64,000 nucleotides of DNA from Mobula hypostoma (taxonomy: Eukaryota), in the NCBI RefSeq assembly GCF_963921235.1, contig NC_086097.1, forward strand, positions 24,926,001 through 24,990,000, in the 5' to 3' direction. The position numbers were made by a program, and so were the translations under genes. Each line of letters opens with the position of its first letter. Within the stretch, counting starts at the first letter, position 1. This document shows positions 1 through 64,000 of the stretch, one piece after another. A model generated the notes under the pieces. That model was not told the origin of the DNA. It saw nothing but the letters and a program-made list of their open reading frames with translations, and did not search any database.

Positions 1-32
1 GAACTGATGCACATGGTGTTGGTGGTGGTGGC

Positions 33-43
33 TGTGTGGGTGT

Positions 44-94
<51 letters not shown>

Positions 95-100
95 TCTGTG
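33..100. repeat. (TG)n microsatellite
   Basis: Long GT dinucleotide run. Confidence 0.95.
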
Positions 101-504
101 TTTTTGTGTATACAATTGTGCACTTGCGTGTTTTACGTGCACACAAATGTGTGCATATGTATGTGTTTGTACCATAAGACTTTTCTTTCTTTATTAATCT
201 TTCTATTGTTTTAAAAAAAGCATAAATACAATCAAGAGGAGAATTAGTTCAAATATATAGATCAGTAACAATATAAACCAAGATTAAGACAGACATTGTC
301 AAAATCATAGATATTGTTAAACTAGTATAAAATATATAATAAAAAACATGAAAATAACACTTCTCCTCTTACCAGTTTATGAAGAGAAAGGAAAAAATAT
401 TGGGTTTTAAATGAAAAGAAAAAAAACACTATACTATATAAAAAACAAAACAAACACAAAAGGAACTGGGTGGTCCATTTTGAGGATACGACCAAAAAAG
501 AAAA

Positions 505-1195
505 CTATAAGACTATAAATCATAGGACCACAATTAGGCCCATCAAGTCTGCACTGTCGTTCCACCATGGCTGATTTATTATCACTCTCAATCTCATTGT
601 CCTGCCTTCTTCCCATAACCTTGACAACCTTACTAATCAAGAACCTATCAACCTCTGATTTAAATATACCTAATGACTCGACTCTCACAGCTGCCTGTGC
701 AATGAATTCCACAGATTCACCGCCCTCTGGCAAAGAAATTCCTTCTCATCTCTGTTCTAAAGAGATGTCCTATACTGAGGCTATATCCTCTGGTCTTAGA
801 CTCCCCCACTATAGGAAACACCCTCTCCATATCCACTCTGTCTAGGCTTTTCAATATTCAGAAAGTTTCAATGAGATTCCCACTCATCCTTCTAAACTCC
901 AGAGAATACTGGCTCAGAGCCATCAAATGCTCATTGTACATTAACGCTTTCATTTCCATGATCATTTTTATGAACCTCCTCTGGACCTTCTCCAATGCCA
1001 GCACATCCTTTCCTACATAAGGGGCCTAAAACTGCTCACAGTACTCCAAATGAGGCCTAATCAATGCCTTGTAAAACATCAGCATTATATCCTTGCTTTA
1101 ACATTTTATTCCTCTTGAAATAAATGCTAACATTGTATTTACCTTCCTTACCACCCACTTAACCTGCCAGTTACCCTTTAGGGAATCCTACACTC
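505..1195 (-). mobile_element. CR1 LINE 3' fragment (RT C-terminus and 3' UTR)
   Basis: Reverse complement resembles the 3' end of the CR1 at 5950-6610; ORF 434-733 contains SLGIFKSEVDRFL. Confidence 0.85.
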
Positions 1196-3422
1196 GCAAG
1201 AAAAAGAGCTTTGACCAGCGGCTAATCCAAAGATCGGAAGTTTTGAGAGGAGGGCACTTCAATCAGGTCCACTGCCCAAGTTCAAAAGACAGCAATGGGT
1301 CGCTGCACCAAAAAAGAGCTTTAATCAGTGACTAATCAGCTTTTGGGATTGATTATCAAGATCAAATTAAAGGTAGGCAGGGCCACGTACAGTGACTGTT
1401 ATCTGAGTGGACAGGCTTTAGCTCTTCGAGGCTTCTGCAAAGAGAGGCTTCAGTCAGAGAAAGCAAAAGAAAAGGAAAACTTGTTTTTTTTCTTTCCCTT
1501 TACATCTGCTCAGCTAGGATAGTGGAGATGTCTGGCTGGATAGTTGAACTGAAATTTATGTGGGATGTGGGAAGGCAGGGAGTCTCCAGTGTCCCTAACG
1601 ACTACAACTGAGAGAAGTCCATCCATCTGCAGCTTCTAACACTCTAAGGAGTTGGAGCTGGAACTGGATGAACTCCAGATCATTTGGAAGGCTGAAAGGG
1701 TGATAGATAGGACGTATAGAGAGGTAGTTACACCCAAGGTGCAGGACACAGGAAACAGGGTGACAGTCAGGAAGGGAAAAGGAGTTAAGGAAACAGTGCA
1801 GAGTACCCCTGTAGCCATCCCCCTCAATATCAGGTACAGTATATCATTTTGGATACTGTCAGGGGGATGACCTAAACAGAGGAAAGTAACAGTGGTTGGG
1901 TCTCCGATACCATGTCTGCCTCTGTCACTCAGAAAGGAATGGGGAAGAAGAGGCACTCTGCGGTGCTTGGGGATTTGTTGGTTAGGGGAATGGACAGGAG
2001 ATTATGTGGGCAAAAACAAGATTCCCAGATGGTATGTCGCCTCTCCGGTGCCAGGGCCCGGGAGATCTCAGACTGAGCCCTCAGCATTCTTAAGTGGGAG
2101 GGTGAACTGCCAGAGGTCGTGGTCCATGTAGGTACTAATGATATGGGTGGGATGAGTGACAAGGTTCTGCATAGGGACTTCTGAGAATTAGGTGCTAAGT
2201 TCAAAGGCAGGACCTCCAGGGTTGTGATCTCAGGATTGCTCCCGTGCCATGTGATAGTGCAGCCAGAACTAAGAAGATTATACAGTTTAATATATGGCTA
2301 AGGAGTTGGTGTAGGAGGGGGAGGACATAAGGTTTTTGGATCATTGGGCTCTCTTCCAGGGAAGATGGAACCTGTACAAAAGGGACGGTTTGCACCTGAA
2401 CTGGAGGGGGACCAATATCCTAACGAAAGCTTTGTTAATGCTGCACGGTGGGGTTTAACCTCGAATTGCAGGGGGGTGGGAACCAGAGAGCCTGAACAGT
2501 TTGTGGAGAGGTTGTGGAGGCAGATGATGGTGAGACTCAGACAAAGTTAGGAATCAAAAGGTTGAGCATGGAGCAACTAGTGTCCTGAGCTGCCTGTATT
2601 TCAATGCAAGAAGTATCATAGGAAAGGCAGATAATAGCGCTGAAGATGAGGTAGCTGGTTTCCAAACAGATCTAATGTATAGTGAGGAGAGGCTGTTGAT
2701 AGGGTAAAATTGCAAACAACAGGGTGAGTTGAAACGTAAAAGACGGACAAAATTGAAAAGGGTGAACACAGGATTGATTGTGTCATATTTGAATGCGCAC
2801 AGTTTTTGGAATAATGCAGACGAACTTGCAGCATAGTTGCAGGTTGGCAGGTATGATGCTGCAGGCATCACTGAATGGGTGAAAGAAGATTATAGCTGGG
2901 AGCTTGAAGTCCAAGGATACACATTGTATTGGAAGGATGGGCAGGAAGGCAGAGGGGACGGCGTTGCTCTGCTGGTAAAAAAGTGAAATCAAATCATTAG
3001 ATAAAGGTGAGATAAGGTTTGAAGGTGTTGAATCATTATGGATAGATCTAAAGAACTGCAAGCATAAAAAAAACCTGATGGGAGGTGTAAACAGACCCCC
3101 AAGCATTAGTAAAGATGTGGCCTACAAATTACAAGAGGAGATAGAAAATGCATGCCAAAAGGGCAATGTTACAAGCCATGGGGGATTTCAATATGCAGGT
3201 AGATTGGGAAAATCAGGTTGCTGCTGGATTACAGGAGGAGGAATTTCTAGAATGCCTACGAGATGGCTTTTTAGAGCAGCTCGAGGATGAGCCCACTAGG
3301 GGATCAGCTATTCTGGGCTAGGTATTGTGCAATGAACCAGAATTCATTCGAGAGCTCCAGGCAAAAGAACCCTTAGGGGAAAGTGATCATAATATAATCA
3401 AATTCACCCTGAAAATTGAGAA

Positions 3423-3838
3423 GACTATAAGACCGTAAGATATAGGAGCAGAAGTAGGCCATTCAGCCCATCGAGTCTGCTCCATCATTCAATCATGAGA
3501 TGATCCAATTCTTCCAGTCACCCCCACTCCCCTGCCTTCATCCCATACCCCTTGATGCCCTGACCAATCAAGATCCTATCTATCTCTGCCTTAAATACAC
3601 CCAATGACTTGGCCTCCACAGCCGCTTGTGGCAACAAGTTCACAGATTTACCACTCTCTGACTAAAGTAATTTCTCTGCATCTCAATTATAAAAGGATGT
3701 CCTTTAATCCTGAAGTCGTGCCTTCTTGTCCTAGAATCCCCTGCCATGGGAAATAATTTTGCCATATCTAATCTGTTCAGGCCTTCTAACATTTGGAATG
3801 TTTCTATGAGATCCCCCCTCATTCTCCTGAACTCCAGG
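3423..3838 (-). mobile_element. 5'-truncated CR1 nested antisense in the CR1 ORF2
   Basis: ORF 3640-3822 MRGDLIETF..RNYFSQRVVNL; tail at 3423-3440; host sequence resumes after 3838. Confidence 0.9.
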
Positions 3839-4189
3839 GCGAGTTGCCAGGAAAAGCTAGTCAGATGTATCAGTATTACAGTGGATTAAAGGGAATTACA
3901 GAGGCAAGAGAGAGGAGTTGGCCAGAATTGATTGGAAACGAACACAGGCAGGGATGACAGCACAGCAGCAATTGCTGGGATTCCTGGAAGCAATTCAGAA
4001 GGCACAGGATATATACATCCCAAAGAGGAAGTAATATTATAAAGGAAAGATGACACAACTATGGCTAACAAGAGAAGCCAAAACCAACATAAAAGCCAAA
4101 GCACATATAATAGAGCAAAAATTAATGGGAAGATAGAGGATTGGGAAGCTCTTAAAATCCAACAGGAGGCAAGAAAAAAGTCAATAAGA

Positions 4190-4750
4190 TAGTGTTGGGA
4201 GTTGGGATGTAATTTTGAATTTGTACAAGGCATTGGTAAGGCCAAATCTGGAGTATTATGCACAGTTCTGGTCACCGAATTATAGGAAAGATGTCAATAA
4301 GTTACAGAAAAAGGTTGAACAAGTTAGGTCTTTATTCTTTGGAGCCTAGAAGGTTGAGTGGGGACTTGATAGAGGTGTTTAAAATTATTAGGGGGATTGA
4401 TAGAGTTGACATGGTTAGACTTTTTCAATTGAGAGTGGGGAAGATTCAAACAAGAGGACATGGGTTGAGAGTTAGAGGACAAAAGTTTAGGGGTAACATG
4501 AGGGGGAACTTCTTTACTCAGAGAGTGGTGGCTGTGTGGAAACAGCTTCCAGCAGAAGTGGTTGAGGCAGGTTCTATGTTGTCGTTTAAAGTTAAATTGG
4601 ACAGCTATATGGACAGAAAAGGAATGGAGGGTTATGGGCTGAGTGCAGGTCAGTGGGACTAGGATAGGGTAAGAGTTCGGCACGGACTAGAAGGGCCGAG
4701 ATGGCCTGTTTCCGTGCTGTAATTGTTGTATGGTTATATGGTTATATGGT
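4190..4750 (+). mobile_element. 5'-truncated CR1 (different subfamily, (ATATGGTT)n tail) nested in CR1
   Basis: ORF 4258-4662 LGLYSLEPRRLSGDLIEVFKI..FFTQRVV; ends tatggttatatggttatatggt. Confidence 0.9.
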
Positions 4751-6617
4751 ACAGATGGAATAGGAAGGTAAGCTAGCCAATAATATTAAAGAGGATACCA
4801 AAAGTTTCTTCAGATACATAAGGTGTTAAGGAGAGGCAAGAGTGAATATCAGACCACTGACAACGATGCTAGGGAGGTAGTAATGGGAGACAATGAAGTG
4901 GCAGATGAACTGAATAAGTATTTTGCATCAGACTTCACTGTGGAAGACACTAGCAGTGTAGTGGAAGTTCCAGGTGTCAGGGGCATGAAATGTGTGAAGT
5001 TACCATAGCTAACGAAAAGGTTCTTGGGAAACTAAATGTAGATAAATCACCTAGACCAGATGGTGTACACCCCAGAATTCTGAAAGAGGTGGCTGAAGAG
5101 ATTGTGGAGGCATTTGCAATTATCTTTTAAGAATCACGAGATTCTGGAATAGTTCTGGAAGACTGGAAAATTGCAAATGTGTCTCCACTCTTCAAGAAGA
5201 GAAAGAAGCAGAAGAAAGGAAACCATAGGCCAGTTAGTCTGACCACAAATGGTTGGGAACATGTTGGAATAGGTCATTAAGGATGAGGTCTCACAGTACT
5301 TGGAGGCATATGATAAAATAGGCCGTAGTCAGCATGGTTTCCTCAAGGGAAAATCTTACTTGACAAATCTGTTGGAGTTCTTTGAGAAAGTAAGAAGTCA
5401 GAAAAACAAAGGAGAATTGGTTGATGTTGTGTACTTGGATTTTCAGAAGGCCTTTGACAAGGTGCCACACATGAGGCTGCTTACCAAGCTACAAGCCCAT
5501 GGTATTACAGGAAAGATTCCAGCATGGATAAAGCGGTGGCTGATTGGCAGGAGGCAAAGAGTGGGAATAAAGGGAATCTTTTCTGGTTGGCTGTCAATGA
5601 CTTGTGGTGTTCCACAGAGGTTTGTGTTGGGAACCAATCCTTTTCACATTAAATGTCAATGATTTGGAAGATGGAATTGATGGCTATGTTGCAAAGTTCG
5701 CAGACAATATGATGATAGTTGGAAGGGCAGGTAGTTTTGAGGAAGTAGAGAGGCTACAGAATGACTAAGACAGATTAGGAGAATGGGCAAAGGAATGGCA
5801 GATGGAATACAGTATCAGGAAGTGTATGGTCATACTCTTCGGTAGAAGAAATAAAAGGGTTGATTATTTTCTAAATGGAGAAAATATTTTAAAAATACTG
5901 AGGTGCAAAGGGACTTGGGAATCCATTTGGAGAATTCCCTGAAGGTTAATTTGCAGGTTGAATGTGGTGAGGAAGGCAAATGCAATGTTAGCATTCATTT
6001 CAAGAGGACTAGAATACAAAAGCAAGGATATAATATTGAGAATTTATAAAGCACTGGTGTGGCCTCTCTTGGAGTATTGTGTGCAGTTTTGGGCTGCTTA
6101 TCTTAGAAAGTATGTGCTAAAACTGGAGAGGGTTCAAAGGAGGTTCACAAAAATGATTCCAGGGTTGAATGGCAGGTCATATGAAGAGTATTTGATGGCT
6201 CTGTGTCTGTATTCACTTGAATTCGGAAGAATATGGGGTGACCTCATTGAAACCTATCGAGTAGAGTGGATGTGGAGAGAATGTTTCCTATGGTGGGAGA
6301 GTCTAAGACCAGAGGACACAGCCTGAGAATAGAGGGGTGGCATTTTAGTTCAGAGATGAGGAGAAATTTCTTTAGCCAGAGTGTGGTGAATCTGTGGAAT
6401 TCATTTCCACAGGTGGCTGTGGAGGCCAAGTCTTTATGTATATTTAAAGTAGAGGTTGATAGATTCTTGATTGGTCAGGGCATGAAGGGATATGGGGAGA
6501 AGGCATGAGTTTGGAGCTGAGAGGGATAGTGAATCGGCCATGATGAAATGGCAGAGCTGACTCAATGGTACAAGTGGCTAAATTCTTCTCCAATATCTTA
6601 ATGTCTTAAGGTCTAAG

Positions 6618-7548
6618 TTCCTTTCACCTCTAATTTCAGATTTTTTCCCCATTTAGAAAATAGTTTATATTTTTATTACTTCTGCCAAAGTGCATGATCA
6701 TAAACTTCTCTACACCGTATGTAATTTGCCATTTCTTTGCCCATTCTCTTAACATATCTGAGTCCTTCTGGTAACTCCCACCTTCCTCAACACTACCTGC
6801 TCCTCCACCTATCCTCGTGTCACCCATAAACCTGCAATCAATTCAATTATCCACATCATTGACATATAACGTGAAAAGAAGCAGTCTCAACACTGACCCA
6901 TACAGAACACCACTACTCACCAGCAGCCAACCAGACAGGGCCTCCTTTGTTCCCACTCTGTGCTTCCTGCCAATTAGCCAACCTTCCATCCATGCTGGCG
7001 TCTTCCCTGCTATACTGTGAGCTCTTATCTTGCTTAGCAGCTTCATGTGCAGCATCTTGTCAATGGTCTTCTGAAAATCCAAGTGAACAATATCTACTGA
7101 CTCTCCCTTGTATATCCTGCCTGTTATTTCCTCAAGGAATTCCAAGAGATTTGTTAGGCAAGGTTTCCTCTTAAGAAAACTATGCTGACTTTTGCCTATT
7201 TTGTCATGTGGCTTCAAGTACACTGAAACCTCAACCTTAGTGTTGGACTCCAACATCTTCTCAACTACTGAAGTCAGGCTAACTGACCTATAATTTCCTT
7301 TCCTTTGCTTCCTCACTTCTTAAAGAGTGAAGTGACATTTGCAATTTTCCAGTTTTCCATAACCATTCTAGAATCTAGTGATTCTTGAAAGATCACTACT
7401 ACTGGCTCCATAATCTCCAGGTACCTCTTTTAGAACCTTAAGCTGTAGTCCATATGGTCCTGGTGACTTATCTAACTTTAGATATTTCAGCTTCCCAAGC
7501 ACCTTCTCCATAATAATACCAACCACTCTCACTTCTGCCTCCTGACAC
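6618..7548 (-). mobile_element. CR1 RT internal fragment
   Basis: ORF 6843-7316 GNYRSVSLTSVV..LDFQKTIDK. Confidence 0.9.
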
Positions 7549-7565
7549 TCGTGTAAGTCTGAGTA

Positions 7566-7606
<41 letters not shown>
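7566..7606. repeat. (TG)n microsatellite
   Basis: GT run. Confidence 0.95.
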
Positions 7607-7608
<2 letters not shown>

Positions 7609-7689
7609 GCTCTGTATTGTGTACTCTCTGAGATTCTTATGCAGTTGTGTGTGTATTTATGAGTCTGGTGTAAATATGTATGTGTATGA

Positions 7690-8100
7690 CACTTCTCCGA
7701 GGGTTGTCAACTTATCGTGGTGGAGGGGCTTATGAGTTCCTGAGGTCCCAAGAGTGATGCCATCTGGAGTTTAGACATCCGACTCGTAACTGCTGGTTGG
7801 GCCACCCCTGCCGGTCAGGTCAAGGAGGAGGTGCCAGACAAAGAGCGATCCAACCAAGACCTCAACGGTGGAGCTGGCAGAAGATGATGACACATCACAA
7901 CAGCAGAGAAGGGGGAGAAAGGCTGTAACAATGAAGTGTCCCCAGTCGTCTTGCATTCCATGCCACTGACCTTGACCCCGCTCTGTGATGGCTGTCCATG
8001 CATCAGCCTCCCCACGTTAAAGAAAGACATGCTCAGGAGTTCTCAGTTAAGGGAATCCACTGACAACTGCTCAAAAGAACGTCATACTTGACTCCAGTGA
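7690..8100 (+). mobile_element. RTE-clade (Rex3/Expander/BovB-like) 5' UTR-derived fragment
   Basis: cttatcgtggtggaggggctt..gggccaccc..ccagacaaagagcg resembles RTE 5' UTR motifs recalled from memory; no RT follows. Confidence 0.5.
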
Positions 8101-8779
8101 TTGACTTACACAGGGTGCGTCCCTGTGTCTGAATTTGAATGTGTGCGCACTTGTCAGATGTTCAATAGTTCAACTCATGGGCCTGATGAGTCTCATCAGT
8201 CCAGAGGAGGAGATTGTTTTGGTAGTGATGTTTCTACTCCAGATTGAGAGGATCATTCTAAGTAGTTAAGATAGAGGTAGATAACAATTTGAGGGAGCAG
8301 GGAATTGAGAGCCATGGGGAACTGGAATGGGAGCTTTTGCCCTGGGATAGATGAGCCAGGGGCGTGTTGAACACTGGGGCAGCACTGAGAGGCCGAGTGC
8401 TCTTCTCCTGCTCTTATTTTGTTGCTTCTAATTTCTGTTTCACTCTGAACGAATCACAGGCCTAAAACAAATGCAGCTTGCACACTGCCGAGATATTTAG
8501 ACAGCCAGATAGACTGAGTCCCTGTTCTCCAGGTACGCCACTTCACCCAGGGGACAGAGCCCATCTGCGGTCCGTGCAAGCTCACAAGCCCGTGGAGCTG
8601 AGCTTTCAGCTTGTAGCACCTCTGATCACGTGACCCTCCCTCAGAACCACAAACAAGGAGCCACCTCTCTTTGCTAGAATGGGGATATGAGCCTGCAACT
8701 CACAGACACTGGACTGAGGGCGCCAACTGAGCCCAACCCAAGTAAAACAGTGTTTGAACACATTTGCACTGACCTCTTT

Positions 8780-9285
8780 TATAGATTCATTGAGTGCCAC
8801 AGCTATGAAGCAGGCCCATCAGCCCATCTAGTCCATGCTAAACTGTTACTCTGGTTTCAACCACTTGCACCATAACCCTCCATATCCATGCATCCACGCA
8901 CTTACCTAAACTCTCTTAAATGTTGCAATTGAACGCACATCCACCACTTCCGCTGGAAACTCGTTCCACACTCTCACCACCCTCTGAGTGAAGAAGCTCC
9001 CTTGCAGATTCCCCTTAAACATTTTCACCTTTCTCCCTTAATCTGTGACCTCTAATTCTAGTCTCACCTAACCTCAGTGGAAAAAGCCTGAATGCACTTA
9101 CCCTATCTATATCCCTCCTAATTGTGCATGCCTCCATAAAATCCCCCCCCCTCATTCTCCATGCTTGAGGGATTAATGTCCTAAACTATTCAAACTTTCC
9201 TTATATCTGAATCCTCAATTCTCAGCAACATTCTTGTAAATTTTCTTTGTACTTTTTCGATCTTATTGATACCTTTCCTAGAGGT
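8780..9285 (-). mobile_element. CR1 3' fragment
   Basis: ctcgttccacactctcaccaccctctgagtgaagaag is the antisense of FFTQRVVRVWNE. Confidence 0.8.
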
Positions 9286-9829
9286 AAACCAGAACTAGCT
9301 GAATAAACAGTAAAACAAAGCTTTCATTTCTGACTGAACATTTCACTAACCAACATCCATCTGCTTCTTGCAAAGCACTCTTTGTTAAATAATGAATTAA
9401 TTTCATTCCCTGCTCCTTATCTAATGCTCTCAGCTGGTCCATAACAGCACAATTTTCATATTCACTCTCTGTTATCAACACATTGTCAACCATATATCAT
9501 ATTATTTCACTTCCATCATTTCAGTAATAACACAGCTCTTGGTGATAATGAAACATTCATCCCACTATTTGTAAGCACTAAAGTAAGAAACAGCCTCCTC
9601 AGGTAGTGTGTTAATATGAAATCCTGTTCTGTGAGTCTTTAATTCTGCCAGGCACTTAGTGTGTGAATCTGCAGTGTAAACAGCAGCTTTTTGTAAACTC
9701 CGTCACCTCTCAGCTCGTTTTGAAACTTTTGACAGTGAATTCTCCTAAACGATGCTTGCTGGGTAATGTTTTGCATTAAAGAATGATTTAGATTGAAAAA
9801 ATTGTTCAGAGATTTTGAAATATCCATCT

Positions 9830-10130
9830 ATTTAACTTGCCCATCTTTGAACTGTTCCCTCAATCAATGGATTCACTTTCAAAGATTAGTCATCTCATGC
9901 TGCCGATATTTATTACTTATTTATTTATTATTATGTCTGCTTTTTGTATTTGTACAGTTTGTTATCTTCTGTACTCTGGCTGAACGCCTTAGTTGTGGTT
10001 CTTCACTGATTATGTTATGGTTATTATTCTATAGATTTACTGAGTATGCCCACAAGAAAATGAATCTCAGGGCTGTATATGGTGACATATATGTACTTTG
10101 ACAGTGAAATTTACTTTACTTTGAAATTTG
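9830..10130 (+). mobile_element. Rex1/Babar-type LINE 3' UTR
   Basis: gaaaatgaatctcagggctgtatatggtgacatatatgtactttga..aaatttacttt; the same UTR follows a Rex1-like ORF end at 17060-17480. Confidence 0.7.
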
Positions 10131-10159
10131 AACATGGCTCCAGAAGAGAGACAGGTCTC

Positions 10160-10495
10160 CTCTTTCTCTCTGTCCACCAACAGGATCTCTTGATGGTTAC
10201 CCATTTCAATTTGACTTCCCATTCCCATTTCGACATGTCCGTTCCATGGCCTCCTCTTCTGCCATGACAAGGCCATGCTCCCAGCCGAAGTAGCAACACC
10301 TCATTTTCATCTGGGTAGCCTCTAACCTGATGGCATAAACATCAATTTCTCTAACTTCTGGAAATTTCTCCCCTTCCCCCTTTTTACCATTCTTCCCTCT
10401 TACCCCTTCCCTTCTCCTCACCAGTCTGTTAGCTCCCTCTTGTGCCTCTCCTTCCTTTTCTCCCATGGTCCATGTCTACTCCTACTGGATTCCTT
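10160..10495 (+). mobile_element. Penelope-like element 3' fragment (GIY-YIG C-terminus)
   Basis: HFNLTSHSHFDMSV..LIFHLGSL-PDGINI, homologous to 52550-52710. Confidence 0.8.
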
Positions 10496-11984
10496 GTTGG
10501 AGCAAGGAGATGGGATGGGGGTCGGGAGGAAGTCACTGTCTTGAACTGAGAACATGGAATACTGGGTAAATCTTCACTGATGATGGGAGATGCGGTCTAT
10601 ATGAGACTCTGTTGATAACCTTCCCCACGTAGCTTGGTGCAAACCTCTCGACTTTCAAAGGAAGATCCCTAGATGCCAGACAGATTTTCTCCCCTGGCAT
10701 GAAAGGCCTTAGCTGCCAATGGAGTCAATCAGCCGGCCAGACATGGTGTTTTTGAGCGTGTAGCAGAGAAGATCTGGCCATCTCCACATGAGCTTGTTGA
10801 TTAGACTAACTGTTCAACAGCAAGAACTCCCATATCAACAGCAGTGGCTGGAATCCATTCTGGCATTCAAAGGGGGAACATGCCAATGGAGGACAACTGG
10901 AGGTTATTGTGGGTAACTCCTGCCCAAACCAATTGGGAGCTCCAGGACATTGGGTTTAAGAGGCAAGGTAGCGCAGGGGTGTTTCCTTCTCCTGGTTCAC
11001 TCTCTCAGTCTGACCGTTAGATTGGGGGCGGAAAGCAGATGAGAGGCTGGCTGTGGCTCCAACAACAGAATAAAAGCCCTTTCAAAAACAGGATATATCC
11101 TGAGAGAATCCATGCAGCCTAAAGGTAGCAGACTCACGAGCCGGTGGGAGCTTAGAGAAGAAATGAAGTGGACAGCCTTGGAGAATTGATCCACAACTAC
11201 CAGAAAGGTAGTGTTTCCACCAGACGGGGGCAGACCATGATGAAATCCACTAACAGGTGGGTACACGCAGTGGACATAGCAGAACTGCAGAACACTGGCA
11301 TGACGTACTGTTCTGGGTACAAGTGGGACAGATAGGAATGTAGTCGTGGATGTCCTGGGGCACAGTTGCCCACCAAAATCATCTCTTGATAAATTCCAGT
11401 GTCCGTTGAACTCATGGCAGTGACAACAGCTGGTTGGGAGGTCCCCCACCTGGGCCTGGATCTGACTGTTATACAGCCCTCACCTTTGCCTCTATTTCCC
11501 AAATTACCAAAGCAGTAATGCACGAGCAAGGAAGGTTAGGCTCTGGACTGTTGTCCTTGGAGATGTCAAAATGTTGGGAGAGAGCATCGGCCTCAGTATT
11601 CTTGGTAGGTGAGGAAGAGAGCCCGTTGAGTCTTTTAGAGTCGAATGTAGGAAATGTTCTTGTGATCTGCCCAAACCAAAAAGGGGTGCTCTTCCCCCTT
11701 CAGCCAACGGCGCCTTGCTTCCAGGGCCTCCTTGACAACCAGAAATTCTCAGTTCCGGACATCACAGTTATACTTGGCCAGAGTCAAACAGCAATGCTGA
11801 CATCGGATGCATCCATCTCGACAAGGGATGGCTGTGTGGCAGCCCTGGGGCAGAAGTGAGGCATCGCTTCAGTTTGTCCAGCTGGATCTTGGTGGATAAA
11901 GGGGCCATGATAGGACTGAAGTTTCTAATGAAGTGGCAATAAAAGTTTGTAAACCCCATTAGGCGCCGCACTGTTTTGACCATA

Positions 11985-12313
11985 GATGGGGTGATTGATA
12001 AGTTTGTGGCCTAAGGTAGAAGGAGATGAGTTATACAGCTCTCGTTACATGCACATGCAATTCAACTCTTTGAGTGAAAATGCAGAAAGTTTGAAGTTTT
12101 TCCTCATCTCCTTCTAATTTAGGCCACGAACTTATCAATCACCTCTGCTGTGGACCATTTCTGGATGTCCAAGACGCTGACTTCTACAAAGAAGGGATCC
12201 GCATGCTCCACGACCACTGGACTAAGTGTGTAAATGTAGGAAAAATAAATGTGCTAGGTTTTCTAAAATTGACTCCTTCTACCTTAGGCCACGAACTTAT
12301 CAATCACTCCTGG
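11985..12313 (+). mobile_element. Non-autonomous mariner-derived element (MITE)
   Basis: ~40-bp TIRs (gtgattgataagtttgtggcctaaggtagaaggag / ctccttctaccttaggccacgaacttatcaatcac); TA on both flanks; mariner C-terminus FYKEGIRMLHDHWTKCVNVG. Confidence 0.9.
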
Positions 12314-12329
12314 TATAGGATATCAGTAA

Positions 12330-12935
12330 AATACAGTCTCACAAAAAGAAATATAGTCCAAGACTGTGAGTCCCAGGAATGTTGAAGCAGTCAGCAGTCG
12401 AACACAATACATCTTGTTTTCTACTGAGCAAACACTTGGGGGCAGCACAAACTCCAGCTTGGAGGTCACACCACACCACCTCCTTTGGAGTGCAATGATA
12501 CTGATGCCTCTCTCCTGGGTGGCTATACTGCAGCTTGAGGCCAAGTCCTCGCTACAACTGAGGCCACGCAACTCCCCCACTGTCTGCCCCCTGCTGACCA
12601 CCAATAAATCGGTAAATCAGACTACCACAATTATAAGCTCCGAAAGGGTGTTGCAATCAGAAGAAAAACAACTAAGACAATCACTTACTGATAGATTGCA
12701 CACTGCCTACACACTCCGATTCCTCTGACGCCTCTCTGATGCCGCCAGCAACTCAGTCCACACCAAGTCCAGCTCCTTCAGTTTCTCCACCAACAAGCAA
12801 CTCGCTAATTGTGTAGGCCTGCAGAATTTTAAGATCTTAATGTTCAGCAGGGTCCTACGATTGTAAAAATTACATTTTAAAAGGACAATAACACCTTTAG
12901 TTGAGGCTGTGATGGAACACACTGCCATCTTACTG
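12330..12935 (-). mobile_element. Rex1/Babar-type LINE 5' fragment
   Basis: AAGATGGC start motif; FYNRRTLLNI; basic stretch then LPPSVCSVENKMY (decayed APE start). Confidence 0.6.
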
Positions 12936-14941
12936 GAAGATAACTCAGGAAGGCCAAGCACCAGCTGCAGTTCAGGCGAATCAACCAGACAGAGAGAGAG
13001 AGCTGTTCCTTATGGGTAGAGGGTTTCTGTAGGAAGATGGCTCTTGCTGTTGCCCAGAGGTCAACCATCCAGGGACTAGACATCAGTAATTTATCTCAAT
13101 TGCTGAGTGCGAACTCTCCATTTCTGAGCCAGAGGGATATTCATGAGATTCCCAGCTGCCCCAGAGTCAATAAATACCTGAAGCTCATGGGTCTGAGACC
13201 CCGCCCCCCAACAACAAGGAAGCTGGGAGCATCACACAATTAAGGGAAGGTGCTCGCAGGGAGAACTGACCCATCAGAACTCCACTTCCTGCTGATGGGT
13301 ATCCTGCTTAGCTGGGTGCTTTGGACATGAAGCCCGGAAGTGTCCTGGATTGCCACAACAGAGGCAGAAACCTGTTCTTCTGCATCAAACAAGTTCCTCC
13401 TGAAATAGGCACACGTACCCACCTACATAGGCTTCTCTGTGGACCGGGTGCTGGGTGATGAGGGAAAGGGTGAAGACAGGCGGTGATCCAAGGAGTAGGA
13501 AGCTCAAGATACCTTTTCCCTACGCCACTCAGTTGTCCAATTAGCAACTTAAATGGCCAGATCAATCAAGTCATGCAGGCTGTCCTGCTTGTCACGTGCT
13601 GCAGTCCCGTGCTGGACCCTACATGAGGCATCTCTTGTTCCACCCTGTCTCCACTGCAAGTGTGTGGAACTTTACTGCATAGTCCCTCACTGTCCTTCTA
13701 CATTAGTGCAGGTCCAGGAATCAGTGGACAGCCTCCTGACCTCGTACTGGAAGATCAAAAACTCTTTTGAACTGGACAACAAATTGCCAAAACAACTGGG
13801 CAGCAGGGAAAGCCTTGATCCATGGGATGTTGAACGTGCAGAGAGGATGTACGTCTAAGAAGCTCACTATGTACACCATTTTATCCACATCATCACCAAA
13901 CCAGGCCAGGCTTGGAAAGTCAGCTCGCACTGGGTGATAAAATTCCTGTAGCTGTCGGAGTCACTGGAATATTCACCTAGCGGAGGAATACTCAGTTTTG
14001 GTCCAGACATATATATAGGAGTCAGAGCACTAGTGGCCAAGGTTGATGAGGCTATTGAAGAGGAGGCTGAGACAGATGCTGGGGGAGGGATCGCTATGGC
14101 AAAAGGCTACTGAATTGCATTTGCGAGAGCGGTAATGGCTGTCACCTGACTCTGGCCGTCAGTACAGCCATGAGAGGAGTAATGCCTGCCACCTGATCCC
14201 AGTTGTCTGCAGGAAGTTGCTGAACTGTCGCTGCAAGAGCCGATACCTGTACTTCCAGCTGGGACTAGCCTTGCCACTTTGACAGCAGCTGTCGCATTGA
14301 CTCCAGCTGTGTGACAGACATCAGCCAATCCCTCTTCTACTGATTTTAGCTTCTCCTCTACACATTTCAGTTTGGACTGGGCTTGTCGTTCTAGAGTATC
14401 CGTCACACCTGCTACAATGCAATTTCAACCGACTGAAACTTATCCCCTATCAGGCCAATGAATGTCAGGGCCAAGATCGGTTGTTCCCTCTCCACTGAGT
14501 CCATTTTCTGTGGTCAAGACTTGTTGACTGAATGTGCAGTTATGTCCCAAAGTGCCAAGAGAGACACTGAAGCGGATCAGCTTAAATGGGAACTATGCAG
14601 AAATCGAGAGGGAGAAAAACAATAAACACTAAGCTGACAGGGCTGTTAAATAGAACTGTTAAACCAGGGCTAACAGCGATATAGCAGCTCAACTATAACA
14701 GATTAATACTGAATAAATACCGTTCCTTAACAGTGTCAGGATAAGTGGTGATCTTCTTTCCCAGAACCAGAACATCTGTAAGTAGTGAGAGTAGATGTTG
14801 CTCTGCTTTTGGTCAAATCTTAACAAGACTGAAATGAGAGGAAGGGAGTTAAATACCACTACAGTGAAACACTAATTGGCTGAAACATGCCTATTCATGA
14901 ACATAATTACCAAATCTGTTCCACAGCCCAACTGCAAGAGT

Positions 14942-16000
14942 GAATTGTATTGAATTGAATTGACTTTATTTCTTACATCCTTCACATCCGTGAGGAGTAA
15001 AAACTTTACGTTATGTCTCCATCTGAATGTGTAATGTGCAAATTATAGTAATTTGTAATAAATAGTATGTACAGTAAGATATAGAACAGAACAGTCAATA
15101 TAGCTTAGAATTACAATTAGACCATAAGATCACAAGATATAGGAGCAGAAGTAGGACGTTCGGCCCATCGAGTCTGCTCAGCCATTCAATCATGGGCTGA
15201 TCCAATTCTTCCAGTCATCCCTATTTCTCTACCTTCTCCCCATACCCTTTGATGCCCTGGCTAAGTTGTATCAGCCTGGTGGATGAAGCTGTCCTGGAGC
15301 CTGTTGTATATGGTTATAATGCTGCGGTACCGTTTCCCGGGTGGTAGCAGCTGCAATAGTTTGTGGCTGGGGTGACTCGGGTCCCCAGTGATCTTCAGGC
15401 CCTTTTTATGCACCTCTTGTTGTAGGTGTCCTGAATAGTGGAAAGTTCACATCTACAGATGTGCTGGGCTGTCCGCACTACTCTGCAGTGTCCTGTGATT
15501 GAGGGAATTACAGTGCCCATACCGGGCAGATATACAGCCAGACAGGATGCTTTCAATTGTGCCCTCGTAGGAAGTCCTTAGGATTTGGGACTCGTACCAT
15601 ACTTCTTCAACTGTCTGAGGTGAAAGAGGCGTTGTGCTTTTTTCACCACACAGCCGGGATGCACAGACAATGTGAGGTCCTAGGTGAGGTAGATGCAGAT
15701 GGAACTTAAAACTGTTCACCCTCAACCCCAGATCCATTGATGTCAATAGGGGTGAGCCTGTCTCCATTCCTCCTGTAAAATCCACAACCAGCTCCTTTGT
15801 TTTTGCGACATTGAGGGAGAGGTTTTCTTGGCACCACTGTGTCAGGGTGATGACTGCTTCTCTGCAGGCTGCATCGTTATTATTTGAGATAAGCCCAATC
15901 AAAGTAGTTATCATCTGCAAATTTAATTAGCAGATTGGAGCTGTGGGTGGCGACACAGTCATGGGTGTACAGAGAGTAAAGGAGGAGGCTTAGGACACAA
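14942..16000 (-). mobile_element. Rex1/Babar-type LINE RT 3' part
   Basis: ORF 15453-15920 TTLIGLISNN..WCQENLSLNVAKTKELVVDF..TIESILSGCI; (ATTGA)n tail at 14942-14965; CR1 tail piece nested at ~15120-15263. Confidence 0.88.
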
Positions 16001-16039
16001 CCTGAGCAGAGTCTGTGATTGTGACAGCCACTTTTACTC

Positions 16040-16215
16040 GGTTCCCCTCTCCCCACCTCACTCTGGCTCTGCCTTCTTCCTTTCCAATCCTGATGAACAG
16101 TCTCATTCTAAAACATCGACTGCTCATTCTCCTCCATAGATGCTGCCTGATTTGCTGAATTCCTCCAGCATTATGTGTATGTGCTTTTCTCATCTGCAGA
16201 ATTTTTTGTATTTAT
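16040..16215 (+). mobile_element. Penelope pseudo-LTR fragment with degenerate hammerhead core
   Basis: tcctgatgaacagtctcattctaaaacatcgactg..atagatgctgcctga. Confidence 0.75.
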
Positions 16216-16589
16216 TATCCCTGCTTTCTCAAATTTTAGATTAAGGCATTTCAGTGGGGCAGGGATTAAATTCAGGGATGTGCAAGGAACCAAATTTGGA
16301 AAAGCATGAAGTGCTCAAAAGTTTGTGCAGCTGGAGGAGATTACAGAGAGAGGGAAAGGGAGGGGCGTGGATACAGGTCTGGGAATTTCGAAGGGAAGCA
16401 AGAGATGAAGAGGAAGTGAGTGTGGATTTGGAAGCACAAATCGTGGTTGGGGATTAATATCACATGGAGACAGCCTTTTGTTTCCGAGACTGAAGATGTA
16501 TTTAGTTATAGGAGGCATCAAAAATCGATATAAAACTGCAGATGCTGAAAATCTGAGATAAAATCAGGAAATGCTGGGAAGGTCAGGAT

Positions 16590-17005
16590 ATTAGGGACTT
16601 CTAAGAGACTATTGGATAGGCACATGAATGAACAAAAAAATGGAGGACAATGAGGGAGGAAAGGGTTAGATTACTCTTGGAGTAGGTTAAAAGGTCACCA
16701 CAATATCATGGGTTCTATGCCCCCTAGAATGTGATATTTCCACCCTGGGATACTTACCCTAGTTGTGCCTCATAATTTTATAAATTCCGTCAGCCTCCAA
16801 AGCCCCAGAGACAACAATCCAAGTCTATCCAACCTCTCCTTAAGTTAAATACCCACTAATCCAGGCAGCATCCTGGCGAACTTTTTCTGCACCCTCTCCA
16901 AAACTTTCATGTATTTCCTGTAGCAGGAGGAATGATTTGCTCACAATACATCAAGTGCAGTCTAAACAAAGTTTTATACAGATGTAACATGACTTCCTGA
17001 TTCTT
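16590..17005. mobile_element. Two short CR1 fragments in opposite orientation
   Basis: Plus-strand 3' UTR 16590-16720; minus-strand RT C-terminus 16720-17005. Confidence 0.65.
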
Positions 17006-17059
17006 ACAATTAGTGGCCACTTTATTAGGTACACCTGTACACCTGCTCATTAATGCAAA

Positions 17060-17483
17060 TACAAAGTACAAAGTAAGTTATATTATCAAAGTATTTATAT
17101 GTCACCACTTACAACCCTGAGATTAATTTTCCTGTGAGCACACTCAGCAAATCTACAAAATAGTAACTATAAAAGGATCAATGAAAGATCAACCATTAGA
17201 CAAATAAATAACGAGAACATGAAATAACAAAATAAAGAGTCCTTAAGTTGAGATCATTGGCCATGGGAACATCCCAATGGATGGGCAAGTGAGTGTAGTT
17301 ATCCCCTTTTGTTCAAGAGTCTGATGGTTACGGGGTAGTGACTGTTCTTGAACCTGGTGGTGCATGTCCTGAGGCTCTTGTACCTTCTACCTGACAGCAA
17401 CAGTGAGAGAAGAGCATGGGTTGGTTGGTGAGGATCTCTGATGGTGGCTGCTGCTTTCCATTTCATGTGGATGTGCTCGATGG
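17060..17483 (-). mobile_element. Rex1-type 3' end nested in Tc1
   Basis: ORF 17299-17514 SGRRYKSLRTCTTRFKNSHYPVTIRLLN plus UTR. Confidence 0.85.
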
Positions 17484-17681
17484 TAATCAGCCGGTCAGTT
17501 GGCAGCAACACCACGCATATGCAGACATAGTTAGATGTTTAGTTTTTGTTCAGACCAAACGTCAGAAAGGGGGAGGAATATGATCTAAGTGACTTTGACT
17601 GTGAAATGATTGTTGGTGGCAGATGGGGTAGTTTGGAGATGTCAGAAACAGCTGATCGCCTGGGATTTTCATGCCGTACAG

Positions 17682-18018
17682 TCAGAATCAAAATCAGAAT
17701 CAGATTTAATATCATCAGCATACTGTATGTCATGAGATTTGTCGATTTTGTGGCAGATGTATAATGCAACACATAATAATAAAGAACTGTAAATTACAGT
17801 AACTACTATATAAAATAGTTAAATTAAATAAATAGAACACAAAATAGAAACTTTAAAAAGTAGTGACATAGTGTTCATGAGTGCAATGTCCATTCAGAAA
17901 TCTGATGGCAGAGGGGAAGAAGATGATCCTGAATTGTTGAGTGGGTGCCTTCAAGCTTCTGTACCTCCTTCTTGACAGTAGAAATGAGAACAAGGTATGA
18001 CCTGACTGTCAGGGAGTC
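17682..18018 (-). mobile_element. Rex1-type 3' end with (AATCAG)n tail, nested in Tc1
   Basis: tcagaatcaaaatcagaatcagatttaat tail; antisense RRYRSLKAP..FRIIFFP. Confidence 0.75.
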
Positions 18019-18019
18019 C

Positions 18020-18360
18020 TTAACCCTTACATACTGTTCGGGTCAAATTTGACCCATTTTGACATTTAACAGCAGTAAAAATACTCTAAATGCCATTTTA
18101 TAGCCAAAATTTGATGACTTTTCCTAAAGTGAACCAACATGTGCAAAAATGAAAATATTTAAAAATTTTATACTTTTGTACAGGTGCTACAAATTTTTGT
18201 ACATTGAGGCTGTTCCAGGTCAAATTTGACCTGTATTTATTGAAATGGATTTTAGATCTCTGAAACATTAATTAAGGATTAATCACCCATTTATTAATGT
18301 CAGGTAGGCTATTTATACATTCTAAGTAGATCTGTGGTTCAAAATTTGGTATAGACACTT
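18020..18360. mobile_element. piggyBac-like non-autonomous element, one end only
   Basis: TTAA followed by CCCT terminus; subterminal palindrome GGGTCAAATTTGACCC, repeated at ~18217-18231. Confidence 0.6.
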
Positions 18361-18669
18361 GAAGATGTCTCTGGAGTTTACAGAGAATTGTTAAAAAAAT
18401 AAAACATCCAGTGAGCAGCAGTTCTGTGGGTGATAATGCCTTGTTAGTAAGGGAGTTCAGAGGAGGATGGCCAGACTGGTTCAAGCTGACAGGAAGACAA
18501 CAATAACTCAAACTAACTATGTGTTACAACAGTGGTGTGCAGAAGAGCATCTCTGAATGCACAACACGTTGAACCTTGAAGTGGATGGTACAGCAGCAGA
18601 TGACCACAAACAATCACTCACTGGTTACTGTATTAGGTATTGGAGGTACCTAAGTGTATGCTATATGGA

Positions 18670-19445
18670 TGACAAGATTTTTTAAGTGTATACTCAATGC
18701 CCTGACCAGTGAAGACACTTGCCACTTGCAGGGGGCTTTGGACCCCAAAATCCCTCTGTATATCAATGCTCTTAAGGATCCTGCCATTTACTGCATCCAC
18801 TCCCCTTACATTGGACCTCCCAAAGTGTAAGACCTCACACCTGCCTAGATTAAACTCCAAACGTCATCATTGTGCTTGCCATGTTAATAACACCATTTCA
18901 GTAATTCCACAATACTGTCATCCCTTACACCAAAAGTCATACTGATGTACCCCGTAACACAGTGCAGAAGACTGGTTTGTCGAGATGCAATCAAAATCAA
19001 TCAAACTGAAGGGAAGTAAGGTTGAAAGAATATATAAGCTTAAAAGAGTGCAGAGAAAACTTACAAGGATATTGCTCGTAAATGATGAGAAGTTGAATTA
19101 GTTAGGGCTTTCTTCCCTGGAGCATAGGAGAATGAAGGGGGAGGTCTTATAGAGCTATACAAAATTATGAGGGATATAGTTAGGGTAAATGCATGTGGGC
19201 TGTCTCCCTTCGGGCTAAGTGAGTCTTGAACTCAAGGTTATAGGTTTAGGATGAAAAGTGAAATGTTTAAGGGGAACCTGAGGAGGAACTTCTTCACTCA
19301 GACTGTGGTGCGAGTTTGGAATGAGCTGCCAGTGGAAGTGGCAGGTGCAAGTTCAACTATAACATTTAAGGGAAGTTGGATAGATACATGGATGAGAGAA
19401 GTGTGAAAGGCTGTAATTCAGATGCAGTTAGATGGGACTAGGCTA
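18670..19445. mobile_element. CR1 fragments (minus 18670-18860; plus 19020-19445)
   Basis: MEFNLGRCEVLHFGRSN; LGLSSLEHRRM..NFFTQTVV. Confidence 0.8.
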
Positions 19446-20309
19446 TAATTTAGATTCAGATTTAGATTAATTTATCATATATACATTGAGATATACAGTG
19501 GAATACATCATCTGAGTTAACAACCAACGTATCCAAGATATGGTGGGGGCAGCCCACAAGTGTCGTCACATGGTCCGGTGGCACTACTTTCAACAGAACA
19601 CAAATAACAAAGCAACAACAGCAAACCAAAACCCGTTCCTCCCTCTCATCCACTCACACACATGCACTGTCCTTTAATCCTAGGACAGGTCATCTTCTTC
19701 AGCCTCCAGCAGACTCATGGATATGCATGGACCAGTTGGGCCGAAGGGCCTATTTCTATGATGTAATGCTCTATGACTCTATGATTGGAACAATGGAACA
19801 ATTGTCCATCCAGAGACGTTTCAGGAGCAGTCTTCCCCTGGGCATGCAGGTGAGAACCAGCGTAGTGCAAGACCTCTCCCATTGGCTGGTGGGGCGCACA
19901 GGACAGCACTGACAGCCAGTGAGCACACACCCCACTCTTTTAACCACCCATTGAAGCTGTCACTTAACTTGAACATTGGTGAGCATTGAATGTCTCTGAC
20001 AATTGCCCACATGCCAAAAACATCTGGAAAGAAGTAAAAAGAATTCAAGTCAAATTATTCAAATTAATTCAAATTTTTCTCTGACAAGACACATACATAC
20101 ACTTAAAGCAATTAAGTGTATTTAAATTATCTGAATTAAATTGAATGAAACATTTAAGAAGTATCTGTGATCAAAATCCAATAAATGGGATTAGCATCAA
20201 TGCCTATTCGATGGTCACCATGGATGTAATGGGCCAAACGGCCTTTTTCTATGCTATGTGGCTATGTGGCTTAATGCATAAAAAGATCTGTTTTTCCTCA
20301 TTTGAGCTC

Positions 20310-20935
20310 CCTCTTTCCATTGGTTTAGATGGGGCAATTTTACTTAATTTCCCCTCCCTTTATTCCTGCCCTCCTTCCCTCCTCTTCTAACTCCTCCTCC
20401 CTTCCTCCTCCTCCTCTTCCCTCCTTCCCTTTACTTCCTCTCCTCATCTCCCCTCCTTCTTTCTACCTCCTCTCTCTTCCTTCTCTTTCTCTCTAAGCCC
20501 ACCTCCTACTCTCCTCCTCTTTCCTGCCTCCTCATACTCTCCCTTCCTCCTCTTTACCTCTTCTCCCTGCTCATTTTCTCATGTCCCTTCCTCCTTTCTA
20601 CCTCCTTTCCTAACCTCCTCCAACTGCTCACCTCACTCTTCGACTCTTCCTTCCTCCTCTTCTTTACCTCCTCTTCTCCTTTTTACCTCCTCCCCTCCTC
20701 TTCCCCTCTCCTTCCTCCACCTTCCCCTCCTTCTCCTCCACTGCCACCCCTCCTCACCACTTCTTCCACTGCTTCTCCACTCCTCTCCTAATTCCTCCTC
20801 CTTCTCTCCCCTCCTACTCATTGTTACCACTTCTCCTCTGCCTCCTTTCCTCCTCCTCTTCTTCTCCACCTCCACCTCTCTAACTCCTTATCTCATCCTA
20901 TCCTCCTCCTCAATGCATTTTCCTCCTCCTTTCCT
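20310..20935 (+). repeat. Long polypyrimidine (CT/CCT-rich) low-complexity tract
   Basis: ~620 bp almost without G on the plus strand. Confidence 0.95.
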
Positions 20936-22142
20936 GGCTGAAAGAAGATCATAGTTGGGAGGTTAACATCGAAGGATACACGTTGTACCAAAAGGACAGG
21001 CAAGTAGGGAGAGTGGGGTACGGTGACTCCTTTGGTAAGAAATAAAATCAAATCCTTTGAAAGAGGTGACACAGGATCGGAAAATCAGAATCCTTGAATG
21101 GTGGTGCTGGCTCAATGGGCTGAATGGCCTACTCCTGCACTGATTGTCTATTGTCTATTGTCTACTGTCTTGTGGGTAGAATTAAGAAACTACGAAGATA
21201 AAAATATCCGGATGGGAGTGAAATACAGGCCTCCCAACGTTAGCCAGGGTGTGGGCTATAGATTACAACGGGAGATAGAAAAGGAATGCAAAAAGGGCAA
21301 CGTTATAATAGTAAATTCAGTGTGCAGGCTCATTGGGTAAATCAGACTTCACTGTGAAAGACACTAACGGTATGCCAGAAATTTGAGAGTGGCAGAGGAC
21401 AGAAGTGGGTGCAGTTGCTGTTACTAAGGAAAATGTGCTTGGGAAGCTGAAAGATCTGAATATAGTTAAGTCACCTTGGACCAGATGGACAACACTCCAG
21501 CATTCTGGAAGAGCTGGCTGAAGAGATTGTGGACACATTAGTAGTAATGTTTCAAGAATCACCAGATTTAAGGAATGGTTTCAGAGAACTGGAAAATTGC
21601 ATATGTCGCTCCACTCTTTAAGAAATTGTGGAGGCAAAAGAAAGGAAATTTAGGCCAGTTGCCTAACTTTAGTGATTGGGAAGATGTTGGATTCCAAAAT
21701 TAAGGATGAGATTTTGGGGTACTTAGAGGAACATGATAAAAATAGACCAAAGAAATCTTGCCTACAAATCTGTTGGAATTCTTTGAGGAAATAACAGGCA
21801 GGATAAACAAAGGAGAGTCAATAGATATTGTTACTTGAATTTTCAGAAGGTCTTTGATAAGCTGCCATACATGAGGCTCGTAAACAAGATAGGAGCACAC
21901 AGTGGCCATTTGCAAGCAAGACTAAGTAAGCTAGGTGGAGGGGCAAATTAGGAGAATAGGCAAAGAAGTGACAGACGGAATATAGTGTAGGGAAATACAT
22001 GATCATGCACTTTAGTAGAAGGAATAAAGGTGTGGACTATTTTCTTAACAAGGAGAAAATTAAGAAATCAGAAATGCAAAGGGACTTGGGAGTCCTTACG
22101 CAGGATATCCTAAAGGCTCGCTGGCAGGGAAAGCAAATGCAA

Positions 22143-22563
22143 TCAACAGACACAAAATGCTGGAGGAACTCAGCAGGCCAGGCAGCATCTATGGATAAAA
22201 GTACAGTTGACGTTTCACTGAGGAGTAGATTTGAAAGATTCATCACCTCCCTCTGGTGCTCCTCCCTGCCCCCCCCCCTTCTTCTTTCTTCCATGGCCTT
22301 CTGTCTCTTTCACCACTCAACTTCTTAGGTCTTTGCTTCATCCCTCCCCCTCCAAGTTTCACCTATTGCCTGGCGTTTCTCTCTCCCCTCCCCTCACCTT
22401 TTAAATCTACTCAGCTTTTTCTCTCCAGTCCTGATGAAGGGTTTTGGCCCAAAACGTCGACTGGACTTTTATCGATAGCTGCTGCCTGGCCTGCTGAGTT
22501 TCTCCAGTATTTTGTGTGTGTGTTGCTCGGATTTCCAGCATCTGCAGATTTTCTCTTGTTTGT
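22143..22563 (+). mobile_element. Penelope-derived non-coding insertion with inverted 5' segment and 13-bp TSD
   Basis: TSD aaagcaaatgcaa at 22130-22142 and 22564-22576; 22143-22216 is an inverted copy of ~22450-22525. Confidence 0.9.
22426..22463 (+). ncRNA. Minimal type I hammerhead ribozyme motif (GAAA mutated to AAAA)
   Basis: CAGTC-CTGATGA-AGGGTTTTGGCCC-AAAAC-GTC-GACTG; stem I CAGTC/GACTG. Confidence 0.65.
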
Positions 22564-23239
22564 AAAGCAAATGCAACGTTAGCTTTCATTTCAAGAGAAC
22601 TAGAATGTAAAAGCAAGGTTGTAATGCTGAAGCCATATAAAGCATTGGTCTTATAAATCTGAGTCTTTATAAGATCAAGACACTTGGAATATTGTAAGCA
22701 ATTTTAGGCCCCGTATCTAAGAACAGATGTGCTGGCATTGGAGAAGGTCCAGTGGAAGTTCATGTGAATGATTCCAGGAATGAAAGGATTAACGTATGAG
22801 GAATGTTTGATTACTCTGGGCCTGTACCCTCAGGAGTTTAGAAGAATGGGGGGTGGGGGGGGGAATCTTATTGAAACCTGTTGAATATTGAAAGTGGAAG
22901 TGAAGAGGATGTTTCCTGTGGTGGCAAAGTTTAGGACCAGAGGGCACAGTCTCGGAACAGAGGGATATCCATTTAGAACAAAGATGAGGAGATATTTATT
23001 TAGCTAGGGAGTGGTGAATCTGTGCAATTCATTGCCTCAGACGGCTATGGAGGCCAAGTCATTGAGTATATTTAAAGAAGAGGTTGATAGGTTCTTGCTT
23101 AGTAAGGGTGTCAATGGTTACGGGGAAAAAGGTTAAGAATGGGGTTAAATCATCCACGATAAAATGGCGGAGCAGATTCAGCAGGCTAAATGGCCTAATT
23201 ATGCTCTTATGTCTTATGGACTTCTAGACTAACATCTTT

Positions 23240-23610
23240 CACCCCCTCCCTCTCTCCTCCCCTCTGGCTGTCCTCCTCTCCCCTCTTCCTACTCTCAACC
23301 TCCTCTCTATTTCCTCACCCCTCCTCTCCCCTCCTCCTGCCTTCTATCTCCTCTCCTTGTTCTATTCACCTCTTTCTCCTCTCTATCTTCTCCCCTTCTC
23401 CTCCTCTGTTTTTCCTGCCCCCTACCTTACCCCCCTCCCATCCCTTCCCTCCAACATGCCCTCCATCCATTCTTCACTCACCATCCCTTCCTGGCAGGGC
23501 CCCATATCCTCTTTCAACACATTCTCTCCTCTCCTCTCCTTCCTCCCACCCCCCCCCCACGTATCCTCCCTTGCCCCACCCCTTTTTCCCTGTCTACCCT
23601 CTTCATCCCA
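23240..23610 (+). repeat. Polypyrimidine low-complexity tract
   Basis: CT-rich; continues at ~23850-23915 after the solo LTR. Confidence 0.9.
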
Positions 23611-23619
23611 GGTTCTGCT

Positions 23620-23846
23620 TGAAGCACCTTCAATTACTCCAAAAGACTGAGGTTTGGTAAAATACTGAAAGGCTTTTATTCGCTGTACAGTATGACCTCC
23701 ACAGTGAGTGTCTGCCCCGGACTGAGGGGGAGGGGCAAGGCGAACACCTTTATACAGGACTCTGTGGGAGGAGCCATGGGGCAGTCAGCAGAAGGGTGTG
23801 TCCAGACAGGCAACCCAGTTACAACATATATACATGGTTTACCACA
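23620..23846 (-). mobile_element. Solo LTR (227 bp)
   Basis: TG..CA ends; 5-bp TSD ctgct (23615-23619, 23847-23851); TATAAA and AATAAA on the minus strand. Confidence 0.85.
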
Positions 23847-24309
23847 CTGCTCCTCCCATCCTCCATCTTCCTTCTCCCCTCAGTTGCTCCCCCTACCCTC
23901 CTACATCCTTTCTCAGCACAACAGGCCTCCCCTCAATGAGTTCTGTGACTGCAGGCCCCGTTACCATGGTGATCTGTCCAGGCTGCTTCACCGCTTAAAA
24001 CTCATTAAAGTGTGGGGACCTGAATGTCCAGGGATATCAAATGCAATTTTTAAAATTAATACATATTCAAATAAAATTTTGAAGATATTTTACAGGAAAA
24101 GTTAAACCACACCAGCTGGTGTTAACGTAGAACAAGTGAAGCACAAGGACAGTCTTCTCAGCCCAGTATGCCTGTGCCGACCATTATACCGAACCAAGCT
24201 GATCCCGTCTGCCCGCACACGAGCCATATACCCCCCCACCCCACCCCCTGTCCTTTCCCTGATTGTCCTTGTGCCTGGCTAAGTGCCTTTTAAACATTGG
24301 TATTGTAAA

Positions 24310-24805
24310 TACAAGAGATTCTGCAGATGCTGGAAATCCAGAATAACGCACACAAAATGCTGGAGGAACTCAGCAGGTCAGGCAGCATCTATGTTGGTGT
24401 TTTGGGTCAAGACCCTTCTATTGCTATTGTCTCAGCTTTTAAGCAGTTCCCTGGCAATAGGTTCCAGTTACTTATCACTCCCTTTGCAAACAACATTGAA
24501 ATGCATTTCCTTTATACTTTCATTTTCTCAGCTTAATTGAATGCCCTTTAGTATTAGATATTTCCATCCTGGGAAACAGTCTCTGATTATCTACTCTATC
24601 TTTGCCTCTCAGAATTTAATACTCTTCTATCAGATCTCCCCTCAGCCTCTGATGTTCCAGAGGAAACAACCCATGTTTATCCAAAATGCCCTCATAGCTC
24701 ATACCCTCTAATCAAGGTAGCATCCTGGCAAATCTCTCCTGCATTTTGTCTAGAACCTCCACATCCTTCCTAGAATGGGACAGCCCAAAAGGCACACAAT
24801 ACAGA
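24310..24805 (-). mobile_element. Penelope pLTR piece (24310-24420) and CR1 3' fragment (24430-24805)
   Basis: ctgcagatgctggaaatcc..ggcagcatctat; antisense RKDVEVLDKMQERFARMLP. Confidence 0.75.
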
Positions 24806-25059
24806 CCAGGAAACACATACTGTTTCGACAACATGGGATAGCCTACGTCACAGACAGAAAGAAGCTTCTCCGAGTTACAATTGACCAGATACTGTAAGTG
24901 GAGAGTAGTTTGCCAAACACACTTGTGCTCTGGAGTTGGGTTTTCAGGGGTTGTCATGGGATACCCAGCATTGTGACTGACTAAAACTAAGGCCACATGG
25001 AAGCTGTAACTGGAAAATAGAAAAGTCTTATACAATTTATAAGCCTTACATGCATCTTA

Positions 25060-26147
25060 TTTGACCTTGTTGCAAAGGGAAAGTCTGTCCATAACGAGCA
25101 GGATTTCACAGTGTCCTACCGTTTTTAATTCCAATCCCCATTCCTATTTTAACATGTTGTTCCAAGGCTTCCTCTACTGCCATGATGAGGCCACCCTCAG
25201 GTTGGAGGAGAAACCTTTCATATTCTATCTGGATAATTTACTGTAATGTTCCCCCTCTGCTTCTCTGTTCATCCATTCTCCATTCTGGCTCCCCTCTTAC
25301 CTCTTCTCTTCTCCTCACCTGTCCATTACTTTCCTCTGGTGCCCCCCACCTTCCCCCCATGGTCTATTCTCCTCTCCTACCAGATTTTTTCTTCTTCACC
25401 CCTTTACCTTCCCACCTATCGCCTCTGAGCTTCTCACTTCATCCCTATACTCCTCTACCCACATATAAGACCATAAGACCATAAGACAAAGGAGCAGAAG
25501 TTGGCCATTCGGCCCATCAAGTCTGCTCCGCCATTTTATCATGAGCTGATTCATTCTCCCATTTAGTCCCACTCCCCCGCCTTCTCACCATAACCTTTGA
25601 TGCCCTGGCTACTCAGATACCTATCAATCTCTGCCTTAAATACACCCAATGACTTGGCCTCCACTGCCACCTGTGGCGACAAATTCCATAGATTCACCAC
25701 CCTCTGGCTAAAAAATTTCTTCACATCTCTGTTCCGAATAGGCGCCCTTCAATCCTTAAGTCATGCCCTCTCGTACTAGACTCCCCCATCATGGGAAACA
25801 ACTTTGCCACATCCACTCTGTCCATGCCTTTCAATATTCAAAATGTTTATATGAGGTCCCCCCTCATTCTTCTAAACTCCAAGGAATACAGTCCAAGAGC
25901 GGACAAACGTTCCTCATATGTTAACCCTCTCATTCCCTCTCAACCCATATCTTCCTTTTCACCCGGCTTCACCTATCACTTTCTAGCATGTACACCCTCC
26001 CTTCCCCCAAACTTCTCATTCAGGCTTCTTCCCCCTTCCTTTCCAGTCAGGGTGAAGGGTCTCAACACAAAACGTAAACAGTATGTTCCTTTCCATAGCG
26101 GCTGCCTGATATGCTGAGTTCCTCCAGCATTTTCTATGTGTTACTGT
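25060..26147 (+). mobile_element. Penelope 3' fragment and pLTR, with nested antisense CR1 3' end (25465-25938)
   Basis: FNSNPHS..LYCHDEATLRLEE; degenerate hammerhead at 26044-26081; nested CR1 begins ataagaccataagaccataaga. Confidence 0.85.
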
Positions 26148-26219
26148 GAACATGAGAGTCTCCATTCACATAGCAAACTCTCAGGAGTGAGAGAGTCAAG
26201 GAGAATCCAAGAGGCTCTT

Positions 26220-26640
26220 ATTCTCCTGACATGATTCTTTATACTCCTTCAACACAAAGACAAGAATAAATGATTAACTACAGATTCACTGTGAGAATGA
26301 CTGAGAGGATCATAGGGGTCTCCCTACCATCCATCAGGGACACTTATCAGGAGCACTGTGTATGTAGGGATCTTAGTATTATCAAGGATACCACCCCCCC
26401 CCCCACCACCCATCCATCTTTGGCTTTCTACCATCAGGTAGGAGACTCCGATGCATAAAAACAAGAATGGTCAGGATGGGAAACAATTTTTCTTTCAGGC
26501 CATTAGGCTTCTGACTTCAAAGTGTCACCGGTTAATCTGTTCTATACATGACAATATTTAATTTATGCACTTTACTTTGTTTATTTTTGTGTAGTTCATC
26601 TGTAGATTTTATCCTAAGTTATTGTGTGTTATATGTGTAT
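26220..26640 (+). mobile_element. Rex1-type 3' fragment
   Basis: VRMTERIIGVSLPSIRD..SIIKD; QAIRLL. Confidence 0.75.
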
Positions 26641-26644
26641 GATG

Positions 26645-27840
26645 TGTGGGCTGAGAGGTGAAAGATGGAGTTCAACTCAGGGAAGTGTGAGATGGTTCAT
26701 TTTGGTAGGTCAAATATGATGGCAGAATATAGTATTAATAGTAAGACTCTTGGCTGTGTGGAGGATCAGAGGGATCTTGGGGTCCAAGTCCATAGGACGC
26801 TCAAAGCTGCTGTGCAGGTTGACTCTGTGGTTAAGAAGGCGTCCGGTGCATTGGCCTTCATCATTCGTGGAATTGAGTTTATGAGCCAAAAGGTAATGTT
26901 GCAGTTATATAGGACCCTGGTCAGACCCCACTTGGAGTACCGTGCTCAATTCTGGTCGCCTCAGTACAGGAAGGATGTGGAAGCCATAGAAAGGGTGCAG
27001 AGGAGATTTACAAGGAGGTTGCCTGGATTGGGGAGCATGCCTTATGAGAATAGGTTGAGTGAACTTGGCCTTTTCTCCTTGGAGCGACGGAGGATAAGAA
27101 GTAACCTGATAGAGGTGTATAAGATGATGACAGGCATTCATCGTGTGGATAGTCAGAGGCTTTTTCCCAGGGCTGAAATGGCTAACATGAGAGGGCACAG
27201 TTTTAAGGTGTTTAGAAGTAGGTACAGAGGAGATGTCAGGGATAAGTTTTTTTTATGCAGAGAGTGGTGAGTGCATGGAATGGGCTCCCGTTTGTAATAG
27301 TGTTGAGGAGTGGCTCCATGATTATAAAACTAACTTGTAAGTTAAGTACCAAAACAGATCTGCCTTAACAGGCAGGGATACACCTTTAACAATGCATCAA
27401 CCTGCAGGAAAAAATGTAAATAAGGTTAAAAGGGTGCAAAGAAAATTTACAAGGATGTTGCCAGGACTGGATGACCTGAGATCAGGAAAGATTGAATAGG
27501 TTCGGGCTTTATTCCCTAGACTGTAGAAGACTGAGGGAGATTTGATAGAGGTATACAAAGTTATGAGAGGTATAGATAGGGTAACTGTAAGCAGGCTTTT
27601 CTCACTGAGTTTGGGTGGAACTACAACTAGAGGTCATGGGTTAAGGGTGAAAGGTAAAAAGTTTAAGGGGAACATGAGAAGAAAATTCTTCACTTAGAAG
27701 ATCGTGAGAGTGTGGAACAAGCTGCCAACACAAGTGGTGCATACAAGCTGGATTTCAATGTTTAAGAGAAGTTTGGATAGATACATTGATGGAAAAGGAA
27801 TGGAGGGCTATGTTTCAGGATCAGGTCAATGGTAGTAGGA
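26645..27840 (+). mobile_element. Two CR1 3' fragments (26645-27290; 27415-27840)
   Basis: ORF 26665-27270 MEFNSGKC..LYRTLVRPHLEY..ERVQRRFTR. Confidence 0.9.
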
Positions 27841-28179
27841 AGCTTGTGTACAAGTTTAATTTCCTGAAATCTGGTTCTGACTTCAGTTAATCCATAATTA
27901 CGCTGTCCATAATTTCATAACCCCAGAAGGATCCCTAAATCCCAGGCTCTAACGTCCAATTTTTACAGATCCATAATTACATACATCCACTCATGAGGAG
28001 CTGAAGCCCTGGTACATAACCTGTCCAGCCATCAGTCCCAGCACCAGCTGCTTTGGAGCTCCCTCTGCTGTCAAACAAAGCAACCTGCAGTTCCATCCAA
28101 CTTCTTTCTGGATGTCAGAAGACTCAATGAACACTCCTTGCTTGGTTCTTGTGTAGCAAAATGCAGTGGCCAGTCCACG

Positions 28180-28690
28180 AGACAATAAGAAATAGGAGCA
28201 GAATTAGGCCATTCATTCCACCTAGCCTGCTCTGCCATTCGATCATGGCTTATTTATTTTCCTTCTCAACCCCATCTGCTTTCTTTTCCCCACAACCTTC
28301 GTCACTTATTATAATCAACACCCACTTTAGATATATCCAGTGACTTGGCGCCCGCAGACATCTGTGGTAATGACTTCCACAGATTCACCATCCCCTGGCT
28401 AAAGAAATTCCTCCACATCTTTGCTCTAAAGCCTTGTATTCTGAGGCTGTGCCATCTGAGACTCCCCCACTACATGAAACTTTTTCTTCACATCCTCTCT
28501 ATCTAGGTTTTACAATATTCAGTATATTTCAATGAGAATCCCCCCCCTCATTCTTCTAAACTCCAGCAGGTACAGGCCCAGAGCCAATAAACTCTCCTCA
28601 TGCGTTAACACTTTCATTCCCAGGATCATTCTTCTGAACTTCCTCAGGATACTCCTCAACGCCAGCATATCCTTTCTTAGATAAGGCAGT
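28180..28690 (-). mobile_element. CR1 3' fragment
   Basis: Antisense CR1 3' UTR and RRNFFSQ motif. Confidence 0.85.
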
Positions 28691-28999
28691 CAGTGCCTAG
28701 CAAGCTGCAGGAAACATCAAACGAATAAACTCAGACTGGTGGCATTTGAGTGAATTAGGGGCATTTAAGAAACTCCTAGACAGGCACATTGATGATGGAA
28801 AAATGGGGGTGATGTGGGAGAGGAGGCTTAGGGTAGGTTAAAAGGTTGGCACAGTATTGTGGGCCAAAGGGCCTGTACTGTGCTGTAGTTTTCTATATTA
28901 TATTCTACGAATATTGAGTGTTGGCTAAATATTGGCTGGGATTCAGGGGTAACTGGAGACACAGGAGTAACACACACAGGCTGCTGGAGGAACTCAACA

Positions 29000-29288
29000 A
29001 TTCAATGTTCAAAGTTTAAAGTTCGAAGTAAACTTACTATCAAAGTACGTATATGTCACTGTATGGTATCCAGAGATTCATTTACTTGCTGACGTTCACA
29101 GTAGAACAAAGAAATATAATAGAATCAGTGAAAAACTGCACACAGAGACTGACAAGCAACCAATGTGCAAAAGACGACAAAATGTGAAAATACAAATAAG
29201 TAAATAAATAACACTGAGAACATGAGTCACAGAGTCCTTGAAAGTGAACCTGTAGTTGGTGGAACTGGTTCAGAGTTGAAGTGAATGA
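29000..29288 (-). mobile_element. Rex1-type 3' UTR
   Basis: ttcaaagtttaaagttcgaagtaaactt tail; homologous to 9830-10130. Confidence 0.7.
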
Positions 29289-31955
29289 TGTAATGTATGG
29301 ATCTATTTATTTTAGAGCAATGATCTGCCCCTTAGCACTATGTATTGATCTGATGTCTGTGCATGCACTGTTGTCTATGTATGCGCATTACTCCCCCTCT
29401 CTCTGTATTGTAACATGAAGAACGTAGAGAAGCAAAAGAAAGCCCCTGCACTTCTTAGCTTAATGAGTGCAAGGATGTATAGTCTCTTATGCAACCTAGT
29501 AACCCCTGGAAAGCCAGCAAGCATGATGTTTGACGAAATTGTTACAATTTTACAAAATTTCTTGAGTCCTTTCCTAAACCACTGGTAATAGCTGAGAGGT
29601 TTAGACTTTACAAAAGGAACCAGTCAAAAGATGAAAGCATTTCTGAATACATTGCAGAACTGCGCAAACTTTTCCAGTACTGTGACTTTAGAGATGGACT
29701 TTCTGAAGCATTAACAGATAGACTTGTATGTGGCATGCATAGTCAAAGCACTCAAAAGAAGCTACTGACAGAAAGAGACCCAACCTTAGAACAGGCATTG
29801 ACCATAGCAACGTCGTTAGATACTGTAGCAAAGAATGCAGCAGAACTACAGAAAAGGGAGGTTAGAATGTGAAATGCACAAAATATACCTGAATGTTGTA
29901 AAAAGCCAAAAATGTTATTGATGTGGCTGATCCTCTCATGATGCAACTAACTGTTGGTTCGAAGAAAAAGTCTGCAGAAAGTGTTACAGACAAGGGCACA
30001 TAGTGAGAATGTGCAAGGTAAACAAAAACCCAGTGAAAAATCTCTAACACAGAACTAAGCAAATGCATAAAGTGACCAAATGTAAAACAGAATCAGACAA
30101 CATAGAGTTTGACAAAGGAGAGCTTGCATAGAACTGCATAGTATTTCTGAAACAGATTTCAATATAATGTGGATCACAATAGATGCGTCTTGGTGTAAAA
30201 CTGAAAATGGAACTGGATACAGGGTCAACTTTGTCCATAATTCCAGAGGCTGACTACAACAGACTGTTTACAAATTTAGCATTAGAGAAAACTTCAGTGA
30301 TGCTAAAGAGTTACACAGGTGAAAAATTAACTCCCAAAGGCAAACTGAAGATAAATGGGACAGGTGGAAGTCAAACACAACAGTTAGAGCTTTATGTATT
30401 GAAAAGTGGAGGACCAGTTCAAGGGTACCAAAAAACACAGCAATGCTGTGTTACTTCTTCCAGTATTGGCAACTGAAGAAAAAAGTCTTCATACTGTGAC
30501 CCAGCAGAAGTGTTCCACACCGCATTGGTGGACCAGTTGCCGGTAACAAATTTCAAATTACAAAGGGAAAACAAGGAATAACCCAACATTGTCAAAAGTC
30601 TATGAAATTATCATGCAAGGATGGCCAATTCATGGTAACCCTGTGTTTCCAGAGTTCTCAGCAAGACAAAACTAAAGAATACTGATGTGCGGATTTTGTG
30701 TTGTGGTTCCCTCTAAACTATGCACCGGAATGTTAGAAAATGTGCATGAAGGATACCTGGGTACAATCAAGATGAAGAGTCTCTCCTGGAGCTATGTGTG
30801 TGGCTGGGAATAAATAAACAGACTGAAGACTTGGCCAAAAGTTCAAAATGCATCCCTACAGGCACTGTTACTCCCGTGGGAGTGGCTGTTATTACCGTGG
30901 CAAAGAGAACATATTGACTTTGCTGGGCCATTCATGGACTCCATGTTACTGAATGCTGTGGATGCTCATTCGAAGTGGCCGGAGGTCATACCGATGAAAT
31001 CAACCACCTCAGCAAAGATTGTCTCCTCCCTGAGGATGATCTTCACCAGAAATAGCTTACCGGAATTGTGAGTGACAACAGACCACAATACATGTCAGAA
31101 GAATTCCAACTGTTCATGAAGAAAAATGGCATCAGACATTTCAAGTCAGCTCCTCACCACCCAGCAACAAATGGGTAGCTGAAAGGTTTATCCAAACCTT
31201 CCAAGAGTCCATTAAAATGATGGACAAGGAGAACATTTCTCTACAGCATGAGGTGGACAACTTCCTTTTTGTGTATCAGAACTCTGTTCATGCAATGACA
31301 AATCAAACACCTGCAATGCTCTTCAGGAGCAGGAATCAGAGATCTTGCATAGACCTCATAAAACCATTCCTCTGGAAGGAAGTTCAGCCAGTTGCCAAGT
31401 GAAGCAGCAAGGAGCTTCGAGATTGGACAGGAAGTCTTAGTGCTTGACAAGTGGACACCTGGTAGGATAGCTACAGGAACTGGACCACTGATGTACACAG
31501 TGGATGTTGGAGATCAGACATGGTCATGTCATGTGGACCAGATACTGGATGCTCAACCAAAGAACACACCTGAGTCAACTGCATCCAACAAGATGGTCAC
31601 ATCACAGTCACCGGACTTACCTCTCAGTGATAATCATGTCAATGATAGAACAATGACATGGGAAAGAATGTACGTTGTCTTAGACAAGACACCTTCCAAA
31701 CCCAATGCTACTCCACAAGTCCAGAGGTACTATCCTGAAAGAAACAGAGCACCATTCAAAAGGCTGAGCATTTAGAACTGTGAAATTAGTTATGGACTGT
31801 TACTGTGAAAGCACGTTAATGAAAGGGAAATTGAATGTTTAGTACATACACAATTTGATTATGCATTAACCTAAAGGGGGAGGAAGTGTGATGTATGGAT
31901 CTATTTCTTTTAGATTAATGATTCTCCCCTTAGCATTACATATTGATCTGTTCAT
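29289..31955 (+). mobile_element. Internally deleted Gypsy LTR retrotransposon (gag, protease, integrase; RT/RNase H missing)
   Basis: Matching LTR starts tgtaatgtatggatctattt (29289) and tgtgatgtatggatctattt (31887); PPT aaagggggaggaag; gag knuckle CRKCYRQGHIVRMC; MELDTGS; integrase HIDFAGPF..VDAHSKWPEV. Confidence 0.9.
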
Positions 31956-32084
31956 GTTTTTCTCTTTCTTTCTTTCTCTCTCTCTCTCGCTCTCTCTCTC
32001 TCTCATGCCATTCACATACTTTGCACATATAATCCATAATGAATTATGTAAGTAAACAAAAAATGTTTAATCAAACAATATATT

Positions 32085-32358
32085 GATGGCACAGTAGCGA
32101 ACAACACTTTACAGTACCAGCGACCCAGGTTCAGTTCCTGTCGTGCCTGTAAGGACTTTGTACGTTCTCCTTGTGACCATGTGGGTTTCCTCTGGGTGCT
32201 CTGGTTTCCACCCATAGTCTAAAGATGTACCCATTAGTAGGTCATTGTAAGTTGTCCTGTGATTAGGCTAGGATTAAATTGGGGGATTGTTGGGCAGCAC
32301 GGCTTAAAGGGCCAGAAGGGCCTATTGCACACAGCATGTCAATAAAATAAACAAATAC
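32085..32358 (+). mobile_element. V-SINE-like tRNA-derived SINE
   Basis: Decayed A/B boxes (tggcacagtagcg, ggttcagttcc); V-domain gtgggtttcctctgggtgctctggtttcc; (AAAT)n tail. Confidence 0.75.
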
Positions 32359-34524
32359 CTACAATATTATTCAAATATTCCTGAAATATTGAATACACTA
32401 CACTCCTCCCTGCTTAGCTATAAACTCCAACTAAAGACAGAGTGCATCTTAACTCAAATGTGTAACATATTGCTCTCTAGTCATTATATACCGTATACTA
32501 TATAATACAACTACTATAAAGATATTTATAGCATTGTAAATTTTAAGTTGTCCCATTCAGGGCTAAAGATTTAATCACTGTGGAGGATTTCTACTCTTGT
32601 GGCATAATGTCATTCCTGAAAGAGGGCTCACTCTGCTTGACCGGTGAGATTTACTGCCGTGAAATAATCTCAGATTCTGGAGTCTCCTTCATGGTGGTTA
32701 TAGGAGTTCACTCTGGGACTGCAGGAAGTGGTTCTGACAGCTCCAGACAACTGTCTTCTCTAACAATTGACTCTGCTCTCCTCAACTGATCGATGTGCCA
32801 TCTCCAGATGACATCAGACACAATCTCCATTGTGGTCCAGTTCTGTCCTTAATCTTACCGAGTATCCACTTTTGATCACCTCTGTAGTCCCTCGCCAGGA
32901 TTGCTTGTCCAGGAGTGAAACATCAAGCCTCTTTGTTTGAGGAGCCCTCAATTTGTCTCAGCTGTCTGTCCTGCATTCTCCTTCTGAGACTGGGTCTGAG
33001 GAGATCCAAGCGTGAGCACAAGTGATGACCCAGGAGCAGCATAGGTGAGCTGTCGGTTGTGGAGCGTGCTGCATTGCAATATGCAAGGAGGTCATTTGTG
33101 AGCTCCTGATTCAGTGTCAGTGTAGTGTGTTCTGCTGACATTGCTCACAGTGCATTCTTTAGAACCTGGACAAACCTTTCCACTAAGCCATTTATAGCTG
33201 TGTGGTATGGTTTAGATGTAATATATCTTATTCCATTCATTTTCAGGAACAGCTGAAACTGTTCCACAACAAACTGCAGTCCATTGTCACTGACTATGTG
33301 TTCTGGAACACCAGTCCCTGAGAAAAGGCTTCTCACCACATCAACAGTGTGCCAGGCTGTAGCGGAGGCTATTCTCGTCATATTACTATCAAGAAATGTG
33401 TGCCCATCAGTGATCAGTCAAAGTCTACATGAATTCTCTGTGAGGGCAATGTAGGCCATTCCCAGGGATGGAGAGGCACTGCTCTTGGCATCTTCTGGAC
33501 GTGTTGGCATCCCAAACAGTGCATGGCAGGCTGCTCGATCTGCTGATCTATCCCAGGCCACCGGACAAAACTTCGGACCAACACTTCCATTTTGACCATG
33601 CCTAGATGACCAGTGTTACAAGAATCACCCCTTGTAATAATGATCAGGGAGACACAGATAGATCTGCATTTACTGATAAGTACCCTTACTGTCTAAATTA
33701 ACGAGCATGAGAATGCATACACTAAATAGTTTGTGTACACACCAACTAACTTTCCTTGACCTTCAATGAACAGTGAAAGAACAGAAATATAATACCAGTT
33801 AAAAAGGAGTTTCTGCTGCTGGCCACGTTCCTCGTAGTTTCATTTCAAATCTCCACGTGTCCATGGGCACCTCAAAGGTGGGTCTCTGGTTGCTGAAGTT
33901 TACTCCAAAAATAAGCCTATTATAGCGATAAAGCCCTTTGTGAGGGTTTATGGTGAGAAACACTTTGGACTTTTCTTCCATCTCCTTCTGTACGTAGGCC
34001 TCATCTAATTCCATTCTGCTGAAGTGTTTCCCTCCAGAAAGATTTGCAAAGATATCCTCTATCCTGGGCAGAGGATATTGATCTACTTTCAGTACTGGGT
34101 TGATGGTGACCTTAAGATCACCACAGATCCTGACAGACCCATCCTTCTTTTCTACTGAGACCCCTGGCATTGCCCATGGGCTCCACTCAACCTTTCAAAG
34201 AGTTCTTTCAGTCTCCATGCGATCTAGCTCCCTGGCTATTTTATCACAGATGGTATGAGGAACCAAATGGACTTTGTAAAACTTGGGTGTAATATTTTCA
34301 TTTAACACTATTTTACCCTTGATATGTTGGAGTTTTCCAATGCCATCCTTGAACACTGCTGTAGCATCATCCAGTACCTTTCTTAATTTCCTTTCAGTTG
34401 ACACTATCGCAGGGGGTGTGGCATGCAAATGGTAGCTGGATCGCCAGTCAAGTTGTAGTTGTCTCAGCCATTCACAGCCCACAATTCGGGCCTTCCTAGT
34501 TTTACCACGTAAAAGCCCAAGGCC

Positions 34525-34752
34525 CCGCTTCTGTCTGTAAGGAGTTTGTACATTCGCCCTGTGACCACGTAGGCTTCGTCCAGGTGCTCCAGTTTCCTCC
34601 CACAGTCCAAAGGCATACCGGTTGGTAAGTTAATTGGTCACTGTAAATTGTCCATTATTTGGCTAGGGTTAACTTGGGGAATTGTTGGGCAGAGTGGCTT
34701 GAAGGGTCAGAAGGGTCTATTCGATGCTATAGCTCAATACATAAATAAATAA
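34525..34752 (+). mobile_element. 5'-truncated V-SINE-like SINE
   Basis: Homologous to 32140-32358. Confidence 0.75.
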
Positions 34753-34944
34753 ATCTGGCTTGTTGATTGTTGTATTTCACTGTTATGAATGTCATTCCCA
34801 CAGGAAAGAGTAATCTTTTCTCCAGTATACAGTAATTTCTTAGTTGGATATCTACAGGCTTCAGTTCAGGATCTTTGAAATGCCATTCAAACTCAGTTTG
34901 CGAAATGACTGAAAATGCTGAGCCAGTGTACCAGTCCATTTTAT

Positions 34945-35540
34945 ACTTTATATTTTATACTTTATTGTCACCAAACAATTGATACTAGAACGTACAATCA
35001 TCATAGCAATATTTGGCTCTGTGCTTCCCGCTCCCTGGATTACAAATCGATAGTAAATATTAAAAATTTAAATTATAAATCATAAATAGAAAATAGAAAA
35101 ATGGAAAGTAAGGTAGTGCAAAAAAAACCGAGAGACAAGTCTGGATATTTGGAGGATACGGCCCAGATCCGGGTCAGGATCCGTTCAGCAGTCTTATCAC
35201 AGTTGGAAAGAAGCTGTTCCCAAATCTGGCCGTACAAGTCTTCAAGCTCCTGAGCCTTCTCCCGGAGGGAAGAGGGACGAAAAGTGTGTTGGCTGGGTGG
35301 GTCGTGTCCTTGATTATCCTGGCAGCACTGCTCTGACAGCGTGCGGTGTAAAGTGAGTCCAAGGACAGAAGATTGGTTTGTGTGATGTGCTGCCCCGTGT
35401 TCACGATCTTCTGCAGCTTCTTCCGGTCTTGGACAGGACAACTTCCATACCAGGTTGTGATGCACCCTAGAAGAAGGCTTTCTACGGTGCATCTATAAAA
35501 ATTCGTGCGGGTTTTAGGGGACAGGCCAAATTTCTTTGAT
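34945..35540 (-). mobile_element. Rex1-type 3' fragment nested in Gypsy
   Basis: ORF 35174-35404 IIKDTTHPAN..LPSGRRLRSLKT..FFPTVIRLLN. Confidence 0.88.
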
Positions 35541-35780
35541 TTCTAATTAATTTGCTGTTCACTTCTGGTGTAAGACATATGGCTTGTCCCTTGATAGTTT
35601 TAACTTTGTAAATCTCTTGGCTACCCGGTCCAATGTCACTCCCATCATTCTCAGACTTTTATCAACAACATTTAGATTAATGCTCTTTCTGAAACTGCAA
35701 CTTGACTTTTTTTCTTCCCTGTACAGTCCATGTATTCCTGTTTCCCCAATATCCTCTTTATATGTATCCTACTTTGTGCA

Positions 35781-36415
35781 AAATGATTGTTGTGGCATCT
35801 CTCGGGTGGTAGAGTAGTGAATAGGGCTTGTTGCTCTCACTTTCAGCTTCCACCGCTGGCTAGCAGTCTCACAAATTGGAGAGAAGAGCATGTAATTCTC
35901 TCTCTGCCAGTATGTAGCCTCTTTAACAGCAAGCCACATGTAGTGACTCCTCACTGACAACACACAGAAACTGAACTCCTTTTGGACTCAGGCTGAACTA
36001 CAGAGGACGGGCAGATGGTCTGGCCCCTGCACATGTAGCACACAGGCCTACCGATGCATGGATACATTCTGGTGCTCGTGAACCAGATCCCCAGCTATGG
36101 GTAAATAGCCCACTGCCTTGTTGGCAGCCTCGGGAGAGACAAAGGCTATGAGAGTAAATCCAGACAATAAACTCAGAGCAGAGCCCCTAAGGTGGCTGGA
36201 TGACATTGAACATCCTTCCAGCAGTTCCTGCAGCCAAGCAGGTACCAAAAGTATTGCTTCATAAGTTTTCCTTTGGACTACAGTGGTGAGGCCAAGAGGG
36301 GGATCTTGATGACTGGGCACCTCGGCATCTCCATACCTTCTGCCCAGGCTTATGATAATGATCATCACCACCCATTGTCCTTCAAGACAGACAGATGACA
36401 ACCACCATCACTACC
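35781..36415 (+). mobile_element. Non-coding RTE-related retroposon with TSD, inserted in Gypsy gag
   Basis: TSD actttgt(t)gca at 35771-35780 and 36416-36426; 3' hairpin tgtc-cttcaa-gaca followed by an (ACC)-like tail. Confidence 0.7.
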
Positions 36416-36909
36416 ACTTTGTTGCATGTTCTGCAAGTTTTGAATTTAGATCTGCATTGATCTGGTGTATGTGAGCCCCCTGCCACAGCGCTAACACAAT
36501 TTGTTCACCAGGCCGGTTTCTGTATAGACATTGTAACTTTGTTTATGCTCACTTTTGTTCCTGACTGCAACTCACATGCATCTCTGGCTGCTGTTTCCAT
36601 TGATACAGTGATTTCAACTGCTCTTTTAAATGTGAGTTGTGCTTTAGTTAGCTGTTGTTGAATGTTTACTTGTGAGATTCCACAAACTAAATAATCTGTC
36701 AGTGCATCATTACATTGTTACTGAACTGACAATTTCTTCAATTCAGCCACACAAGCTGAAATAGACTCCTCTTCCTTTTGCAGTACATTACAGGAACACA
36801 ATACCTGCACTGAACATGATGCCAAATTAAACTAAATCTTTTCATTTGGGACATGGCCTATATCCCTCCATTCCCTGATATTTGTGTGTACATCTAACAG
36901 CCTCCATAA

Positions 36910-37445
36910 CATCAACCATTTTAAATCCTATCCCCATTCCCATTCCAACATGTCAGTCCATGGACTCCTATTTTGCTGTGATAGGGCCACTCTCAGGTTG
37001 GAGGACCAATACCTCATATTTCGTTTAGGTAGCCTCGAATTTGATGGCATGATCATTGATTTCTCCTTCCAGTATTTTTTTTTTGCTCCCCTTTCCCTCT
37101 TCTTCTATTCCCTACTCTGGCCTCTTACATCTTCTCCTCACCTGCTTATCTCCTGCCCCTGTTGACCCTCCTTCTCCCCTTTCTACTATGGTCCACTCTC
37201 TTCTCCTATCAGATTCCTTCCTCTCCAGCTCTTTGCCTTTCCTACCTACCTGCCTTCATCTATCACCTTCTAGCTAGTCCTCCTTCCCCTCCTGCCATTT
37301 TTATTCTGGGATCTTCACCCTTCATTTGCAGTCTTGATGAAGGGTCTTGGCCTGAAACATTGATTATTTATTCATTTCCATAGATGCTGCCTGACCTGCT
37401 GAGCTCCTCTAGCATTTCGTGTGTGTTGCTCTGCAACGTCTGCTT
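36910..37445 (+). mobile_element. Penelope 3' fragment and pLTR with degenerate hammerhead (37329-37365)
   Basis: HFKSYPHSHSNMSVHGLL..LRLEDQYLIFRLGSL; cagtcttgatgaagggtcttggcctgaaac. Confidence 0.85.
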
Positions 37446-38012
37446 CCACCTCGACGCCTGGAATTGTGTAACATAGCATGGATTTCAGATTCAGATTTAT
37501 TTATTTATCACAGTGAAATGAGTCATATGCATTAACAACCAACCCAACCTAAGGATGTGCTGAGGGCAGCCCACAAGTGTTGCCATATATTCCATTTGGA
37601 AAAAGGCCCTTTGGCCTATCTTGTCAATGTTGACCAATGTACTCATGAAGCTAATCCCATCTGTCATTTCCCTGGAAGCCCGTTCCAGGCACCAAACTCA
37701 CTCTGTGTAAAACACTTGCCTTCAACATTTCCCTTAAGTTTTCCCACTCTCAGTTTAAATACATGCCCTCTGGTGCTTGACATTACTATTCTGGTAAAAA
37801 AATCTACACAAAGGAAGGGTCTCAGCCCAAAACCTCAACTGTTCACCATCTTCCATACATGCTGACTGACCTACTGAGTTCCTCGAAGAATAAAGAATTA
37901 TGTAAAAAGATAAATTTAAAAATTTAAGCACAAATATGGAATAAAATGTGCATAAATACATAAATACCTTTGCACTTACAATGCAAACAATATTGGCAGA
38001 GCAGATTTAATA

Positions 38013-40733
38013 TTGGGGTTTAAACTAGAGTTGCAGGGGGATGGGAACCAGAGAGCCAGAACAGTTTGTGGAGAGGTTGTGGAGGCCGATGGTGGTAAGA
38101 CCTCAGAGAAAGTTAGGAATCAAAAGGTTGAGCATGGTGTGACTAGAGTCCTGAGCCGCCTGTATTTCAATGCAAAAAGTATTGTTGGAAAAGTGGATGA
38201 TAGTGCTGAAGATGAGGTAGCTAGTTTACAAACAGAGGCAATGTGTAGTGAGGAGAGGCTGATTATAGGGCAAAATTGCAGTCAACAGGATGAGTTGCAA
38301 CATAAAAGGCAGACAAAATCAAAAAGGGTGAGTGCAGGGCAGAAGGTATTGTATTTGAATGCACGCAGTATACGGAATAAGGCAGATGAACTTGAAAGCC
38401 CAGTTGCAGATTGGTAGGCAACGCTGAATCATGACTGAAAGTTTATAGCTGGGTGCTCAATATCCAAGGATACACATTGTACTGGAAGGATGGGCAGGAA
38501 GGCAGAGGAGAGGCATTGCTCTGTTGATAAAAAAAATGAAGTCAAATCATTAGAAAGAGGTGACATGGGGTGTTGAATCATTGTGGATAGAGCTAAGGAA
38601 CTGCAAGGGTAAAAGGATCCAGATGGGAGTTGTATACAGACCCCCAAACAGTAGTAGGGATGCGGCCTACAAATTGCAATGGGAGATAAAAATCACATGC
38701 CAAAAGGACAATGTTATAATAGTCATGAAGGACTTCAATATGCAGGTAGATTGTTGAAAAGCAGGTTGGTGCTCAGTTACAGGAGGGGGAATTTCTAGAG
38801 TGCCTACAAGGTGGCTTTTTAGAGCAGCTCATGGTTGAGCCCACTGGAGAAAGGCAATTCTGGATTGGGTGTTATGCAGTGAGTCAGAATTCATTAGAGA
38901 GCTTAAGGTAAAAGAACCCATAGGGGAAGTGATCATAATATGATCAAATTCACCCTGAAATTTGAGAAGAAGCTAAAGTCAGATGTGTCAGTAATACAGT
39001 GGAGTAAAGGGAGGCATGAGAGAGGAGTTGGCCAGAACTGATTGGAAAAGAACGGACAGGAATGATGGCAGAGCTGCAATGGCTAGAATTTCTCGAAGCA
39101 ATTCAGAAGGCACAGGATATATACATCCCAAAGAGAAAGATGTATTCTAAAGGAAAGATGACACACCCACGGCTAACAAGAGATGTTAAAGCCAAAGAGA
39201 GGGCAAAAAATAGTGGAGAGTTAAAGGATTGGGAAACTTTTAAAAACCAACAGAAAGCAATTTTAAAAGTCATTAAGAAGGTAAAGATGGTATACGAAAG
39301 TAAGGTAGCCAATAATATTAAACGGAATACCAAAAGTTTCTTGTGTTTGTATATAAAATGTAAAAGAGAGACGAAAGTGGATACCGGACCATTGGAAAAG
39401 GATGCTGGAGAGAGGTAGTAATGGGGGCAACAAAATAACAAATAGGCTGAATAAGTATTTTGCATCAGTCTTCACTGTGGAAAACACTCACAGTGTGGTG
39501 GAAGTTCAATGTCTCAGGGGACATGAAGTGTGTAAAGTTACCATAACTAGAGAGAAGGTTCTTGGGAAATTGAAAGGTCTGAAGGTGGATAGGTCACCTG
39601 GACCAGATGGTGTACACCCCAGGGTTCTGAAAAAGGTGGCTGAAGAGATTGTGGAGGCATTAGTATTGATCTTGCAAGAATTAATAGATTCAGGAATAGT
39701 TCAGTGGTTAGAAAGATGTTGGAGTCGATTATTAAGGATGAGGTCTCAGGGTACTTGGAGGCACATGATAAAATAGGCCATAGTCAGCATGGTTTCCTCA
39801 AGGGAAAATCTTGCCTGAGAAATCTGTTGGAAATCCTTCAGAAATAACAAGCAGGACAGACAAAGGAGAATCTGTTATATTCCATATTTGGATTTTCAGA
39901 AGGCTTTTGACAAGGTGCCACACATGAGGCAGCTTTACAAGCTGTGAGCCCATGGTATTACAGGAAAGATTCTAGCATGGATAAGGCAGTGGCTGATTGG
40001 CAAGAGGCAAAGAGTAGGAATACAGGGAGCCTTTTCTAGCTGGCTGCTGGTGACTAGTAGTATTTCACCGGTGTCTGTGTTGGAACCGATTCTTTTTATG
40101 TTACATGTCAATGACTTAGATGATGGAATTGATGGCTTTGTTGCAAAATTTGCAGACAATATGAAGATAGGTGCAGCAGTAGGTTGTTTTGAAATAGAGC
40201 GGCTACAAAAGGATTTAGATAATTAGGAGAATGGGCAAAAAAAATGGCAGATGGAACAATGTATGGGGAAGTATATGTCATGCACTTTGGTAGAAGGAAT
40301 AAAAGCGTAGACTATTTTATAAACAGAATTCAGAAGAATGAGAGGTGACCTCATCAAAACCTTTCGAATGGTGAAAGGCCTTGACAGAGAGGATGTGGAG
40401 AGGATGTTTCCTGTGGTGGGAGAGTCTAAGACCAGAGGGCACAGCCTCAGAATAGAGGGGCATCCTTTTAGAATGGAAATGAAGAGGAATTTCTTTATCC
40501 AGAGATTTGTGAATCCGTGGAATTCTTTGTGATAGGCAGCTGTGGAGGCCAAGTCTTTATATATATTTAAGGAAGAGGTTGATAGGTTCTAGATTGGTCA
40601 CGGGCTGAAGGGATACAGGGAGAAGGCAGGAGATTGGAGCTGAGAGGAAAATTGGATCAGCCATGATGAAATGGCGGAGCAGACTCAATGGGCCAAATAG
40701 CCTAATTCTACTCCTATATCTTATGGTCTTATA
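38013..40733 (+). mobile_element. 5'-truncated chimeric-type CR1
   Basis: ORF 38013-38417 contains both LYFNAKSIVGK and LYLNARSIRNK; RT pieces; cttatggtcttat tail. Confidence 0.92.
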
Positions 40734-40809
40734 TGAGGTTGGTTTGGTTTGCCAATTGATTATTGATTTAATTGGCTTGAAACAGGACTGTGGGCCAAAG
40801 GGCTGTGCT

Positions 40810-41135
40810 GTTCTATGTTCTATTAAAAGTGTTTTGAAGTGTTTGCAGTGCAGTGTCTGATGTAATAGGTAGAGGTGGGGAGGGGCTACATACAATGGCT
40901 GTTCAGATTAACTGCCTAGGGGAAGAAATTCTTAAAATAGCATGAAGTCTTTGTTTTAATAGTTGTATAGCATTTTCCAGAAGGGAGATTTTGGAAAGGT
41001 AGTTTGAATGGTGGGTAGTGTCAGCAGTGATTTTTCTGCCTGCTTCTTAATTCTGGACTCAGACAAGTCCTGCAGTGATGAATGACTGTAGCCAATGACC
41101 TTTTTTGCTGACCTGACAGTTTGCTGTAGCTTTTG
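40810..41135 (-). mobile_element. Rex1-type 3' fragment
   Basis: KLQQTVRSAKKVIG..LQDL. Confidence 0.7.
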
Positions 41136-41302
41136 TGTATTGTAAGAGGATTCTGGTACAAAAACTATAGCCCTTAGTTCCCTATATAACAAAGAATATA
41201 GTCAGAGCCTGGCCAGTCTTTCCCTATAATTTAGGGCCTCGAGTCCTGGCAGCAGGGAAGGGGAAGTGGTCGAGGCAGGTACAATAATAGCATTTTAGAT
41301 GA

Positions 41303-42185
41303 GACCATAAGATATAGGAGCAGAATTAGGCCACTTGGCCCATCCAATCTGCTCCACCATTTCTTCATGGCTGATCCAATTTTCCTCTCAGCCCCAATCT
41401 CCTGCCTTCTCCCCAAATCCCTTCATTCCATGACCAGTCAAGGATCTATCAACCTCTGTCTTAAATATACATAAAGACTTGACTTCCACAGTTGCTTGTG
41501 ACAAAGAATTTGACAGATTCACCACACTCTGGCTAAAGAAGTTCCTCCTTATCCCTGCTGTAAAAGAACACTCCTCTGTTGTGAGTCTGTGTCCCCTGGT
41601 CTTAGATTCTCCCATCATAGGAAACATCCACTCTATCAAGGCCTTGCACCATTCAATAGGTTTCAATTATTCTGCTGAATTCTAGCCATCAAATGCTCTT
41701 CATATGCAAGCCATTCAATCCTGGAATCATTCTCATGAACCTCCACTGAACCCTCTCCAGTATCAGCACACCCTTTCTATGGGGCCCAAACCTCACACGA
41801 TACTCCAAGAGAGGACTCACCAGTGTTTTATAAAGTCTCAACATTACATCCTTGCTTTTATATTCTAGTCCTCTTGAAATGAATGCTAATATCGCACTTG
41901 CCTTCCTCACCACAGACTCAACCTGCAAATTAACGTTTTAGGGGATCCTGCACAAGGACTCCTTTTCACCTTAGATTTTTTTCTCTCCATTTAGAAAATA
42001 GTCAACGCTTTCATTTCTTCTACCACACTTCCCAACACTGCATTCCATCTGCCACTTCTTGTCCATTCTCCAAATCTGTCTAAGTCTTTCTGTAGCCTCT
42101 CTACTTCCTCAAAACTACCTGCCCCTCCACCTACCTTCATATCATCTGCAAACTTTGCAACAAAGCCGTCAATTCCATCCTCCAA
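41303..42185 (-). mobile_element. CR1 3' fragment
   Basis: GFVAKFADD; LAFISRGLEYKSKDVMLRLYK; RRNFFSQ. Confidence 0.9.
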
Positions 42186-42244
42186 TGAGTACATAGATAG
42201 GATGGGTTTACAGGGATACAGGACAAACATAGGACTCTCCTGGT

Positions 42245-42562
42245 GGCATCAGGGCAGTACAGTAGCGTAGTGGTTAGTGCAGTCTCTTTATCGCCTATCA
42301 GGATCCAATTCCCATCGCTGTCTGTTAAAAGTTTGTACATTCCACCTGTGACTGTGTAGCATTCCTCCTGTTATTCTGGTTTCCTCCCATATTCCAGAGA
42401 TGTAGCATGAGTAAGTTGTGAGCATGTTACTTTGGCACAAGAAGAATTGTGACACTTGCAGGCTGTCCCTCGTATAATTCTCAAAGATTTGACTTGACAC
42501 AAAACCACACATTTCACTGTGTATTTCAATGTACGTGACAAACAAAGCTAATCTTTATCTTT
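42245..42562 (+). mobile_element. tRNA-derived V-SINE variant
   Basis: gtagcgtagtggttag A-box; V-domain-like core; its tail is related to antisense pieces at 19450-19570 and 37485-37590. Confidence 0.65.
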
Positions 42563-45500
42563 AATGATGGTCAGCATGGATGATTTGGGCCGAAGGGCCA
42601 GCTTCCGTGATGTATTATTCTATAACTATGACTCTGTACCCCTATCCACATGCATCAGCCGTTTTTATCTGCTATCTACGCAAGTTCCTTCAGCCATCTC
42701 TTCCTATCATACACTTGACAGGCAAATAATCTTTTCTGAAGAAAATGCTGAGCGCTCGTCTGATCACTGGACGTTGATTCATGGGGCTCGTAAGTCTTGC
42801 CAATGAGATTAGAATACAATCAATTAACCTCCCCTCTCTCCGTTACACTTGTCATTTATGCCTGACACTCTGGTTGCAGAAACGTTTCATCCCTGAAACT
42901 TGAGTGAGAGAAGGCGAAAAGCTGTAGGGAGTTTTTTTTTCTTTTTCTCACAGTTTATTTATTGTTTTTCCTTCTATATATTTGCTCCATTAGGACAGTA
43001 GACATGCTCCTCTTGTAGGATAGGGGAAGGCAGGGAGCCCTCCAGTGTCCCTGACGAATACATCAGAGAGAAGTCCATCCAGCTGCAGCTTCTAACACGC
43101 CGCATTAAGGAGTTGGAGCTGGAACTGGATGAACTCCAGATCATTTGAGAGGCTGAAGGGGTGATAGATAGGACATGTAGAGAGGTAGCTACACCCAAGG
43201 TGCAGGACAGAGGAAACAGGATGACAGTCAGGAAGGGGAAAAGGGTTAACGAGCCAGTGCAGAGTACCCCTGTGGCCATCCCCCTCAACAACAGGTATAT
43301 CACTTTGGATACTGTTGGGGGGATGACCTAAACAGAGGAAAGGCATAGTGGTCAGGTCTCTTGCACTGAGTCTGGTTCTGTGACGCAGAATGGAAGCGGG
43401 AAGAAGAGGTGAGCTGTGGTGATAGCAGATTTGTTAGTTAGGGAAATAGAAAGGTATGAGATAGACAAGAATGAGATTCCCGGATGGTATGTTCCTTCCC
43501 AGGTGCCAGGGTCCAGGACATCTTGGATTGAGTCCTCAGCATTCGTAAGTGAGAGGGTGAACAGCCGGAAGTCGTGGTCCATGTAGGTACCAATGACACA
43601 GATAGGAAGAGTGACGAGGTTCTGTGAAGTGAGTTCAGGGATTTAGGTGCTAAGATAAAGGTCAGGACCTCCAGGGTTGTGATCTCAGGATTGCTACCTG
43701 TGCCATGTGTCAGTGAGGCCAGACACAGGAAGATTATACAGTTTATCACGTGGGAAGGAGTTGGTGTAGGATGGAGGGTGACAGATTCTTCAGTTATTGG
43801 GCTCTCTTCGTGGGAAGGTGGTGCCTGTACAGAAGAACAACTGAACTGGAGAGCGACTAACATCCTCGTGGGATGGTTTGCTTGTGCTGGGGTGGGTGTG
43901 GTTTAGAGTTGCAGGGGGATGGGAACCAGAGTGCCAGAACTGATAGCGGAGAGGTTGTGGTGGCAGACGTTGTTAAGACCTCAGACAAAGTCAGGAATCA
44001 AGTTGAGCATTGTGCGACTAACGTCCTGAGCTGTGTATCTTTCAATGCAAGAAATATTGTACAAAAAGCAGATGAGCTCAGGGCATGGATCAACACCTGG
44101 AATTATGATATCATAGTCATTAGTGAAATTTGGTTGCACAAGGGGCAGGATTGGCGGCTGAGTATTCCAGGGTTCCGTTGTTTTAAACGCGACAGAGTGA
44201 GAGGGATTAAAGGAAGAGGGATGGCGTTGCTAGTCAGGCAAAATGTGATGGCAGTCTTCAGAAGGACAGACTGGAGAACTCAACTAGTGAGGCTTTATGA
44301 GTGGAACTGAGGAATAAGAAAGGTATGATCACGTTAATGGGGCTATATTACAAAGCAGCCAAAAGTCAGCAGGATTTAGAGGAACAAACTTGTAGAGCGA
44401 TTGCAGACTGCTGCAAGAAACATAAGGTTGTTATAGTAGATAATTTTAGCCTACCACATATTGACTGGGAATCCCATACTGTAAAAGGACTGGATAGGAT
44501 AGAGCTTGTCGAATGCGTTCAGAGAAGTTTCCCTCCTCAGTATGTAGGAGTCCCAATGACAGTGTGCAATTCTTGTTCAGCTCTTAGACAGGAATGAGAC
44601 AGGGCAGGAGACAGAAGTTTCCAATGATCAAATGCTATTAGTTTCCAGCAGCCCAATCAGTGGCAGGAGCAGGCCACAGCAACAGGGTTTCTCGCAGGTT
44701 GGTGACACTTGCTTAAAAGGGACAGAAGGGACAAGCAGGTGACCATTGTCGGGGCAGCCATTGTTGGAAGTAGGCTAGTGGCAAGAGTAGGGGTGTCAGG
44801 CTTTCGCTCAAAGGAGGCTTTGGCTCAAAAGAGGCATAGGTTCTGGGTAAGTTTCTGTTCAGGTTCCCTTTTTTTTCTCCCTCACTGTACCCAGTGTAGT
44901 AAATGGCTGTTGTGTGTTCTTCATGCTGGATGTTGGAGTCCTGGGAGACCCAGACTCCCCCAGGGAACTACATCTGTGTGAAGTGCGTTGAAGACTGTGT
45001 TAGGGATCTGGAGCAGCAGCAGGATGGCTTTCGGCTTGTACGGGAGAGTAAGGAGGTAATTGATCAGAGTTACAGCGAAGTAGTCGCACCTAAGTTGCAG
45101 GGGGCGAGTATCTGGTTGACTATCAGGAGAAATGGAAATGTGAATAGGCAGCTAGAGCAGAGCACACCTGTGGCCATTCCTCTCAATAATAAGTATACTG
45201 TTTTGGATACCTGTGTGAGGGATGACCTCTCAAGGGAATGCCACAGAGACCGGGTTACTGGCACTGAGCTTGGGTCCATGGTGCAGAAGGGAAAGAGGGA
45301 GAAGAGGGGAGCAGTAGTGATAGAGGACTCAATAGTGAAGGGAACAGACAGGAGATTCTGTGGACATGAACGGGACATCCGAATGGTATGTTTCCTCCCA
45401 GATGCCAGGGTCAGGGACATCTCAGACCATGTCCACAGCATTTTGGAGAGGGAGGGAGAGCAGCCAGATGACTTGGTAATAATGACATAGGAAGGAAAAG

Positions 45501-46951
45501 CAATGAGGTTCTGAAAAGAGAATTTAGAGAGTTAGGTAGAAAGCAGAGAAGCAGGACCTCCAAGGTAGTAATTTCTGGATGGCCGCCTGTGCCACACACC
45601 AGTGAGTGTAGAAACAGGATGATATGGCAGATTGTGTGGCTGAGAAGCTGGCGCAGGGCTGCAGGTTCCTGGATCATTGGGATCTCTTCTGGGGAAGGTA
45701 TGACCTGTCCAAAAGTGACTGGTTCCACCTGAACCTGAGGGGGCCCAATATCCTCAAGGGCACATTTGTTAGAGATGTTGGGGAGGGTTTAAGCTAATTT
45801 GGCAGGGGGCTGGGAATTGGAATGAAGGGATCCAGAAAGGATGAATGGTGAAAAGGCAAAGATAGCGTGCAGTCAGACTGTCAGGAAGCGCAGGCAGATG
45901 AGAGGACAAAATTGCAGCCAGCAGGGTGAGTATCAGTGCATTAGGGATGCAAAACCAAAAAAGGTAACAAATACAGTACTCAAAGTTTTATATCTCAATG
46001 CACAGAGTATAAAAAATAAGCTGGATGCATTATTACAGATTGTCAGGTATGATGTTGTGGCCATCAGTGAATCGTGGCTGAAGGATGGTTGTAGTTGGGA
46101 GCTGAATGTCCAAGGTTACACGTTATATCGGAGGGATAGGAAGGTAGGCAGAGGAGGTGTCGTGGTTCTGCTTGTAAAGAATGGCAGCAGATCAGTAGAA
46201 AGATGTGACGTAAGATTGGAAGGTGTTAAATCCTTGTGGGTTGAGTTAAGAAACTGCAAGGATAAAAGGACCCTGATGGCAGTTATATACAGGCCTCCCA
46301 ACAGTAGCTGGGATGTGCACTACAGATTACAATGGGAAACAGAAAAGGCATGTCAAAAGGGCAATGTTATGATAGTCATGGGAGATTTCAACATGTAGGT
46401 CGATTAGGAAAATCAGGTTGGTAATGGATCACAAGAGAGTGAGTTTATAGAATGCCTACGAGGTGACTTTTTAGAGCAGTTGGTTTTTGAACCTACTAGG
46501 GGATCAGCTGTACTGGATTGGGTGTTACTGGAGGTGATTAGGGAGCTTAAGGTAAAAGAATCCTTATGAGAGGGTGATCACAATATGACTGAATTCAAGA
46601 TGAAATTTGATAGGGAGAAAGTAAAGTCTAACGTAGCGGTATTTCAGTGGAGTAAAGGAAATTACAGTGGTATGAGAGAGGAATTGGCCAAAGTAAACTG
46701 GAAGGAGCTGTTGGCAGGAATGATGTGAGTTTCGGGGGGAAATGAGGATGGTGCAGGATAGGTGTATTCCAAAAACAAAGAAATACTCAAATAGCAAAAT
46801 AGTACAACCGTAGCTGACAAGAGAACTCAAAGCAAATGTAAAAGCAAAAGGGAGAGCACACAGCAAAGCAAAAATTAGTGGGAAGATAGAGGATTGGGAA
46901 GTTTTTTTTAAAACTACAGAGAGCAACTAAAAGGATCATTAGAGGGAAAAG

Positions 46952-47051
46952 CAACACACATAAAAGTTGCTGGTGAACGCAGCAGGCCAGGCAGCATCTC
47001 TAGGAAGAGGTGCAGTCGACGTTTCAGGCCGAGACCCTTCGTCAGGACTCA
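46952..47051 (-). mobile_element. 100-bp Penelope-derived mini-insertion with 14-bp TSD
   Basis: TSD attagagggaaaag at 46938-46951 and 47052-47065. Confidence 0.9.
47013..47049 (-). ncRNA. Minimal type I hammerhead ribozyme motif, core intact
   Basis: AGTC-CTGACGA-AGGGTCTCGGCCT-GAAAC-GTC-GACT on the minus strand. Confidence 0.75.
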
Positions 47052-50000
47052 ATTAGAGGGAAAAGATGAAATATGAAAGCAAGCTAGCAAATAATATCAA
47101 AGTGGATAGTAAAAGCTTTTTCACATATGTAAAAATAAAAGGGAGATGAGAGTGGATATAGGACCACTAGAAAATGAGGCTGGAGAAATAATAACGGGGG
47201 ATAAGGAGATGGTAAATAAACTAATAATTATTTTGCATCGGTCTTCACTATGGAAGACACTAGCAGTGTGCCAGATGTTGAAGGGTGTGAGGGAAGAGAA
47301 GTGAGTGCAGTTTCTGTTACAATGGAGAAGGTGCTCAAAAAGCTGAAAGATCTAAGGGTACATAAGTCACCTGGGCCAGCTGATCTGCATCCTAGTGTTC
47401 TGAAAGAGGTAGAGGTAGAGATTGTGGATTCATTAGTAATGATCTTTCAAAATTCATTGGATTCTGGCATGGTGTCAGGCTGGAAAATTGCAAATGTTAC
47501 TCCACTCTTTAAGGAAGGAGGAAGGAAGCAGAAAGGAAATTACAGCCCAGTTAGCCTGACCTCAGTGGTTGGGAAGATGTTGGAGTCAATTGTTAAGGAT
47601 GAGGTTAAGGAGTACTTGGTGACACAGGACAAATTATGATAAAGTCAGCATGGTTTCCTTATGGGAAAAACTTGCCTGACGAAGCTGTTAGAATTCTTTG
47701 AGGAGATTACAAGTATAATAGATAAAGGGGATTCAGTGGATGTTGTATATTTGGACTTTCAGAAGGCCCTTGACAAGGTGTCACACATGAGGCTGCTTAC
47801 CAAGTTAAGAGCCCATGGTATTATAGGAAAGTTACTGGCATGGCTAGAGCATTGGCTGATTGGTAGGAAGCAGTGAGTGGGAATAAAAGGATCGTTTTCT
47901 GGTTGGTGGCCAGTGACTCGTGGAGTTCTGTAGGGGTCAGTGTTGGGACTGCTTCTTTTTATTCTGCACATCAAAGATTCGGATGATGGAATAGATGGCT
48001 TTGTTGCCAAGGTTGCAGATGACATGAAGATTGGTAGAGAGGCAGGTAGTATTGAGGACGTAGGTAGGCTGCAGAGGGATTTAGGCAGATTAGGAGAATG
48101 GGCAAGAAAGTGGCAAATGACATACAATGTTGGAAAATGCATGATCATGCACTCTGGTAGAAGAAATAAAAGTGTAGACTATTTTTTAAATGGGGAGAAA
48201 ATCCAAAAATCTGAGATGGAAAGGGACTTGGGAGTCCTTGTGCAGAAGACCCTAAAGGTTAGCTTGCAGGTAGAGTCGGAGGTGAGGAAGGCAAATACAA
48301 TGTTAGCATTCATTTCAAGAGGTCTAGATACAAGAGCAGGGATGTGGTGCTGAGGCTTTATAAGGCACTGGTGAGGTCTCACCTTGAGTATTGTGAACAG
48401 TTTTTGTCTTCTCATCTAAGAAAAGATGTGCTGGCATTGGAGAGGGTCCAGAGGAGGCTCACAAGGATGATTCCGGGAATGAAAGGAACAAGGATGAGAG
48501 GGAATCTCATCGAAACCTTTCGAATGTTGAAAGGCCTAAGTGTAGATGTGGGAAGGATGTTTCCTATGGTGGGGGAATCTAGGACAAGAGGGCACAGCCT
48601 CAAGATAGAAGGGTGTCCATTTAAAACAGAGATGCAGAGAAATTCCCAGAGGGTAGTGAATTTGTGGAATTTATTACCATAGGCAGCTAGTTTGTTGGGT
48701 GTATTTAAGGCAGAGCTTGATACGTTCTTGATTGGACACGGCATCAAAGGTTACGGGGAGAAGGCCAGGGAGTAGGGCTGAGGAGGAAAATAAAGGATCA
48801 GCCATAATTAAATGGTAGAGCAGACTTGATGGGTCATATGGCCTAATTCTTCTCCTATGTCTTATAGTGTTATGGTCTTATGGTTTCAAAGTAAATATGG
48901 AAAAAGATAGGTCTTGTCCGTTGGTTGAGATTCTAAATTGGATCTGATGGTATCAGAAAGGATCTGGAAAGTTCAGATTGGGACAGGCTGTTTTCTGACA
49001 AAGTTGAACTTGGTATGTGGGAGGCCTTCAAAAGTGAAATTTTGAGAGTACAGAACTTGTATGTGCCTGTCAGAACAAAAGGTAAGATAACAAGTGCAGG
49101 GGACCTTGGTTTTCAAGAGATATTGAGGTCCTGGTTAAGAAAACGAAAAAAGGGGTGCATTTCAGGTATAGACAGGTAGGAACAAATTATGTACTTATGG
49201 AGGTTAAGAAGTGCATGAGAAAGAAATAAGAAAAAAATCAGGAGGGTTAAAAGGAGGCGTGAGGTTTCCCTACCAGACATGGTGAAAGAAAATCCTAAGG
49301 GATTCTGCAGATATATTTTAAGAGCAAAAGGATTGCAAGGGACAAAATTGACCTCTGGAAGATCAGAATGGTAATATATACGTGGAGCCAAAAGTGATGG
49401 AGGAGATCTTAAATGGATTCTTTGCATCTGTACTTACTCAGGAGACCAACACAGAATCTATCAAATTGAGGCAAAGCAGCAGTGACTTCAAGTACCCTAT
49501 ACAGATTATAGAGGAGGAGATGCTGTCTTGAGGTAAATTAGGCCCTGACAAGATGTTCCCTTGGACCTGCAGGAGACAATTGCAGAAATTGTAAGGGCTC
49601 TAGCAGAGATATTTAAACCATCTTTAATGACAGGTGAGGTACGGGAGGATTGGAATATAGCTAATGTTGTTCCTCTGTTTAAGAAAGGTTCTAAGTATAA
49701 ACCAGGAAATTATTGGCTGGTGAGCCCAAGATCAGTAGTGGGAAAGCTATTGCAAGGTATTCTAAGGAACCTCATATGAGCATTTGGGTAGACATTGGCT
49801 GATTAGGGATAGTCAGCATGGCTTTGTGTGTGGTAGGTCATGTCTAACCAATCTTACAGAGTTTTTTCAAGGAAGTCACCAGGAAAAATGATGAAGGCAA
49901 GGCAGTGGATGTTGTCTACATGGTCTTTCTCTCTCTCTCTCTGTGACCTGGGTGCAGACCACACCAATGCCGCTACTCAGAGGCACCGGAGTTGGTGCCT

Positions 50001-50454
50001 TCATGTTGGCATTAAGGCAGCATGTAGTGAAACTGTGAGTGATTGTCTTGGATGTTTCTTTTGCAATCTCACGACCCTGTTGGACATTGATTACTGCAGG
50101 CCTGCTTCCCTTGTTTGGTGGTGAGACAGCAGAGTCGCCTCATTCGTAGCAAGGACTAGGCTTCAATCCTTGGGCTTGTGTTGCAGCGTGGCATCTGTGT
50201 TCGGTTGGGGATGGCCTCTCCCTTCAGTGCTGGACTGATAAAATTACAGGCTGGACTGCTGGGAACCAACAACTTGCAGGACATGTCGCTCAGGGTCTTG
50301 GATTAAAATTTCATTTTCTTACGTGACTATATTCTTAGTTTTTCTTTTATTTTGAATGCACGTGTATGTTTCGCACCTTGGCCGCAAAGAAACACTGTCT
50401 CATTGGGCTGCATCCACCTATGGCTTGAATGACAATTAAACGATTTGATTTGAT

Positions 50455-50825
50455 TTCTCCCCCTCTCCATCCCTCTCTATCTCTCTTCTTTCCCTCCTTT
50501 CTCTCTCATACCCTATTCCTCTACTCATCTCTCTCGATCCCTCTCAACATCTCTCTGCATACTTCTCCTGACCTCTCTCCATCTCTCTCCTTATCTCTCT
50601 TCTCTCTCTCTATCATGTTCCTCTCCCCTCCCCTCCCTCCTTATTACCAACTCTCACACTCTCTCTTTCTCTCCCCTGTGCTTCTCCTGTCTTTCTTCCT
50701 CTCTCTCCCTCTACCCTCTCCCCTCTCTCCATCTCCATCACCCCCACTGTCTCCCATCTTTCTCTGTCTCACTTCCCCCCCTCTCTCTCACCCACCTCTT
50801 CCTCTCTTCTTTCTCTCTTCCTCAC
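50455..50825 (+). repeat. Polypyrimidine (CT-rich) tract
   Basis: ~370 bp CT low complexity. Confidence 0.95.
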
Positions 50826-52295
50826 ACACACAAACACAGCGTTTTCTCAAATCTGTAAGCACAATCCCAGTGACAATCAATCACTTCTTCAATTTACTAA
50901 AATCATTATTACCTGTTCAACAGCACAGTGATTAATCAACTCTCTTCTCTCAATATTTTTGTTTGCATTGAAAAGACATTGCACACATACAACAAAGAGC
51001 CAGACACACGGACCCACACAATGCCCCACCCCTCTTCATCTCACCCCACTGATGTTGCTTCCTTCTTCCTTCTTTCTTGTTCACAGGCTCTCACATGTTT
51101 TTGTTTCATGGACTACACCCCAAGGTTCTGAAAGAGGTGGTTCAAGAGATAGTGGAGACATCAGTAATGCAAGGTTACACCACTCTTTAAGAAGGGAGGG
51201 AGGCAAGGATATTACAGGCCAGTTAGCCTGATCTCAGTGGTTGGGAAGATGCTGAAGTCGATTGTTTAGGATGTGGTTTTGGGATACATGGACACACATG
51301 ATACAATAGGCCAAAGTCAGCAGAGTTTCCTTAAAGGAAAACCCTGCCTGACAAATCTGTTGGAATTCTTTGAGGAAATAACAAGCAGGGTGGATAAAGG
51401 AGAATCAGTGAACAGTGTGTACTTGGATTTCAGATGGCCTTTGACAATGTGTCGGACATGAGGCTGCTTAACAAGGTAAGAGTCCAAGGTATTACAGGAA
51501 AGATACTAGCATGGATAGACATTGGCTGATTGGCAGGGGGCAAAGAGCGGGAATGAAAGGAGCCTTTTCTGATTGGCTGCTGGTGACTAATGGTGTTCCA
51601 CAGAGGTCGGGGTTTGGACTGCTTCTTTAGTACATTGTATGTCAATCATCTGGATGATGGAATTGATGGCTTTGTGCCAAATTTTGTGGACGATACGAAG
51701 ATAGGAGGAGGGGCAGGTAGTGGTGAGGAAGCAGAGAGGCTGCAGAAGGGAGACAGATTGGGAAACGCATAACGAAGTGGCAGATGGAATATAGTGTCAG
51801 AAGTGTATATTCATACACTTTGGTGTAAGGATTAAAAGCATAGACTATTTTACAAACAGGAGAAAAATTAAAACTCTGAGGGCCCCTCATTTAAAAAAGG
51901 ATATGCTGATATTGGAGAGGGTACAGAGAAGATTTACAAGAATGATTTTGGGAATGAAAGGCTTATTGTATGAGAAATGATTGATGGCTCTGGGCCTGTA
52001 CTTGGAGAAACTTAGAAGAATGGGGCGGGGGAATGTCACTGAAACCTATCAAATGTTGAAAGGCCTTGAGAGAGTGGATTTGAGGAGGATGTTTCCTATG
52101 GTGGGGGGGGTCTAGGACCCCAGGGCACAGCCTCAGTATAAAGGGATACACATTTAAAAAGGAGATGAGGGGGAAATTCTTTAAGACCATAAGACCATAA
52201 GACAAAGGAGCAGAAGTCAGCCATTCGGCCCATCAAGTCTGCTCCACCATTTTAACATGAGCTGATCCATTCTCCCATTTAGTCCCACTCCCTCC

Positions 52296-52757
52296 CAGCA
52301 CTTATCCTTGTCAGCAGAACAAGTGCTACACATGCCCTTACACTTCCTCCCTCACCACCATTCAGGGTCCCAGACAGTCCTTCCAGGTGAGGTGACACTT
52401 CACCTGTGAGTCGGCTGGGGTGATATACTGCGTCCGGTGCTCCCGATGCGGCCTTCTATATATTGGCTAGACCCGACGCAGGCTGGGAGACCGTTTCGCT
52501 GAACACCTACGCTCTGTCCGCCAGAGAAAGCAGGATCTTCCAGTGGCCACACATTTTAATTCCACGTCCATTCCCATTCTGATCTGTCTATCCACAGCCT
52601 CCTCTACTGTTAAGATGAAGCCACACTCAGGTTGGAGGAACAACACCTTCTATTCCGTCTGGGTAGCCTCCAACCTGATGGCATGAACATCGACTTCTCT
52701 AACTTCTGTTAATGCCCCTCCTCCCCTTTGTACCCCATCCCTTATTTATTTATTTAT

Positions 52758-52821
<64 letters not shown>

Positions 52822-53163
52822 CTCCCTCCGTCCCTCTCACTATAACTCCTTGCCCATCCTCTGGGTTGTTTTCCCCCCCTCCCCCTTTCTTTCTCCCTAG
52901 GCCTCCTGTCCCATGATCCTCTCCCTTCTCTAGTCTGGTATCCCTTTTGCCAATCAACTTTCCAGCTCTTAGATCCACCCCTCCTCTCCTGTCTTTTCCT
53001 ATCATTTCAGATCTCCCCCTCCCCTCTCACTTTCAAATCTTTTACTATCTCTTCTTTCAGTTAGTCCTGACGAAGGGTCTCGGCCCGAAACATCAACTGT
53101 ACCTCTTCCTATAGATGCTGCCTGGCCTGTTGCGTTCCACCAGCACTTTTTGTGTGTGTTGCT
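52296..53163 (+). mobile_element. Penelope-like element 3' part: GIY-YIG endonuclease pseudogene and pLTR
   Basis: Translates HFTCESAGVIYCVRCSRCGLLYIG*TRRRLGDRFAEHLRSV..VATHFNS; (CT)n at 52762-52815. Confidence 0.92.
53063..53099 (+). ncRNA. Minimal hammerhead ribozyme motif (cleavage region CpG-decayed)
   Basis: AGTC-CTGACGA-AGGGTCTCGGCCC-GAAAC-ATC-AACTG. Confidence 0.65.
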
Positions 53164-53529
53164 TGATATGTTCTTGATTAGTCAGGATGTGAAAGGTTGT
53201 GGGGAGAAGGCAGGGGAGTGGGGTTGAGTGGAAAATTGGATCAGCCATGATGAAATGGCAGAACAGACTTGATGGGCCGATTGCCTGACTCTGCTCCTAA
53301 ATCTTATGGTGTTATGGTCTTTTTTAGCAGCAGGTCATGATGCTGGGCTCACACTCAATCTGTATACTGAAAGCTGTAGCCTTCCTCCAGACAATTTAGG
53401 CTGACACACTGAGGGATGCTGCCCAAAATATCATCTCTTTATTCCCCTCCATAGATGCTGCCTGAGCTGCTGAGTTCCTTCAGTATTCCATGTATTTACT
53501 GCTGAATTTGCAATTTGTCCTTGGTGAGT

Positions 53530-54362
53530 TGGGTCTGTGCTGTGGCCAACTAAACTAATCCCCTCTGCCTACACAATCCTTCCATTTCCCTCACGTTTGT
53601 GTGCCTATCTAAATGTATTTACCTCCAGCACCACCCCAGGCAGTGCATTCCTGTGTCAAAACCTGCCCTTCACATCTCCTTTGAACTTACCCCTCTCACC
53701 TTAAGTGCATGCCCTCTGATATTAAACATTACAACCCTGAGAAAAAGTTGCTGTCTGTCTACGCCTCTCATAATTTTATAAGCCTCTATCAGATCTTTCC
53801 TCAGCCTCCACCACTCCAGAGAAAGCAGCTCAAGTTTGTCCAACTTCTCATCTTCATGCATGCCCTCTAATCCAGGTAACATCCTAGTGCACCCGTTCCA
53901 AAGCCTCCACATCCTTCTCACAATGGAGCGACCAGAACTGTATATAATACTCCAAATGTGGCCTAAATGGAGTTTCAGAAAGCTGCAACATAACTTCCTG
54001 ACTTTTGAACTTAATTCCTTGCCTAATAATGGCAAACATGCCTTTAGCTTTCATAACCAGGTTCATAGCCTGCGCAACCACTTTCAGGGAGCTATGAACC
54101 TGGACCCCAAGATCCATTTGCTCCTCAGCACTCTTAATACTCTTGCTGTGAACACCATACTGTCTCTTTACATTTGACCTGCCAAGGTGCAACACTTTAC
54201 ATTTGGCTGTGTTAATCTCCATCTGCCATTTCTCCTCCCATACTTGCAAATGATCTATATTCCGCTGTATTTTTTGCCATTCTTCTACACTATCCACAAC
54301 ACCACCAATTTCCATATCGTCTGCAAATCTACTAACCCACCCATCCATATTTTCATCCAGGC
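53530..54362 (-). mobile_element. CR1 3' fragment
   Basis: ORF 53884-54348 VSRFADD..RPHLEYYIQFWS. Confidence 0.9.
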
Positions 54363-54629
54363 CACTATTTATTTATTTAGATACAGCGTGGGCAAACCCT
54401 TCTGGTCCTTTGAGCTGTACTGCCCAGCAACACTGGACAGTCCCAATTTAACCCTAACCTAATACAGGACAACTTACAATGACCAGTTAACCTACTGGGT
54501 ACGGCTTTGGACCTTGAGAGGAAGCCAGAGGCTTTAACAGTCTTATGGTCTTCTCAAGCCTAAGTTTTACGATCAAAAAAATGATTCCAAATGAACCAGC
54601 ATCCTTACCCTCCATCAGTTCTAGCTGAA

Positions 54630-55152
54630 AATTTGAGGAAGGACATTCTAGCTATTGAGAGAGTGCAGCGTAGGTTCACGAAGTTAATACCCGGGATGGC
54701 GGGACTGTCATATGTTGAAAGATTGGAGCGACTGGGCTTGTATACACTGGAATTTAGAAGGATGAAAGGGGATCCGATTGAAATATGTAAGATTATTAAG
54801 GGATTGGACACGCTGGAGGCAGGAAATATGTTCCCGATGTTGGGGGAGTCCAGAACCAGACGCCACAGTTTAAGAATAAGGGGTGGATAATTTAGAACGG
54901 AGTTGAGGAAAAACTTTTTCACACAGAGGGTTGTGGTTCTGTGGAATGCTCTGCCTCAGAATGCAGTGGAGGCCAATTCTCTGGATTCTTTCAAGAAAGA
55001 GTTAGATAGAGCTCTTAAAGATAACGGACTGAAGGGATATGGGGATAAGGCAGGAACTGGATACTGATTGTGGATGATCAGCCATGATCACAGTGAATGG
55101 TGGTACTGGCTCAAAGGGCTGAATGGCCTACTCCTGCACCTATTGTCTATTG
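54630..55152 (+). mobile_element. CR1 3' fragment with (CTATTGT)n tail
   Basis: LRKDILAIERVQRRFTKLIPGM..; cctattgtctattg end. Confidence 0.9.
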
Positions 55153-55489
55153 AAGCCTGTTTAACTAAAGCCTGATCACTCCAATACCGGCACACTCACA
55201 CAATGGCCACTCCACTATCACCTCATTTCTTAAATTGGCATTTGCTACATGCCTAATAGACCATTATGACTACAGGATACCGAAATTTTCAAGGAGGCCC
55301 CAAGCTCTTTATAAACCTCACACCACTTCTCCCACAAGCGAGTGGTCACAAAGATTGCAGGCCACTGAAAAGTCTCGAAGGGCCTCAAGCCCTTGTTAAA
55401 GCACATGCCATCTCTCCCACAAGCAAGAGCTCATGATGATTGCTGGCTGCCTCATCAAATCCCTGAAGTTACTACACCCTCCCTGTTCT

Positions 55490-55785
55490 TGAAACCCCAC
55501 CAGCACTTACTCCCCTCCCTGTCTCTGTGACCCCTCCAGAGACCCTTCCCTGTCTCTATAACCTCTCCCACCACTACACTCCTCACTACCTCTATACAGC
55601 CTTCCAGCTCCTACACACCTCCCTGAATCTGAAGCCCCTTCCAGCCCCTACAAGCCTCCCTACCTCTGTAACCCCCTCGAGCTCTTACACCACTCTCTAC
55701 CTCTGTATACCCCTCCAGCCCCTACAAACCTCCCTGTCTCTGTAATTCACTCCAGCTCCCACACCCCTCCCTGATTCTGTAACAC
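55490..55785 (+). repeat. Degenerate ~33-35 bp minisatellite
   Basis: Repeated cctccctrtctctgtaacccctccagcccctaca-like units. Confidence 0.75.
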
Positions 55786-56520
55786 GTCAGGCAGCACCTT
55801 TTAAATCCAATGACCCTCTGGGTGAAAATATTCTTCCTAAATCCCTTCTAAACTTCTCACCACTTACATTAACTCTGAGCCCTTGGACATGTTTGTTGAG
55901 AGCTAAGGATACATCCTATCTATCCTGTCTTCGCCCCACATCATTTTTTATTCTCAGCGTGCTTTTACTGTTTACATATCAGACATACTTATAGTGGAGA
56001 GTGTAAAGCTGCCTTGCAGAATGTAATCAATGTTGTAAGAATTATTGATGAAAGAATTGGTCCTTTAGTTCCAAGCACGCTTATCTAAAGCACACAGCAG
56101 TCAAAAGACACAATATCCATCCAACAAACTCCCATCTCCATGGCAATATCAACCCTCGAGCTCTCTGCTGTTGCTCCTCCCTCCCACCCGAGAACCTTTA
56201 ACCCTTTAGTATATCGCTCTTCATCACAACAACTGATCCTCCTCCAGTTCCTGCCTTGAGTGACAGGAGTTAAGGGCAGCTCAGGGGAGAGTTCGATACT
56301 AAGCTTGAGTGTTGTCTTATGAGGAGTGTCCACTGTTACGTTTTTTAACTCTAGAAACTAATCAAAAGAAAATCATTGGAGTCAGGGATACCTGTGTACT
56401 TCGTTTTCTTTTAGTGAGGTGGTCACATGTGACGTGGCGGCACAGTGATGTATGCCTTTCACATACTTGTTACATATAATCCATAATGAATTACGTAAAC
56501 AAACAATGTATCTCCAATAT

Positions 56521-56867
56521 TGTGACGCTCTGGGAAGGGACATGGTCAATAGCCCGCCCCATGCATTTCTAATGACCAGTACTGTTTACTGTTCTTGTGT
56601 TAAAATGCTTTTGTGGGATTATGGTGGTAAGTTCCAGTTCATTTATTGCTACATTTTATCTTGGGCTATACAGTTACTCTCTGGTGTATTTGTGGGTCAC
56701 CCTGACTGTAACCGGGGTATGTGATGGTCACCTCCCTATCTGGTGAGACTGGTTGGGTTCACTCTCCAGGTCATGGTGCCCAGTCTGTTTTGTGTTTGTC
56801 ACAATACGACAGTTGTTGAATTCAACAAGCATCCTTGTCTGTCATTATGGACCAAATGCTCACCACA
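56521..56867. mobile_element. Probable solo LTR inserted in the host LTR
   Basis: TGTG..CACA ends; imperfect 4-bp flanks atat/gtat; host LTR resumes afterwards. Confidence 0.55.
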
Positions 56868-56951
56868 GTATTATTCAAAGATTACTATAAACTCCAACAC
56901 AATATAGAATGCATCTCAACTCAAAAGTGTAACATTCTGCTCTCTAGTTAT

Positions 56952-56982
<31 letters not shown>

Positions 56983-56994
56983 GTATATATACAC

Positions 56995-57855
56995 TGTTAC
57001 GAGAATACACATAAAATTAAGATGTTTGCTGGCCTGGGCTAGCATCAGTGGCATCAGCAGTTGGTCTGCCACCTGCCCTCAGGGGAAGGAGAGATAAGGA
57101 ACAATGGAGCAGCGTCTGGAGATGTGTAATGAAGGGATGTGGGAGGAAGAGCTGTCTGGAGCGGCTCCCCCCTTTGAACCCTGGACTGTTTGAAGTGATG
57201 GACAGGCGATACCCCAGCAGGGGGATAAAAAGGGACAGGTTCGCTAAGACAGACACACACGCCACCCGAGGTAACGAGACCCTGGAAGCGGTGCGCCTCT
57301 CACGAGTGGGTGAGAAGTGCCAGACAACGACAAGGGTGGAAAGGTACGATCAGCGGGAACCCGGTGTGTGTCCGCCCTTGCCTGGGTGCCGGGTTCACTG
57401 CAGAGGATCGACCGCATCTGGAGGAGGGGTCACAGTCGGTGACCTCAGGTGACATCACCAAGGACCCGCCCAAATGCTGTTTGTGAGCCATCCCGCTGGT
57501 CTGTGAGTGAAGCAGTGTGCTGAATGATCAGTTGTTCCTGTTCTCTCTCTCTCTTCCCCCACCTTGTCCATCGCCATGGCAACGATTACTGCGAACTGAA
57601 CTACAAACTGGACTGAACTTTGAGTCATTTTGAAATTGGTCATTTACCCCTAGACAACGATAGAGCTTGATTGATGCTGTTATCTTAATTCTGTGCACAT
57701 GTGCGGTTATCATTGTTGAATTGTTGCATTTATTATCCTTTCGATTACTGTGTTGCTTGTTTCTTTAATAAAACTTTCTTAGTTCTAGTACTCCAGACTC
57801 CAACTGAGTGATCCATTTCTGCTGGTTTGGCAACCCAGTTACGGGGTACGTAACA
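56995..57855 (+). mobile_element. Solo LTR (861 bp)
   Basis: TGTTACG..CGTAACA ends; 4-bp TSD acac; GATAAAA near 57224; AATAAA near 57767; CpG-rich. Confidence 0.9.
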
Positions 57856-58514
57856 ACACGCACGCACGCACACACACACATATATTATATAGTACAGTGT
57901 GTATATATACACACTGTACTATATAATACAACTACTCTATTGATCTCCACAGCAGAGTAAATTTTAAATTGTTCCACCGAAGACTAAGGATTTCATCGCC
58001 ATGGAGGATTTGTTACTCTTGTGGGATAACATCTCTCCTGACAGGTGGGGAGGAGGTGGGAAGCACTCTGCTTGGCGAGTGCGACTTGTGGTTGTGAAAC
58101 ACTCTCAGCTTCTGAGGCCTCCACTGTGATGGTTGCAGTTGACTCTAAGACTGCAGGAGGTGATTCTGACAGCTCTGGACACTTCTCTAACAACTGACTC
58201 TTCTGTCCTCAACAGATCGATGCGCCATCTTTAGTTGACTTCAGGTGTAATCTTCACTGTGTAGCAGAGTGGTCCAGTTCTGTCCTTAATCTTTCCAAGT
58301 ACCCACTTCCTGTGGATGCGTTGACATACCAGACAGTGCATGGCAAGCTGCTGGATGTGCTGATTTATCCCAGACAGCCAGATAAAGCTCTGAGCCAATG
58401 TTTTCATCTTGACCACACCTAGATGACCAGTATATTGCTCCTCCAACACATTAGCACTCAGCTTGGATGGTACAACAACTCTCAATCCCCACATAAGGCA
58501 AACTCTGTCGAGGG

Positions 58515-61500
58515 TATAATATTGATGTGACTAGGACACTGCTGTAGATTGAACAACCACGTTTATTCACCAGACTTCCATTTTTACTTCCTCACGTCCT
58601 GACGTCATACACACTCTGACGCTATGAATACTCACACAATACATTACATCCTCCTTCTCAAGATTTTTTTTTACAACACTGTGAATTACCAAAACAATGC
58701 CTCTAGATATGTCCTTCTTACAGTGCAACAACCATGACATAAACTAAAAAAATCTTACCTTCTTGTACTGTATTCTGCACTGTATCTTACAATACTAACA
58801 GCAGTGTATTTTCTTTTACTAACATAGACTAATAAACCTTTTATTTCACACCTTGGAACTTATAACATGTGTGACTTTGCCTCAAACTGTGTGAGACTGT
58901 ATGTATGTCTAGTCTCTGTATTTAGCTGGAAGCTTGCCTTGTCTCCCAGACCGTGTGTGATACAACTGTGACTGTGCTTGTCCTTCATCAATGTCAGTCT
59001 CTCGAGTGACCTCTGTGTCTTTGGGGTCTGCATCACTCTTGGTGTCGTTTGTTTCCATGTCTGTATATGTGGAAATGTCCTGTGCATCTGTACGTGGAAA
59101 CTCCCTCTCGCCTGTCTTCAGCAGATGCTTCCTGTTCCTCCTGTAGACTCTTCCATCTGGCGTGCAAACTATGAAGGATCTTGGTTGCTGATGTCTGTTC
59201 ACAACCACAGCTGGTTGCCAAGTGTCTCCTCTCTGTATTCTGACATTTTCACCTGTATGCAGATCTGGCAACTGTCATGTATGTCTGTCAGAGTAGCTCT
59301 TTTGCTTTATTTGCTTGTACTTTTGCTTGTCATGTACGTGAGCATTACCTTCAGGAGTCAGTAGAGTTGTGGATGTTGGCAGTTTGGACTTCAGACGACA
59401 TCCCATCAACAGCTGCGCAGGACAGAACCCCACACCCTCAATCGGTATGTTGCGGTATTCAAGCAGAGCAATGTAAGGGTCACCGTTGCTGCTTTGTGCC
59501 TTCTTGAGCATGTTCTTGATAGTTTGTACAGTTCTCTCTGCTTGTCCATTAGACTGAGCGTGCCCTGGACTGAGTAACATGTTGAAATTCCCAGCTTTCT
59601 GAGAACCCTCTGAACTCACCACTGGCATGTTGTGGACCATTGTCACTATCGACAATATCTGGAATACCATGTCTTGTGAACGTTGACTTCATTGCGGTAA
59701 TGACAACTCGACTGGACGTGTCACTTAACTTGGTGATCTCCGGATATTTTGAGTAGTAGTCCACACAAAGCAGATATTCTGCACCATTGTAGTGAAAGAG
59801 ATCTGTGCCAATCTTCTCCCATGGTCTTCCTGGTAGTGGGTGGGGAAGCAGAGGCTCTCTTGGATTGCTGTTTTTGTTTTCATTACAGACAGCACACTGA
59901 GACACAATGTCCTCTATCTGAGTTGACATGCCTGGCCAATATAGAATGTCCCTTGCTCTTTCTTTACATTTCACTATCCCCAAGGTGTGACTCATGAATC
60001 CTTTGAGCATTTCCTGTCTCATTTGGTTTGGTACAATGAGTTTTGCCGTTTTGAACATTAGTCCTGATGCATAGCTGATTTCCTCTTTAAATGTCCAGTA
60101 TTTCTGCATTTCCTTTGGAACATCTTTTCTTTCTGTTGGCCATCGATTCATTGTAATGTCTCTTAGCATTTGCATTTCAGGATCACCTGCAGTCACTTTC
60201 CTGAACAAGTTCAACTTCTCCTCAGAGATGGGTAGCTGAGGTGTAACCCAGTTGACCTCCAGCTCTCTTCCTAGCAACTCTTCCTTTTGCTCTTTGAGGT
60301 AAGCACGGCTCAAAGCATCAGCAATGTACTGTTCTTTTCCTGGCTTAAAGGTGACTGTGAGAGTGTACCTCTGTAGCCTGAGAAGCATCTTTTGCAGCCT
60401 CATAGGAGCTTGGTGGAGCGGCTTTTTGAAGATGTTCTCAAGTGGTTTGAGATCACTCTCAACCTGGATTTCTTTGCCATATACATATTGGTGGAACTTC
60501 GCACACCCATAAACGATGGCGAGTAATTATATGGTTATATGGTTAATTCCTTCTCAATTTGAGCATATCGGCATTGACAGTCCGTAAGTGCTCGTGATCC
60601 ATACGCCACAGGCCTCCCATCCTGCAGTATAACAGCTCCTATTCCCTCCAAACTGGCATCCACAGACATCATCACCGGTTTATTGACAAATAGAACTTGA
60701 GTGCTGGTGCATTGGTAACCAACTGCTTCAATGTGTCAAAACTTTTCTTTTGTTCGTCTTCCCAATGCCATTCAGCGTTGCTCTCTAGTAGCTTTCGGAG
60801 TGGAGCGCTGACCTCTGATAAGTTGGGAATGAATTTGGCAAGATACTGTATTATGCCCATGAACCTCAATAGTTCTTGCTTGTCTTCGGGTGGTAGTAGC
60901 TGTACCACAGCTCTGACCTTTTCATCATCTGGTTTTGGCCCATCAGCACTGAGTACATGACCTATGTATTTGATCTCTGTAGTTCTGATCTTACATTTAC
61001 TTTTGTTCAGTTTTAGGTTGTACTCACGTGCTCTCTCCAGGAGCTTCCTCAGTCTCTGATCATGTTCCTCAATTGTGTCAGCCCATATCAGCAAATCATC
61101 AATGATGCTGACCACCCCGTCCAGGCCTTCAATCACTTGTGCCACGGATCTCTGGAATACCTCTGATGCAGAAGAAATCCCAAAGGGTAGACGCAGGAAA
61201 CGATATCTCCCTATGGGCGTTTTGAAAGTACATAATTTGGAATTTCCTTCATCCAGCTTGATCTGCCAGAAACCTTGATTTGCGTCTAATACTGAAAAGT
61301 ATTTTGTATTAGGCATGCGGGAGACAACCTCTTCAACCGTGAGCAGCAGATAGTGCTCCCTTTTGATGGCTTGGTTGAGTCTTGTGGATCCATGCAAATC
61401 CTTGCCTTTTTTTCTGTGACCGTCACCATACTATTCACCCAGTCGTTTGGTTTTATTTGTCTTGTTATGACTCCCATCTGTTCCATTCTGTGTAGCTCCT

Positions 61501-63035
61501 TCACTACTTGATCCCTGAGAGCTACTGGAATCTTTCTCGGCGCATGCACGACTGGTGCAATAGTTGGATCAATCTGGATATGGTGTTTCCCTGGTAAACA
61601 TCCTAATCCAGAAAACAAGTCATCAAAGTCTTTGAGAATGTCATTTTCTTTTTCAACACCATAGATTCGCTTCACCAGGCCTAGCTTTGTGCATGTTGCT
61701 TTGCCCAGTATTGCTGAAACATGTTGCTGCACTATTTCAAACCCAGTCTTGTATTGTTGACCTTTGTACACACAGTTGAGTGCTTTTTTGCCCAGTGGCA
61801 CCGTCTTGTGGCCGAAATATGCAGAAAGCTTGCAGGTGGATTTTCTCAGTCTTCCTCTGATGTCCAGTGAGTTGGATGTTTCTGCTGACATTACATTGCA
61901 CTTTGTCTCAGTGTCAAGCTTAAATGTCACATTCCTCCTGTTTATTATCAGATCTTGAGTCCAATCATCTTCATCCTCCATCTCTGCATTGTCAATATTC
62001 TTGATGCAGACCTCCTGTTCCACTTCAACTGTGCCAATGAGTATGTTACTGTTGCCCTCACTCTGTTCCACAGCATGCATTTTCCTTGCGTGCTCCTTCG
62101 ATTTGCACATCTTTGCAAAGTGATTTCTTTTCTGGCATAACTTGCATGTCTGACCAAAGGCTGGACATTTTCTGTATCCATGTTTATAACCACATCTGTT
62201 GCAGTTAATTTCCTTTAGATCATTCTGTGGAGCTGGCTTTGTCCTACTCTTGCCAGTTTTCACAGTTACTTCTATTTTCGATTTCGTCTCCCCCCCAGCG
62301 GGTTTCACAGTTTTTATTTTGTGCACTTCAATCTCTTCATTGAGCACTTTAATCTGACTTGACGTGATCTCGCTGGCACGGCAAACATCAATTCCCTTTT
62401 CTAATGTAAGATCCGCCTCTCTCAATAGCCTGCCTCTCACTTGATCATCCTGTATGCCGCATACAATCCTGTCACGTATTAAAGAGTCATGCAGTTGTCC
62501 GAACTCACAGTTTTTTGCCTTGTTTTTCAAATCTGTTACATAGGCGTCTATGGTCTCCATTGGTCCTTGAGCTCTCGTGAAAAACCTGTGTCGGATGTAC
62601 GCAGTAATCTTGAAACTTTTTCTTCAACACTTCGATTTTATCTTGCTCATCATCTTGGAAGACAAACATGTTGCAAATCTTTATTGCCTCTTCCCCCGCC
62701 ATATGCAGAAACGTAGCACGTTGCACTTTCTCCGTCTTTTCAGCTACGCTGCTAGCGGTGCAAAACAGCTCAAACTTCTAGATCCATATTTTCCAGTTCT
62801 CAGCAAGATTACCTTGTAGGCTTAAACTTGACTGTGGCTGTAACTGTGACATCTTTTACATGTCTTCTCTTCCTTTTTTTTCACGATTTCTTCTGACATC
62901 ATGTAATATTGATGTGACTCGGATACCACTGCAGATTGAACAACCACGTTTATTCACCAGACTTCCACTTTTATTTCTCCACGTCCTGACGTCATACGCA
63001 CTCTGACGCTACGAATACTCACACAATACATTACA
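58515..63035 (-). mobile_element. Structurally complete Gypsy LTR retrotransposon with 134-bp LTRs
   Basis: LTRs 58515-58648 and 62902-63035; TSD gaggg/gaagg; PBS TGATGTCAGAAG (tRNA-Leu-like) at 62890-62901; PPT at 58649-58659. Confidence 0.95.
58909..62852 (-). pseudogene. Frameshifted gag-pol of the nested Gypsy
   Basis: gag LIRDRIVCGI with CNRC/CKLC..HFAKMC; protease LDTE; RT LDANQGFWQI..RLPFG..IIDD; RNase H; integrase HHCC and D,D(35)E region. Confidence 0.92.
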
Positions 63036-64000
63036 GAAGGCAAGTTCATCCCAGCACTGGTTAAAATGGGGGTACTGGAAACTCTGCTGTACATTCCAGC
63101 TATTTTGGGTTGCTATGTAGACCTGAAACAGTGTGGGATCTTTTCTGGTTTCCCTGTAGATCATCTCTGCCATAATAGGGAGACTTTCAATTTGCATTAG
63201 AGAGAATATATCAAGAGAAGTGTCCTATTTTGTAAATTTTTCAGGTATTTCCTTTCCCAGGGGTAAATGGGACAATCCATCAGTTTTTCCATGATTAGTC
63301 ATCCTGTTGAATTTGATCTTGTAATTGTGTCCTCCATGAAACACAGCCCATCACTGCTGTTAATGGAACACTTCTGTGGATCAAAAATGGACACTCAATG
63401 TTTGATGGTCAGCAATGAGAGCAAACTCTTTCCCATACAGGTACTGATTGAAGTGTTTTACACCCCAAACGAGGTTCAAGACCTCTCTGTCAATAAGAGA
63501 GTAATTTTTCTCTGCAGGGGTAAGGGAATGTGATACAGATGATATGGGGCGTTCACTTCCAACCTGTTGTAGCCTGTTATAGTAATTGACAAATCCTAAA
63601 GAAGACTCTGACATGTTCTTTGGCCTTGGGGCGTCCACCACTGCCTGAATTCTCCCAGCACACTTGTGTAAATCTTGTGTGTCAATGGTGTGATCACAGC
63701 AAATGATGCTTGGTTGAAAGAATTCACTCTTCTTGCATTGTGCTCTGAGCCCATAATCTTCTAATCTTATTGAGACTTTGGAGAAGTTCCTTGTTATCCT
63801 TACTGTTAACAATAATGTTGTCTCGATAACACACTGAGTGCCTGGACAGCCTTCTGATACCTGGTCCATACAGATTCTGCCAGAGTGTGGGTGCAGACAC
63901 TACTCCAAAAATAAGCCTATTATTGTGATAAAGCTCTTTCTGAGTGTTTATGGTGAGAAACATTCCGGACTCTTCTTCCATCTCTATCAGCTTCAGCTAA

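Follow-up and report, generated by a model that had tools for sequence, protein, structure and literature searches.

Within the window, by which we mean the whole stretch of 64,000 nucleotides analysed, a decayed LINE ORF2 runs on the plus strand from 45826 to 47600 and continues past 47600. It is recognizable by a Pfam Exo_endo_phos match (E 7e-6, 45826–46395) and by paralogues elsewhere in the window, and we take it to be of the CR1 type. Its reading direction is opposed by a 100-bp insert on the minus strand (46952..47051), which is accordingly antisense to its host and lies between two direct repeats on the plus strand (left copy 46938..46951, right copy 47052..47065). These repeats are identical at 14/14 bp, cannot be extended and stand 100 bp apart; window-wide, exact 14-mers recurring at a spacing of 60–300 bp yield 18 overlapping matches at about six loci. 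A LINE paralogue at ~39203–39385 aligns to both flanks with a single gap of the size of the insert, and therefore holds the empty site. The 100-bp insert between perfect 14-bp direct repeats, as described in the original prediction, is thus borne out; it is a genuine insertion flanked by a duplication of its target site. Only its 3′ junction is ambiguous: the CTT found there matches the target as well as the element (46949–46951 also fit the 3′ continuation of the latter), so that the insert may measure 100–103 bp and the duplication 11–14 bp.

The origin of the insert can be read from a longer copy of the same subfamily on the plus strand (52293..53166), of which the segment 53063–53161 is 90% identical to the insert over 99 columns. 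This copy comprises the decayed end of a GIY-YIG endonuclease, a pyrimidine-rich pseudo-LTR, a hammerhead with two core changes and a tail-less 3′ end; it extends ~770 bp upstream of 53063, through the pyrimidine-rich region and into the broken GIY-YIG frame, which matches Pfam with E 3e-4, under the Pfam cut-off. The frame displays a CCHH motif: GIY and YIG enclose two cysteines (VIYCVRCSRCGLLYIG), and two histidines follow. The best homologues of this frame are ray proteins (source names Mobula and Hypanus; 13 matches among 45 candidates), which are 81–90% identical to it, with up to 90% on long matches, and which, as judged by eye, carry YIDD and YKPT (YYKPT) motifs upstream of GIY-YIG. In these homologues of the parent, reverse transcriptase and endonuclease thus occupy one ORF. 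The Pfam reverse transcriptase domain was found in none of the six ray proteins scanned, which contain only the C-terminal part of the reverse transcriptase, and the GIY-YIG match was sub-threshold or borderline in five of the six. The linker between reverse transcriptase and endonuclease in the long copy reads CxxxxCxxC, a form given as common to Neptune and Nematis in the accessible text of Craig et al. 2021. The Neptune clade is characterized by an additional Zn-finger in this linker together with its reverse transcriptase phylogeny. The linker points to Neptune/Nematis rather than Poseidon, and the parent element may be of the Neptune type.

Eleven copies in the window share the 3′ unit of the insert (nhmmer returned 17 matches, of which the 11 at E≤1e-5 were counted and six weaker ones left out). 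Five of them continue upstream of the shared unit and one reaches the GIY-YIG frame. Scans of viral contigs, metagenome contigs and prokaryote genomes with the family pattern gave no match. Since the insert is 90% identical to a copy that runs into a GIY-YIG frame with reverse transcriptase-bearing homologues, we identify it, on sequence grounds, as the 3′ end of a Penelope-like element (PLE) pseudo-LTR, that is, as a 3′ fragment of an endonuclease-bearing PLE in the ray genome. Further information on the family comes from contigs of four runs placed on positions 52826–53230 of the long copy at 85% likeness (59,844, 59,518, 29,142 and 5,033 contigs); three of these are the DNA runs X1, X4 and X9, and the fourth, X15, which may be RNA, carries no information on expression. 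The contigs do not reveal RNA ends.

Close to its 5′ end the insert contains a minimal type I hammerhead (minus strand, 47014..47049), the one match in the window to a strict descriptor for which none of 200 Markov simulations produced any match. Stem I joins AGUC and GACU (47049–47046 with 47017–47014, 4 bp) and leads into the CUGACGA box (47045–47039), next to which stands one bulged A. Stem II (47037–47034 with 47029–47026) has four pairs, a CUCG loop and a G·U at its base; GAAAC (47025–47021) and then GUC follow, the predicted cut lying after GUC, between 47018 and 47017. As had been claimed, stem III consists of nothing but the loopless palindrome ACGU (47022–47019). The motif therefore shows the CUGANGA and GAAAN-NUH boxes, helices I and II and the palindromic 15.2–16.2 of minimal type I hammerheads, and is of the kind reported from PLEs (Cervera and De la Pena 2014, PMC4209133), from which it differs by a G·U wobble in place of the G10.1–C11.1 pair, described there as highly conserved, and by a helix II of four pairs as against the 7–8 of Schistosoma. 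The T allele that makes this wobble accounts for 25–43% of depth in the DNA runs, and C is therefore the majority at this position. The original prediction of an intact core within 2 nt of the insert start thus holds in so far as the sole strict match in the window begins after only two letters (TG, 47050..47051 of the minus strand; TT in the long copy), but not for the G10.1–C11.1 pair. Its attribution to a Penelope, with a minimal hammerhead of the dimer type, is supported by the GIY-YIG-bearing long copy, by the homologues of the latter and by PMC4209133.

Whether this motif could be active is another matter. Rfam returned no hammerhead family, either at the gathering threshold over the whole window or at E≤10 within 46700–47300. 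The 100-nt insert RNA folds no better than its shuffles (z 0.29), and fold prediction gives stems I and II a pairing probability of ~0.03 within it. For the isolated 41 nt, a hairpin between the core and the cleavage triplet is predicted at −11.2 kcal/mol, as compared with −7.2 kcal/mol for the hammerhead layout. In the dimer, the hammerhead reaches −11.9 and the best two-strand fold −30.7 kcal/mol, values that ignore tertiary contacts and were not used as evidence. A short hairpin is also predicted near the 3′ end of the insert (minus strand, 46970..46986); in an alignment judged by eye its arms recur in copies of sister subfamilies, with a different loop. According to the accessible parts of the respective papers, single minimal hammerheads do not cleave and dimers cleave weakly (PMC4209133), and the hammerhead of Anolis cleaves only with protein present (PMC11167929). 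With its single motif, its lack of a helix III and its predicted inactive hairpin fold, the ribozyme of the insert would be a passenger, a view that we hold to be rather likely jointly with the explanation of the whole locus proposed below.

The 3′ end of the insert, which lacks an optional 37-bp tail, has a counterpart in a composite insertion of a sister subfamily (22130..22576, unstranded) framed by a 13-bp duplication. Here an inverted tail-less arm (22217–22144) stops at the same end point as the insert, and the forward tailed copy (22427–22562) goes 37 bp further. Another copy, at 24390, is flanked by an 11-bp duplication with one mismatch, so that the 37-bp tail, the inverted arm and duplications of 13 and 11 bp are all represented in the window. 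Optional tails of 30–40 bp and inverted partner copies have been reported from PLEs (Craig et al. 2021; PMC3846280, both in their accessible text), and the optional tail has been explained by two internal starts of reverse transcription (PMC11167929, likewise). In addition, 185 contigs in X4 and 425 in X9 depart from the element at 53157 and become heterogeneous after a few letters. The end point shared with the composite arm and these departures argue that the 3′ end of the insert is the common tail-less end and no special tail.

As to the 5′ end, counting from the base with which stem I begins, the eleven copies have their starts near −770, −470, −420, −190, −45, −2 (the insert), +9, +10, +12, +23 and +58, the values for old copies being uncertain; a start at stem I is seen in one of the eleven, namely the 100-bp insert. 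Such a scatter speaks for plain random 5′ truncation, in which the cDNA stopped beside stem I by chance and the base has no special significance. Heavy 5′ truncation is indeed typical of PLEs, as stated in the accessible part of Craig et al. 2021, and the next letters of the target resemble the junction, so that microhomology could have set the end. The clustering of starts across the ribozyme is marginal: four lie within 15 nt and five within 26 nt, which gives p 0.04–0.09 under three null models for an interval picked post hoc. The copies starting at +9 and +10 are devoid of the CUGA box, and one of them has an 11-bp duplication.

The contigs bear directly on this question. In the three DNA runs, 409, 357 and 347 contigs have loose ends before 53063, where stem I begins, which makes this the largest upstream pile in each DNA run among the 24 loose-end positions listed (1,484 more lie beyond the listing). 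These loose ends are long and heterogeneous (median length 76–108, agreement 0.38–0.41), unlike the other listed loose ends inside the element in the DNA runs (median 9–33, agreement 0.63–0.82; the agreement measure is undefined), and this argues against random truncation. In its favour, the consensus of the loose ends at 53063 is pseudo-LTR-like: that of X4 matches the sequence upstream of the copy at 37330 at 25/30 letters (by eye). Sister subfamilies, too, lose similarity at the first base of stem I. Since the consensus resembles a sister pseudo-LTR, part of the pile reflects divergence between subfamilies. When four sister upstreams were mixed with random flank in a simulation, an agreement of 0.40 was obtained at ~30% sister sequence. 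Perhaps about two thirds of the loose ends at 53063 are true junctions, a rough value calibrated on 4 copies, which stays an estimate because the agreement measure is undefined. In view of the pile, it appears likely that 5′ ends fall preferentially on the outer edge of stem I. Extreme 5′ truncation, one of the two options originally put forward, would then be correct in that the insert fits a truncated copy, but its end point is probably preferred at stem I and not random; truncation at a merely random point we regard as unlikely.

The other option was a discrete non-autonomous mini-retroposon, a retrozyme-like monomer with source copies of its own that would be mobilised in trans by PLE protein. 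A peak at stem I had been offered as the test for such a family; a peak fits a preferred cDNA end of the parent element equally well and therefore does not serve this purpose. The clean ends, the target-site duplication and the likely excess of ends at stem I would suit a mini-retroposon. So would the vertebrate non-LTR retrozymes derived from PLE pseudo-LTRs, whose consensus lengths begin at 51 bp and which include many monomers (bioRxiv 10.64898/2026.07.22.740005), and the ability of pseudo-LTRs to act in trans (PMC3846280), both as given in the accessible text of these sources. Against it stands the fact that the alleles of the insert are common to sequence that extends upstream. At 53092, 53095 and 53130 the insert agrees with the majority letter. 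Its allele 53112G makes up 46% of depth in X1, 54% in X4 and 0.2% in X9, and three markers upstream of stem I, at distances of 8, 15 and 164 nt, follow this pattern (36–42% versus ≤0.6%). The simplest reading would be one young subfamily that holds both long and short copies, the linkage being judged from unphased co-distribution across runs. Relative to 53112G, marker depth is 0.40–0.51 at −8 and 0.32 at −164, and thus drops more steeply across the ribozyme than beyond it. Marker depth is not equal to copy number, and the drop is consistent with many short copies and equally with mapping loss.

The locus itself offers little to a mini-retroposon. No tandem array was found in 44000–54000, no pol III A or B box within the insert at one mismatch, no tRNA gene in the window and no Rfam match; the internal pol III promoter of tRNA, 7SL or 5S origin that characterizes a SINE is thus missing. 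The tandem hammerhead units of non-LTR retrozymes are also lacking at the locus, the window containing a single strict motif, and further short copies in the window begin within the catalytic box and are without a working motif. Furthermore, the insert starts 34 nt before the predicted cut, so that cleavage would remove its first 34 nt, whereas a ribozyme-released unit would have its start behind GUC; a 5′ end made by ribozyme cleavage was rejected on this account. Animal non-LTR retrozymes (PMC7229834; bioRxiv 10.64898/2026.07.22.740005) resemble the insert, as far as their accessible text goes, in being short, non-coding, PLE-related and equipped with a type I hammerhead and a target-site duplication of >4 bp. 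They are, however, defined by tandem units and circular RNA, whereas the insert is not tandem and its hammerhead is minimal, not canonical; with a single motif at its 5′ end, no unit-length RNA can be cut out of it. Given the alleles shared upstream of stem I, the missing tandem partner and pol III boxes and the internal position of the cut, a separate family of mini-elements is unlikely, and mobilisation of a discrete unit in trans, which finds no support here, strikes us as quite improbable. Very improbable indeed is a remnant of a longer insertion shrunk by later deletion or recombination, a process described for solo pseudo-LTRs (PMC3846280, accessible text), since those had no target-site duplication, both duplication copies are here perfect and abut the insert, and the host LINE runs across the site in continuity with its paralogue.

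We consider it rather likely, instead, that the insert is a dead-on-arrival PLE 3′ end derived from the RNA of the autonomous element itself, the cDNA having run out at the preferred edge of stem I. The target-site duplication, the PLE identity, the tail-less 3′ end and the uncut ribozyme are established by the sequence data. The PLE GIY-YIG endonuclease would have nicked the LINE target, and the reverse transcriptase would have started at the tail-less internal site, with or without the help of the 3-nt match, and read through the ribozyme, which had not been cut; in vitro, it is mainly uncut RNA that serves as template (PMC11167929, accessible text). The enzyme would then have halted at stem I, most likely since the template RNA physically begins there, and a second nick 14 bp away would have yielded the duplication.

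Such a template could owe its start to transcription initiation, to trimming or to splicing. A fold-back of the cDNA as stop signal was also considered and is unsupported (−2.6 kcal/mol, with 181 of 200 shuffles as good). Since a structure block should halt the reverse transcriptase at the 3′ foot of the hairpin, and since the fold-back is weak, a template that begins at stem I is favoured. As regards splicing, AG follows pyrimidine tracts at 53059 and 53063, and five more occur upstream in the same pseudo-LTR; none of the 15 joints listed (of 67) lies at stem I. In the Penelope of D. virilis an intron ends at helix I, according to the accessible part of PMC4209133.

It is tempting to speculate that capped transcripts of the PLE begin with the first base of stem I. 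The strong-stop cDNA would then consist of the ribozyme and the 3′ end, and the preceding G would be a copied cap. As PLE reverse transcriptase starts internally, ~100 nt downstream, it would, in this proposal, run off the 5′ end of the RNA. The insert does have a G before the A of stem I, where the long copy has T; this G may be untemplated, cap-derived or taken from the next letters of the target. The A of stem I sits at +1 of the initiator pattern YYANWYY in three of five long copies, but this pattern is common, with one match per ~90 nt over the window and 2–9 in each copy. A cap-derived G is gained by full-length L1 insertions (PMC11702581), and a TATA-less internal promoter has been located in the pseudo-LTR of Penelope (PMC2377424), both as given in accessible text. 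The last letter of the loose-end consensus at 53063 is a C and not a G, which speaks against a cap. Against a start at stem I, transcription in D. virilis begins ~120 nt upstream, with an intron that ends at helix I (PMC4209133, PMC2377424, accessible parts). The capped start is therefore a tentative idea, which we hold to be possible but doubtful.

Minimal hammerheads, truncation, optional tails and inverted partners are already known from PLEs, and the insert is an ordinary PLE fragment. Truncated insertions of Poseidon in Anolis (PMC11167929), of the elements treated by Craig et al. 2021 and of the Penelopes of Adineta (PMC3846280) share with it, in the accessible text of these papers, a target-site duplication of variable length (8–10 bp in Adineta), an optional tail of 30–40 bp, inverted partners, a start of reverse transcription ~100 nt downstream of the hammerhead and an uncut ribozyme in the insert. 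The same text mentions no preferred 5′ end at stem I. The accessible part of PMC4209133 names no cartilaginous fish and gives no distribution of 5′ ends; its supplements, like those of the 2026 preprint, may list motifs from such species. In the literature covered (titles and abstract openings, including few subscription papers), neither this ray PLE family nor a preference for 5′ ends at stem I was the subject of any paper.

Cleavage by PLE hammerheads is dispensable for insertion in vitro (PMC11167929, accessible text). A sharp 5′ end at stem I, if true, would locate a natural boundary of the RNA or the cDNA. Should this boundary be the capped start of transcription, the ribozyme would be placed at the very 5′ end of the PLE RNA, and this would account for the huge numbers of solo hammerheads in vertebrate genomes.

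The two Penelope-like element (PLE) 3′ ends, tailed and tail-less, occur together in a composite insertion at 22130–22576, which lies in a LINE and is flanked by a 13-bp duplication. One arm is inverted, tail-less and 74 bp long, and the other is forward and tailed; the composite shows both 3′ ends in a single event. A second very short PLE copy, tailed and on the minus strand (24307–24419), is flanked by an 11-bp duplication with one mismatch. Its 5′ start falls within the catalytic box, and an internal deletion has removed about 15 bp.

At 47014–47022 on the minus strand, the hammerhead of the 100-bp insert contains, besides ACGU, a second palindrome, GUCGAC, which overlaps the cleavage site. 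Its predicted duplex energy is −7.5 kcal/mol, as compared with −1.7 kcal/mol for ACGU, making it the stronger of the two, and GUCGAC pairing could compete with a dimeric helix III.

Two long PLE copies are interrupted by a dispersed repeat of a distinct type, present at 52182–52293, 25466–25576 and further sites in the window (about 10 copies, some 110 bp matched, likeness at most 95%). The repeat starts with a short tandem, and ARAGORN found no tRNA gene in the window, this repeat included.

Long minus-strand frames at 59549–63899 (longest, 445 aa) resemble the pol region of an LTR retrotransposon and, judged by eye, are protease-, reverse transcriptase- and integrase-like. At 12119–12305, two directly repeated copies of about 24 bp, identical to each other and 165 bp apart, enclose a sequence that resembles the end of a mariner-type transposon.

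The endonuclease sequence of this PLE is also found inside ray gene models that bear the names mucin-2, divergent protein kinase domain 1C and chitinase domain-containing 1, reflecting either an annotation artefact or exonisation.
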